Part shown: in pieces, positions 1-36,195 of the stretch
How the letters are laid out: each line of letters starts with the position of its first letter
Position numbering within the stretch: the first letter of the stretch is position 1
NCBI GenBank assembly: GCA_964401855.1
Contig: CAYOAF010000099.1
Location: 1 to 36,195 of the forward strand
Source: an uncultured Dehalococcoidia bacterium
GTDB taxonomy: Bacteria > Chloroflexota > Dehalococcoidia > Lucifugimonadales > UBA3495
Reading direction: 5' to 3'
DNA: 36,195 nucleotides
Program-made: the position numbers and the translations under genes
The notes under the pieces: model-generated
What the model was told of the DNA's origin: nothing
The model's database searches: none
The model's input: only the letters and a program-made list of their open reading frames with translations

Positions 1-117
1 ACCGGGCGTCACGCCCCCCAGGCCCTGATCGACTGCGCCGACCTGGTTACCGACATGCGGGTCGTCAAGCACCCCTACCGGCAGGGCATCAAGGCGCAAC
101 CGGGCATCGAGTTTTGA
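1..117 (+). CDS. cobO: Corrinoid (cob(I)yrinic acid a,c-diamide) adenosyltransferase, last 38 codons only; the gene begins upstream of the window
   Basis: Frame 1 is open from base 1 to TGA 115-117 and reads ...[26 protein letters not shown]. This closely matches the conserved BtuR/CobO C-terminus (from memory, E. coli BtuR ends ADTVSELRPVKHAFDAGVKAQMGIDY). It is not in the ORF track because it has no start in the window. The context is a cobalamin operon. Confidence 0.7.
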
Positions 118-200
118 AGAGCGTTCAACTGTCAGCCGTCACCTATCAGCAGTCCGCAGCGCGTCTTGATGCTGACCACCGGCCGCTAAGGAGCATTTCC

Positions 201-1298
201 ATGGCTGTTTCGGATTTGATTGACCAGACTTTGACCAGGGTCGTTTCCTTGGACGAGGAGGCGATGGCGGCGGCCCGCGCCCGGCAGGACACCCTCACCA
301 AGCCCCTGGGGAGCCTGGGACGGCTGGAGGACCTATCCGTGCTCCTGGCCGGAATCTTCGGCCAGCCCATCCCGCGATTCCGGCGCAAGGCCGTCATCCT
401 GGCCGCCGCCGACCACGGGGTGGTGGCCGAGGGGGTCAGCGCCTACCCTCAGGATGTCACGCCCCAGATGGTGCTGAACTTCTTGCGCGGCGGAGCGGCC
501 ATCAACGTGCTGGCGAAACAGGCCGGGGCCAGCATCGTTATCCTGGACGCCGGGGTGGCGGCGGACCTCGAACCCCACCCGGTCTTGCGTTCAGTCAAGG
601 CTGGCAGAGGGACGGCCAACATGGCCCTCGGCCCGGCCATGACTCGCCAGCAGGCCATCCAGTGCGTCGAGACCGGCATCGAAACCGCCCAAGAGAAGAT
701 AGCGGAGGGCGCCGACCTGATCGCCTGCGGAGATATGGGCATCGGCAACACCACCGCCTCCAGCGCCATTACCGCGGTAATCGCCGGCGTAGACCCCTCT
801 GTCACTACCGGCAGGGGGACCGGGCTGGACGACGCGGCCTTGTCGCACAAGGTCGAAGTGGTCCGGCGCTCCATTGAGATCAACCGCCCGGACCCCAAAG
901 ACGGCTTGGACGTTCTGGCCAAGGTCGGCGGTTTTGAGATTGGGGCATTGGCCGGGGCCATGCTTGGGACGGCGGCCGGACGCCGTCCGGTGGTAGTCGA
1001 CGGCTTCATCTCCGCCGCCGCCGCCCTCATCGCCTGGTGCATGGCCCCTCAGGCTCAAAACTACTTCATCGCGTCCCATCAGTCGGTGGAGCCCGGTCAC
1101 CGCGCCGGCCTCGACGCCATGGGATTGTGTCCCCTGCTGGACCTGGGAATGCGCCTGGGCGAGGGCACGGGCGCGGCCCTGGCGATGCACGTCATCGAGG
1201 CCGCCGCCAGGTGTCTGTCCGAGATGGCCACCTTCGGCGAAGCGGGGGTATCGGAGCGCATCGAAGATGACGGCGACGGCGAAGTGGTCCAGCCGTGA
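201..1298 (+). CDS. cobT: Nicotinate-nucleotide--dimethylbenzimidazole phosphoribosyltransferase
   Basis: Track ORF 114..1298. I moved the start to ATG 201, which is preceded by AAGGAG at 188-193. Family motifs are present: KPLGSLGRLEDL, GDMGIGNTT, MRLGEGTGAA. Stop TGA 1296-1298 overlaps the cobS start. Confidence 0.92.
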   Translation: MAVSDLIDQTLTRVVSLDEEAMAAARARQDTLTKPLGSLGRLEDLSVLLAGIFGQPIPRFRRKAVILAAADHGVVAEGVSAYPQDVTPQMVLNFLRGGAAINVLAKQAGASIVILDAGVAADLEPHPVLRSVKAGRGTANMALGPAMTRQQAIQCVETGIETAQEKIAEGADLIACGDMGIGNTTASSAITAVIAGVDPSVTTGRGTGLDDAALSHKVEVVRRSIEINRPDPKDGLDVLAKVGGFEIGALAGAMLGTAAGRRPVVVDGFISAAAALIAWCMAPQAQNYFIASHQSVEPGHRAGLDAMGLCPLLDLGMRLGEGTGAALAMHVIEAAARCLSEMATFGEAGVSERIEDDGDGEVVQP

Positions 1299-2083
1299 CC
1301 TCGCTGCTGGCGGCCCTCAGCTTCCTGACGGTGCTTCCAGCTACCTGGAACCGGCGCCCGACCTGGCGGGAGATCAGCGACTCCCGCGCCTACTTCCCGG
1401 TCGTGGGCCTTCTGGTGGGCCTGCTGATGCTGGGACTGGAGCGGGGGGGGCGGGAAATCTTTCCCGTTTACCTGACCGCCGCCGTGCTGGTGGCCGCCCT
1501 GGTGATCGTCACCCGGGGGCTGCACCTGGACGGCCTGATGGACACCTGCGACGGGTTGTTCGGTGGCTTCAACCGGGAGCGCCGGCTGGAGATCATGCGC
1601 GACTCTCAGGCCGGTGCTTTCGGCATGGCCGGCGCCGCCTGTCTCCTCCTCTTGAAGTACGGGGCGCTGGTCTCTCTGCTGGCACTGCCGGACCCGGGAC
1701 GCCAGGTGTCGCTGCTGCTGTTCCCGATGTTGTCCCGGTGGTCGATGGTCCTGGTGCTGGGGGCCTTCCCCTACGTGCGGAGCCAGGGCTTGGGCTCGCC
1801 CTTTCATCAGGGGGGCGCCACGGAGCCGGCCGTGGTGGCTGCGGCAACGGCTGTGGCTTCCGCCGTCATTTTGGGCGGCTTCGGCGGCGCCGGGATGTTG
1901 GTGGGGGTGTCGGTGTTGGCCTGGCTTTTGGGCCGGGCCATGGCAAGGGTGCTGGGTGGCTTGACCGGCGATACCTACGGCGCTGTCAGCGAAGTGGCTG
2001 AGGCAGCGGCCCTGATGACGGCGGTCACCCTGCTGCCCCACGGCTGGATCGAGCCGCTGCCCCAGCTGCTGGGGCTGATGTAG
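1295..2083 (+). CDS. cobS: Adenosylcobinamide-GDP ribazoletransferase (cobalamin 5'-phosphate synthase), polytopic membrane protein
   Basis: GTG 1295 overlaps the cobT stop (GTGA). N-terminus LLAALSFLTVLP and the HLDGLMDTCDG motif are typical of CobS. Hydrophobic throughout. Confidence 0.9.
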   Translation: MTSLLAALSFLTVLPATWNRRPTWREISDSRAYFPVVGLLVGLLMLGLERGGREIFPVYLTAAVLVAALVIVTRGLHLDGLMDTCDGLFGGFNRERRLEIMRDSQAGAFGMAGAACLLLLKYGALVSLLALPDPGRQVSLLLFPMLSRWSMVLVLGAFPYVRSQGLGSPFHQGGATEPAVVAAATAVASAVILGGFGGAGMLVGVSVLAWLLGRAMARVLGGLTGDTYGAVSEVAEAAALMTAVTLLPHGWIEPLPQLLGLM

Positions 2084-2147
2084 GAACTGAGGTGCTGGAC
2101 AAAACAGTCAAGATCACTACGAACTCGTTGCTGTCATTGCTTCGACA

Positions 2148-2186
2148 ATGTCATGCTGAGCCAGCCGCAGCGGCAAAGGAGCATCA
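2148..2186. repeat. Hairpin-type intergenic repeat, ATGTCAT[TG]CTGAG family
   Basis: ATGTCATGCTGAGCCAGCCGCAGCGGCAAAGGAGCATC lies in the 164-nt cobS-cbiB gap. It shares ATGTCATnCTGAG with 19915 and 27024, and its ATGCT...AGCAT ends can pair. Confidence 0.45.
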
Positions 2187-2247
2187 ATCCATCGCTGTGA
2201 TACAGGCCGTTCCTGAAATATCGTACCGGGAAGAAGAGTTGTAACCC

Positions 2248-3189
2248 GTGGTGGACACCGTTCCAGACCTGGCGGTCCTGGTCCTGGCGGTGGTGCTGGA
2301 CCTGGCGGTGGGAGAGTTGCCCGCCCGGTTCCACCCGACTGTTTGGATGGGACGCACCGTGGCTTTCGGAGAGAAACTGGCCCCAAGAAACGGCCTGGCC
2401 GGAATGGCGGCAGGCGGGGTGCTGGCGCTGCTGGCTGCCGGCTTGTGGGCCGCCGCCGCCTACTTCGCCGTCCGAGGGCTCCATGGGGTACACGATGTGG
2501 CTTACGTCCTGGTTGGTGCGGTGCTGCTCAAGACCACCTTCTCCCTGAGGATGCTGCACCGGGCGGCGGCCTGGGTGAGTGGGTTGCTGGCCCTCGGTGA
2601 CATCACCCAGGCACGTTGCGATCTGCGCTCCCTGGTCAGCCGGGACACCTCCGGGCTCTCCCCGGAGCAGGCTGCCGCGGCCGCTGTGGAGTCGGTATCG
2701 GAGAACGTGACGGACAGCTTTATCGGGCCGTGGCTGTTCTTCGCCCTCTTCGGCCTGCCCGGCGCCGTGGCCTACCGCACCGTCAACACCCTGGACAGCA
2801 TGATAGGTTATCATGGCGAGTACGAACACCTGGGGAAAGTGTCAGCCCGGCTCGACGATCTGCTGAACCTGGTCCCGGCGCGGCTGGCCGGGTTGCTGAT
2901 AGTGTTCGGCAGTCTGTTCCTGCCCGGGCAGAGGGCGCGCGGGGCTTGGCGCATCATGTGGCGGGACCATTCCCGCACCGAGAGCCCCAACGCCGGATGG
3001 GCCATGAGCGGCATGGCCGGGGCCCTGGGAGTGGAGCTGGAGAAGAAGGGACACTACCGGCTTGGCGACGGCACCCGCCCGGTGGAGGTTCACGACATTG
3101 CCCAGGCCGTCAGGTCCATGTACCTGGTGGCGGGCCTCGGCCTGCTGGCGGCCCTGGGCCTGACAGCGTTGAGACATGGAATCCTCTAG
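2248..3189 (+). CDS. cbiB: Adenosylcobinamide-phosphate synthase (CbiB/CobD family membrane protein)
   Basis: GTG start. Motifs: HPTVWMG near the N-terminus, DSMIGYHGEYEHLGK, ESPNAGWAMSGMAGALGVEL. These are typical CbiB signatures, and the gene sits in a cob operon. Confidence 0.9.
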   Translation: MVDTVPDLAVLVLAVVLDLAVGELPARFHPTVWMGRTVAFGEKLAPRNGLAGMAAGGVLALLAAGLWAAAAYFAVRGLHGVHDVAYVLVGAVLLKTTFSLRMLHRAAAWVSGLLALGDITQARCDLRSLVSRDTSGLSPEQAAAAAVESVSENVTDSFIGPWLFFALFGLPGAVAYRTVNTLDSMIGYHGEYEHLGKVSARLDDLLNLVPARLAGLLIVFGSLFLPGQRARGAWRIMWRDHSRTESPNAGWAMSGMAGALGVELEKKGHYRLGDGTRPVEVHDIAQAVRSMYLVAGLGLLAALGLTALRHGIL

Positions 3190-4288
3190 CCGGCCTACAC
3201 CGGGCCGGCCGGTGCACGGAGGCGTCAAGACCGCCGAGCTTCGCGCCTTGGGCATGACGCTGGAAGAGGTGCTGGACTTCAGCGCCAGCATCAGCCCCCT
3301 GGGTCCTCCCGCCGGGACTTGGGAAGCCCTCAGCAGGGTCGACCTGGCGGCCTACCCCGACCCGCAATGCCTGGAGCTCCGAGAAGGCCTCTCCCGCCAC
3401 CTGTCCGGCTCCCTGCCGGGAAGCGTGCCCGTCGAGCGCATCCTGGTGGGCAACGGCTCCACCGAGATCATCCACCTGCTGGCCCGAATCTTCCTCTCGC
3501 CGCCTCGTCCGGGGACCGGCAATACCGCCTTCTTGCTGGCACCCACCTACGGCGAATACGATGGCGCGTGCCGGTTGGCGGGGGCCGGTACCTCTTGTCA
3601 GGACGGGGCAGACCGCCCCGGTTTCCGGTGGGACCTGGCCCTGGCGGCCCGGCACATCTCCCGCGAGCGCCCCAGCCTGGTGTTCGTGTGCAACCCCAAC
3701 AATCCCACGGGGGTCTATCTGCAACACTCCGAGGTGGAAGTCCTCGCGGAGGCCACATCTAGGGCGGGGGGACTGCTGGTGGTAGACGAGGCTTACCTAG
3801 CCTTTGTTGAAGACCCCTGGGACTCTCAAGCCCTGCTGGACCATGGCTGCGTAGTGCTGTTGCGCTCCATGACCAAGGACTACGCGCTGACCGGACTTCG
3901 GCTGGGCTTCTGTTTGGCGCCGGAGGACTTGACCGGGCGCTTGGCGGCCTTCCAACCGGACTGGAGCGTCAACGGCTTGGCCCAGGCGGCCGGCCTGGCC
4001 GCTCTGGCCGACGGCGAGTATCTCCCCAGAGCCCGCCTGGCCGTGGCCCAGGCCAAGGAATACCTGACGGTCCGGCTTACCGGTTTGGGGTTCGGCGTGC
4101 CGCCCTCCGCGGCCAACTTCCTGCTGGTCCAGGTGGGCGACGCTTCCTCCTGGCGCGACCGGCTGACGCGAAAGGGGCTGTTCGTCCGGGACTGCGCTTC
4201 CTTTGGCCTGCCCCAGTACATCCGAGTGGGAATCCGTCCGCTTGCTGATTGCCGCCGCCTGGTCGAGGCGATGGCCGGGCTCCGGTAA
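3176..4288 (+). CDS. cobD: L-threonine-O-3-phosphate decarboxylase (PLP-dependent, HisC-like aminotransferase fold)
   Basis: Overlaps the cbiB end by 14 nt. Has N-terminal HGG, SASISPLGPP, and the PLP-lysine region RSMTKDYALTGLRLGF. Placement directly after cbiB supports the CobD decarboxylase role. A HisC paralog cannot be excluded from sequence alone. Confidence 0.78.
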   Translation: MESSSRPTPGRPVHGGVKTAELRALGMTLEEVLDFSASISPLGPPAGTWEALSRVDLAAYPDPQCLELREGLSRHLSGSLPGSVPVERILVGNGSTEIIHLLARIFLSPPRPGTGNTAFLLAPTYGEYDGACRLAGAGTSCQDGADRPGFRWDLALAARHISRERPSLVFVCNPNNPTGVYLQHSEVEVLAEATSRAGGLLVVDEAYLAFVEDPWDSQALLDHGCVVLLRSMTKDYALTGLRLGFCLAPEDLTGRLAAFQPDWSVNGLAQAAGLAALADGEYLPRARLAVAQAKEYLTVRLTGLGFGVPPSAANFLLVQVGDASSWRDRLTRKGLFVRDCASFGLPQYIRVGIRPLADCRRLVEAMAGLR

Positions 4289-4443
4289 AGCCCGGCGCCA
4301 GCAGGTATCGGATCGCGCCTCGCCAAATTGTACCGGCAAAGGCATGACCCCGAAGACGCCGCTCGGCCCCCGCCCTTCTACGCTGTGTGGCGAAAGACTT
4401 GGGGCTATCTTGAGGAGGCGGCCGTTGGATACTTTGAATATCC

Positions 4444-4472
4444 TTGATGATTCCGGGCCGGATGGGTAGAAT
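4444..4472 (+). promoter_or_regulatory. Putative sigma-70-type promoter
   Basis: TTGATG (4444-4449), a 17-nt spacer, then TAGAAT (4467-4472). It lies ~30 nt upstream of the AAGGAG RBS and ATG 4502. Confidence 0.4.
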
Positions 4473-4501
4473 GAAGGCACTTCAGTTCAAAAGGAGTCAA
4501 C

Positions 4502-5077
4502 ATGACTACCACTGACCAGAGCGTAGCGCGAAACCGTTTCATTGACGCATTCGGTTATCCCGGCCGTGGATCCGTGACCAAGGTGAAAGACCACCTGACC
4601 GCCTATGTCCAGGAGTTCATCAAGAATTCGCCCTTCGCCGTGGTGGCCAGCAGCGACGCCTCCGGACAGTGCGATGCTTCCCCCAAGGGAGGCAAACCGG
4701 GGTTCGTTCTGGTGCTGGACGACAAACACCTGCTGTTTCCCGACGTGGCCGGGAACAAGTTGTTCCAGACTTACCAGAATGTGGAGAGCAACCAGCACAT
4801 CGGCCTGGTGTTCATGATACCCGGCGTGAACGATACCGTCCGGGTGAACGGCCGCGTGACGATCGTGGACAAAGCGGAGTTGGACTACCGGAAGGTTGAG
4901 CTTTCTCTCTACGAGCTGGACGACCGGTCCAAGTACCTCCAGGGAATGCTTGTCGAGGTGATGGAATCCTACCCCCATTGCCCTCGGGCCTTCCAGTTCT
5001 CCCGCCTCTGGAACGTTGACGAGATTTCTGCCAACCAGAAGGACCGGCCCGTTCCTCTCCGGATTCCCGGCACCTGA
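4502..5077 (+). CDS. Pyridoxamine 5'-phosphate oxidase-like FMN-binding family protein
   Basis: AAGGAG RBS upstream. SPFAVVASSDASGQCDASPKGG...LLFPDVAGNKLFQTYQNVESNQHIGLVFMIPG..TVRVNGR resembles the PNPOx-like split-barrel family. The stop shares a base with the next start (TGATG at 5075-5079). Confidence 0.65.
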   Translation: MTTTDQSVARNRFIDAFGYPGRGSVTKVKDHLTAYVQEFIKNSPFAVVASSDASGQCDASPKGGKPGFVLVLDDKHLLFPDVAGNKLFQTYQNVESNQHIGLVFMIPGVNDTVRVNGRVTIVDKAELDYRKVELSLYELDDRSKYLQGMLVEVMESYPHCPRAFQFSRLWNVDEISANQKDRPVPLRIPGT

Positions 5078-7737
5078 TGGTGAACATCTCATTTGAAAAA
5101 ATAACCCTCTCCAACGGACTCGAAGTCATCCTGCACCGGGACCATTCAATCCCGCTGGCGGCGGTCAACGTCTGGTATCATGTCGGCTCCAAAGACGAGG
5201 AGATAGGCCGCACCGGCTTCGCCCACCTTTTCGAACACGTGATGTTCGAAGGCTCCAAGAACCATAACCGGAGCTACTTCGAGCCGTTGCAGAAGGCCGG
5301 GGCCAACCTCAACGGTTCTACCACGCCGGACCGGACCAACTACTGGGAGGACGTGCCCTCCAACTACTTGGAGCTGGCGCTATGGCTGGAATCCGACCGG
5401 ATGGGCTTCTTGATGGAGGCCCTGGACCAGAAGCGCTTCGACATCCAACGCGATGTGGTGAAAAACGAGCGGCGTCAGACCTATGAGAACCGCCCCTACG
5501 GCATGGCCTACTGGCGCCTTCAAGAGGCCGTGTTCCCGATGCCTCATCCCTACCACTGGATGACCATCGGTTCCCAGGAAGACCTAGACGCGGCCAGCCT
5601 GGACGACGTCAAGGATTTCTTCCGGCGCTTCTACTCCCCCTCCAACGCCAGCCTGGCCATCGCCGGACACTTCCAGCGAGACCAAACCCTGGACCTGATC
5701 AACCGGTATTTCGGAGACCTGCCTCCGGGCCCGGCCTTGCCCCGCAAGGGACGCTTCGATTCCGGGCTGGCGGGCCGGGTGGAACTGGAGATGCGGGACA
5801 AGGTCTCACTGCCCCGCTTATATATAGCCTGGGCCACCCCGCCCGACCTGAGCGCCGCCGACGCGCCGTTGGAGTTTCTTCAGGCGATACTCTCCGATGG
5901 CATCACCTCTCGCCTGCACCGGTCCCTGGTCTATGAGAAGCAGATAGCCCAGAGCGCCCTCATCCGCTACCATCCATCGGAGATAGCCGGGCAGTTCGTC
6001 ATCCAGGTCACGGCGGCAGCCGGTCACGACCTCGCTGAAGTGGAGGCCGCCACCGACGCCGAGGTGGAGCGCCTGTGGCGAGAGCCCCCCACCGGCGAAG
6101 AGATAACCCGGATCAAGAATCGGATCAGCGCCGCCCACTTCCGCCAATTGGCCAGGATCGGTGGATTTGGGGGCCGCGCCGACCAGTTGAACCATTTCAA
6201 CACCTTCGGCGGTGACCCGGGCTTGATAAATTCAATTCTGGACCGGTACTTGGCCGTCCAGCGGGAAGACATCTTGCGGGTCGGCCAAGCCGTGCTGAAT
6301 CACCGGCAGGTAAGGCTGCGGGTATTGCCCGAGGACTCCTTCCAACCCGCCGTCACACCCGTTGCCGTGAACCGGGCATCCATGCCCCAGCCGGCGGAGG
6401 AGCCTTCTTTCACGCCTCCCAAGCCATCGCACCTCCGGCTGGAAAACGGCCTGAAAATCACGGTGATCGAGCAGCCAAGACTTCCCATTGTCTCCTTCGG
6501 GCTCATGATCCAGGCCGGAGCCGCCGCCGACCCTGTCGAGTTTCCCGGACTGGCCAGCTTCACCGCCCAGTTGCTGGCAGAAGGGACCTCGTCCCGTTCC
6601 AGCCAGGAGATCGCGGCCGCCTTCGAGTTCTTGGGCGCCCGAATTTCAATCGAGGTAGGCCGGGAGCACACGCTGTTGGCCACCGAAACTATGTCGAAGG
6701 ACTGGCCTTCCGCCCTGGAGTTGATGGCCGACCTTGTGAAGCACCCCACGTTTCCCGATCACGAGTTGGAGAGGGTGCGCCGCGAGGAGTTGACCGACCT
6801 GCGCCGGAGCAAGGACGATCCGGCCGCCACGGCCGAACGGCTGGTTTCGGGCCTTATGTTCGACCAAGGCAGCGGATACGGCCACCCGATACGTGGCACG
6901 GAGGCGGCATTGGGCTCCCTGTCCCGGGACAACGTGACGTCCCATTTCCGACGGGCCTTCAGTCCCGCCTCCGCGATGCTGATCGTGGCAGGGGACGTGA
7001 ACCTCGCCGATGTCCGGGCTCGGGCGGAGGCCGCCCTGGGGGACTGGCGAGCCGGATCGGATGCCGGCGTATCCCCGGCGCCTACCTCAGATGGCAAAGC
7101 GGCGGCCGCCGCGATCTACCTGGTGGACCGGCCGGGGGCAGCCCAATCGGTGATCCGGGCGCTTCAGACCACCATACCCCGGCATCATTCGGACTACTTC
7201 GGCCTTGTGCTGCTCAACTCCGCTTTCGGCGGACAGTTCGAGGCACGCCTGAACCTGAACTTGCGCCAGGAGAAGGGCTACAGCTACGGGTACCACTCGT
7301 ACGTACAGTGGCACCGGGGCCCATCCTTGCTGCTCGCCGGAGGCAGCGTCCATACCGCGGTGACCAAGGAATCGGTGGCGGAAACGTTGCGGGAGTTCAA
7401 TGAGGTCCACTCGGAGCGGCCCATCAGCCAGAAAGAGCTGGAGGAGGCCAGGGCGGGAATGCTGCGGGCCTACCCGGCCAGCTTCGAGCGGCCCGGACAG
7501 GTTTTGGGCCACCTCATCCAACTGACTCTGTACGACCTGCCCGACGACTATTTTCAAACGGTGCGATCTCGAGTGAAGGAGGTCTCCCTGGCCGAGGTCC
7601 AGCGTATCGGAGCGGAGAGGATATTCCCGGACCAACTCAAGGTCCTGGTGGTGGGTGACCGCGAGGCGGTAGAGGCCGGGCTGCGAGAGCTAGGCCTGCC
7701 GGTGGTGCTCCTGGACGAAAACGGGGCCGAGCTGTAG
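5077..7737 (+). CDS. M16 family zinc metallopeptidase (insulinase/pitrilysin-like, two tandem M16 halves)
   Basis: HLFEHVMFEGS is the inverted zincin HxxEH motif, followed by downstream NGSTTPDRTNY. At 886 aa it contains a second, inactive-type M16 repeat in the C-terminal half. Confidence 0.9.
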   Translation: MVNISFEKITLSNGLEVILHRDHSIPLAAVNVWYHVGSKDEEIGRTGFAHLFEHVMFEGSKNHNRSYFEPLQKAGANLNGSTTPDRTNYWEDVPSNYLELALWLESDRMGFLMEALDQKRFDIQRDVVKNERRQTYENRPYGMAYWRLQEAVFPMPHPYHWMTIGSQEDLDAASLDDVKDFFRRFYSPSNASLAIAGHFQRDQTLDLINRYFGDLPPGPALPRKGRFDSGLAGRVELEMRDKVSLPRLYIAWATPPDLSAADAPLEFLQAILSDGITSRLHRSLVYEKQIAQSALIRYHPSEIAGQFVIQVTAAAGHDLAEVEAATDAEVERLWREPPTGEEITRIKNRISAAHFRQLARIGGFGGRADQLNHFNTFGGDPGLINSILDRYLAVQREDILRVGQAVLNHRQVRLRVLPEDSFQPAVTPVAVNRASMPQPAEEPSFTPPKPSHLRLENGLKITVIEQPRLPIVSFGLMIQAGAAADPVEFPGLASFTAQLLAEGTSSRSSQEIAAAFEFLGARISIEVGREHTLLATETMSKDWPSALELMADLVKHPTFPDHELERVRREELTDLRRSKDDPAATAERLVSGLMFDQGSGYGHPIRGTEAALGSLSRDNVTSHFRRAFSPASAMLIVAGDVNLADVRARAEAALGDWRAGSDAGVSPAPTSDGKAAAAAIYLVDRPGAAQSVIRALQTTIPRHHSDYFGLVLLNSAFGGQFEARLNLNLRQEKGYSYGYHSYVQWHRGPSLLLAGGSVHTAVTKESVAETLREFNEVHSERPISQKELEEARAGMLRAYPASFERPGQVLGHLIQLTLYDLPDDYFQTVRSRVKEVSLAEVQRIGAERIFPDQLKVLVVGDREAVEAGLRELGLPVVLLDENGAEL

Positions 7738-7788
7738 GCGAACCCTACACCCATCAAATGAATACTCCATTTATTAGAGCGATGACCC

Positions 7789-7839
7789 GGACCTCCCCTA
7801 AGTCCCCTCCTTGGGGAGGAGGGGACTTAGGGGAGGTCC
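7789..7839. repeat. Perfect 22-bp inverted repeat (hairpin) between convergent genes; possible bidirectional terminator or REP-like element
   Basis: GGACCTCCCCTAAGTCCCCTCC (7789-7810) pairs perfectly with GGAGGGGACTTAGGGGAGGTCC (7818-7839) around a 7-nt loop. No T-tract follows. Confidence 0.6.
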
Positions 7840-7862
7840 ACCGACGCCCCAAGATGAGACCC

Positions 7863-7899
7863 CCCTGCGATCCCCCCTTCGTAAGGAGGGACCGCAGGG
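7863..7899. repeat. Nested hairpin repeat containing the CCCCTTCGTAAGG core
   Basis: The outer arms are CCCTGCG (7863-7869) and CGCAGGG (7893-7899). The inner CCCCTTCGTAAGG (7874-7886) is identical to 24277-24289 inside fdhA. Confidence 0.5.
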
Positions 7900-7930
7900 C
7901 ATAAAACTCCTGGCTCGGTACCCAGGGTTC

Positions 7931-9232
7931 CTACCGCAGGGGCCGTTCCCCGAGGGTCATCTTGATGGTGTCCTTGGCGCCGCCACGGAACAGTTCCACT
8001 TCAATCTCCTGGCCGGCCTGGAACCGGTGTTTCAGCAGCCTGGTCAGGTCAGTGACGGTGGCTATCTCCTGACCCTCCACCGATAGGACGATGTCGCCGG
8101 GATTGATGCCCGCCCGGTTGGCAGGCCCGTCCACCACCGTGTTCTGTATCACCACGCCTTCCCTGATGGGTAGCCCCACCCTTGCCGCAACCTCGGGTAT
8201 CAGGTCAGCCAGAATCACTCCCATCCAGGCCCAACGCACCCGGCCCAGCCGGACCAGCTGGTCCGATACCTGGGCTGCCACCTCCATGTTGATCGCAAAA
8301 CCGATGCCTTCCACAGGCGTCCCGCTGACGGAAGTGCGCTGCACGGCGGTGTTGATGCCCACCAATTCACCCTGCAGGCTGATCAGAGGGCCTCCGCTGT
8401 TGCCGGGGTTGATTACCGTGTCGGTCTGAATCAGATCGTAGAGGGTCACTCCGGAAGAGGACTCGATGGACCGTCCTAGGGCCGACACCACCCCTACCGT
8501 GACCGTTGGGCCGCCGGGCAGTGCCAGGGCGTTGCCGATGGCAATTACCCATTCTCCGACTCGGGGCGGCGCGGTCTCGCTGGCGAGCAGGAACGGATAG
8601 CCGTCTCCCGGTATCCGCAGCACTGCCAAGTCCGAGAGCTGGTCTGAGCCGACGACTTCAGCCTTCTTCTGGCTGCCATCGTCCAGCGTGACAATGATAT
8701 CAACCGCCCCATCTATCACATGATTGTTGGTCAGCACGAGCCCCTGGGAGTCGAAGATAACCCCGGTGCCGCTCCCGAAGTTGGAGTAAAGGTTACCGAA
8801 AAAGTCCCTTGTGACGACCTCTGACACTATGGAGACCACGGCGGGACGCACTCGCTCCACCGTGTCCGCCACGTTGGGCAGTTGCAGTACCAAAACGGGG
8901 GTCGGCGGCACGGCGGTTGGAAGAGGCGTGGCCGTTGGAGCCGGCTGGGCCGTTGCCGTTGGGGATTTGGTGGCAGTGGGCGTGGGAAGTGGGACCACCG
9001 TCGGGGCTGCTGGCTCCGGGATTGCGGGAACCGGGATTGGGGTAGACGTGGGCGCCGGAGCCGCGGTGGCGGTTGGAGCCGCCGTTGGTGTTGGGTTGAC
9101 GCCGCAAGCGCCCAGGGCCACCGAAAGAAGTGCGATCAAAGCCAGGGTGGGCAGAACGAGGGGGAGTCCGAACCTGAGACGCCAATCGCCGGGCCGGTTG
9201 GAATGAGCACGGTTTTCGGATGAGCCCGGCAT
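7931..9232 (-). CDS. HtrA/DegP-family serine protease with C-terminal PDZ domain; N-terminal membrane anchor and Pro/Thr/Ala-rich linker
   Basis: Catalytic motifs TNNHVI (His) and GNSGGPL (Ser). The PDZ-like C-terminus reads GVVIQNTVVDGPANRAGINPGDIVLSVEGQEI. About 80 aa of PTPTAAPTATAAP... low-complexity sequence follows a TM helix. Confidence 0.9.
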   Translation of the reverse strand: MPGSSENRAHSNRPGDWRLRFGLPLVLPTLALIALLSVALGACGVNPTPTAAPTATAAPAPTSTPIPVPAIPEPAAPTVVPLPTPTATKSPTATAQPAPTATPLPTAVPPTPVLVLQLPNVADTVERVRPAVVSIVSEVVTRDFFGNLYSNFGSGTGVIFDSQGLVLTNNHVIDGAVDIIVTLDDGSQKKAEVVGSDQLSDLAVLRIPGDGYPFLLASETAPPRVGEWVIAIGNALALPGGPTVTVGVVSALGRSIESSSGVTLYDLIQTDTVINPGNSGGPLISLQGELVGINTAVQRTSVSGTPVEGIGFAINMEVAAQVSDQLVRLGRVRWAWMGVILADLIPEVAARVGLPIREGVVIQNTVVDGPANRAGINPGDIVLSVEGQEIATVTDLTRLLKHRFQAGQEIEVELFRGGAKDTIKMTLGERPLR

Positions 9233-9450
9233 GTGCCCCCTTTTTGCATCGCGTTATGCCGCGATTAGCTCGCGCTGCCGCTAATTCATCATATCTCACT
9301 TGCCTACAACTAGCACACCGCGAGCCTTATCCGAATGCCTGCCGCCGTGGTTCGCCCGGCCTGTCCCGAGGGCCCGGCCGGCTTTGGTCCTCCGGCCTGA
9401 GCCGAGGTCTTGAGGCCGCCCCGTCCGTCTCCGGCGAAGCGGGTCTCCGG

Positions 9451-10209
9451 TCACAGCTTGCGGATCGCTTCCTGCTGCAGCCGGAACAGCGGCTCCATGC
9501 CCTTGGCTGCTAAGGCCAGCACCTCGGGTACCAGCTCCCGGGAAAAGGGAGCAGCTTCGGTGGCCCCTTGCAGCTCCACCATCTCCCCGCTTTCGGTAAG
9601 CACGATATTGAAGTCCGCCTGGGCGTGGAAGTCTTCCTGGTAACACAGGTCCAGCAGCAGCCCGCCGTCCACGATGCCGACGCTGACGGCGGCCACTGCG
9701 CTTCGCAGAGGGATCTTGGGCAATACCCCGTTTCGGACCAGAACGGTCATCGCCTGGTACAGCGCCACGTAGGCCCCGGTAATAGACGCGGTGCGGGTGC
9801 CGCCGTCGGCTTCGACCACATCGCAATCCACCTGCACGGTGCGCTCGCCCAGGGCTTCCAGGTCGGTGACTGCTCGCAGGGCCCGCCCGATCATGCGTTG
9901 GATCTCTTGAGAGCGGCCGTTGACCCGGCCAGAGTCCCGATCCCTCGCCCTGCGGGTCGTCGTGGACCGGGGCAGCATCTCGTACTCGGCAGTAACCCAG
10001 CCCTTGCCCTGGCCCCTCAAGAATGGAGGCACCCGCTCTTCCAGTGAAACCGCGCACAGCACCTTGGTCGCGCCCACCTTGATCAGCGCCGAGCCCTCGG
10101 CGTGTTTTTGGTAGCTTGGGGTGATAATCGTTGGTCTGGCCTGGTCCCATTGCCGACCATCCGGTCTCAACAAAGTCAGCAACTTCCTCCTTGGAGATTC
10201 AGCTATCAC
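9451..10209 (-). CDS. rph: Ribonuclease PH
   Basis: RPDGRQWDQARP..YQKHAEGSALIKVGATKVLCAVS...TRTASITGAYVAL matches RNase PH along its length. The true start is probably a TTG near 10173, after AAGGAGG, rather than GTG 10209. Confidence 0.92.
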   Translation of the reverse strand: MIAESPRRKLLTLLRPDGRQWDQARPTIITPSYQKHAEGSALIKVGATKVLCAVSLEERVPPFLRGQGKGWVTAEYEMLPRSTTTRRARDRDSGRVNGRSQEIQRMIGRALRAVTDLEALGERTVQVDCDVVEADGGTRTASITGAYVALYQAMTVLVRNGVLPKIPLRSAVAAVSVGIVDGGLLLDLCYQEDFHAQADFNIVLTESGEMVELQGATEAAPFSRELVPEVLALAAKGMEPLFRLQQEAIRKL

Positions 10210-10323
10210 CTATCAGCGAGCAGAGATCACGGCCATAGATCAGACGTGAGGGGTTTCGCTGACAGCTGAATCCCGGCTGCTCCTCAGTATACCCTACTTG
10301 GAGCCGGACCGGGGCCCGGGCCG

Positions 10324-12779
10324 CTAGCCCGGTGTCTCGCAATTGGCTTGCCGCCCGGTCTTTACCCACAGCGTTTCGCCGTTGATGATGAACTCGGCGA
10401 TCCCGTCTTGGTCTGTCCGGAATACCCCGCCAGGACCCACCACCTCGCCAAGCCTTTCGACCACTTCCGGAGACGGATGATTGAACCGGTTTTCCTTTCC
10501 CACGGACACGACCGTGAGGGCGGGGTCCGCTCGAGCCAGAAAGGCCTCCGTGGTGGATATCTTGCTACCATGGTGGGCCACCTTCAACACCGTGGTTTCC
10601 AACGCCGCGCTATGCTTCGCCAGGTAATGCTCCGCCGTCGCTTCGATGTTGGCGGCCAGTTAGGAAGTTCACTTCTCCATATACCAGCCGGAGCACGACG
10701 CTGCTATTGTTCGCGTCCGGCCGCGGACCCCAGGTTGGCTCCGAAGGTGGGTGTACCACTTCCAGGGTTACGCCCGGCTACAGGAATATCTCGTAACCCG
10801 CTTCTACTGCAATCTCAGTAGGTCCTCTGCGTTCCAGGGTAGCCCACCACTGAGGGTAGAGAACGCTATTCGGTTGCTCCAGTCCCACCAAAACGGAACC
10901 CACCCGGTATCGCTCCAGTACCTCCAGCAGTCCCCGGCTGTGATCGGCGTCCATGTGAGTCAAAACCACCATGTCCAGACTTCGGTCACCGGCGGACAGC
11001 GGACCGGGGAGACTGCGGGTGGCGCTATCCGTCTCCGGTCCTCCATCCACCAGCACCTGCCGCCCCGAGGGCGTGACGGTCAGGGCGCTGTCGCCTTGGC
11101 CAACGTCGAAAAAATAGACGTGCAGCTTGCCGTCCGGCCCGCTGAAGACCTGAGCCAAGAGGAAGACGGCGGCGGGGGCCAGCACGATTGCCAGGCCGGC
11201 CAGCCCCAGGGCCTCGCCGCGGCGGGGCTGGCCTGGGCCGAATCAGCCAGTCCAGGCACCCCGGCAGCCGGCTGATCCGGCCCAGGCCGCCGGTGAGGAG
11301 TAGGAGTCCAACCAACACGATGTACCAGGCCCAGACCAGCCCGTCGCCAACCCAGGCGCCCGAGACCGCGGGTTTGGGCGCCCCGGAGACCAGTCCCGCC
11401 AGGTAGGACAGAGGCGCCCAGGTTATCCAGCCGAAGAATTGGCCGATGGCCGAGTACACCAGCCCGGCGACCGCCGTTGCCAGAGTGCCCAGCAAGATAA
11501 AGGGCAACGCGGGCAGGGCCAGCATGGTGACAAAGATGCCGAACAGCGGGACTCGGTGGAAGTTGAAAGCCACCAGGGGCCAGGTCGCCAATATCGCCGC
11601 CAACGCCACGATCAGGGCCGAGACTACCCAGGTCGGAGTGTAGGTGATCCATGGCCTCTGCCGGCCGGTCCGCATTGCGATGGCCGTGGCGATCCTGGCC
11701 TGGTAGGGCAGGGCCACGGCCATGCCCGCCATGGCAGCGAAGCTAAGCTGGAACGACACCTGCCGGATCACTTCCGGGTTAATGGCCGCCATGCTGGCCA
11801 CGCTCAAGGCCAACGCCGGAAGAATACTCCTGGGGCGGCCCAGTGCCAGGACCGCCAAGAAGACCGTGCCCATGATGGCGGCCCGCACCACTGAAGGAGG
11901 CCCGCTGCTGACCAGGGCGTAGAGCCACATGAAGGCCAGAGGCAACACCAGGTATAGTTGCCGGGGGCGGCTCAGCAACCAGGCCGAGGCCCCCAGCGAC
12001 ATCGCCAGCAGTATGCCCACGCGCAAGCCGGAGATGGCCAGGAGGTGGAAGGTGCCGGTGCCTCGGAAGTCCGCCGCCAGGCCGTCGGGCAGCTTGCCCC
12101 GCTGTCCCAGCAGCAGGGCCTGGGCCAGCGCCGATTGGGGCGCGCCCAGGGAGTCTGCAATGCTCTTGGACAGTGTCCGGCGCAGGTCGAATATCCAACC
12201 CCGCCAGCGGCTCCCGGCACCCTGGGAGATAAGCGTCACCTCGCGGGACCAGAGGATACCAGAGATGCCCTGGTCGGCCAGGTAAGATGGATAGTCGAAG
12301 TTGGCGATGGGGCGAGGCTGCTCCAAGATGCCCCCTAGCCGCAAGCGGTCCCCGTAGCGGAAAAAGGGAGAATCTCGCTGAAGGACCAGGGATTCGGGAG
12401 GCTCGGCGTAGGCCAGGGCTCTGGTCCGTATGGTCTCCCAGCCCTCGCCCCGGTCGATTGACTCCACCGCGATGCGGAGCTTGACCCGCCGCCCGGTTGC
12501 TTCAGGGTCGTCGATGACCCGCCCCTGGACCAGCACGGTTTGTCCATCCTCGGTTACCAGAGACGTCGCCGGGGCAGCGGTGGTCTCGGCCCGCAACAGC
12601 CCCAGCAAAAGGAACGCGGCCAGCACCGCGGGCCAGAGGGAAACCCGGTACAGGAAGAGCAGGCCCCCGACGGGGACCACGGCCAGCAACAGCAGGAGCA
12701 CCGGCAGGGCAGGGGCATCCACCTGAAGGCTCAGGAGCACGCCGGACAGCCAGGCCAACACCACCGGACTCAGCCTCAT
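10324..12779 (-). pseudogene. comEC: ComEC/Rec2 DNA-internalization competence channel, disrupted (two frameshifts plus an in-frame TAG)
   Basis: Three track ORFs tile one gene. 11025..12779 is the N-terminal/competence membrane domain. 10778..11185 is the metallo-beta-lactamase domain start (HVYFFDVGQGDS...LTHMDADH). 10324..10602 is the MBL end (VLKVAHHGS...NRFNHP). The frame changes near 11190-11245. There is a TAG at 10778-10780, after which the same frame continues with PGVTLEVVHPP...NNSSVVLRLVYGEVNFL. A second frameshift lies near 10650-10660. Confidence 0.8.
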
Positions 12780-12833
12780 GGCGGCATTGCCTCAGTCCGG
12801 CGGGTCATGCTGCCGGTAAGCCGGATGTCACCG

Positions 12834-13459
12834 CTACCGCCCGTCACATACCGTAACCAACTCCCGGATGTTTTCGTAGGTAGCCAGGCCGATGCCGGAG
12901 ACGTTGGTTACCTCCTCCACCGATTCAAAGGGGCCGACCTGTCCCCAGTACCTTACAGTTGCATCGGCCCTGACCTGGCCGATGCCGGGCAGTGTCTCCA
13001 GCGGGTCCACCGAGGCGGCGTTCAGGTCGATCAAGTCCTCACCGGGAGGGTTTCAGTTGGAGGGCGTCCCTGGGCTCTGGCCGGGATCGTTACCAGGAGG
13101 AAGGGTCTCGCCCACCTTCCAGGTGTCGATTTGCTCTTCGTCCTTGACCCGGCGGGCCAGATTGGCCGCTGCCAAATCTGCATCGCCGGTGGCGCCTCCG
13201 GCCGCCGCGATGGCATCCCCCACCGGTCCTCCGGGCGAAGCGTGTGTACCCCGGGGTTGCGTACAGCTCCCCTGACGTACACCCTGAGTTCCACCGCCTC
13301 GTTTTGAGTGGGGGCGGGCAGCAACACCCGGATGGGGGCGTTGTCGTCCCTGCCCGCGAGGAGAAGTACCGCTCCCAGCACCACGACCGTGGCCAGAGAG
13401 GCCAGGACCGCTGCGATAACGATGCGGAGGTACCGGGGCGCGGGGCCGTTTTCATCCAT
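12834..13459 (-). pseudogene. comEA: ComEA DNA-binding competence protein (TM + SLBB + helix-hairpin-helix), disrupted (frameshift plus in-frame TGA)
   Basis: The N-terminal TM segment and SLBB start (VELRVYVRGAVRNPGVHTL) are in the frame of ORF 13031..13459. The SLBB continues in another frame (PVGDAIAAAGGATGDADLAAANLARRVKDEEQI) after a shift near 13215-13225. That frame hits TGA at 13053-13055, then continues into the HhH domain (IDLNAASVDPLETLPGIG...VSGIGLATYENI, ORF 12834..13034). Confidence 0.8.
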
Positions 13460-13531
13460 GGTCCATCACTTGTATTCGTTATGGGAGTCCGATTATAATT
13501 TACCGCAGTCTGTAACGAAAGGGGGCGTACC

Positions 13532-14497
13532 GTGGGCACCTCGCAACCGGCTTCTGATGGCAAAGGCGAGCTACTTACCTATTTCAAGGGGCAGTTCGTC
13601 CCCAGCAGTCAGGCCCGAGTCAACGTTATGACCCATGCGCTACACTACGGCACAGGCGTGTTCGAGGGTATCCGCGGCAACTGGAATCAGGAAAAAGGAG
13701 CGGTCTACATCTTCCGCCTGCGGGAGCACTACCAACGGTTGCTGCGAGGCTGCCGCATAATGATGCTGGACATCCCCTACTCGGTGGACGACCTGTGCGA
13801 TATCACCGTCGACCTGGTAGAGCGTAACTGCCACCAGCAAGACATTTACATCCGCCCCCTGGCCTATAAGAGCGCCGAGATGGTGGCCAACCTGAAGCTC
13901 CAAGATCTGGAGAGCGACTTCACGCTCATCACGATACCCTTCGGAAATTACCTGGGGTCCGACGTGCTCCGGTGCTGCACCTCCTCCTGGCGCCGGGTGG
14001 ACGACCCCATGATACCCGCCCGGATAAAGAGCTGCGGGCTTTACGTCAACAGCATCCTGGCCAAGACCGAGGCATCCCTCGCCGGGTTCGACGAGGCAAT
14101 CATACTGAACCACGACGGCCACGTCTGCGAGGGCTCGGGAGAGAACATCTTCATGGTCTCCGACGGCTGCCTGGTCACGCCGGTGTTGGAGGACAATGCG
14201 CTCTCTGGGATTACCCGCGATACGGTGACCCAACTGGCCCAGAGCGAGTTGGGGTTGAAGGTGGTGGAGCGAAGTATCGACCGTAGCGAACTCTACCTGG
14301 CCGACGAAGTATTCCTGACCGGTACTGCCGCCCACCTGACTCCGATGGTGGAGTTGGACCACCGGCCGATAGCCGAGGGCAAAGCGGGCCCCATTTCCAT
14401 CCGGCTGCAGCAGATGTACTTTGAGATCGTGGCTGGACGGAATCCCAAGTACCTGCACTGGTGCACCGCGGCCATTCCCCGCCTGGTCGCCGCCTGA
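13532..14497 (+). CDS. ilvE: Branched-chain amino acid aminotransferase (fold type IV PLP enzyme)
   Basis: GTG start after an AAAGGGGG RBS. Full-length similarity to IlvE: HALHYGTGVFEGIRG, YIRPLAY, GENIFMV, LTGTAA. Confidence 0.9.
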   Translation: MGTSQPASDGKGELLTYFKGQFVPSSQARVNVMTHALHYGTGVFEGIRGNWNQEKGAVYIFRLREHYQRLLRGCRIMMLDIPYSVDDLCDITVDLVERNCHQQDIYIRPLAYKSAEMVANLKLQDLESDFTLITIPFGNYLGSDVLRCCTSSWRRVDDPMIPARIKSCGLYVNSILAKTEASLAGFDEAIILNHDGHVCEGSGENIFMVSDGCLVTPVLEDNALSGITRDTVTQLAQSELGLKVVERSIDRSELYLADEVFLTGTAAHLTPMVELDHRPIAEGKAGPISIRLQQMYFEIVAGRNPKYLHWCTAAIPRLVAA

Positions 14498-14575
14498 TTT
14501 GCCGCGAGGGCAGGGCCCGCCTGCCGCTGAATGGTTGGCGGTTTGATCACCCGGGCGTGACTGCACCTGGAAGCG

Positions 14576-15226
14576 GTGGAAACGGTGTCACTCTGGGCCT
14601 GGCTTAGCCTGGTACTGTTCTCCTACCTGATCGGAGGAATCCCCACCTCCTACGCGGCCACGCGCCTGCTGAGCGGCCGGGACATTCGTCAGCTCGGCGA
14701 CCACAACGCCGGGGCGGCCAACGTCTATCGCAACGTGGGTCCGAGGGCCGGCCTGATCGTAGGGGCGGTTGACGTAATCAAGGGCGTGGTGGCGGTTGTG
14801 CTGGTGCGGGCGCTGGCCGACTCAACCGCCCTGGAGATGTCGGCTGGAGTTGCGGCGATGGCGGGCCACAACTGGCCGGTGTTCCAGGGGCTGCGGGGCG
14901 GCCGCGGCGCGGCCACGGCCATCGGTGTCTTACTGGCCATGCTGCCCGTGCTGGCCGTGCCCGCCGGGGCGCTCACCCTGGCGGTCCTCTACCTGACGAA
15001 GAAGGCCACCCCGGCCCTGGGGTTTTTCCTCATAACGGTCCCGGTGCTCTCCTGGATATCAACTGTCCTGTCCTGGCCTGCTGAATACTCGTATGCCCTA
15101 GCCACCTATTCGGTGGGGTTACCGGTAATGGTGGGCATGACCCATTACCTGAGCACACGAAAGTTCGCCCCCGGAAGACCGGGGGAACCGGCAGCCGGAG
15201 ACGAACCAGCCCTGCCGGGAGGTTAG
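14576..15226 (+). CDS. plsY: Glycerol-3-phosphate acyltransferase PlsY (acyl-phosphate dependent)
   Basis: Polytopic membrane protein. GGIPTSY, GDHNAGAANVYRNVG, DVIKG and GHNWPVF..RGGRG correspond to the PlsY motifs. Confidence 0.9.
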   Translation: METVSLWAWLSLVLFSYLIGGIPTSYAATRLLSGRDIRQLGDHNAGAANVYRNVGPRAGLIVGAVDVIKGVVAVVLVRALADSTALEMSAGVAAMAGHNWPVFQGLRGGRGAATAIGVLLAMLPVLAVPAGALTLAVLYLTKKATPALGFFLITVPVLSWISTVLSWPAEYSYALATYSVGLPVMVGMTHYLSTRKFAPGRPGEPAAGDEPALPGG

Positions 15227-15234
15227 CGTTTCCC

Positions 15235-15810
15235 GTGACCAGCTCATTCATCCTGGACTACTGCATCATGGTGTTTCTGGCGTCCGGCGGCGTTTTCCAG
15301 ATGGCGGCGGCGGTTGGCGGCTTCCGGGGTCTGTTGTACTTCCGGCAACGCCCCGTATCATTCCTGTTCGGCGCGGCGGCCCTGACCGGCGGGTTTGCCT
15401 GGTTCCTCCTCTCCGAGCCTCGCAATGTGCCCGACAGCGCCCTCGGGATGAACGGCAACGAGCAGTTTGCCTACTTCTTCGCCGGGGCCGGGGCCGGCCT
15501 GGCCTTCACGTTGATCGTATCGTCGCTGCGCAACTGGAGCCTGGGGGCGAAGCTATCGGACTTGCCGCCGGGTCTGGACGCCCTTCGAGAGACCAGCTAT
15601 CTGCGCGCCCTGCACTGGAGTATTCGCTGCTATTGGGCGCAAAGAGGCCGAGGGACGGGGTCCGGCCCCGGAACAGGCCTCGCCGAGGTTTCCGGGCGTA
15701 GCCCCAAAGCCAACGGCGGGCACGGCCCCGGCCACCGGCTTGTCCGCCGGGTCGCCGCCAGAGCGTGGCGGGCTGGACTCCTGGGGCGCCGGGATCGCTC
15801 GTGGAGCTAG
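15235..15810 (+). CDS. Hypothetical membrane protein (about 3 TM helices, Arg/Gly-rich tail)
   Basis: GTG start 11 nt after GGAGG. The hydrophobic N-terminal ~100 aa look coding. The C-terminal 70 aa are low complexity, so the end is uncertain. No family recognised. Confidence 0.4.
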   Translation: MTSSFILDYCIMVFLASGGVFQMAAAVGGFRGLLYFRQRPVSFLFGAAALTGGFAWFLLSEPRNVPDSALGMNGNEQFAYFFAGAGAGLAFTLIVSSLRNWSLGAKLSDLPPGLDALRETSYLRALHWSIRCYWAQRGRGTGSGPGTGLAEVSGRSPKANGGHGPGHRLVRRVAARAWRAGLLGRRDRSWS

Positions 15811-16379
15811 AGGCCCAGATCGTCACCTGGCTTAACCAGATTGTTGGCCGGTCCTACCTCCTGGACCGGGCCACCTACCTAGTGGTCAGCGACTACTTCG
15901 TGCCTCTCGTCTTGTGCTTCTGGACACTGGGGCTGTGGTTCCACGGGAAGGACAGCCGGGCCCGGGACCGCAACCAGCGGGCGGTCCTGGGGGCGGCCGT
16001 CTCCCTGGGCTTCGCCAACCTGGCGGTGCTGCTGCTGAACCAGCAGGTCTTCCGGGAACGGCCCATCGCACACCACGAGTTGGCCAACCTGCTGTACGCG
16101 CCGACCGACTCTTCTTTTCCCGCCAACCCGGCGGCGGTCGCCTTCGCGATGGCGATGGGCGTCTGGCTGGGCAACCGGCGGGCAGGCCTGCCGCTGTTCT
16201 TCTTGGCCGGATTGTGGAGCTTCACCCGGGTCTGCAACGGCCTGTTCTACCCCAGCGACGTGCTGGCCGGCGGGCTCATCGGCGCGACCGTCGCCTGCCT
16301 AGTGACCCTGGGGTTGCGGGCCATCGAGCCGGTCCCCACCTGGGTATTGAAAGGGGCCCGGCTGCTGCACCTGGCTTGA
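15801..16379 (+). CDS. PAP2 (type 2 phosphatidic acid phosphatase) superfamily membrane protein with degenerate catalytic motifs
   Basis: Track ORF 15765..16379; the likely start is GTG 15801, overlapping the upstream stop. The PAP2 layout is recognisable (…FRERP…SFPANPAA…TRVCNGLFYPSDVLAG), but the conserved Lys, the Ser-Gly-His and the nucleophilic His are all substituted. Confidence 0.7.
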   Translation: MELEAQIVTWLNQIVGRSYLLDRATYLVVSDYFVPLVLCFWTLGLWFHGKDSRARDRNQRAVLGAAVSLGFANLAVLLLNQQVFRERPIAHHELANLLYAPTDSSFPANPAAVAFAMAMGVWLGNRRAGLPLFFLAGLWSFTRVCNGLFYPSDVLAGGLIGATVACLVTLGLRAIEPVPTWVLKGARLLHLA

Positions 16380-16477
16380 GACGGCGCCTGCCGCTTTTCA
16401 CATCCCGGCGTCAGTGGCTCGCCGCTACTGACCTGTACACAAGTTTTTGGATCCTGCATTGGCAGGCGTTGCAACGA

Positions 16478-16526
16478 GGAAATCCCCCTCGGTCCCTCAC
16501 TATGAAGGGGGATACAGGGGATTTTG
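16478..16526. repeat. Hairpin repeat of the AAGGGGGAT-CAGGGG-ATTT family
   Basis: GGAAATCCCCC...AAGGGGGATACAGGGGATTT. The outer 8-bp arms are 16480-16487 and 16517-16524. The 16505-16524 segment matches 24324-24344 inside fdhA. Confidence 0.55.
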
Positions 16527-16568
16527 TGTGCTTGCCTAGCCAGCCGGCGGCGGCTTCTAGTTGTCGTC

Positions 16569-18050
16569 CTAGCCAGCCATCACGAACTGGCCACCTTGCT
16601 GGATGAGTTTCTCGTCCCTGACCAGCTGGCGAATGTCAGGAATTTGCTAAAAGAGAAGAAACCTGGGACCACGCTGCCCCGGTCCACCGACCATCTTGGC
16701 AGGTCCAGTAAAAACTTGGTGACCGCGTTGAAATAGCCATCGATGTTCAGGTCTTTGGTGTCCGGCATGTCCGGCAGGGCGACCTTGAACTCGGACTGGG
16801 CCTTCTCCAGCAGTGAGAGGTTCTCGCCGGGGTCATCGCCGGTGTGGCGTAACTGAAATCGGTGGCGCGCGCTGGTGCGGTCCAACGCCACCGGAACCAG
16901 GACCAGGGGAGCGCGCCATCCCCTCCTGGCTGCTGTCCGACTCGTACCAGGTGGGCCTCCCCAAGACCAGGAACAGGGTGTTGACTCCCTGCTCCGGGAT
17001 GAAGCTATTGACCAGATAGTAAGTGGAGAGGAGGCGAGTCTGAAGCCCCGGTGAGGGCAGCGCCGTCTGCAACCGGGAGTCGGTGTGCCGCGCCGCCGGC
17101 TCAGCCGAGACTTCGTCATCGGCAGGCTGGCCAAATAGCTCGCCTTGCTCTTCTTCGGCGATGGGGAGAAAGGACATGGGCCTGCCTTCCTCCATTAGGA
17201 TGTGGTACGCCTGGGAAGGCAGTTCATCCACCACCTCCAACCCCCGCGCGCGCAGTAGTCGGTAGTTGAGCAGCGGGTTCCGCAGGCCCAGGTCGAGTAG
17301 CTCTCGCCGTGAAGCCTCCAGCCGTTCACGGATGACCGTGGCGGTGCCGGCAAAGGTGCGGGCGGCACCCTCTACAGCCTGGACCAGCGTGTCAAGGTGA
17401 CCTACGGGAGGGTCGTCGGCCAGGAAATCCACGATCCCCTCGGGGACTTTCCTGGCGCCGATGTCTTGGTAAAGCTCCTGGACCCACGCGGTAAGCCGGG
17501 AGAGGCCCTCCCAGCCGGACACTTCGCCGTGCCATCGGGAGCCGAACACCTGTTGGCCCAGGGGCTCATGCTGCCGTATAACGGATTGACGCCGCTGGGC
17601 TTCTAGGACCGCCTCGACCAGATCGATGCTCGTGCCGCCGAGCCACCGGAGACGGCCTCGGGCGATGCCCCCCGCCTCTCGCCGGGCCCGCCAGTATTTG
17701 GGGGAAACCCAGCGCCACCATTGCTGTCCCTTGGCGGCCAGGGTTTCCCTGGTCTGAATCAGGTCCCGGTCCCAGGCTTCGGGCCGGAGCGCCCGGTCAT
17801 GCCGGCCGTGAAGGCGGGCCAGACCGGAACCGGCGGACAAGAGATCGCCCAGCTCTTCCCTGCGGGCCTCCCACTGGCCGGAAGCAAGCCGTACTCCCCG
17901 CAGACCGGGCGATTCCATGGCTCGCCGGGCCGCGAGGCATAGGGCTTCTCGCTCCGACTGGCCCCTCGGGGCGGGCAGCTTCAGGGCGTCGGCCAGGGAC
18001 TTTGCGGCGTCTTCCAAGGCCTGTAGCGAGGAATGGTGATTCTGTGCCAT
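16569..18050 (-). pseudogene. Relic of a DUF4011-type superfamily-1 helicase (N-terminal region only, frameshifted, no ATPase domains)
   Basis: ORF 16833..18119 contains RELLDLGLRNPLLNYR...LQTALPSPGLQTRLLSTYYLVNSFIPEQGVNTLFLVLG. The domain continues in ORF 16580..17134 (RAPLVLVPVALDR...FQLRHTGDDPGENLSLLEKAQSEFKVALPDMP...GFFSFSKFL) after a frameshift near 16917-16930. A second frame break lies near 16620, and the sequence stops at 16569-16571. No Walker A or helicase core follows. Confidence 0.6.
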
Positions 18051-18334
18051 CTGTCCTTTGAGACGGCCTCCCCTTGGACTGGGGGCCCGGTCCCGTGTCC
18101 GCCTCACCCCCACGCTCAAAACGTGCCAAAGACAACGAGCACCACAGCAGCATGTTTTCGGCCAGGTTCGGGTTACGGTCCGCCGTGGGCCTTTTCATTC
18201 TCCAACGTGAAACTGGAGTAGAGACACAGAGTGGACCCTCACCCAGCCCAGGCTGCACCCGGGTATCCCTCCACCAGTGGGAGAGGGAACGAGGGCGAGG
18301 ACCCTTGAAGGGCCGCCAGGGTCTCCTGCGAGGC

Positions 18335-18363
18335 TTGGGGCCGACGAATGCCCGTGATATACT
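18335..18363 (+). promoter_or_regulatory. Putative promoter upstream of mobA
   Basis: TTGGGG (18335-18340), a 17-nt spacer, then TATACT (18358-18363), 43 nt before ATG 18406. Confidence 0.3.
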
Positions 18364-18405
18364 TTTTGTCGACCCGGCCGCTCATATCTATATGACGACG
18401 AAACG

Positions 18406-19023
18406 ATGCAAGAACACCCCGGCAGTTTCCACGCTTCCGGTATTATCTTAGCTGGGGGCCGGAGCCAGCGTCTGGGCCGAGACAAGGCGCTGGAGACCGT
18501 CGGGGGCCAACCTCTGGTCCGCCGGGTCATCGACCGGATCTCCCAGGTAACCGAGGAAATAGTGGTGGTGGTGGCGGAACAGTCCCAGGCCGACGGGTTG
18601 CCGCTGACCGCGGAGCACCGGGTCGCCTTGGACCGCTACCCTGGCGGCGGCGCCCTGGGGGGCATCTTCACCGGCCTTGCCGCGGCTCAGCACCAGTGGG
18701 GCATCGCCGTCGCCTGCGATATGCCGTTTCTCAACCTCGGCCTGCTGCGCCGCCTGCTTTGCCTCCGGCACGGGGCCGACGCCGTGGTCCCAATGCTGAG
18801 GGGGTGGCCCGAGCCAACCCACGCGATATACTCCAAGAGTTGCCTGCCCTTCATGGAAGAGCGGCTTTTGGCCGGCGACCCGAAAATCTCCAGGTTCTAT
18901 GACAGGGTGCGGGTCGCCTACCTCCCCGAAGAGGAGATCGCCGCCGTGGACCCGGACTTTCTGAGCTTTTTCAACGTCAACACCGCCGAAGACCTGGCCA
19001 GGGCCTGCGAGGTGGAGAGCTAG
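18406..19023 (+). CDS. mobA: Molybdenum cofactor guanylyltransferase
   Basis: GIILAGGRSQRLGRDKAL is the LAGGxxxRxGxDK signature. Also ACDMPFL and FFNVNTAEDL. Length is typical for MobA. Confidence 0.88.
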   Translation: MQEHPGSFHASGIILAGGRSQRLGRDKALETVGGQPLVRRVIDRISQVTEEIVVVVAEQSQADGLPLTAEHRVALDRYPGGGALGGIFTGLAAAQHQWGIAVACDMPFLNLGLLRRLLCLRHGADAVVPMLRGWPEPTHAIYSKSCLPFMEERLLAGDPKISRFYDRVRVAYLPEEEIAAVDPDFLSFFNVNTAEDLARACEVES

Positions 19024-19115
19024 GGGCGGTAGCGATGGCAGAGCCGATGCCAGCAACCCTATCAACAGCCCATTGCACTTTTTCGGAGAGGAGTTGGCTG
19101 GAAGGGAGTAATTGG

Positions 19116-19622
19116 ATGGGTAAAATTGCTAATGGCGATGGTGGTGCATTACCTGATGAGACAAAAGGCACCAGCTACACAAGATACATAGAAAGGCAAT
19201 TTACGTTGACCGCCCACCGGTGCAACACGGGTGGGCGGTGTCGTATGCTAGGATGCGGCAGGTCCTACATGTGGCAAGCGGGCCAGGTACCCCCACTAGA
19301 ATCGGTGGATACGCTGCTATCAGAATGGATAGCGTTCCGCAACAAACCTAGCAAACTAGCGCGAGGCAGGCAAACTAATGAGTCCGATGCCTCAACGAAG
19401 AGGAAAGCCGTTGAGTCCGCGTTCCCTGACAGCGTTCGCTTGATCAAGCCGTTTCGAGATATTACCATACTCTGTGACTGGGAACCCGCCCAGACCAGCA
19501 ACTTGTTCAGGCAGGTCTCACAATACCTAGGGTCGACTGTTCTTAATAACCAAAACGCTCCATTTTTTGATTCCGGACATGTTCTTGATTTTGGACCGGA
19601 AGCAATCTTTTCCGCCGATTAG
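19116..19622 (+). CDS. Hypothetical protein (lower-GC island, no recognisable family)
   Basis: Track ORF 19035..19622. ATG 19116 has a GGAAGGGAG RBS 7 nt upstream. Visibly lower GC than the flanks. May be the N-terminal part of one gene split at the T6 run 19563-19568. Confidence 0.35.
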   Translation: MGKIANGDGGALPDETKGTSYTRYIERQFTLTAHRCNTGGRCRMLGCGRSYMWQAGQVPPLESVDTLLSEWIAFRNKPSKLARGRQTNESDASTKRKAVESAFPDSVRLIKPFRDITILCDWEPAQTSNLFRQVSQYLGSTVLNNQNAPFFDSGHVLDFGPEAIFSAD

Positions 19623-19896
19623 GCGCGAGATCAATGCGACAAATTTGGGGGTAGCCCTCCCCCGCGAGATCGACCGACTCGACGGACCCGATTATGCAAA
19701 GATGATGTCGTACATCCGCGACGAAATAAGAAACCTCTTTGAAGCTCAGACAGTCGTCACGCTTAAAGATGGGTCGACCCAGAAAATCACCAGAGTCAGA
19801 GATTTCCGGTGGCTGTCCCCTCGGCAGGGCAGAAACGGCCCACTGCCAAGGACTATTTGCAAAGTGGTGGACAATTTCTTCGATCCTCGGAAGTGA
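19567..19896 (+). CDS. Hypothetical protein (lower-GC island); possibly the C-terminal part of the preceding ORF
   Basis: Overlaps the preceding ORF in the +1 frame starting inside a T6 homopolymer. No family recognised. Confidence 0.35.
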   Translation: MIPDMFLILDRKQSFPPIRREINATNLGVALPREIDRLDGPDYAKMMSYIRDEIRNLFEAQTVVTLKDGSTQKITRVRDFRWLSPRQGRNGPLPRTICKVVDNFFDPRK

Positions 19897-19914
19897 GGCT
19901 TTGCCCCGCCCACC

Positions 19915-20330
19915 ATGTCATTCTGAGCGAAGCGAAGAATCTCCCCTTTCGTAGCGGCTAGAGGGGCACACTTTTTGAATTACTATGTATACATCATGAG
20001 CAACGCTTCCAAAACCCTGTACGTTGGCGTGACAAACGACCTAGCCCGCAGAGTCGTCATACATAGAAACAAGACTGGCAGCGCATTCGTCAAGAAGTAC
20101 AACGTGACGAGGTTGGTCTATTTTGATGCCATTGAGGACGTATCCGCCGCAATTGCCCGCGAGAAACAACTCAAGGGTTGGGTGAGAACCAAGAAGACTG
20201 CCTTGATCGAGACGCTTAATCCCCAATGGAAGGACTTGAGCAATGGGTTCGTATAATAGCAGGAATGTCTGGTAACCGAGGCTGCCGGAGGGAGATTCTT
20301 CACCCGCCTCCGGCGGGTGAAGAATGACAT
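19915..20330 (+). mobile_element. Candidate 416-bp mobile unit: GIY-YIG nuclease gene bracketed by inverted copies of a hairpin repeat
   Basis: The left end 19915-19945 reads ATGTCATTCT-gagcgaagc-GAAGAATCTCCC. The right end 20290-20330, read on the minus strand, is ATGTCATTCT-tcacccgccggaggcgggt-GAAGAATCTCCC. The right copy forms a perfect 14-bp stem (20295-20308 with 20312-20325). Confidence 0.45.
19975..20256 (+). CDS. GIY-YIG nuclease family protein (YhbQ/UPF0213-like, single domain)
   Basis: NYYVYIMSNASKTLYVGVTNDLARRVVIHRN...REKQLKGW. The GIY/YVG, Arg and Glu positions of the GIY-YIG fold are all present. TTG start 9 nt after GAGGGG. Confidence 0.85.
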   Translation: MNYYVYIMSNASKTLYVGVTNDLARRVVIHRNKTGSAFVKKYNVTRLVYFDAIEDVSAAIAREKQLKGWVRTKKTALIETLNPQWKDLSNGFV

Positions 20331-20482
20331 GATGCTGTATTAGTACCGAACAAGGCCTAATTCGGGAGCCACGGCATGCCCAGGACTCCAACAGGAACAC
20401 TCATCCGATCACCGTGGCCGCTAGCGTCAACGGGTCAGGGAATCGCTGACTGCCAACTCTCGGAGATACTTGGCAACAGGGA

Positions 20483-20938
20483 GTGCACAACATGGAAGAA
20501 TGTTTGAGGGCGATTCTGTCGTCCCATGAGAAAGAGAAAGCTGAGCTGATACCGATCCTGCAAGAGGTCCAGGAGGAATACGGCTACCTTCCCCGGGAAA
20601 CAATGCTCGAAATCGCCAGGTTCACCCGCGTGCCCGAGGGACGGGTGTTCGGAGTGGCGTCGTTCTACGCCCAGTTCCGGTTTACGCCGGTGGGCAGGAA
20701 CATCGTCAGGGTTTGCCGGGGGACGGCCTGTCACGTCAGGGGCGCTCCGAAGATACTCCAGGAGATGGAGAACCAACTGGGCATCAAGGTGGACGAGACC
20801 ACTCCAGGCCTGGAATACACCCTGGAGACGGTGGCCTGTATCGGGGCCTGCTGTCTGGCCCCGGTGGTGAAGGTGGGAGCGGAAGTGCACGGCAAGCTGC
20901 GGTCCAGTGAAGTGGCCAAGATGCTGAAAGGACTCTGA
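20483..20938 (+). CDS. NuoE/HoxE-like [2Fe-2S] thioredoxin-fold subunit of an NAD-linked formate dehydrogenase/diaphorase module
   Basis: LIPILQEVQEEYGYLP...SFYAQFRF.P.GR..VRVCRGTACHVRG...ACIGACCLAPVV. Has the four-Cys pattern of the NuoE family. AGGGAG RBS upstream. Confidence 0.9.
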   Translation: MHNMEECLRAILSSHEKEKAELIPILQEVQEEYGYLPRETMLEIARFTRVPEGRVFGVASFYAQFRFTPVGRNIVRVCRGTACHVRGAPKILQEMENQLGIKVDETTPGLEYTLETVACIGACCLAPVVKVGAEVHGKLRSSEVAKMLKGL

Positions 20939-20939
20939 C

Positions 20940-22760
20940 ATGGCAACGCCCCAGCGCCGGACCGTCTTTGTCTGTCAAGGAACGGGGTGTGTTTCCGCCC
21001 GGTCGCCGGACATCCAGGCGGCCCTCCAGGGCCGCATCGATGAATCGGGCCTGAAAGACTGGGTAGACGTGAAGCTCAGCGGTTGTCACGGTTTCTGCGA
21101 GCAGGGTCCCCTCATAGCCATAGAACCCGAGGGCGTTCTATACACCCGTGCCAAGAGTGACGATGCTCTGAGAGTCGTCACGGAACACTTGGAGAACGGG
21201 ACGGCCGTGAAGGGTCTTCTCTACCGGGACCTGCTGACCGGGGCGCCGGTTCCCCACTACGCGGACATCCCGTTCTACAGTAAGCAGACGCGGCTTGTCT
21301 TGCGTAATTGCGGTCATATCGACCCCACAAAACTGGACGACTACCTGGCCGTTGACGGTTACGGAGGTCTCAAAAAGGCGTTCGAGCGGGGTCCAGAGGG
21401 GATAGTCGAAGAAATCAAAAAGTCGGGCCTGAGAGGAAGGGGCGGCGCCGGTTTCCCCACCTGGCGAAAGTGGCAGTTCTGCAGAGACGCAAAAGGCGGC
21501 CGGAAGTTCCTCATATGCAACGCCGACGAGGGCGACCCGGGGGCTTTCATGAACCGGTCGCTTCTGGAGGGAGACCCCCATTCCCTCCTGGAGGGGATGC
21601 TCATCGCCGGGTATGCAATCGGCGCCCATCAAGGCTACATTTATTGTCGCGCGGAGTATCCGCTGGCCCTGGAGAGGCTGCGGATAGCCATGGAGCAGGC
21701 GGAGGGGCACGGGCTGATTGGCGACGACATTATGGGTTCGGGATTCAGCTTCCGCATCAAGGTTAGCCAGGGCGCGGGGGCCTTCGTCTGCGGGGAGGAG
21801 ACAGGGCTGATCCTTTCGATCGAGGGCGAGCGCGGAATGCCCCGTCCCCGGCCGCCTTTCCCCGCCGTGTCGGGCCTGATGGGGAAGCCGACGGTGGTCA
21901 ACAACGTGGAGAGCCTGGCGTCCGTGGCGCTGATCCTGCAAGACGGCGCCGAGCGGTTTGCTCAGTACGGCACCGAGACGAGCAAGGGCACCAAGACCTT
22001 CGCCCTGGTTGGCAAGGTAAAGCTTTCGGGCCTCGTCGAGGTGCCCCTGGGCATCACTTTGCGCGAGATAGTCTACGATATTGGGGGAGGGGTACTCGGA
22101 GACAAGCAACTGAAAGCCGTTCAGACCGGCGGCCCTTCGGGGGGCTGTATCCCAGCCAGCATGATCGATATACCGGTAGACTACGATTCCCTCACCGCGG
22201 CCGGCACCATCATGGGCTCCGGCGGCATGGTGGTGATGGATGAAGGCACCTGTATGGTCGACGTTGCCCGCTATTTCGTGGACTTCACCCAGAAGGAGTC
22301 ATGCGGCAAATGCGTGCCCTGCCGGCTTGGCACCAGGCAGATGCTGGACATTCTGGAAGACATAACCCAGGGGAAGGGCTCCCCGGAGGACATCGACCTG
22401 CTCGTGGAGATGGGCGAGGGGGTGAAAACCGGCTCCCTGTGTGGACTCGGGCAGACGGCGCCGAACCCCGTGCTCACCACCATCCGGTATTTCCGGGACG
22501 AGTATGAGGCACACATCAACGAAAAGCGCTGCCCGGCCAAGGTGTGCACCGCCCTCATCTCCTACCACATCACGGAAGCGTGCGTCGGTTGCCTGCTGTG
22601 CTTAAAGGCCTGCTCCTCCGAGGCGATAGTGGGTGAGTTCAAGAAGCTCCACGTCATCGACCAGTCCAAGTGCACCCAGTGCGGAAGCTGTTTTGACGTG
22701 TGCCCGCCCAAGGTCAATGCCGTGGAGATCCTCTCCGGTCAGTTGGCCGCGGTACAATAG
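20940..22760 (+). CDS. NuoF/HydB-like NAD(P)H-binding flavoprotein subunit with extra N-terminal [2Fe-2S] and C-terminal 2x[4Fe-4S] domains
   Basis: GLRGRGGAGFPTWRKW (FMN/NADH site); ESCGKCVPCRLG..SLCGLG ([4Fe-4S]). The N-terminal VCQGTGC...GCHGFCEQGP is a thioredoxin-like domain. The C-terminal CVGCLLCLKAC and CTQCGSCFDVCP are ferredoxin motifs. Confidence 0.9.
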   Translation: MATPQRRTVFVCQGTGCVSARSPDIQAALQGRIDESGLKDWVDVKLSGCHGFCEQGPLIAIEPEGVLYTRAKSDDALRVVTEHLENGTAVKGLLYRDLLTGAPVPHYADIPFYSKQTRLVLRNCGHIDPTKLDDYLAVDGYGGLKKAFERGPEGIVEEIKKSGLRGRGGAGFPTWRKWQFCRDAKGGRKFLICNADEGDPGAFMNRSLLEGDPHSLLEGMLIAGYAIGAHQGYIYCRAEYPLALERLRIAMEQAEGHGLIGDDIMGSGFSFRIKVSQGAGAFVCGEETGLILSIEGERGMPRPRPPFPAVSGLMGKPTVVNNVESLASVALILQDGAERFAQYGTETSKGTKTFALVGKVKLSGLVEVPLGITLREIVYDIGGGVLGDKQLKAVQTGGPSGGCIPASMIDIPVDYDSLTAAGTIMGSGGMVVMDEGTCMVDVARYFVDFTQKESCGKCVPCRLGTRQMLDILEDITQGKGSPEDIDLLVEMGEGVKTGSLCGLGQTAPNPVLTTIRYFRDEYEAHINEKRCPAKVCTALISYHITEACVGCLLCLKACSSEAIVGEFKKLHVIDQSKCTQCGSCFDVCPPKVNAVEILSGQLAAVQ

Positions 22761-22789
22761 ATTACCCAAGGGTCTGATGGAGGCGAAAA

Positions 22790-25564
22790 TTGATGGGCGA
22801 GGCCACTCTCACCATCGACGGACTGCAGGTCCCGGCATCCGAAGGCATGACCGTGATGGACGCGGCGCTCCAGAGCGGCATCTACATCCCCGGTCTCTGC
22901 CACCACCCGGACCTGAAGCCGGTCGGCGCGTGCCGGCTTTGCATGGTCGAGATCGAAGGAAGGGGACTGGTCGCCTCCTGCCTGGCCCCGGCCGAGCAGG
23001 GCCTTGTTGTCAACACGGTGAGCCCGGAGGCCGAGAGAACTCGTCGCGTCTCGGTGGAACTGCTGGTCGCGAATGACCGAGGAGAGTGCCTCACCTGCGC
23101 CAAGAACAACAGCTGCGGCCTCCAGGAGGTCGCTGCCTACATCGGCATCACGCCGGAGCGGATGGCCCGCTTGAGGAGTCCAACCGAGCCTCCCCCGGTT
23201 GACACATCCAATCCGTTCTTCGACTTCGACCCGGGCAAGTGCGTGCTTTGCGGTATCTGTGTCCGCACCTGTGACGAGATCGTCGGTGTCCACGCCATCG
23301 ACTACGCGTTCCGAGGGTACGACACCACCATCAGCGTCTTCGCCAACAAGCCCGTCATAGACTCCAGGTGCGTGTCCTGCGGGGAATGCGTGGTCCGGTG
23401 CCCGGTGGGGGCCCTGGTTCCCAAGGAGCACCGGCAACCCACCCGGGAGGTCAGCACCGTCTGCCCTTATTGCGGTGTCGGTTGCGGCATCTACCTGGGG
23501 GTCAGAGGCAACGAGGTCATCGCCTCCCGGGGCGACCCCGGCAACCGGTCCAGCCAGGGCCAGCTTTGCGTGAAAGGCCGCTACGGCTTCGGCTTCGTCA
23601 ACCATGAGGACAGGCTCACCACTCCCCTCATCCGGGTGGATGGAGAATTGAAGCCAGCCTCTTGGGACGAGGCGCTGGACTATGTGGCGGAGCGCCTGGT
23701 CCAGTACCGAGGCGACTCCTTTGCGTCGTTCTGCTCCGCCAAGACCACCAACGAGGACGCCTACATTCAGCAGAAGTTCGCCCGGCTGCTGATGCAGACC
23801 AACAACGTCGACCACTGCGCCCGGCTGTGTCACGCTCCTTCGGTCCTGGCGATGATGACAGCCCTGGGCAGCGGCGCTACTAGCAACTCGTACGTCGACT
23901 TCGAACAGGCCGGCTGTTTGATAGTCGTCGGCGCGGACCCAAACTCCAACCACCCTGTCGTTGCGGCCAGGATACAGCGAGCTGTGGCTGGGCGCGGCGT
24001 CAAGCTCATCGTAATCAACCCGCGCCGCGTCGATCTGTGCGACTACGCCGACCTGTGGCTGCGGCCGCGGCCCGGCACCGACGTCGCCCTGCTCAACGGG
24101 CTGGCGAAGGCCATCCTGGACGAGGGCCTGTTGGACCGGGAATTCGTGGCCAACCGCACCGAGGGCTTCGAAGAGTGGGCTGCGGTCGTCCACAAGTACA
24201 CCCTGGACCACGTTGAAGAGGTGACCGGTGTCTCCGCCGAAGACATCTGTCAGGCGGCGCGCATGTATGCTAACCTCCCCTTCGTAAGGGGGCGCGACGG
24301 TTCGTCTCTTCCCCCCTTTGATAAAGGGGGATCAGGGGGGATTTCCGGGGGCTCCTGCCTCATTTGGGGCATGGGGATCACCCAGCATGCCGCCGGCACG
24401 GCCAACGCCCATGGCCTGCTGAATCTGGCCCTGGTTTCCGGCCAGATCGGCAAACCCGGTTCCGGCGTCTCTCCGCTGCGGGGGCAGAACAACGTTCAGG
24501 GCTGCGGCGACGCGGGGTGCCTGCCCAACACCCTCCCCGGCTACCAGGCGATCAACGATGACAACGTCGCCGGATTCCAGGCAGCCTGGGGCGGCCATCC
24601 GCTGCCCAAAGAGCGCGGCTTGATGCTCACCGAGGCCGTGGAGGCGATGCCGGAGGGCCGCATCAAGGCCGTCTTCATAATGGGAGAGAACCCTCTCCTC
24701 AGCGAACCGGACCTGCACCACGCCGAAGAGGCCTTCCGGAGCCTGGAGTTCCTGGTGGTTCAGGACCTCTTCCTCCACGAGACCGCTCAGATCGCCGATG
24801 TTGTATTGCCGGCCACCTCCTTCGCCGAGAAAGACGGCACCTTCACCAACAGCGAGCGCCGCGTCCAGCGGGTCCGGAAGGCCATTCAGCCGCCAGGCCA
24901 GAGCCGCCCGGACTGGGAGATTGTCTGCGACCTGGGACGCCGCGTTTCGAAGCGGATGGGTCTGAGGCTGGAGGAGCAGTTCACGTTCGACAGCCCATCC
25001 CAGGTCTGGGACGAGATGGCCCGGCTGACCCCCTTCATCGGGGGGATCTCCTACGGCCGGCTGGAGGAGGGTGGGGTCCAGTGGCCTTGCCCCACGCCGG
25101 ACCACCCCGGCACGCGCTACCTGTACGCCGAAGGGTTTCCCCGGGGTCCGCGAGCCAAGTTCGTTGCCTTCGACCAAGGAAAGGCCGCTGAGGAGATGCC
25201 CAGCAAGCGGTACCCCTTCATCCTCAACACGGGCCGCGTCTTGTACCACTGGCACGGGGGCACCATGACCCGCAGGGTGGCCAAGCTGGTGGCCCGCTAT
25301 CCGGAGCTGCCGGTGGCCATCAATCCCGAGGACGGCCGAAAACACAACCTGGGCGACGGGCAGCCGGTCCGGGTTACCTCCCGCCGGGGCCAGCTCACCG
25401 GCAAAGCCCTGCTCACCGATGGTATGCGGGCGGGGGAGATTTTCATCCCCTTCGTGAAGCTGGAGGAGTCGGCGGCCAACTTCCTGACCAACTCGGTCTA
25501 CGACCCCAGCTCCAAGATCCCGGAATACAAGGTCTGCGCCGTCCGGTTGGAAGCCGTGGAGTAA
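22790..25564 (+). CDS. fdhA: Formate dehydrogenase catalytic (alpha) subunit, molybdo/tungstopterin, cysteine type, with NuoG-like N-terminal Fe-S domains
   Basis: N-terminal Fe-S motifs: CHHPDLKPVGACRLC, CLTCAKNNSC, CVLCGICVRTC, CVSCGECVVRCP. MopB cluster: CPYCGVGC. Active site NNVDHCARLCHAPS with Cys codon TGT at 23828-23830, where Sec enzymes have TGA. Also PLRGQNNVQG and a C-terminal MGD-binding barrel. The start is either TTG 22790 or ATG 22793, after GGAGG. Confidence 0.92.
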   Translation: MMGEATLTIDGLQVPASEGMTVMDAALQSGIYIPGLCHHPDLKPVGACRLCMVEIEGRGLVASCLAPAEQGLVVNTVSPEAERTRRVSVELLVANDRGECLTCAKNNSCGLQEVAAYIGITPERMARLRSPTEPPPVDTSNPFFDFDPGKCVLCGICVRTCDEIVGVHAIDYAFRGYDTTISVFANKPVIDSRCVSCGECVVRCPVGALVPKEHRQPTREVSTVCPYCGVGCGIYLGVRGNEVIASRGDPGNRSSQGQLCVKGRYGFGFVNHEDRLTTPLIRVDGELKPASWDEALDYVAERLVQYRGDSFASFCSAKTTNEDAYIQQKFARLLMQTNNVDHCARLCHAPSVLAMMTALGSGATSNSYVDFEQAGCLIVVGADPNSNHPVVAARIQRAVAGRGVKLIVINPRRVDLCDYADLWLRPRPGTDVALLNGLAKAILDEGLLDREFVANRTEGFEEWAAVVHKYTLDHVEEVTGVSAEDICQAARMYANLPFVRGRDGSSLPPFDKGGSGGISGGSCLIWGMGITQHAAGTANAHGLLNLALVSGQIGKPGSGVSPLRGQNNVQGCGDAGCLPNTLPGYQAINDDNVAGFQAAWGGHPLPKERGLMLTEAVEAMPEGRIKAVFIMGENPLLSEPDLHHAEEAFRSLEFLVVQDLFLHETAQIADVVLPATSFAEKDGTFTNSERRVQRVRKAIQPPGQSRPDWEIVCDLGRRVSKRMGLRLEEQFTFDSPSQVWDEMARLTPFIGGISYGRLEEGGVQWPCPTPDHPGTRYLYAEGFPRGPRAKFVAFDQGKAAEEMPSKRYPFILNTGRVLYHWHGGTMTRRVAKLVARYPELPVAINPEDGRKHNLGDGQPVRVTSRRGQLTGKALLTDGMRAGEIFIPFVKLEESAANFLTNSVYDPSSKIPEYKVCAVRLEAVE
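24275..24346 (+). repeat. 72-nt in-frame copy of the GC-rich hairpin repeat family inside fdhA (encodes LPFVRGRDGSSLPPFDKGGSGGIS)
   Basis: Contains CCCCTT-cgt-AAGGGG and CCCCCTTT-gat-AAAGGGGG hairpins. The 13-nt CCCCTTCGTAAGG is identical to 7874-7886, and AAGGGGGATCAGGGGGGATTT matches 16505-16524. Confidence 0.6.
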
Positions 25565-25606
25565 GGCCCGGTTCCTGAAGCCGGGCATCCCGAGCCGCCG
25601 CCATTC

Positions 25607-25635
25607 TTGACTGGGCCTATAAGCCGGGATAGACT
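25607..25635 (+). promoter_or_regulatory. Putative sigma-70-type promoter for the acyl-CoA dehydrogenase gene
   Basis: TTGACT (25607-25612), a 17-nt spacer, then TAGACT (25630-25635). This leaves a ~195-nt leader before GTG 25831. Confidence 0.4.
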
Positions 25636-25766
25636 AGGTTCGCTCCGGAGTCCCGTTCGCGCCAATAATGAGAAGACAACGGAGGCCGCCCATCGCATTG
25701 GCTGAAATGGGTGAGCCGCAATAGGTAACATCCAGAACAATCGGCCTCAACGCCGGAACCCGGAAA

Positions 25767-25811
25767 CTGACAGCTGCCAGCTGACCGCTGATGGCTGGAA
25801 GCTGACAGCTA
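25767..25811 (+). repeat. GCTGAC-type repeat / near-palindrome just upstream of the acyl-CoA dehydrogenase RBS (possible operator)
   Basis: CTGACAGCTGCCAGCTGACCGCTGATGGCTGGAAGCTGACAGCTA. The core GACAGCTG-C-CAGCTGAC is a near-palindrome. The 20-mer GCTGACCGCTGATGGCTGGA matches the minus strand of 28051-28070 at 17 of 20 positions. Confidence 0.45.
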
Positions 25812-25830
25812 AACGAAAAGGAGCCCCCCT

Positions 25831-26997
25831 GTGACCATGCCAACACCCGAGGAAGCCCGCGCCCAGATTGTCAGCATGGTTCGGGAGTTTGTCCGCCGCG
25901 ACGTGATGCCGTTGGCGGACAGCTTGGACCGTGAGGACGTGCTATCCCTGGAACTGGTGGACAAGATGAAGGAGCTGGGCCTCTTCGGCATCACGGTGCC
26001 TGAGGAGTACGGCGGATTGGGCCTCGACTACACCACCTTCGCCCTGATCTTTGAGGAGATCAGCAAGGGGTTTATGACCCTTACCGGGCCTCTTGGCACG
26101 CACCACATCCTGACCTATGTGCTGACCCAGTTCGGCACCGAGGATCAGAGACGGGAGTTCCTTCCCGATCTGGCCGCTGGGCGAAGGCGGGGCGGCCTGG
26201 CCCTCACCGAACCCGGCGGCGGCAGCGACGTGGCCAACCTTGAGACCACCGCCGTCAAGGACGGGGAAGAGTACGTCATCAACGGGTCGAAGATGTTTAT
26301 CACCAACGGCCGTTCCGGGGACACCTTCTGCCTGCTGGCCCGCACCGACCGGACACCGGGGTCGAAACACCGGGGCCTGAGTTGCTTCGTCATCGAAAAG
26401 GGTGGAGCGGGGTTCCGAGTGGGCCGGGACCTGGAAAAGCTGGGGTACCGGGGCCTGGACACCAGTGAGCTGATCTTCGAGGACTTCCGCGTTCCCATGG
26501 AGAACCTGGTCGGGGGAGAAGAGGGCCGCGGGTTCAGCCACGTGATGAGCGGGCTGGAGACCGGGCGTATCAACATAGCGGCCCGGGCGGTGGGCGTGGC
26601 CCAGGCGGCCCTTGAGGCCTCGATCCGCTACGCTCAGCAGAGGCACAGCATGGGCGTCCCCATCGCTCAGCACCAGGCCATTCAGTTGAAGCTGGCGGAC
26701 ATGGCCACCAAGATCCAGGCGGCGCGTCTGCTGACCTACGACGCCGCCGCCAAGATGGACCGGGGCGAGCGGCTCGATCTGGAGTCGGGCATGGCCAAGC
26801 TGTTCGCCAGCGAGACCTGCCAGGAAGTGGCCATGGATGCGATGCGAATCCACGGGGGTTACGGGTACATCAAGGAGTTTCCCGTGGAGCGCTACTACCG
26901 GGACGCCCCCCTGATGGTTATCGGGGAGGGCACCAACGAGATCATGCGCCTGGTCATCGCCCGTCAGCTACTCAAAAGGCCGGAGTACCAGATCTAG
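25831..26997 (+). CDS. Acyl-CoA dehydrogenase
   Basis: GTG start 7 nt after AAGGAG. Full-length ACAD pattern: LTEPGGGSD, FITNG, YAQQRHSMG, IHGGYGY..E.PVERYYRDA..MVIGEGTNEI. Confidence 0.9.
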   Translation: MTMPTPEEARAQIVSMVREFVRRDVMPLADSLDREDVLSLELVDKMKELGLFGITVPEEYGGLGLDYTTFALIFEEISKGFMTLTGPLGTHHILTYVLTQFGTEDQRREFLPDLAAGRRRGGLALTEPGGGSDVANLETTAVKDGEEYVINGSKMFITNGRSGDTFCLLARTDRTPGSKHRGLSCFVIEKGGAGFRVGRDLEKLGYRGLDTSELIFEDFRVPMENLVGGEEGRGFSHVMSGLETGRINIAARAVGVAQAALEASIRYAQQRHSMGVPIAQHQAIQLKLADMATKIQAARLLTYDAAAKMDRGERLDLESGMAKLFASETCQEVAMDAMRIHGGYGYIKEFPVERYYRDAPLMVIGEGTNEIMRLVIARQLLKRPEYQI

Positions 26998-27023
26998 TGC
27001 TTCGTCAACTTGTTTCTTGCATC

Positions 27024-27101
27024 ATGTCATTCTGAGGAGCGAAGCTACGTAGAACCTCACCGTGACAACGAGATTCTACGCTTTGTTCGGAATCTATCAT
27101 G
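27024..27101. repeat. Long imperfect palindromic element of the ATGTCATTCTGAG family
   Basis: The left arm is ATGTCATTCTGAGGAGCGAAGCTACGTAGAACCTC, the centre is ACCGTGACAAC, and the right arm is GAGATTCTACGCTTTGTTCGGAATCTATCATG. The first 13 nt are identical to 19915-19927. A CCCCGAT-tgc-ATCGGGG hairpin follows at 27102-27118. Confidence 0.5.
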
Positions 27102-27240
27102 CCCCGATTGCATCGGGGCGCCACGGCCCACGAGAATAGGGCGGCATGTTTCATCAGGGTCCGTGCGGAAGAGAGAGGAAGGGAGCCCCGGGGGGTATTG
27201 TCGGAGCAATGGCATGAGTTAGCAGCAAGTTGACTGAGTG

Positions 27241-28017
27241 CTAGCGCCCCTTCCACTGGGGCTTGCGCTTCTCGGCGAACGCCTTGGGCCCTTCCTTTGA
27301 GTCCTCCGTCTTCAGAAGATCGTCGTACATATGATACGTAAGGGCCGCGATGTCGTGGGTGGACATGTTGAGGCCCCGATAGGCCAGCTCCTTGAAGTAC
27401 TGCACCGCCAGAGGGGCGTTGCCGGCAATCTGCTGGGCAAAGGCCAGGGCCTCCGGCATCAGCTGGTCCGCAGGCACCACCTTGTTGACGAAACCCATGT
27501 CGTAGGCCCGCTGGGCCGTGATAGGCTGGGCCGTCAACACCAACTCCATAACCGCCGACAGGGGCATCATCTTGGACAGATAGGTGCCGAACGGGGCCAG
27601 GAGGCTCCACTTGGCCTCGCTGATGCCCATCTGGGCGTCCTCCGACGCGACGCGAAGATCACACATCTGGGCTATGGACCAGCCGCCGGCCAGGGCGTAG
27701 CCGTTGATGGCGGCGATGAGGGGCTTCCATGTCTGGGGCCACATGGAGCCGCCGTTCGGTGACATGCTGTCCGAGGCCCGCGCCTGGACCCCCTGGGCGT
27801 TGTCGGTCGCCCGCTCCTTCAGGTCCCGGCCCGCGCAGAAGGCCCGCCCAGCGCCGGTAACCACGGCCACGAAGGAGTCGGGGTCTCCGTCGAACCGGAC
27901 AATCGCGTCAGAAAAGTCCTCCCGGAACTGCCGGTTGATGGAGTTCAAGGCGGCGGGCCGGTTCATTGTGATGATGACTATGTGGTCCCGCTTCTCGTAA
28001 AGCACTGTATCGCCCAT
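27241..28017 (-). CDS. Enoyl-CoA hydratase/isomerase (crotonase) family protein
   Basis: IVIITMNRPAALNSI...VVTGAGRAFCAGRDLKE...AAINGYALAGG is the typical crotonase fold signature. Confidence 0.88.
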   Translation of the reverse strand: MGDTVLYEKRDHIVIITMNRPAALNSINRQFREDFSDAIVRFDGDPDSFVAVVTGAGRAFCAGRDLKERATDNAQGVQARASDSMSPNGGSMWPQTWKPLIAAINGYALAGGWSIAQMCDLRVASEDAQMGISEAKWSLLAPFGTYLSKMMPLSAVMELVLTAQPITAQRAYDMGFVNKVVPADQLMPEALAFAQQIAGNAPLAVQYFKELAYRGLNMSTHDIAALTYHMYDDLLKTEDSKEGPKAFAEKRKPQWKGR

Positions 28018-28050
28018 TCTGTTGCGCTCCTACTTCTGGTGAGTTTAGCG

Positions 28051-28086
28051 TTCAGCATTCAGCGGTCAGCTTGACTGCTGACCGCT
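28051..28086 (-). repeat. GCTGAC-type repeat with perfect 8-bp inverted repeat between the HIT gene and the enoyl-CoA hydratase gene (possible operator)
   Basis: CGGTCAGC (28063-28070), a 6-nt spacer, then GCTGACCG (28077-28084). Read on the minus strand, GCTGACCGCTGAATGCTGAA resembles 25780-25799. Confidence 0.45.
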
Positions 28087-28089
28087 TCC

Positions 28090-28500
28090 TCAGGCGTAAG
28101 GACCCAAGTGAATCCCGCCGATGACGTGAAGGTGGCTGTGGCTTTGGCTTTGCATACCGTCGTGGCCGAAGTTGGAAAGGACCCGAAACCCGCTGGGGGC
28201 GAACGTGCAGCCCATCTCCATCGCCACATCCCCCAGCCTGGGCATCAGATCGCTGCACCACATCTCCATCTGCCCCATGTGCTTCTTCGGCATCACCAAC
28301 AGCATCAGGGGCACCCAGGTCAGCTTGTTGACGATGACGATGATATCTTCGTCCAGGTACCGTACCTTGGCGGGCGAGCGCCCCGCGACGATTTCACAGA
28401 ATATACAGTAGGAAGAGCCGCTCAACGGTCGCCGCTCCGCATCGGATAGCTTGACCTCCACATACCTCGAGGGCCGCCTTCGCCAGCTCTCCGGGCTCAT
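28090..28500 (-). CDS. HIT (histidine triad) family nucleotide hydrolase/transferase
   Basis: Histidine triad HSHLHVIGG near the C-terminus, plus CIFCEIVAG near the N-terminus. I place the start at ATG 28500 (MSPESW...) because the upstream part of track ORF 28090..28641 is Gly/Ala/Pro-rich and contains a repeat element. Confidence 0.82.
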   Translation of the reverse strand: MSPESWRRRPSRYVEVKLSDAERRPLSGSSYCIFCEIVAGRSPAKVRYLDEDIIVIVNKLTWVPLMLLVMPKKHMGQMEMWCSDLMPRLGDVAMEMGCTFAPSGFRVLSNFGHDGMQSQSHSHLHVIGGIHLGPYA

Positions 28501-28637
28501 CCCGGTTACCCTCACCACCTTGTGAATATAAGGGCCGGTATACCCCTTGTCAATGCCGGAACCGGCTCCCGGCCCCGCTGGGTGAGGCGCACACCCGGAG
28601 GCAAGCCCGCCCGCCCGCCCGCCCTCCTCCCGGATAG

Positions 28638-28700
28638 CCACAGAGCCACCGAGAGCACAAAGGACAATTCAGGCCGCCCTGCGTCTCTGTGCCTCTGTGG
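28638..28700. repeat. Imperfect inverted repeat in the divergent HIT/mog intergenic region
   Basis: CCACAGAGCCACCGAGAG (28638-28655) pairs with CTCTGTGCCTCTGTGG (28685-28700) as 8 + 3 + 4 bp, with one mismatch and a 2-nt bulge. Confidence 0.4.
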
Positions 28701-28790
28701 CAAAACCTTGGGGGGCTTCCTCACAGGCCACTGTTCAGCGTAGGTTACCGAAGGCGGGGCTGCATGGTATCATGGCTTTCGGAGGCAACG

Positions 28791-29282
28791 ATGTTCGGAT
28801 TAGCCGTTTTGACCGTCAGCACCTCCGGCCACCAGGGTCTGCGCGAGGACACCAGCGGGCAGGCCATCCAGGAAATGCTGGAACCCCAGGGCTTCCAGGT
28901 GGTCCGCTACGAGGTTGTGCCTGATGACGGGGACTTCATCGCCCAGAAGCTGTCCCGGTGGGCCGATGCCCCCGACGTGGACTTGATCATCACCACCGGG
29001 GGCACCGGCCTGGGCCTCCGGGACGTTACACCCGAGGCCTGCCTTTCGATCCTCGACAAGGAAGTCCCTGGGCTGGCCGAGGCGATGCGGGCCAACACCC
29101 TCCAGTTCACCCCCATGGCCATGCTCAGCCGCTCCGTGGCCGGAATCCGGGGTAACACGCTGATCATTACCTTGCCGGGCAACCTCAGGGCTGTCCGCCA
29201 ATGCTTGGACGTGGTCAACCCCGTCCTCCCCCATGCCCTAGAGTTGCTCCGGAAAGAGACCGTTGACGAGCACCCGACCTGA
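28791..29282 (+). CDS. mog: Molybdopterin adenylyltransferase / molybdenum cofactor biosynthesis protein (MogA/MoaB family)
   Basis: ATG 28791, 5 nt after GGAGG; the track ORF starts earlier, at 28689. VLTVSTSG...DLIITTGGTGLGLRDVTPEA...AGIRGNTLIITLPG are MogA/MoaB signatures. Confidence 0.87.
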   Translation: MFGLAVLTVSTSGHQGLREDTSGQAIQEMLEPQGFQVVRYEVVPDDGDFIAQKLSRWADAPDVDLIITTGGTGLGLRDVTPEACLSILDKEVPGLAEAMRANTLQFTPMAMLSRSVAGIRGNTLIITLPGNLRAVRQCLDVVNPVLPHALELLRKETVDEHPT

Positions 29283-29516
29283 GAATACACCGGGCCGAGA
29301 ATCAGATACTAAATCAGTCGTCTGGGCGGTGTTTTCTGACGCACCCTCCGGCGGATTGGCGCACCGGACACTGGGGCCGCCTCCGTAGGAACCGGGGTTC
29401 CCGAGGAATCGCCGTGATGAAGCCCTGATTACGCCATAATAAGACCGAAACCGGCAACTCTTTCGGCGAGAGTCCGGTTTATTACCCGGCCTCTTGCATG
29501 TGCCGTTCAGATACCC

Positions 29517-29546
29517 TTGACACCGTCGTTTGGGCTTTGCTAGGAT
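29517..29546 (+). promoter_or_regulatory. Putative promoter of the hopanoid gene cluster
   Basis: Consensus TTGACA (29517-29522), an 18-nt spacer, then TAGGAT (29541-29546), ~110 nt upstream of the polyprenyl synthase start. Confidence 0.4.
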
Positions 29547-29654
29547 TCCAGGCATCGGCACACCAGGTATTTCGAGAGGCGGGGCTCCAGGTTTCATCCC
29601 TACGGATTCCGTTGTCCAACACGGTTGTTCAACATGGAAGTTAAAGGTCGCAGC

Positions 29655-30725
29655 ATGACCCAACATTCGAGCGCTAAAGCGAAGACCAGGCCGGAACTTC
29701 CGGCGATGTTTGCCCGTTACAAAGACCTGGTGGAACAAGAGCTGCAGAGGTCGGTGCCGGCTTCTGATAATGCCAAAGTTCACGTCTTGCTCCGGTATCA
29801 TCTGGGATGGGTGGACCGGCATGGGAAGCCGGCCGAGTCCCCCGCTTCCCAGGGCAAGGCATTGCGCCCTACCCTCTGCCTCTTCGCTTGTGAAGCCCTC
29901 TCGCAAGACACGGCCCGGGCCCAGCCGGGAGCCGCTGCCCTGGAGATCATCCACAATTTCTCCCTGGTCCACGACGACATCCAGGACCAGGACCTGGAAC
30001 GGCGCCACCAGCCGACCGTCTGGAGCTTGTGGGGGATACCCATGGCGCTGGTGGCGGGCAACGCCATGCAGTCCGTTGGGGACCTGGCCCTGCTCGAGGC
30101 CGCCTGGCGGAACGTGCCGCCGGAGACGGTCTTGAAGGTCTCGGAGATACTGACATCCAGCTACCTTGAGATGATCGAAGGCCAATGCCAGGACATGGAC
30201 TTCGAGTCCAGATCGGACATTACCACCGAAGAATATCTCAGGATGATCGCGCTTAAGACCGGGGCCTTGATTCGCAGCGGCCTCGAGATGGGGGCCCTGC
30301 TAGGCGGCGGTGATTCCACGGCGGTTGAGGCTTTCCGCCAGTTTGGGAGCTACCTGGGCCGGGCGTTTCAAATCCGGGACGACTTCCTGGGCATCTGGGG
30401 AGATGAGGCCACTATCGGGAAGGCCGGAGGCAACGACATCCGCCGCCGGAAAAAGTCTTTCCCGGTGGTCTGCGCCTTCAGCCAAGCCCGCGGCCCGGCG
30501 CGCGATGACCTCATGCGGGTCTACCAACAGAAGGAGCTGGACGAAGCAGACGTTCTCCGAGTGCTGGCTGTGCTGGAGGAGGTCGGCGCCCAAGAGCAGT
30601 CCCAGCGGTTGACCGAGGCCAGTGCCGCCGCAGCCTTTCAGGCCCTGGACCCGGTCCCTCTGCCGCCCTGGGCCAGGACCGAGGCAGAGGAGCTGGTTGA
30701 CTACCTGGCCTGGAGACAGTATTGA
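29655..30725 (+). CDS. Polyprenyl diphosphate synthase (trans-isoprenyl diphosphate synthase family; FPP/GGPP synthase-like, hopanoid-cluster associated)
   Basis: First Asp-rich motif LVHDDIQDQD and second motif FQIRDDFLGIWGD. Start uncertain: TTG 29625, ATG 29634 or ATG 29655. The last has an AAAGG 7 nt upstream. Confidence 0.87.
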   Translation: MTQHSSAKAKTRPELPAMFARYKDLVEQELQRSVPASDNAKVHVLLRYHLGWVDRHGKPAESPASQGKALRPTLCLFACEALSQDTARAQPGAAALEIIHNFSLVHDDIQDQDLERRHQPTVWSLWGIPMALVAGNAMQSVGDLALLEAAWRNVPPETVLKVSEILTSSYLEMIEGQCQDMDFESRSDITTEEYLRMIALKTGALIRSGLEMGALLGGGDSTAVEAFRQFGSYLGRAFQIRDDFLGIWGDEATIGKAGGNDIRRRKKSFPVVCAFSQARGPARDDLMRVYQQKELDEADVLRVLAVLEEVGAQEQSQRLTEASAAAAFQALDPVPLPPWARTEAEELVDYLAWRQY

Positions 30726-30744
30726 CCCTTGAGGTTTGGGCCAA

Positions 30745-31785
30745 ATGATTCGCGCCAAGCGGCCCGCCGAACTTGCCGTTCGGTTGGGTTTCTACATATT
30801 GAAGAACCGATTGCGGGGCCGGAAGCGGTTTCCGCTGGTGACCATGCTGGAACCCTTGGAGATGTGCAACCTGGCCTGTGGCGGGTGCGGGCGCATCCGG
30901 GAGTACAGACCGGTGATCGAAAGAATGATGCCGGTGGATGTGGCCCTGGAGGCCGTGAAGGAGTCGGGGGCGCCCATCGTCTCCATTGCAGGTGGAGAGC
31001 CCACCATCCATCCCAATATTGATGAGATTATCAACCGGCTGGTGGCGCGAAAACACTTCGTCTACTGCTGCACCAACGGGCTGCTGCTGGAGCGGATGCT
31101 TGATCAGGTGCCTGCTTCCAAGTACCTCTGTTGGGTCGTCCACCTGGACGGGATGGAGCGGAAGCATGACGAGTCGGTGGCCCGAGCCGGGGTCTTCAAT
31201 ACGGCTGTTCGGGGCATGGAGGCGGCGCTGGACCGGGGATACCGGGTCTGCACCAACACCACCGTGTTCCGCAACAGCGACGCCGAGGACTTGTGGGAGA
31301 TGTTCCGGATGGTGGGCGGCATGGGCGTCGAAGGCTCCATGATTTCTCCGGGGTACGAGTTCCCGGACGCGTCGGTCCGGTACCTATTCCTGACCCGGAG
31401 GGAATCCCAGACCACATTTAGGAAGCTGTTGGACCCAGCTCGTACCGGGGGCATGCGTTTCTACAACAACCCGCTGTATTTGAACTTTCTGCGCGGGGAA
31501 AGGGACTACCAGTGCGCCGCCTGGTCCAGTCCGACCTATACCACAATGGGGTGGCGCAAACCCTGCTATCCACTGGCCGACGAGCACACCCAACAGGTCA
31601 ACGAGCTGTACGAGGGCCCACTGTGGGACCGCTACGGGGTGGGCAAAGACCCTCGATGCGCCAACTGCATGATGCATTGCGGATTCGAATCGGCTACCAT
31701 CTTCCAGGCCGTCACTACTCCCAGGGATTGGGCAACGCTGATCACATCTGGTGCCGCCGGCGAGACCGGCGTCACCGCGGCGTGA
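30745..31785 (+). CDS. hpnH: Adenosylhopane synthase (hopanoid-associated radical SAM protein)
   Basis: RFPLVTMLEPLEMCNLACGGCGRIREY (CxxxCxxC radical SAM cluster), a C-terminal Cys-rich DPRCANCMMHCGFE, and hopanoid gene context. ATG 30745 lies 10 nt after GAGG. Confidence 0.88.
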   Translation: MIRAKRPAELAVRLGFYILKNRLRGRKRFPLVTMLEPLEMCNLACGGCGRIREYRPVIERMMPVDVALEAVKESGAPIVSIAGGEPTIHPNIDEIINRLVARKHFVYCCTNGLLLERMLDQVPASKYLCWVVHLDGMERKHDESVARAGVFNTAVRGMEAALDRGYRVCTNTTVFRNSDAEDLWEMFRMVGGMGVEGSMISPGYEFPDASVRYLFLTRRESQTTFRKLLDPARTGGMRFYNNPLYLNFLRGERDYQCAAWSSPTYTTMGWRKPCYPLADEHTQQVNELYEGPLWDRYGVGKDPRCANCMMHCGFESATIFQAVTTPRDWATLITSGAAGETGVTAA

Positions 31786-31800
31786 CCTGCAGGAGGTCCG

Positions 31801-32634
31801 GTGCTAACTATCGTCGCCGCCATGGAGCAGGAGTTGGCCCGCCTCCGAGAGGTACTGGGGGGACGAACCGGTGCGGTGGGGCGCGAGGTGCTTGCGACGG
31901 CGGACCTCCACGTCATCGGCGTCGGAAGGTCCGCGGCGGGGACCGCGGTATGTTCGCTGATCGAGCGCCAGGGGATGGTCGGCGATGGTTCCCCCTCCCC
32001 GGAAGGGTTGTTGCTCTTGGGGTTCGCCGGCGGGGTTGCCCCGGCTCTCGAGGCTGGAACCCTGGTCCTGTCCTCCCGTTACTACCGGCAAGAACCGGCC
32101 TGTTCCCCCAATTCTACAGAGGAAAGGGCCGGGGATTACCTGGCTCCCGACCCGGAAATGTTGAGGCAGGGGATCCAAGCCGCCACCGCCGCCGGCCAAA
32201 GGTGGGCCAAGGCAGATTCCTTGACAGTGGACCACCTGGTGGCGACCCTCGAAGCCAAGGAGGCTATTCGCCTCCGGTACCCCGTTGGCATTGTGGAAAT
32301 GGAAGACTACTGGGTCGCGGCGGCGGCGCGGAAAGCGGGAGTGCCTTTCCTTTCGGCCAGGGTGGTCCTGGACGCGGCGGATCACCCCTTGCCCGGTTAC
32401 CTCATGGGCCTGAGCCGCTCCCGGTTCAGGGCCGCCGTAACCGTCGCGGCCATGCCCTGGCGGATTCCCGCCTTGCTGGGGTTGGCCCGCCGGCTCCCGC
32501 TGGCCCAGAAAGCCCTAACCGGCTTCGCTACCGCCTTTCTCGGGCAATTGGCCGGCGCTGAGCCGGCCCGGCCACGATTGGAGCCGCCCTCCTCCGCAAT
32601 CCCAGCCGGCCCCGGCGGGAGCTTGCATGGATGA
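31801..32634 (+). CDS. hpnG: Hopanoid-associated phosphorylase/nucleosidase (PNP/UDP family, adenosylhopane nucleosidase)
   Basis: PNP_UDP-type pattern: GVGRSAAG..., LLGFAGG..P.L..G, VEMEDYWVAAAARKAGVPFLSARVVLD. Sits between hpnH and hpnA. The stop overlaps the hpnA start (ATGA). Confidence 0.78.
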   Translation: MLTIVAAMEQELARLREVLGGRTGAVGREVLATADLHVIGVGRSAAGTAVCSLIERQGMVGDGSPSPEGLLLLGFAGGVAPALEAGTLVLSSRYYRQEPACSPNSTEERAGDYLAPDPEMLRQGIQAATAAGQRWAKADSLTVDHLVATLEAKEAIRLRYPVGIVEMEDYWVAAAARKAGVPFLSARVVLDAADHPLPGYLMGLSRSRFRAAVTVAAMPWRIPALLGLARRLPLAQKALTGFATAFLGQLAGAEPARPRLEPPSSAIPAGPGGSLHG

Positions 32635-33647
32635 GAGTCCTGGTTACAGGGGCCACCGGGTTCATTGGGGGCAATCTGGCGAGGACGCTTCGGCAGCGTG
32701 GCTACGATGTTAGCGCGCTGGTCCGGCCGGGAAGCAACACCTTAACAATCGACGGCGCCGGGGTAGAGCAAATACCTGGGGACATTCTGGACCGGGAATC
32801 GGTGGACCGGGCCCTACGCGGATGCGAGGGGGTGTTTCACTGTGCGGCGGCGTACACCTTTTGGTCGCCGGACCCGGACCTGGTGTACCGGACCAACGTT
32901 GGCGGCACGGCCAACGTCTTGGAAGCGGCCCGACAGGCCGGGGTTTCGAGGGTGGTTTACACCAGTACTGTGTCCACCGTTGGGCTGACTGCCGGTGGGA
33001 TGGGGACCGAAGAGACCCTCATGGACCCCAGCCATCTGGTGGGTAACTACAAGAAGTCTAAATACCGGGCGGAATGCCTGGCGTTGACCATGGCTTCGGA
33101 GGGTTTGCCCGTGGTGGTGGTCAATCCCACCACCCCGGTTGGTCCATGGGACGTCAAGCCGACACCCACCGGGAGGATGGTGCTGGACTTCCTGAGGGGA
33201 CGCATCCCGGTATACTTGGAAACGGGCATGAACCTGGTCGACGTGGAGGACGTGGCTGCCGGGCACATCCTGGCCATGGAAAAAGGAAGGCCGGGACAGC
33301 GATATCTTCTGGGCAATCGAAACCTGACGCTCAAAGCGATATTTGCCATGCTCCAAGAAGCCACCAGCCGCCGGGCGCCCCGGTGGCGCGCTCCTTTCTG
33401 GATGGCCATGGGAGCCGGGTATCTAGACCAGTTGGTGGAAGGTAGACTGCTCGGGCGGGAGCCGCGAATACCCTTGGAAGGGCTGAAGGTGGCGAAAACT
33501 CCAATGTATGTGAATTGCCAGAAAGCGGTCATCGAGCTGGGACAGCCTCAGGGCCCCGTGGAAGCTGCCATCGGGAAGTCAGTGAAGTGGTTCATGGAAT
33601 ACGGGTATACCCGGAACGGAAGGAGGACACGAAAGGCAGGGAGTTAG
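32631..33647 (+). CDS. hpnA: Hopanoid-associated NAD-dependent sugar epimerase/dehydratase family protein
   Basis: N-terminal Rossmann motif MRVLVTGATGFIGGNL. YKKSKYRAE corresponds to the SDR YxxxK catalytic motif. Located immediately upstream of shc. Confidence 0.85.
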   Translation: MRVLVTGATGFIGGNLARTLRQRGYDVSALVRPGSNTLTIDGAGVEQIPGDILDRESVDRALRGCEGVFHCAAAYTFWSPDPDLVYRTNVGGTANVLEAARQAGVSRVVYTSTVSTVGLTAGGMGTEETLMDPSHLVGNYKKSKYRAECLALTMASEGLPVVVVNPTTPVGPWDVKPTPTGRMVLDFLRGRIPVYLETGMNLVDVEDVAAGHILAMEKGRPGQRYLLGNRNLTLKAIFAMLQEATSRRAPRWRAPFWMAMGAGYLDQLVEGRLLGREPRIPLEGLKVAKTPMYVNCQKAVIELGQPQGPVEAAIGKSVKWFMEYGYTRNGRRTRKAGS

Positions 33648-33761
33648 CTTTTGCTTGCCTTGATGCCCTTCCGCCTACCAAGGGGGCTCCCCTTGGCGGG
33701 CGGGCAATCGGCGAGGGCTGAGACCCATGGCATTGGGTTCTGGCGTGAAAAGAAACAGGTA

Positions 33762-36195
33762 ATGTCCAGTCAGACAAGCACATCGGAAACACCGGCCAGA
33801 GAGGCGGTACATGAGGCCGTCCGGCGCATCCAGGACTATTTTCGCCGGACCCAGTACTTGGACGGCTACTGGTGTGGCGAGTTGGAAACCAACGCCACCA
33901 TGGAGGCCGAATACTTGATGCTGGGCTATTTCCTGGGCCGGCAGGACCAGGAGCGCTGGCGTAAGGTCACCAACTACATCTTGAGCAAACAGCGGGAGGA
34001 CGGCTCCTGGGGCCAGTACTACCAGGCTCCCGGAGACCTGAGTACTTCGGTGGAATGCTACTTCGCCTTGAAGCTGGCTGGTTACTCTTCGGATGCAGAG
34101 CCCCTGCGCCGGGCCCGGCGGTTTATCCTGTCTCGCGGGGGCGTGCCCAAGGTGCGCGTGTTCACCAAGATCTGGCTGGCCCTGTTTGGTCAGTGGGACT
34201 GGCGGGGCACGCCCAATATGCCTCCCGAAATGATCTTTCTGCCCTCCTGGGTTCCCTTCAACCTATACGAGTTCGCCAGTTGGGCCAGGGCCACCATGGT
34301 TCCCATGCTCATCATCCTGACTCACCGGCCCAGTTGCTCCGTGCCCGAGTCGGCTCGCATCGACGAGCTTTACCACCAGCCCCGGAAGGAGACCGATTAC
34401 TCGCTTCCAAAGCCCAAGAACCGCTTGGGATGGGCCTGGGTGCTGCACTGCCTGGACCGGGCCGCCGGTCTGTACCGGAAGCTGCCGATGCACCCCTTCC
34501 GGGGATGGGCAGAGCGAAGGATCGTCGACTGGATATTGCGTCATCAGGAGGTAGACGGTTGCTGGGGTGGTATCCAGCCCCCCTGGGTCTACTCGCTCAT
34601 CGCGCTGCACCACCTGGGGTTTCCTTCCGATCACCCGGCGATGGAGAAGGGGTATGCCGGATTTGAGGGATATGCCATCGAGGACGAAGACACCTGCACG
34701 GTTCAAGCCTGCATGTCCCCGGTTTGGGATACCTGTCTGGCCCAGCGTGCTCTGCTGGAATCCGGGGTAGCCGAGGACGACCCCATGGTGCGCAGGTCTA
34801 CCCGCTGGCTGTTGGGCCAGCAGATCCTGAACGCTGGTGATTGGCAGGTCCGGGCCAAGAATACCCAGCCCGGCGGCTGGGCTTTCGAGTTCCACAATGA
34901 CCAGTACCCGGACATCGACGATGCGTCGGAAGTGATCATGGCCCTGGCCTCGGCCAGGCTCGACCCTGAGGCGGAGCACCTCCGTGAGGAGGCCATCGGC
35001 CGCGGGGTTGAGTGGTTGCTGGCGTTGCAATCTAAGAACGGCGGCTGGGCCGCCTTTGACAAGGACAACGGCCGCAAGCACCTGACCATGCTTCCTTTTT
35101 CCGACTTCGGAGAAACGCTGGACCCACCCAGCGCGGATGTTACCGCTCACCTGGTGGAGATGTTCGGCAGGCTGGGCTACACCTGGCAATTTCCGGCCTT
35201 GCGCCGGGCTTACACCTATTTGCGGCGGGAGCAGGAGGGGGACGGGTCCTGGTTCGGGCGTTGGGGCGTCAACCACGTCTACGGGACCGGGGCGGTGCTG
35301 CCGGCACTGGCGGCGATCGGTGAAAACATGGACCAACCCTACATCCGTCGGGCCGTGAACTGGTTGCTGGCTCACCAGAACGGCGATGGTGGCTGGGGAG
35401 AAAGCTGCGGTTCCTACGTGGACCCGGCGCTTCGAGGGGTGGGGGCCAGCACGGCCTCCCAGACCGCCTGGGCCTTGATGGCGTTGCTGGCCGCGGGGGA
35501 GGAAGCACACCCGGCGACCCACCGGGGAATCCGCTACTTGCTGGACACCCAGACCGATAATGGCTCCTGGGACGAACCCTATTTCACCGGCACCGGGTTC
35601 CCCGGTTATGGCGTGGGAGAGAGGGTGGAAACCCTGCCAAAACCGGGAGAACAGGGCCGCCAGGGCCTGGATATGCCGGCCGGATTCATGATCAACTACC
35701 ACCTCTACCGGAACACTTGGCCCTTGATGGCCATGGGGCGGTACGCCAGGCTTCTCGACGCAAAGCGGGGCGCCCAGAAAATCACCAGGCTCTTTGAGAC
35801 CCAAGAGGCATTTTCATCCGCAGGGAGACAGGAAGGATCAGGAAAGAAAATGAATAGCAAGTCTTTTTGCCTCCAGTTGAACACCCAAAGAGCACCGGAT
35901 TTCATTGATATCACCGAGTGGGTTTGTAAGTGCGTGGCCAAATCCAAGGTCGGCAACGGCTTCGCGGTAGTCTACTCCAAACACACTACCGCCGCGGTGA
36001 GAATCAATGAAAACGAGCCTCTGTTGCTCCAGGATATGGCAAAATTCTTGGAAAAGATGTCGCCCCGCAACGGCGGATACGACCACAACGACTTCAGCAT
36101 TCGCACCGTCAACATGAGTTCAGATGAGTCACCCAACGGCCATGCCCACTTGCAACACCTGCTGTTGGGTACCAGCGAGACCGTGCCCGTGATCG
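33762..36195 (+). CDS. shc: Squalene-hopene cyclase; the reading frame has no stop and continues in frame into a YjbQ/UPF0047 module (3' end outside the window)
   Basis: Hand translation from ATG 33762 (codons at positions divisible by 3) is open to base 36195 with no stop, so it is absent from the ORF track. SHC hallmarks: the DxDD motif as DIDD (34911-34922), QW-type repeats (QREDGSWG, QEGDGSWFGRWG, QNGDGGWGE, QTDNGSWDE), GGWAFEF, and the C-terminal TGTGFP...FMINYHLYRNTWPLMAMGRY. Confidence 0.9.
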   Translation, partial: MSSQTSTSETPAREAVHEAVRRIQDYFRRTQYLDGYWCGELETNATMEAEYLMLGYFLGRQDQERWRKVTNYILSKQREDGSWGQYYQAPGDLSTSVECYFALKLAGYSSDAEPLRRARRFILSRGGVPKVRVFTKIWLALFGQWDWRGTPNMPPEMIFLPSWVPFNLYEFASWARATMVPMLIILTHRPSCSVPESARIDELYHQPRKETDYSLPKPKNRLGWAWVLHCLDRAAGLYRKLPMHPFRGWAERRIVDWILRHQEVDGCWGGIQPPWVYSLIALHHLGFPSDHPAMEKGYAGFEGYAIEDEDTCTVQACMSPVWDTCLAQRALLESGVAEDDPMVRRSTRWLLGQQILNAGDWQVRAKNTQPGGWAFEFHNDQYPDIDDASEVIMALASARLDPEAEHLREEAIGRGVEWLLALQSKNGGWAAFDKDNGRKHLTMLPFSDFGETLDPPSADVTAHLVEMFGRLGYTWQFPALRRAYTYLRREQEGDGSWFGRWGVNHVYGTGAVLPALAAIGENMDQPYIRRAVNWLLAHQNGDGGWGESCGSYVDPALRGVGASTASQTAWALMALLAAGEEAHPATHRGIRYLLDTQTDNGSWDEPYFTGTGFPGYGVGERVETLPKPGEQGRQGLDMPAGFMINYHLYRNTWPLMAMGRYARLLDAKRGAQKITRLFETQEAFSSAGRQEGSGKKMNSKSFCLQLNTQRAPDFIDITEWVCKCVAKSKVGNGFAVVYSKHTTAAVRINENEPLLLQDMAKFLEKMSPRNGGYDHNDFSIRTVNMSSDESPNGHAHLQHLLLGTSETVPVI
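35850..36195 (+). other. YjbQ/UPF0047 (secondary thiamine-phosphate synthase-like) module, N-terminal ~115 aa, in the same frame as shc; may also be translated on its own from ATG 35850
   Basis: MNSKSFCLQLNTQRAPDFIDITEWV...GFAVVYSKHTTAAVRINENEPLLLQDMAKFLEKMSP..YDHND...NGHAHLQHLLLGTSETVPV matches the UPF0047 pattern (HTTA..INEN.....D......P....Y.H......N..AH....LLG.S...P). A purine-rich SD-like AGGAAGGATCAGGAAAG precedes the ATG. GC drops visibly from ~35790. Confidence 0.75.

Follow-up and report, generated by a model that had tools for sequence, protein, structure and literature searches.

Positions 19915-20330 of the 36-kb stretch of DNA analysed here (the window) very probably hold a locus of the Ssn family, in which the gene for a single-stranded DNA (ssDNA) endonuclease is flanked by its cognate hairpin repeats, the Ssn-related motifs (SRMs), which belong to the superfamily of CGTC/TGTC-tagged REPs. 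Members of the Ssn family are ~94-aa single-domain GIY-YIG proteins (CDD cd10448, GIY-YIG_unchar_3) that act as site-specific ssDNA endonucleases, which bind a hairpin repeat only as ssDNA and place their cut a few nucleotides 5' of the repeat (Chenal et al., Nat Commun 2025, PMC11893778). The repeat in Neisseria is the NTS, CGTCATTCCCGCGMAVGCGGGAATCYRG, with SRM as the general term, and 71% of Ssn homolog genes were reported to have an SRM nearby and 42% to have one on both sides (PMC11893778). A first reading of the window, made from the sequence alone, had taken the locus for a possibly undescribed system, a claim that is superseded by the publication of the Ssn/SRM pair by Chenal et al. 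in 2025 (PMC11893778). It had also placed a GIY-YIG open reading frame between two inverted copies of one element, and both the coordinates and the sequences of these copies are as it gave them. The parts of the locus are the following.

19915-19945, plus strand: SRM-L, the left Ssn-related motif, ATGTCATTCT/gagcgaagc/GAAGAATCTCCC
19975-20256, plus strand: ssn-type gene, 93 aa, single-domain GIY-YIG, TTG start
20290-20330, minus strand: SRM-R, the right Ssn-related motif, ATGTCATTCT/tcacccgccggaggcgggt/GAAGAATCTCCC, inverted relative to SRM-L
20331-20370, plus strand: tail after SRM-R, ~30-40 nt, moderately conserved (GrTGCTr....GAAC..AACC) among cassettes in different contexts, from alignment

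An Ssn-type nuclease

The 93-aa ORF has a putative ribosome-binding site (GAGGGG) ~8 nt 5' of its TTG start, and residues 2-74 of the protein match PF01541 (E 2.9e-15), with no second domain; its length also fits the Ssn family, whose single-domain members stay below 150 aa. For comparison with the N. meningitidis SsnA we used a 94-aa ORF of N. gonorrhoeae that is flanked by NTS and stands in for it; this ORF was found by a tblastn search of PLSDB with the window protein (E 6e-15 in a database of 7.3 Gb). The PLSDB entries that contain it are two N. gonorrhoeae chromosomes misfiled as plasmids. Because the ORF is embedded in canonical NTS copies and has Y6, Y17 and E64 at the positions where SsnA was mutated in the published work, we regard it as the SsnA ortholog of N. 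gonorrhoeae. An alignment of 89 of its 94 aa with the window protein shows 45% identity (75 bits, E 2e-24), which lies within the homology threshold used in the Ssn paper (E < 1e-10 over >75% of the length), and residues Y6, Y16 and E63 of the window protein align with the catalytic Y6, Y17 and E64 of SsnA. Among 30 homologs, Y16, R26, H30 and E63 are invariant and Y6 is conserved in at least 90%.

The enzyme had previously been described as YhbQ-type, and the gene could in principle be a housekeeping DNA-damage nuclease of the YhbQ/UPF0213 type that happens to lie between unrelated repeats. The protein does share its fold and approximate size with E. coli YhbQ/UPF0213 (cd10456), and there is weak homology to YhbQ itself (26% identity, 39 bits, E 2e-10) and to UPF0213 structures, which appear as distant entries (E 2e-5) in a search of PDB sequences that had no Ssn structure among its matches. 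However, SsnA is much closer, the repeats accompany the gene in most homologous loci (76 of 85; see below), and the gene is variably present among close relatives, so that we consider a housekeeping role of this kind very improbable. With 45% identity to the SsnA ortholog as against 26% to YhbQ, and with the catalytic residues aligned, the window enzyme is by its sequence Ssn-type and not YhbQ-type, and the previous assignment was in error. Neither NCBIfam nor PADLOC assigned the window nuclease to a family. A free-standing GIY-YIG homing endonuclease of the I-TevI/Seg type was also considered and rejected, as the C-terminal DNA-binding domain is absent and a search of a phage collection gave no homologs beyond 30-36% identity.

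The flanking repeats

SRM-L is composed of a TGTC tag, a 5-nt arm (ATTCT), the core GA-GCGAAGC-GA, the closing arm AGAAT, a C, and a TCCC tail, and ends 29 nt before the start codon. SRM-R, which starts 33 nt past the gene, has the same tag, arms and tail, with a long GC-rich inner stem instead of the short core. The identity of the left and right copies reaches slightly further outward (CAYCATGTCATTCT), and the pattern GTCATTCT-N(5-30)-AGAATC occurs in the window at the two flanking sites only and in none of 100 shuffled sequences. Both copies contain the determinants of recognition, namely the GTC tag, a palindrome starting with AT, and a C after the palindrome. Mutagenesis of SsnA showed that the C directly after the palindrome weighs most for binding and the three nucleotides before the palindrome weigh most for cleavage (PMC11893778).

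The right copy was previously said to fold into a perfect stem of 14 bp closed by a loop of 3 nt, and this is borne out: the loop is GGA, and the predicted free energy of -16.3 kcal/mol (z = -5.0) is equalled by none of 200 shuffled sequences. SRM-L gives no significant fold with nearest-neighbour DNA parameters (z = 0.08), because nearest-neighbour folding does not model the mini-hairpin GCGNAGC, a motif that is included in the SRM-L core (ATTCT-GA-GCGAAGC-GA-AGAAT) and is the consensus of an extraordinarily stable DNA mini-hairpin (PMC13037366). We infer that SRM-L folds as ATTCT/AGAAT plus tandem G.A plus the mini-hairpin, a predicted structure of 5 bp, tandem G.A, 2 bp and a 3-nt loop. A counterpart of SRM-L is present at the same position in four homologous loci (L011-L014), and relatives have either the short or the long core at the position of SRM-R. 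Tentatively, the tail at 20331-20370 may also be part of the cassette unit, given its conservation in the alignment.

Solitary copies in the window

In addition to the two flanking repeats, the window contains two weak and degenerate copies.

27024-27101, plus strand: solitary degenerate SRM-like element, intergenic, just past the stop codon of an acyl-CoA dehydrogenase gene; a long imperfect palindrome
2148-2186, plus strand: solitary SRM-like element, weak, intergenic; GTC-ATGCT...AGCAT-C

The first shares its 5' 13 nt with SRM-L, and a further 15 nt (GCATCATGTCATTCT) are those of the 5' flank of SRM-R; its fold is not significant (z -1.1). The second has a compensatory arm, ATGCT...AGCAT in place of ATTCT/AGAAT, and together with both flanking copies it matches the general form GTC-A(T/Y)NNN...N'N'N'(A/R)T-C. 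A census of the 13-mer in the window is not significant (3 matches against 0.86 expected, a number reached by 6 of 100 shuffles), and a motif of tag, arm and closure gives 6 matches against 2.0 expected, with 1 of 200 shuffles reaching 6. The sequence-only reading was thus right that solitary relatives are present at these positions, and both are intergenic, but they are weak and their statistics are modest.

Association of gene and repeat across phyla

The distribution of the repeats was examined at 85 loci, made up of 80 from a profile scan with one genome per species, the four loci L011-L014, and the window. The proteins of the 80 profile-scan loci are 50-66% identical to the window protein, and their hosts include Chloroflexota, Acidobacteriota, Cyanobacteriota, Planctomycetota, Firmicutes, Bacteroidota, Saccharibacteria and Proteobacteria. 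The motif lies within 300 bp of the gene at 76 of the 85 loci and on both sides of it at 59, and at 46 the arrangement is that of an upstream repeat on the plus strand and a downstream repeat on the minus strand. Orientation is biased, with 78 plus and 35 minus matches upstream and 42 plus and 78 minus matches downstream. Altogether there are 461 matches, compared with 71 in shuffled sequence, and about half of them fall in the 4% of sequence that adjoins the gene, so that the repeats are ~25 times denser at the genes than in the rest of the loci. Solitary copies at these loci are ~3-fold more numerous than expected from shuffled sequence. A search for a second GIY-YIG paralog, which covered the window and a distance of 10 kb from the gene at the 84 other loci, found none.

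The earlier reading had named three findings that would speak against it, which are paralogs without flanking copies, repeats distributed independently of the genes, and flanking matches not conserved in relatives. None of these was found: the flanking matches are conserved in relatives, L011-L014 included, the genes have repeats nearby and commonly on both sides (76 and 59 of 85 loci), and the repeats cluster at the genes.

The arms of the repeats covary strongly. When the motif is anchored by its 5' half only, an arm is closed by its own complement in 135 of 200 cases for ATTCT, 110 of 228 for ATCCT and 30 of 69 for ATGCT, and likewise for the further types ATTCC (28/68), ACCCT (21/54) and ATGTT (16/45); off-diagonal counts do not exceed 10, and non-cognate closure averages 1.4% per test. 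This covariation is evidence that the hairpin is under selection. A 25-nt element is dominant in the clade (142 of the 461 copies), and SRM-L is typical of this class. The core GA-[G/A]CGNAG[C/T]-GA is present in 102 of the 142 short copies, with an inner closing pair that is G-C in 89 and A-T in 12 and with the N unconstrained. The match of this core to the DNA mini-hairpin GCGNAGC supports recognition at the level of ssDNA. Judged from these loci, a clade that spans Chloroflexota, Acidobacteriota, Cyanobacteria and others uses an SRM class of the form GTCAT-YCT-GA-GCGNAGC-GA-AGR-ATC, which is new here.

The published SRM pattern, HGTCWYN(0-2)YYVSBRHN(0-5)WNVSBRGN(0-2)RNCYNB, has no match in the window and is present within 500 bp of the gene at only 2 of the 85 loci, whereas a 3.3-kb gonococcal locus, used as a positive control, has 9 matches. 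The miss reflects a different stem and not a missing element: the window repeats escape the pattern because their stem differs in both sequence and length from NTS-like stems. A simpler descriptor, GTC-AYNNN-(3 to 60 nt)-N'N'N'RT-C, finds both the Neisseria NTS and the window elements.

These data also bear on the question of whether the hairpins act as RNA, as a terminator, an mRNA stabiliser or a processing site, in which case their adjacency to the nuclease gene would reflect its regulation. The repeats are intergenic and lie just 3' of ORFs, SRM-L with its short distance to the start codon is probably in the 5' UTR, the pairing of the copy at 27024 improves when G-T (G-U) wobbles are counted, and many REPs have been argued to be transcribed (Di Nocera et al., BMC Genomics 2013, PMC3733652). 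However, SRM-R is not followed by a T-tract, and a consensus scan for promoters and terminators over positions 19000-20600 found nothing at the repeats; comparison with Rfam, at gathering thresholds for the whole window and in E-value mode for positions 19800-20480, gave chance-level matches only. Moreover, the dominant core GCGNAGC with its free N is the signature of a DNA mini-hairpin, the conserved unpaired GTC tag and 3' C are features of protein recognition, and the RNA version of the site is not bound by SsnA (PMC11893778). An RNA-level function therefore seems improbable, and we favor the Ssn reading, with the repeats as the predicted DNA targets of the nuclease.

Relationship to known repeat systems

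The window locus resembles the Ssn system of N. meningitidis in having a ~94-aa single-domain GIY-YIG protein with the conserved Y/Y/E residues, repeats that flank the gene on either side within 500 bp and share with the NTS the GTC tag, the palindrome that begins with AT and the C on its 3' side, additional solitary intergenic copies, of which the 36 kb of the window contain two weak ones, and membership of a phyletically widespread family. It differs in the stem, which is TCCCGCG/CGCGGGA in the NTS and either TCT-GA-GCGNAGC-GA-AGA or a 14-bp GC-rich stem in the window, and in the arrangement, which in Neisseria consists of repeat clusters with the nearest copies tagged inward and in the window of one inverted pair tagged outward. 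The host also differs from Neisseria, being a bacterium from a marine metagenome whose nearest named relatives are Dehalococcoidia/Chloroflexota MAGs.

A second relationship is to the CGTC-tagged REPs, which have a stem that begins with AT and is tagged CGTC or TGTC, and to which no enzyme of their own had been assigned (Di Nocera et al., BMC Genomics 2013, PMC3733652); their GIY-YIG partner was identified only in 2025. As in these elements, among them Neisseria dRS3 and Rickettsia RPE, the window repeats have an unpaired TGTC tag, a stem that starts with A-T/T-A and a short unpaired tail, and they are intergenic and form an inverted pair, an arrangement that is common among CGTC-tagged REPs. 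Families CGTC-1 to CGTC-4 have a stem of 8-9 bp and a loop of 4-5 nt, from which the stems and loops of the window repeats differ, and the latter would be a further family.

The locus had also been likened to a REPtron. The architecture is indeed similar, with one small nuclease gene between inverted hairpin repeats, dispersed orphan copies and a presumed recognition of ssDNA hairpins, but the enzyme of REPtrons is an HUH/Y1 tyrosine transposase (RAYT) and their REPs/REPINs are GTAG-tagged, whereas the window has a hydrolytic GIY-YIG enzyme and a (C/T)GTC tag (TGTC in the window). We know of no transposition chemistry for a GIY-YIG enzyme of the Ssn kind. The analogy is drawn in the literature itself, where NTS-ssnA-NTS was likened to an insertion sequence and compared with IS200/IS605 and REP/RAYT (PMC11893778).

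Genome context and possible mobility of the cassette

The locus lies within a region of lower GC content.

About 19044-20472, no strand: low-GC variable island between the MobA-like and NuoE-like genes; GC falls to 0.50-0.54 from about 18950 to 20450, compared with 0.60-0.70 around it

The low-GC island of the sequence-only reading is therefore real, but it is wider than the 416-bp unit, since in addition to the cassette it covers a frameshifted homolog of a 262-aa ORF, represented in the window by two overlapping ORFs (19035-19896). One 109-aa ORF of the window is the C-terminal part of this frameshifted ORF, and a search for its homologs gave one match.

Related loci were found in metagenome contigs with the NuoE neighbour as an anchor. 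In one of them (L098, with MobA, NuoE and NuoF 83%, 85% and 89% identical), the gap between MobA and NuoE is 88 bp and the whole 1.4-kb island is absent. In another (L099), this site is taken up instead by a 196-aa ORF together with an AF2212-like/PIN pair. A third (L101, NuoE 87% identical) has the 262-aa ORF intact and lacks the cassette, and is homologous to the window up to exactly the left edge of SRM-L and no further. On the other side, the junction cannot be aligned with L101 until ~35 nt before the NuoE start. The comparison with related loci that had been proposed thus finds the cassette missing from L098 and L101, but not a clean empty site.

A different type of comparison is provided by L011-L014, whose nuclease homologs are 72-77% identical to that of the window and are located in four unrelated gene contexts, each with an outward-tagged inverted pair. 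The conserved block in these loci starts abruptly at CCNTGTCATTCT and ends ~30 nt past the right repeat. At L014 an 81-aa ORF extends into the left repeat, and at L011 and L013 a fragment resembling the N-terminus of a formate dehydrogenase abuts the cassette. The occurrence of a ~420-bp cassette in varied contexts among relatives of 72-77% identity, and its absence from related loci, suggests mobility.

The SRM-ssn-SRM cassette might then itself be an autonomous or semi-autonomous mobile element of a REPtron-like or homing-like kind, an explanation that overlaps with that of an Ssn locus and adds mobility to it. In such a scheme the nuclease would nick hairpins at either end of the cassette or in a solitary repeat, after which the replication or repair machinery of the host would copy the cassette and seed new repeats. 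This is consistent with the identical boundaries of the cassettes in L011-L014, the precise left junction defined by L101, the lack of the entire island in L098, the ORFs that are cut at the cassette edges in L011, L013 and L014, the location of the cassette in a low-GC island, and the occurrence of 50-66% identical homologs in at least 10 phyla, with several copies in some MAGs.

Several observations speak against it. GIY-YIG enzymes are hydrolytic, with no known strand-transfer activity, no target-site duplication is seen, and the unalignable right junction leaves L101 without a clean empty site. Nor is there polymorphism within the population: the exact nuclease protein is present on 11 marine-metagenome contigs, always in an identical context, and in look-ups of the exact nuclease, NuoE and orf195 proteins every sufficiently long contig has the cassette in the same place. 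In addition, the tagged strands differ between the two ends, unlike in the single-strand peel-and-paste of IS200/IS605, and the flanking repeats are often of different arm types (21 the same, 25 different). On balance we regard mobility of the cassette in its own right as a tentative proposal and somewhat unlikely. Whether framed as mobilisation or as homing of the repeats, such a role is a hypothesis both in Chenal et al. 2025 and in this analysis. We have similar doubts about the more specific idea of a new mechanistic type, in which a hydrolytic nuclease of ssDNA hairpins would trigger self-copying that depends on host repair and would thereby generate the CGTC/TGTC-tagged REP superfamily; it is possible, but we would not expect it.

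Proposed mechanism

The Ssn reading leads to a model based on the enzymes that have been characterised in Neisseria and Wolbachia. When repeat-bearing DNA becomes single-stranded, during transforming or conjugative entry or as an intermediate of replication or repair, the repeat would fold into a hairpin. The 93-aa protein is predicted to bind this hairpin in one orientation only, with a requirement for the palindrome and the C that follows it, and to cleave a few nucleotides 5' of the GTC tag in a Mg2+-dependent reaction at an active site formed by Y6, Y16 and E63. Because the tags face outward, the predicted cuts lie just outside the cassette, to the left of 19915 on the top strand and to the right of 20330 on the bottom strand. 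Both the ssDNA specificity and these cut positions are extrapolated to the window clade across 45% identity.

The Ssn system of N. meningitidis restricts incoming transforming ssDNA that carries repeats (PMC11893778). By analogy, the cellular role of the window system could be ssDNA restriction or the modulation of recombination, as in N. meningitidis, and/or the selfish spread of the cassette. A ComEC-like competence protein is encoded in the window as well; a role linked to transformation would fit with its presence, which does not count as evidence for such a role.

Implications

These findings extend the Ssn/SRM system to marine Chloroflexota-like bacteria and to a large clade of multiple phyla with the cognate repeat GTCAT-YCT-GA-GCGNAGC-GA-AGR-ATC, which is invisible to the published SRM pattern. 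Because that pattern misses the repeat of this clade, the reported association of gene and repeat in 71% of cases is probably an underestimate. Each new pair of Ssn and repeat offers a candidate restriction enzyme for ssDNA whose specificity is new, and in this lies the biotechnological interest of the family. The repeats also account for spurious peptide tails (...HSERSEESP, ...DSSLRSE and ...FAALRMT) that pollute predicted proteomes. Finally, the comparisons of context are among the first hints at the level of individual loci that the cassette moves, and if its mobility were confirmed, the origin of the CGTC-tagged REPs would be explained.

Variation at the MobA-NuoE site and at the cassette edges

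The intergenic site between the MobA-like and NuoE genes is a variable hot spot, and its content differs among the window and three metagenome contigs (L098, L099 and L101) that carry NuoE relatives.

Content of the MobA-NuoE site
Window, 19024-20482: homolog of a 262-aa ORF, together with the Ssn cassette (the ssn-type GIY-YIG nuclease gene and its flanking inverted repeats)
L098, 3913-4000: empty, 88 bp
L099, 76-1749: a 196-aa ORF and an AF2212-like antitoxin/PIN toxin pair
L101: the 262-aa ORF and nothing else

To the left of the cassette (window 19035-19896), overlapping ORFs of 195 and 109 aa jointly correspond to the single 262-aa ORF of L101 (62% and 55% identity respectively), so the window gene is frameshifted at ~19490-19570. 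Because the gene calls are split the same way in the independent contigs L003, L178 and L185, the window gene is probably a real pseudogene. No family was found for either ORF in Pfam, NCBIfam or PADLOC. Upstream of the MobA-like gene, which forms the left border of the island, is a gene for a 428-aa DUF4011 protein (16833-18119, minus strand). Two candidate defence models in PADLOC recognise it, PDC-S37 (E 1.4e-76, spanning just part of the 1550-position profile) and Hhe; the protein could represent a piece of a defence helicase or a shorter relative of one.

Gene pieces also lie at the cassette edges of loci encoding 72-77% identical nuclease homologs (L011-L014). An 81-aa ORF in L014 (5733-5978) ends inside the left repeat (...SRVILSEAKNLPPL, then a stop). 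Formate dehydrogenase-like sequence is found at the cassette in L011 (~5850-5950) and L013 (~5290-5390 and from ~5827 onward); in both, short pieces resembling the 2Fe-2S N-terminus (M..L.IN.Q.ITI.DG.S) adjoin the cassette, and in L013 and L014 an intact N-terminus of this type lies downstream of it. These pieces at the edges in L011, L013 and L014 may reflect either insertion into genes or transduction of flanking sequence. L011 additionally contains a direct repeat of ~35 bp (ATGTWAATCCCACCKTGGCTTT..TAGTTT, at ~5801-5840 and ~6440-6475) enclosing a segment that comprises the gene fragment and the cassette, and L012 has a related sequence downstream, in inverted orientation; the repeat may represent either a separate repeat family or a duplication of some length.

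Repeats around other homologs

The closest annotated homolog of the nuclease (65% identical) is encoded by the Planktothrix agardhii plasmid NZ_LR882964.1 (L096, 1190-2000), with an MmeI-type restriction-modification gene on one side and DISARM drmA on the other, amid arrays of two alternating types of the Ssn-related motif (SRM), with ATTCT and ATCCT arms. In the Chloroflexota MAG JALZHI01, which has a second copy (L055), the inverted repeats flanking the gene at 6317-6580 of L080 reach far past the SRM, with ~60 nt in common, of which 16 nt lie 5' of the GTC tag; such extended identity suggests that the two ends were recently duplicated in inverted orientation or were homogenised by gene conversion. 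Gene callers run ssn ORFs through the repeats (P0013, P0027, P0031 and P0115 in alignment A1), giving recurrent spurious tails, N-terminal ...SPGHSERSEESP and C-terminal ...DSSLRSE, ...DPSLCSG and ...GSFAALRMT, which are the SRM translated in different frames.

Comparison with Neisseria

PLSDB lists as plasmids two 2.17-Mb N. gonorrhoeae chromosomes, NZ_CP119140.1 (L095) and NZ_CP119142.1. Around ssnA in L095, copies of the NTS, the Neisseria counterpart of the SRM, form dense alternating arrays; the nearest gonococcal copies have their tags towards the gene, whereas the window's SRMs are arranged the opposite way. Neisseria SsnA acts in ssDNA uptake. The window encodes a ComEC-like competence protein (11025-12779, minus strand; PF03772 and DUF4131), and the bacterium may likewise import ssDNA.

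Follow-up and report, generated by a model that had tools for sequence, protein, structure and literature searches.

A loop of formate dehydrogenase in an uncultured Dehalococcoidia bacterium is probably a translated copy of dispersed palindromic repeats

The window analysed here is a stretch of 36,195 nt from an uncultured Dehalococcoidia bacterium (GCA_964401855.1 CAYOAF010000099.1:1-36195). Within its fdhA gene lies an in-frame segment of 72 nt (24275-24346, CTCCCCTTCGTAAGGGGGCGCGACGGTTCGTCTCTTCCCCCCTTTGATAAAGGGGGATCAGGGGGGATTTCC, translated as LPFVRGRDGSSLPPFDKGGSGGIS), which probably derives from the small palindromic, REP-like repeats of the genome itself, as a copy lying within a gene and translated as a tolerated loop. 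This reading draws on the membership of the segment in repeat families, its frame, its presence or absence among orthologues, purifying selection on the gene and further intragenic copies in the same genome. An earlier note on this DNA had described the segment as a repeat that landed in an enzyme-coding gene. The repeat origin stands; a single recent landing of 72 nt does not, since relatives and distant orthologues carry modules of the element.

The fdhA gene and its product

The fdhA reading frame (22790-25564) comprises 924 codons and is open throughout, so that the frame is preserved as the earlier note had it; an in-frame TTG at 22790 lies upstream of the ATG start. A Pfam search identified the domains Fer2_4, NADH-G_4Fe-4S_3, Fer4, Molybdop_Fe4S4, Molybdopterin and Molydop_binding in the product, whose best solved homologues are 7vw6 (E=3e-202) and 6tg9. 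The catalytic residues C347/H348 and R564 are invariant in ortholog alignments, and the motifs HCARLCHAPSV and PLRGQNNVQG are conserved. The fdsG/fdsB-like partner genes directly upstream are intact; by Pfam, the NuoE-like product carries 2Fe-2S_thioredx and the NuoF-like product carries Complex1_51K, NADH_4Fe-4S and Fer4. FdhA has the features of its class, namely the MopB architecture, the N-terminal Fe-S domains, the catalytic Cys-His/Arg residues and the NuoE/NuoF-like partners. In an exact look-up, the protein read from the TTG start had no match, and the protein read from the ATG is P0002, a singleton cluster.

Outside the insert, omega is 0.125-0.145, with a dS of 0.35-0.44 since the insert arose, and fdhA is under purifying selection. 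Judging from the low omega and the intact catalytic residues and partner genes, FdhA with the loop appears to have stayed functional, and impairment of the enzyme, which the earlier note had offered as one outcome, is unlikely.

Table 1. Coordinates of the fdhA segment, its parts and related features in the window
Feature	Position	Strand	Basis
Intergenic nested hairpin; core CCCCTTCGTAAGG equals the start of hairpin 1	7863..7899	.	exact 13-mer; weak profile match, E=0.78
Intergenic family-B copy between convergent ORFs	16479..16525	.	nhmmer E=2.5e-4
fdh partner genes directly upstream of fdhA: NuoE-like (20483-20938), NuoF-like (20940-22760)	20483..22760	+	Pfam
fdhA, FdsA/FdhF-type Mo/W-bis-PGD formate dehydrogenase alpha subunit	22793..25564	+	Pfam domains, solved homologues
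Whole extra segment, codons L496-G520 (TTG numbering)	24275..24349	+	gap in alignments A1/A2 and against solved homologues
Hairpin 1, family-A core CCCCTT-CGT-AAGGGG, encoding P-F-V-R-G	24277..24291	+	genome-wide pattern copies
GCGACG motif (24294-24299), then degenerate left outer arm of family B (24300-24310)	24294..24310	+	profile alignment
Family-B inner hairpin CCCCCCTTT-GAT-AAAGGGGG, encoding P-P-F-D-K-G-G	24311..24330	+	nhmmer E=1.2e-8
Family-B right outer arm TCAGGGGGGATTTCC, encoding S-G-G-I-S	24332..24346	+	matches GGGGGATTTC arm of intergenic copies

Composition of the extra segment

The 72 nt are the first 24 codons of the whole extra segment (Table 1). The spacing between the ARxYA and GxG motifs, given in the earlier note as short in homologues, is indeed short in 7vw6, which reads ARLYARAKSSLIFWGMG at the site and leaves a 23-column gap against FdhA, and in 47 of 76 distinct orthologues, which lack the segment and read xPPFSGSCLI; the segment is also absent from 6tg9. 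Where a 24-residue indel had been expected, the ortholog alignment shows approximately 21-23 inserted residues between ARMYA and GSCLIWGMGITQH when FdhA is compared with the minimal homologues and the solved ones.

Both GC hairpins noticed at the outset are present, at 24277-24291 and at 24312-24330, the stem of the second being read as CCCCCTTT-GAT-AAAGGGGG. The segment would be a dimer in which a hairpin of family A precedes a nested hairpin of family B that lacks its left outer arm. Hairpin 1 carries the rare codons GTA and AGG and has an 18-nt exact match to C183 and C27. In many intergenic B copies the sequence in front is ..TTGCGACGAG-AAATCCCCC, and the profile alignment of the fdhA B copy begins only at model position 10. 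The codon usage is atypical for fdhA: rare codons (GTA, AGG, TTT, AAA, ATT) are used, and five of the seven glycine codons inside the segment are GGG, compared with 16 of 85 in the rest of the gene. At -34.8 kcal/mol, the segment RNA folds no more stably than dinucleotide-shuffled sequences (z=0.08). The value is uninformative, because runs of C and runs of G pair whatever their order; the evidence for a repeat origin is family membership, not folding energy.

In an AF2 model of mediocre quality (mean pLDDT 71), a helix (483-494) and a strand (523-526) are separated by a coil with pLDDT below 50 at 501-519. The segment is thus predicted to be an unstructured loop of the MopB domain that joins a helix to a strand. 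It may be surface-exposed and neutral for catalysis, and the insertion site would be a permissive helix-to-strand connection. The Pro-Pro ... Gly-Gly reading follows from the stems, which are runs of C and runs of G, and the element would therefore be translated as a flexible, Pro/Gly-rich loop that leaves the enzyme functional. The tryptic peptides expected from the segment are DGSSLPPFDK and GGSGGISGGSCLIWGMGITQH.

Repeat families A and B in the genome

The source genome (G000) is a fragmented MAG of 2.78 Mb in 265 contigs, approximately 91% complete and with 6% contamination. Family B is a nested hairpin of about 50 nt; a profile built from 12 intergenic B copies finds 55 loci in the genome at E<0.01 (nhmmer). 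The 3' half of the fdhA segment matches this profile with E=1.2e-8 and is identical to C123:8985-9020 at 33 of 36 nt (E=7e-7). For the family-B core CCCCTTT-N2-4-AAAGGGG, the 2.78-Mb assembly has 24 occurrences where 0.03 are expected. The exact 15-mer CCCCTTCGTAAGGGG of hairpin 1 is found eight times and its reverse complement seven times, against 0.006 expected for each. The family-A core pattern has 25 copies in the genome, where far fewer than one would be expected, and reversed-pattern controls gave none in the source genome. The profile match and the 25 family-A copies bear out the repeat-derived nature of the DNA that had been proposed from the window. The two resemblances noticed there also hold: the 13-mer shared with 7874-7886 is exact, and the likeness to the region of 16505-16524 extends to a 76% inverted match between 16478-16511 and 24313-24346, the locus at 16479-16525 scoring as family B (Table 1).

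By crude ORF-based gene calls, 36 of 41 classifiable B loci (E<1e-3) are intergenic and five lie inside gene-like ORFs. By the same kind of calls, the intergenic copies lie between tandem (18), convergent (10) or divergent genes (8), with no clear terminator-like bias. Their stems have a variable part, in which compensatory changes are seen. At 20 of 47 B loci, GACG/CGTC lies no more than 16 nt away, compared with a background of 7.7% per 19-nt stretch, although not directly at the stem base; it is often part of TTGCGACGAG. Among 19 sampled genomes of the family, eight carry the repeat families, each representing a different genus except G000 and its congener G001.

A Y1/RAYT transposase (PF01797) was found in neither G000 nor G001 (~91% complete assembly), while control genomes matched. 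Clustering of the ORFs around 71 repeat sites gave no candidate mobilising gene or transposase, only abundant metabolic paralogues recurring, and nothing in the window matched an Rfam family at gathering score. A link between the fdhA insert and the repeats of the Ssn GIY-YIG nuclease (19915-20330, 2.5 kb upstream of the fdh operon) was considered and rejected, as those flanking Ssn are of the GTCATTCT...GAAGAATC type, a different family from A and B.

In-frame copies occur in other genes as well. They account for approximately 32-39 extra residues in IleRS (relative to 8c8w and 1ile), 23 in a CaiB-type CoA-transferase and 29 in QueA; a copy splits the CbiG_C domain of CbiG, another lies in an acyl-CoA synthetase, and MetH probably holds one. 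In the CoA-transferase, two congeners carry different hairpins between identical flanks. In all, no fewer than five other ordinary genes, and probably a sixth, have loops that hold copies of families A and B, which makes this a genome-wide phenomenon.

The same site in FdhA orthologues

The site is a hypervariable loop across a whole clade of Dehalococcoidia FdhA. The near-identical orthologue L103, on a 16-kb metagenome contig (JGI 3300035250), differs at 15 of 2769 nt (99.5% identical) and carries the 72 nt; the two differences inside the segment (24276 and 24331) each complete a stem. The segment is therefore not an assembly artefact. Two-hairpin loops are found at the site in L103 and in the genus-level relatives L104, L105 and L106, while L002 has a shortened loop with a single hairpin whose stem is already broken. 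In L104, L105, L106 and L002 the A-to-W spacer spans 21-53 residues, with the same hairpin types and always in frame. Hairpin 1 is also present in L103, L104 and L105. This rules out our initial view that it was unique to the source genome and gained after the split from G001; more likely, G001 lost it.

More distantly, the B module is seen at this codon, and with the same 3' junction (ATTTCC-NNN-GGCTCC, identical in these orthologues), in L045, L107, L108 and L109, whose whole proteins are approximately 60-63% identical to FdhA; in two of the four, residues 400-620 are 70-71% identical. Homologous segments in orthologues from diverse lineages had been named in the earlier note as what would count against its claim, and literally they do exist. 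Over the 36-nt B module, the window and these orthologues share 29-33 of 36 nt and 10-11 of 12 third codon positions, whereas in 200 conserved flanking codons only about 50% of the third positions agree (Fisher p 0.003-0.045). Throughout the B-module lineages, the rare codons in use are identical and the left arm is missing; stem sequences are kept while the loop bases vary. The hairpin of L004 looked like a reversed family-A copy, but alignment with its sister L045 shows a shortened B module.

Other contents are found at the site in further lineages. L016 and L044 have another hairpin type, CCCCTCTCC-N-GGAGAGGGG, and many orthologues of the same clade have lost the hairpin and kept the loop. 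One FdhA orthologue carries four in-frame Pro/Gly loop inserts. G010, G012 and G016 have loops at the site although their genomes lack the repeat families, so not every loop here is traceable to a repeat. All site variants are in frame and free of stops (29 loop-bearing orthologues in one set, more than 50 proteins in another), and loop presence on the FdhA tree needs only about three changes. In most orthologues, even the minimal site (PPFSG codon consensus CCGCCGTTCAGCGGC) forms a palindrome of 4 bp.

The element would thus already have been in the ancestor of the genus-level lineage rather than being a fresh landing, and the B module may be much older than that lineage. In short, it is a composite element that either is old or has been placed at the site more than once. 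It undergoes turnover within the hypervariable loop, where hairpins would since then have been acquired, lost and swapped, each time by a multiple of three bases.

Alternative explanations

The alternatives of some weight concern how the hairpins come to be at the site and what keeps them there. Independent, repeated insertion at one hot spot, with different hairpins homing to the same codons in each lineage, has an appreciable though clearly less than even chance. Perhaps the palindromic ancestral PPFSG codons, or an earlier repeat, attracted later ones. The palindromic minimal site agrees with this, as do the unrelated hairpin types at one position (A/B in the window lineage, the other type in L016/L044), the different hairpins between identical flanks in the CoA-transferase congeners, and the fact that REPs are known as targets of further insertions (PMC3733652). 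On the other hand, the shared 3' junction and left-arm loss in the window, L045, L107 and L108 are simpler as one event, and the tree calls for few changes. It is somewhat more doubtful that the hairpin is a functional nucleic-acid element selected in its own right, and thus more than tolerated junk. It could, for example, bind the host factor that maintains the dispersed family, stall translation or replication through an mRNA or DNA structure, or be targeted by repeat-directed gene conversion. The B module's conserved third positions, its shared rare codons and missing left arm, its stems kept while loop bases vary, and the compensatory changes in intergenic copies would all be expected of such an element. 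Yet the same pattern would arise through gene conversion by dispersed copies or through repeated site-specific insertion; many same-clade orthologues have dispensed with the hairpin, the stem of L002 is broken, and no partner protein was found. In a related and similarly tentative proposal, either gene conversion or a repeat-recognising factor actively holds the fdhA hairpin in register with the dispersed copies, the FdhA and CoA-transferase sites being hot spots of hairpin exchange; the orthologue with four inserts fits this proposal. How the repeats move or are homogenised is inferred.

The remaining alternatives carry little weight. That the loop arose by ordinary lineage-specific evolution, with Pro/Gly codons and a GC-rich genome producing the likeness to the repeats as a side effect, is improbable. 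Site length does vary in many orthologues, some from genomes without the repeats, and the fold is no better than shuffled; but Pro/Gly coding explains neither the profile match nor the 33/36 match, which includes the AT-rich TTTGATAAA and ATTTCC, and the codon usage of the segment is atypical for the gene. An assembly chimera, or a pseudogene whose enzyme the insert has disabled, is still less credible. Although the MAG is fragmented and partly contaminated and repeats are classic places of misassembly, the independent contig of L103 has the same insert, relatives have homologous ones, and a frame of 924 codons is open, with omega of approximately 0.13 and the catalytic residues kept. Least credible of all is that the insert is skipped by translational bypassing, as in T4 gene 60 and the yeast-mitochondrial byps, or removed from the RNA: a GC-rich hairpin inside a coding gene is superficially byp-like, but skipped elements need not keep the frame and avoid stops, as every variant of this site does. 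We therefore retain the intragenic, translated repeat copy as the best explanation.

Implications

Translated palindromic repeats are best known from Rickettsia and from scattered REP-rich Proteobacteria. The present case extends the intragenic-palindrome phenomenon to Chloroflexota and shows it to be common in one abundant and uncultured lineage of that phylum, where it reaches core enzymes, namely formate dehydrogenase, IleRS, QueA, CbiG and probably MetH. Odd Pro/Gly-rich loops in the proteins of these MAGs would then be repeat DNA, neither functional motifs nor assembly errors, and could serve as a natural map of insertion-tolerant sites in enzymes. Meanwhile, the DNA-level conservation of the B module across genera bears on what keeps the repeats uniform. 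If the proposal of hairpins kept in register and exchanged at hot spots is true, these repeats would supply proteins of Dehalococcoidia/SAR202 with newly generated Pro/Gly loop cassettes in frame.

Comparison with known systems

Palindromic repeats inside genes have been described as RPEs and as intragenic REP dimers encoding 20-30 residues (PMC10969869, PMC3733652). Like families A and B, RPEs (Ogata et al. 2000, reviewed in PMC10969869 and PMC3733652) are dispersed palindromes, many of them in frame in unrelated housekeeping or metabolic genes, and their orthologous insertions are common to related species and decay over time. Like the fdhA insert, they are translated as an extra peptide compatible with the fold. 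However, RPEs measure approximately 100-150 bp (30-50 residues), whereas the A and B units are C-run/G-run hairpins of 20-50 nt giving Pro/Gly-rich loops. The hosts differ too, an obligate intracellular alphaproteobacterium with a reduced AT-rich genome in one case and free-living, GC-rich Dehalococcoidia in the other, and several hairpin types exchange at the one fdhA site, unlike in RPEs. A sequence relationship is not expected.

GTAG/CGTC-tagged REPs (Di Nocera et al. 2013, PMC3733652) resemble A and B in being GC-rich stem-loops of 20-40 nt that are mostly extragenic and frequently form inverted dimers. A smaller number fall wholly within ORFs, where dimers encode 20-30 residues, and tRNA synthetase genes are among the hosts (PMC3733652). 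The terminal tag is only suggestive in family B, with GACG/CGTC near 20 of 47 loci, and, unlike REP/RAYT (REPIN) systems, G000 and G001 yielded no RAYT in the ~91% complete assembly. In the parts of the Di Nocera survey (PMC3733652) consulted here, neither the two families nor the phylum-level lineage appears. ERIC/RU elements and intragenic MITEs (PMC2759123, PMC3184786, PMC10969869) are likewise non-autonomous inverted-repeat elements that can make in-frame fusions. They are, however, 100-300 bp long, with terminal inverted repeats, target-site duplications and usually an identifiable IS relative, whereas in A and B the whole unit is palindromic and no neighbouring gene or transposase recurs. 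From the bypass elements (T4 gene 60, mitochondrial byps) the fdhA insert differs in that its frame is uninterrupted and has no stops. Generally, the A and B repeats would be selfish or neutral DNA filtered by selection on frame and surface position, as are RPEs and intragenic REPs. By its sequence features, the fdhA segment appears to belong with such intragenic REP/RPE-like elements: it comes from a dispersed, mainly extragenic family, lies in frame, is absent from 47 of 76 orthologues, and its host gene is apparently functional.

The insert and its host gene

The 72-nt segment at 24275-24346 agrees with its description in the earlier note and reads in frame as LPFVRGRDGSSLPPFDKGGSGGIS. That it is an insertion relative to homologues was borne out: in the alignment with 7vw6, a gap of 23 columns separates ARLYARA from SSLIFWGMG, and 47/76 distinct orthologues carry the ten-residue form xPPFSGSCLI; therefore, fdhA has about 21-23 extra residues. 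The segment is also present on an independent JGI metagenome contig (L103, 16 kb, encoding protein P0003), which differs from the window at 15 of 2769 nt. Within the segment, this contig has C for T at 24276 and G for A at 24331, each of which completes a stem. Judged from L103, the insert is not an artefact.

The FdhA protein contains Fer2_4, NuoG-type 4Fe-4S, two Fer4, Molybdop_Fe4S4, Molybdopterin and Molydop_binding domains, and its best solved relatives are alpha subunits of NAD-linked formate dehydrogenases (7vw6/7e5z, E=3e-202; 6tg9/6tga). Since one NuoE-like and one NuoF-like gene lie directly upstream, the enzyme is of the FdsGBA type. The related loci all belong to Dehalococcoidia/SAR202-type Chloroflexota MAGs. 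The part of fdhA outside the insert has a dN/dS of 0.136 against L002, the locus of the congener genome G001 (dS 0.44), and 0.125 against the related locus L106 (dS 0.35); on these ratios, purifying selection has acted on fdhA during the time the loop was carried. Invariant alignment columns hold both the catalytic Cys-His (HCARLCHAPSV, C347/H348) and the catalytic Arg (PLRGQNNVQG, R564). Given these ratios and residues, we see no sign in the sequence of the enzyme impairment that had been considered.

An AlphaFold2 model of FdhA (30 sequences), only moderate in quality (mean pLDDT 71, pTM 0.63), predicts the segment as coil (pLDDT <50 at 501-519). A helix predicted with confidence (483-494) precedes this coil, and a strand (523-526) leading into WGMGITQH follows it. 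In a Rossmann-type sheet, a helix-to-strand connection at the N-terminal edge is on the side away from the cofactor-binding edge, and from this fold knowledge we infer that the insert would be placed opposite the latter edge.

Features of the window and of related loci
Feature	Position	Strand	Remarks
fdhA ORF	22790-25564	+	one open frame, 924 codons
5' module of insert	24277-24291	+	CCCCTT-CGT-AAGGGG, family-A core
3' module of insert	24311-24346	+	family B
GIY-YIG (Ssn-type) nuclease gene	19987-20256		flanked by repeat family other than A and B
Inverted repeats bracketing the nuclease gene	19915-20330		GTCATTCT...GAAGAATC type
Perfect palindrome	7789-7839		23-nt arms, GGACCTCCCCTAAGTCCCCTCCT/AGGAGGGGACTTAGGGGAGGTCC; a further hairpin family
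Nested hairpin just downstream of palindrome	7863-7899
fdhA relative L106			84% (residues 400-620); loop ...CCCCCCCTTACGAAGGGGGGG-ATGGGGGGGGTC
fdhA relative L104			83% (residues 400-620); loop ACCCCCCCCATC-CCCCCCTTCGTAAGGGGGG ... CCCCCCCTTACGAGGGGGGGG
fdhA relative L105			79% (residues 400-620); hairpin types as other genus-level relatives; longest loop of set
fdhA relative L002 (G001)			82% (residues 400-620); single shortened hairpin, partly broken
IleRS			query residues 215-257 without counterpart in 8c8w or 1ile
CaiB-type CoA-transferase, source genome	C123:8972-9020		full family-B unit; PISPPFGKGGLGGIS; ~23 extra residues vs 4ed9
CoA-transferase, G001	L098:2080-2115		unrelated hairpin CCCCTCTCCC-TCA-GGGAGAGGGG
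QueA			~29 extra residues vs 1wdi
CbiG			CbiG_C domain split
Acyl-CoA synthetase			PPFVRGDEKG
MetH			in-frame copy, probable

Two repeat families in the insert

Short-word BLAST against the whole source assembly (2.78 Mb, 265 contigs, 62.7% G+C; the window is contig C99) splits the segment into two modules, one of each of two dispersed families. Family B is a nested hairpin of ~50 nt, GAAATCCCCC-N4-CCCCCCTTT-NNT-AAAGGGGGG-N4-GGGGGATTTC, whose N4 parts co-vary from copy to copy. A profile built from 12 intergenic copies found 55 loci at E<0.01; the fdhA copy (E=1.2e-8) aligns to model positions 10-48 only, so its left outer arm is absent. TTGCGACGAG precedes many intergenic copies; in the fdhA copy, GCGACG is retained at 24294-24299 and a degenerate arm comes after it. 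In the source genome, intergenic family-B units extend beyond the 50-nt hairpin and are not symmetric, often with CCTTGCGACGAG on one side and GTTCACC..CGATGC on the other; with two distinct flanks, the full element is therefore ~85 nt and has an orientation.

The family-A core pattern has 25 copies in the assembly, its exact 15-mer occurring 8+7 times against 0.006 expected, and in intergenic DNA the family usually forms double-hairpin elements of ~90 nt. Both window matches cited earlier are real (7874-7886; 16479-16525), and the DNA of 35604-35684, when read, has neither a strong hairpin nor an A or B core, so a loop coded there may be of greater age or of another origin. The codon usage of the segment is foreign to fdhA, GGG making up 5/7 of Gly codons within it versus 16/85 outside. 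Because the segment folds no better than its shuffles (z=0.08), the repeat argument rests on family membership and not on energy. The distribution of both repeat families among relatives is patchy: some genera belonging to the same taxonomic family have tens of copies, others none. Reversed patterns, used as controls, gave counts close to zero.

Age and turnover of the loop

In all genus-level relatives, the loop at the fdhA site is made from the same hairpin types, therefore the composite insert is older than these lineages. Their A-to-W spacers, a measure of loop length, have 21, 31, 43 and 53 residues, and every one keeps the frame. The flanks in L104 and L105 resemble termini of intergenic family-A elements; hairpin 1 was probably lost in G001. 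Loop presence is explained by only ~3 changes on the FdhA tree, where the window lineage, a 19-member clade with loops and a 29-member clade lacking them form an unresolved trichotomy. Loops of the 19-member clade and of further metagenome proteins have very different sequences and A-to-W spacers of 13 to 54 residues; a third hairpin type, CCCCTCTCC-N-GGAGAGGGG, makes up some of them. The idea that a repeat copy landed in fdhA is kept in part: the segment derives from repeats, keeps the frame and forms a loop, but it is old, composite and common to other lineages.

The metagenome orthologue P0010 (70% identical over residues 400-620) contains four peptide inserts of the hairpin type. Two of these are nearly the same, KSPLTPLYERGEPSPPPLQRGKEGDF, found around residue 100, and KSPLTPLYERGEPSRPPLQRGKEGDF, found at the ARxYA/GSCLI site. 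At the former place, protein P0008 has PPFVKGGWGDF. In insert-less orthologues, PPFSG is usually coded CCGCCGTTCAGCGGC, a palindrome with a 4-bp stem (GCCG/CGGC), a point of possible relevance should palindromes already present be targets of hairpin repeats.

The family-B module of the window recurs in four distant orthologues, L045, L107, L108 and L109, of which L109 comes from a SAR202 MAG. Their proteins are only ~60-63% identical to the window FdhA over the whole protein (70-71% over residues 400-620 for L107 and L108). All four carry the module at the same codons and with the same junction, ATTTCC-NNN-GGCTCC, the left arm likewise missing. Identity to the window is 29-33/36 nt, and 10-11/12 at third codon positions, whereas across 200 conserved codons of the flanks the third positions agree at ~50% (Fisher p 0.003-0.045); the rare codons TTT, AAA, ATT and GGG are common to all carriers. 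On this comparison, the uniformity reflects DNA-level conservation or homogenisation and not selection on the peptide. Its source may be a single old insertion held by nucleic-acid constraint, gene conversion from dispersed copies, or repeated site-specific insertion.

Other genes and search for a mobilising partner

Of 41 classifiable family-B copies, 36 are intergenic. When every family-A and family-B locus was screened for a long frame running across it with gene-like GC3, in-frame copies came out in further genes (see table). The CoA-transferase genes of the source genome and G001 are orthologous and 90% identical, and different hairpins occupy the same site between identical flanks; in two other relatives the loop is shorter or missing. 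This suggests cassette-like replacement of hairpins at that site. No Y1/RAYT transposase was found in the source assembly or G001, and no gene recurs beside the repeats; those that bracket the nuclease gene of the window belong to another family.

Comparison with known systems

Rickettsia palindromic elements are in-frame palindromic repeats that different species have in common at orthologous sites (PMC10969869). In several Proteobacteria and others, REPs occur within genes, their dimers coding 20-30 residues; the hosts include tRNA synthetase genes (PMC3733652). The fdhA insert follows the same logic as both. It belongs to another phylum and to other repeat families, whose C-run/G-run hairpins are translated as Pro...Gly. 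Two further differences are that hairpin types are exchanged at a single site and that one module is conserved across genera at the DNA level.

Follow-up and report, generated by a model that had tools for sequence, protein, structure and literature searches.

A probable read-through fusion of squalene-hopene cyclase and YjbQ in a hopanoid gene cluster of Dehalococcoidia

Organisation of the locus

The DNA analysed here, called the window throughout, is a stretch of 36,195 nucleotides (contig CAYOAF010000099.1 of assembly GCA_964401855.1) from an uncultured Dehalococcoidia bacterium of the lineage Lucifugimonadales UBA3495. Toward its 3′ end lies a hopanoid (hpn) gene cluster with the following features:

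29625-30725, forward strand: polyprenyl diphosphate synthase, first gene of the hpn cluster (NCBIfam polyprenyl and FPP/GGPP synthase families; PF00348 in the loci L005, L089 and L090)
30736-31785, forward strand: hpnH, adenosyl-hopene transferase, a radical SAM protein (TIGR03470, 409 bits against a cut-off of 225)
31801-32634, forward strand: hpnG-like, divergent PNP_UDP_1 phosphorylase/nucleosidase (PF01048; TIGR03468 at 61 bits, below its cut-off of 187)
32631-33647, forward strand: hpnA, hopanoid-associated sugar epimerase family (TIGR03466, 406 bits against a cut-off of 368)
33762-35756, forward strand: squalene-hopene cyclase (SHC) proper, aa 1-665, ending ...NYHLYRNTWPLMAMGRYARLL (TIGR01507; Pfam SQHop_cyclase_N and SQHop_cyclase_C)
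34263-35804, reverse strand: spurious 513-aa ORF, antisense to the strongly supported SHC
35757-35849, forward strand: 31-codon linker DAKRGAQKITRLFETQEAFSSAGRQEGSGKK, predicted former shc tail plus intergenic spacer, stop-free in the shc frame
35823-35839, forward strand: invariant block GGGAGACAGGAAGGATC, predicted Shine-Dalgarno (SD) region for independent yjbQ initiation
35850-36195, forward strand: yjbQ/UPF0047 module, the first 115 of its 147 codons inside the window (PF01894, TIGR00149)

Translation of the window from the ATG at 33762 gave 811 codons up to base 36194 without a stop, exactly as the preliminary description of this DNA had reported, and this frame comprises SHC (aa 1-665), the 31-codon linker and the YjbQ/UPF0047 module in succession. 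The frame runs off the window and is for that reason absent from the ORF list, which here holds just the antisense ORF of 513 aa that the same description had called spurious, with zero matches in a Pfam search. The real stop was located on the independent contig L005, which reaches past the window end: the complete fused ORF has 843 codons and ends ...VMVQVVGE*, so that the window stops 32 codons short of it. The GRY motif, placed near 35750 at first reading with about 30 linker codons behind it, belongs to a region that ends at 35756 and is followed by 31 codons.

The two modules of the fused frame

The first part of the frame had been described as a complete SHC to about residue 665, which the profile searches bear out. 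It scored 792.8 bits against TIGR01507 (hopene_cyclase, aa 6-615), passing the equivalog cut-off of 431.1, and 424 and 467 bits against Pfam SQHop_cyclase_N and SQHop_cyclase_C, which together span aa 21-615; a DIDD (DxDD) motif lies at aa 384 and eight QW-like motifs (Q-x(2-5)-G-x-W) are present. Profiles and motifs thus support its assignment as a squalene-hopene cyclase, and the surrounding hpn genes support a predicted cyclisation of squalene to hopene/diplopterol. Like known bacterial SHCs (HpnF/Shc, e.g. that of Alicyclobacillus acidocaldarius), it has the N- and C-terminal alpha/alpha-toroid domains, the DxDD protonation motif and the QW repeats, and it is likewise encoded inside an hpn cluster with hpnH, hpnG, hpnA and hpnC/D. 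In contrast to these enzymes, which have about 630-690 aa, the fused protein of 843 aa would add an unconstrained 31-aa linker and a whole 147-aa UPF0047 domain at its C-terminus. It also differs from them by an extra loop, GYGVGERVETLPKPGEQGRQGLDMPAGF, inserted ahead of the closing NYHLYR...GRY segment, which is why SHC profiles stop aligning at aa 615.

The second module matched UPF0047/YjbQ at aa 704-810, where both profiles exceeded their cut-offs despite truncation of the domain by the window end (PF01894, 74.3 bits, cut-off 27; TIGR00149, 79.8 bits, cut-off 67.75). It shares 93% identity with the stand-alone 147-aa protein P0001, which in turn matches the structures 1xbf, 1vmh and 2p6c at E values near 1e-21 (1.3e-21 for 1xbf_A, over residues 9-145), and its complete C-terminal end is seen in L005, L089 and L090. 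Its membership of the YjbQ/UPF0047 family, which also includes the structures 1ve0, 1vmj and 1vph, is therefore clear. The family motifs HTTAA...NEN and NGHAH (HTTA...NEN and H-x-H in the family at large) are kept, as is the natural N-terminal Met: the ATG at 35850, rightly taken as the natural start of a YjbQ protein in the preliminary description, is homologous to the start of stand-alone 147-aa YjbQ in 83 related loci. The Dehalococcoidia subfamily carries a 13-aa insertion, DFSIRTVNMSSDE, before NGHAH and has 147 aa as against about 130-140 in the family, and the module of the window is set apart from the rest by its translational fusion behind SHC within a hopanoid operon. To our knowledge, the sole activity reported for the family is a weak, secondary thiamin-phosphate synthase activity, which is reflected in its NCBIfam name and has no hopanoid connection obvious to us; we know of several solved structures and of no established primary function for these universally distributed proteins.

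Reproducibility of the fused frame

A sequencing or assembly error, i.e. a missed stop or an indel that makes two ordinary genes look fused, might be suspected, given that the window ends inside the ORF and that a 7-nt indel in the relatives L001-L003 falls exactly within the linker. However, the independent contig L005 aligns with the window over 13.6 kb at 99.76% identity and without a single gap, the junction included, and in-frame junctions recur in dozens of contigs that come from different projects and were built with different assemblers. Full-length 843-aa fusions were found in five distinct lineages, and the single uninterrupted ORF is present in L005, L088-L102, P0123, P0124, P0130 and P0134, the exact fusion protein P0124 alone occurring on at least 24 contigs (34 index blocks). 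The fused frame of the window is not an assembly error, a question we regard as effectively settled, the chance of an artefact being practically nil.

These fusions are easily overlooked. The homologue search with the junction region returned split proteins only among its best 120 matches, and to read this as "no fusion" would be wrong, as 843-aa fusions are present among the members of the matched clusters; the search for C-terminal UPF0047 domains on SHC homologues that had been suggested at the outset was answered positively in this way. JGI, ENA and NCBI MAGs all contribute 843-aa proteins to the 90% cluster (MDP6227569.1, HJN85721.1 and MDP7201662.1), those from NCBI being labelled simply "squalene--hopene cyclase". 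Gene callers disagree on the fused locus, giving SHCs of 717, 797, 828 or 843 aa and a separate yjbQ of 147 aa. The UPF0047 domain is thus overlooked in the 843-aa entries, and in pipelines that call the genes split the yjbQ gene is missed as well. Among the other best 150 representatives of 1.84 billion, none had UPF0047 fused to SHC; public data do contain SHC-DUF116 (P0141), SHC-GT28 (P0201), amine-oxidase-SHC (P0258) and SHC-LytB (P0275) fusions.

Separate genes in relatives and a single origin of the fusion

In all 80 other Dehalococcoidia species surveyed, shc ends at a stop of its own and yjbQ adjoins it as a separate gene, 147 aa long throughout; the two either lie 1-183 nt apart or overlap out of frame by 4-59 nt. 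The SHC tail after GRY is hypervariable there, ranging from 1 to 65 aa. The order HpnH-HpnG-HpnA-SHC-YjbQ-HpnC/D was found in 78 of the 80 loci and yjbQ between shc and hpnC/D in all 80, a figure that is biased upward because the survey was ranked by a query spanning the SHC end and YjbQ.

The preliminary description had noted that the DNA becomes AT-richer past SHC and had proposed that the shc stop was lost when foreign or separately evolved DNA was joined on here. The first observation is real, GC falling by about 10 points at 35750 (about 0.62-0.68 before, about 0.51-0.55 beyond), and it is what a horizontal transfer or rearrangement of yjbQ, with an insertion deleting the shc stop, might leave behind. 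The proposal itself failed: yjbQ holds the same position in all the surveyed species (synteny being kept in 78-80 of 80 loci), and there was no codon-independent compositional shift. The GC content of yjbQ is below that of shc in 80/80 related species with a mean GC3 difference of about 0, so the drop reflects amino-acid composition rather than foreign origin. Apart from a 7-nt tandem unit, the junction showed no sign of repeats or mobile elements, and an insertion of foreign DNA is extremely improbable.

The fused lineages together with L001 are monophyletic, and the unfused L004 is their sister. Since the fused lineages form one clade, of marine SAR202-like Dehalococcoidia, the fusion arose once. 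Within this clade it has also been undone: the heptamer AGGGAGA at the 5′ edge of the invariant block is tandemly duplicated in L001-L003, which shifts the frame and splits shc and yjbQ again. A pattern scan of metagenome DNA yielded a single locus, L088, as the in-frame allele within the L001 species, 99.76% identical to L001 with one copy of the heptamer as the sole gap; one locus is too small a yield for estimates of allele frequency. The fused allele is by far the commoner one, with at least 24 contigs against three unfused. Thus the stop codon or frame change that the preliminary description had suggested looking for exists in relatives, as the stop of the 80 species and the 7-nt change of L001-L003, but in the lineage of the window the in-frame allele is dominant. 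In L005, a C>T change at 36153 creates a CAA>TAA nonsense codon within the YjbQ part; together with the frameshift of L001-L003, this indicates that some strains evidently manage without an intact fusion. The linker could not be aligned with the spacers and tails of the sister L004 or of other outgroups, and the exact stop-loss event is therefore not reconstructable. Phase variation through the 7-nt repeat was considered and set aside, a heptamer at one versus two copies being an atypical contingency tract.

Evolution of the linker and internal initiation

The linker is 93 nt long, gapless and stop-free in all five fused lineages, which share no open frame other than frame 0. Forty of its 93 sites vary, spread evenly over the three codon positions (11/14/15), and omega is about 1.8, compared with 0.12 for SHC (against L088) and 0.08 for yjbQ, both domains thus remaining under purifying selection after the fusion. 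Judged from sequence, the linker is a former intergenic spacer with no amino-acid constraint.

One part of it stands out. The 17 nt of the GGGAGACAGGAAGGATC block are invariant over the five lineages, third codon positions included (permutation p = 0.00085), which substantiates the SD-like sequence first noticed upstream of the ATG at 35850, and purine-rich SD-like motifs precede the homologous yjbQ ATG in most relatives. The block is, by this pattern, under constraint at the nucleotide level. With the invariant SD block and the ATG both kept, free YjbQ is probably still made. The SD motif itself reads GGGAGACAGGAAGG; its core lies about 12 nt from the ATG, a somewhat long distance.

The preliminary description had left a choice between a genuine fusion protein and a lost stop with independent internal initiation. 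Probably both apply at once, the 843-aa ORF being reproducible and the SD block conserved, with both polypeptides predicted. We therefore favour, at a probability of about 0.7, a real and heritable read-through gene fusion of SHC and YjbQ, with free YjbQ most likely also made. The 843-aa SHC-linker-YjbQ product, of about 95 kDa, is present as an ORF and would be expected as a protein.

The course of events can be pictured as follows. In SAR202-like Dehalococcoidia, shc and yjbQ are co-oriented neighbours in a polyprenyl synthase-hpnH-hpnG-hpnA-shc-yjbQ-hpnC/D operon, the SHC tail past GRY being unconstrained and its stop differing in position among species. In the common ancestor of the clade, the shc frame would have had no stop before yjbQ and both genes would have been in phase, and a ribosome finishing SHC would then continue through 31 former spacer codons into yjbQ. 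The original start signals of yjbQ, its ribosome-binding site and ATG, persist behind the SHC part under nucleotide-level selection and would most likely still yield a free 147-aa YjbQ by internal initiation. Strong purifying selection acts on both domains while the linker drifts freely, and in one sub-population the 7-nt duplication has re-split the genes.

Whether the open frame is kept by selection is a separate matter. Tethering of YjbQ to SHC might itself be advantageous, by membrane placement beside the cyclase or by fixed stoichiometry, with the frame actively maintained; the exclusive openness of frame 0, a linker of exactly 31 codons with zero indels amid so many variable sites, the predominance of the fused allele and the strong constraint on both domains are all in keeping with this. 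A neutral simulation, however, reached the same outcome, all five lineages staying stop-free, at P = 0.10-0.15, so the fusion could be selected or merely tolerated, and we do not argue that selection keeps the frame open. Adaptive fusion is also opposed by the separate genes of the 80 other species, by the fusion-breaking natural variants, by the lack of sequence constraint in the linker, and by the constrained yjbQ SD and ATG, which imply that the free protein still matters; we consider it rather unlikely. The fusion looks probably tolerated or near-neutral rather than demonstrably selected.

The opposite view, that yjbQ is decaying to a pseudogene within this clade and leaves SHC with a non-functional appendage, draws on L005, whose yjbQ has two more non-synonymous changes besides the nonsense codon on a contig just 0.24% diverged overall. 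But the omega of 0.08 for yjbQ between lineages, the intact 147-codon modules in all other fused lineages and the conservation of the HTTAA...NEN and NGHAH motifs make such decay very unlikely.

As a read-through fusion, SHC-YjbQ resembles other stop-loss ('Rosetta-stone') fusions of operon neighbours: the components, separate genes in relatives, make up a single ORF here, the linker was once the spacer, and both domains are conserved. The mechanism, stop loss between operon neighbours, is ordinary. Unlike other such fusions, this one keeps the former ribosome-binding site inside the ORF and has a natural 7-nt duplication allele that reverses it, and it is a clean natural example of a spacer turned linker, a persisting ribosome-binding site and a slippage allele that undoes the fusion.

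Linkage of yjbQ to hopanoid genes

The preliminary description knew of no described link between UPF0047 and hopanoid synthesis. Our literature searches agree, as no paper was found on YjbQ or UPF0047 with hopanoids or squalene, and papers on SAR202 or Dehalococcoidia and hopanoids did not describe the hpn-shc-yjbQ cluster; the genomes, by contrast, reveal a link that is strong and conserved. With the survey biased upward as stated, yjbQ is a fixed part of the hopanoid operon in at least 80 species, which belong to a class abundant in the sea and in soil, and is covalently joined to the cyclase in one clade (at the level of the ORF). A locus picked by YjbQ similarity alone also carried this cluster, which answers the suggestion to look for shc near yjbQ. 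Two SHC representatives that are further removed, at 50% and 45% identity, lacked yjbQ beside shc; from these two samples, the linkage seems specific to this Dehalococcoidia group.

We regard this conserved and so far undescribed linkage as more interesting than the fusion itself. Tentatively, and with the odds against it, the Dehalococcoidia YjbQ/UPF0047 may have an as yet unrecognised part in the biosynthesis of hopanoids or squalene-derived lipids, working physically beside SHC, and the fusion may be a true Rosetta-stone event; YjbQ could, for example, act on a diphosphate-bearing or a ribosyl/adenosyl-hopane intermediate. If true, this would be the first physiological role for the family, and the shc-yjbQ linkage offers a testable guilt-by-association lead on YjbQ and on missing or variant hopanoid steps in Chloroflexota. 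A role for YjbQ as a replacement of HpnE was considered and rejected: in at least 12 loci, hpnC/D is followed downstream by an amine-oxidase (HpnE-like) C-terminus, although the N-terminal region of P0258 made a poor query for this search.

A squalene-hopene cyclase frame continues into a YjbQ module

In-frame translation of 33762-36194 yielded 811 sense codons and zero stops. Together with profile matches it bore out the preliminary description of an open frame containing squalene-hopene cyclase (SHC) and YjbQ modules, a linker and a Shine-Dalgarno-like string. Since the ORF listing leaves out frames extending beyond the window end, only an antisense ORF appears there.

33762-35756, plus strand: SHC, aa 1-665, ending ...MAMGRYARLL
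34263-35804, minus strand: antisense ORF, 513 aa, the sole ORF listed here, no Pfam match
35757-35849, plus strand: linker of 31 codons, from the SHC end to ATG 35850
35850-36195, plus strand: YjbQ module, running on beyond the window end

The cyclase is of the ordinary HpnF type: both squalene-hopene cyclase domains were matched at residues 21-615, TIGR01507 (hopene-cyclase equivalog) gave 793 bits (cut-off 431), and the protein carries DIDD at aa 384 and eight QW-like repeats. The purine-rich GCAGGGAGACAGGAAGGATCAGGAAAGAAA sits directly 5' of ATG 35850. At residues 704-810, UPF0047/YjbQ was matched with scores exceeding both curated cut-offs; this is an ordinary domain of the family (E about 1e-21 against PDB 1xbf, 1vmh, 2p6c and 1ve0). 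Relative to the solved YjbQ structures, the Dehalococcoidia subfamily has its own 13-aa insertion, DFSIRTVNMSSDE, ahead of the NGHAH motif.

The fusion recurs in independent assemblies

The JGI contig L005 matches window 22631-36195 at 99.76% identity without gaps, and thus contains the same in-frame junction in an independent assembly. It runs beyond the window end, where the frame would close after 147 YjbQ codons (...VMVQVVGE*) to give a complete fusion of 843 aa (~95 kDa), followed by an SQS_PSY (HpnC/D-type) gene. Exact-sequence look-up placed the SHCs of L005 and the ENA contig L001 in a 28-member cluster at 90% identity, which includes 843-aa full fusions from JGI, ENA and NCBI MAGs (among them MDP6227569.1, MDP7084791.1, MDP7511563.1, HJN85721.1 and MDP7201662.1, labelled by NCBI only as "squalene--hopene cyclase"), 828-aa calls with an alternative start, and junction-spanning fragments. 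At least 24 contigs, from many samples, encode one and the same 843-aa sequence, P0124. The SHC-YjbQ junction is not an assembly artefact. In a word-indexed homologue search with a junction query, the fused cluster fell outside the best 120 matches though present in the collection, so that absence from that list is no evidence of absence.

In a set of 1.84 billion cluster representatives, the best 150 included no further SHC-YjbQ fusion. The same 150 included putative SHC fusions to DUF116 (P0141), GT28 (P0201), amine oxidase (P0258) and LytB (P0275), suggesting that stop-loss fusion with cluster neighbours recurs. The N-terminus of P0258 resembles low-complexity, out-of-frame sequence.

yjbQ is a separate gene in the hopanoid clusters of relatives

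A survey in which each GTDB species was represented by a single genome yielded 80 loci from Dehalococcoidia/SAR202/Chloroflexota. In every one, shc has its own stop, and a 147-aa yjbQ that starts at an ATG of its own lies between shc and hpnC/D. The shc stop lies 1-183 nt before yjbQ or in an out-of-frame overlap of 4, 11, 26 or 59 nt; the two genes are in phase in ~26 of the 80 loci, each with a stop ahead of yjbQ. The SHC tail past the GRY motif (1-65 aa, median 24.5) is unalignable between species. The order HpnH-HpnG-HpnA-SHC-YjbQ-HpnC/D was found in 78 of 80 loci, a proportion biased upward because the set was ranked with a query spanning both genes; it also occurs at a locus picked by YjbQ similarity alone. 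In two more distant SHC representatives (50% and 45% identity), shc lacks a neighbouring yjbQ, which suggests that the linkage is particular to this Dehalococcoidia group.

A literature search that paired YjbQ or UPF0047 with hopanoids or squalene returned nothing, and the SAR202/Dehalococcoidia hopanoid literature found does not describe this yjbQ-containing cluster. The fusion by itself is of modest interest; the more valuable lead is the conserved position of yjbQ inside hopanoid operons, which the fusion strengthens.

Gene content around this core varies. In the window clade and some relatives (L089/L090:8576-11563, L103:7533-10458), yjbQ is followed by a single SQS_PSY gene (291 aa), then by an NAD-dependent epimerase/3beta-HSD-like gene and an IU_nuc_hydro nucleoside hydrolase; hpnD and hpnC are both present in most other species, and in at least 12 species the end of an amine-oxidase (HpnE-like) gene lies farther downstream. 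The gene at the HpnG position (window 31801-32634) scores 61 bits against TIGR03468 (cut-off 187), with comparable scores against models for futalosine hydrolase and MTA nucleosidase. This divergent member of PNP_UDP_1 is called from different starts in different contigs (195-279 aa).

GC does fall at the junction, which had been taken as a sign of foreign DNA. This idea was rejected, since GC is lower in yjbQ than in shc in 80/80 species (by a mean of 5.7 points), mean GC3 does not differ between the two genes, and synteny is conserved.

Origin, constraint and loss of the fusion

Five distinct fused lineages were recognized (window/L005, L102, L100/L101, L089 and L090-L099), in all of which the linker is exactly 93 nt, gapless, and stop-free in the shc/yjbQ frame only. 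A neighbour-joining tree built on the SHC end and YjbQ groups them into one clade with the unfused L004 as sister, which indicates that the fusion arose once. Two conserved domains are joined in one uninterrupted ORF, which is reproducible and monophyletic and descends from neighbouring genes of an operon; SHC-YjbQ is a real, clade-specific read-through fusion.

Segment comparison, window against the L088/L001 lineage (dS about 0.5)
SHC: omega 0.12, mismatches strongly third-position biased
Linker: omega about 1.8, mismatches by codon position 8/10/7
YjbQ: omega 0.08, mismatches strongly third-position biased

The linker omega and even spread show that the linker is free of amino-acid constraint; 40 of its 93 sites vary across the five lineages. 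Within it, the 17-nt GGGAGACAGGAAGGATC (35823-35839) is invariant at every codon position (permutation p = 0.00085). This is constraint at the nucleotide level, as would be expected of a ribosome-binding site; most relatives also have a similar purine-rich motif ahead of the homologous ATG. Ribosomes on shc would pass through the former spacer to produce a ~95-kDa SHC-linker-YjbQ protein, and the conserved Shine-Dalgarno (SD) sequence and ATG would also drive internal initiation of a free 16.5-kDa YjbQ.

Two natural alleles break the fusion. Three ENA contigs nested within the fused clade carry a tandem duplication at the 5' edge of the SD block.

L001:~5975-5990, also L002 and L003: 7-nt duplication AGGGAGA/AGGGAGA, equivalent to window 35822-35828

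L088 is 99.76% identical to L001, the 7-nt copy being the one difference in gaps, and a single species is polymorphic for the duplication (present in L001-L003, absent from L088 and L090-L099). It puts shc out of phase, giving an SHC of 717 aa that ends 59 nt inside a separately called yjbQ. The frame change between 35750 and 35850 that the preliminary description said would mark two ordinary adjacent genes thus exists in a sister species, as a minority allele, but not in the window's own lineage. In L005, CAA>TAA (Q>stop; L005:13523-13525, window 36153-36155) interrupts the conserved HLQHLLLG motif of YjbQ and results in calls of a 797-aa SHC and a 42-aa fragment; its yjbQ has two further non-synonymous changes (35887 Q>L, 36123 D>N). 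The nonsense codon could reflect strain-level yjbQ inactivation or a consensus error.

With such alleles in circulation, our best estimate is that the fusion is tolerated or near-neutral. An adaptive role, tethering YjbQ to SHC, is a possible minority alternative; in a neutral star-tree simulation all five linkers stayed stop-free with 10-15% chance, and we therefore make no claim of selection for the open frame.

Of the five SHC differences that separate the window from L005, four fall within 36 nt (35624-35659), in a loop that is an insertion relative to SHC profiles, whose alignment stops at aa 615. The window has ETLPKPGEQGRQGLD, and L005, L006 and the L001 lineage have ETLPRPGERGHQGLD, altering three residues (K>R, Q>R, R>H); this clustering may stem from a small tract of recombination or from a relaxed loop.
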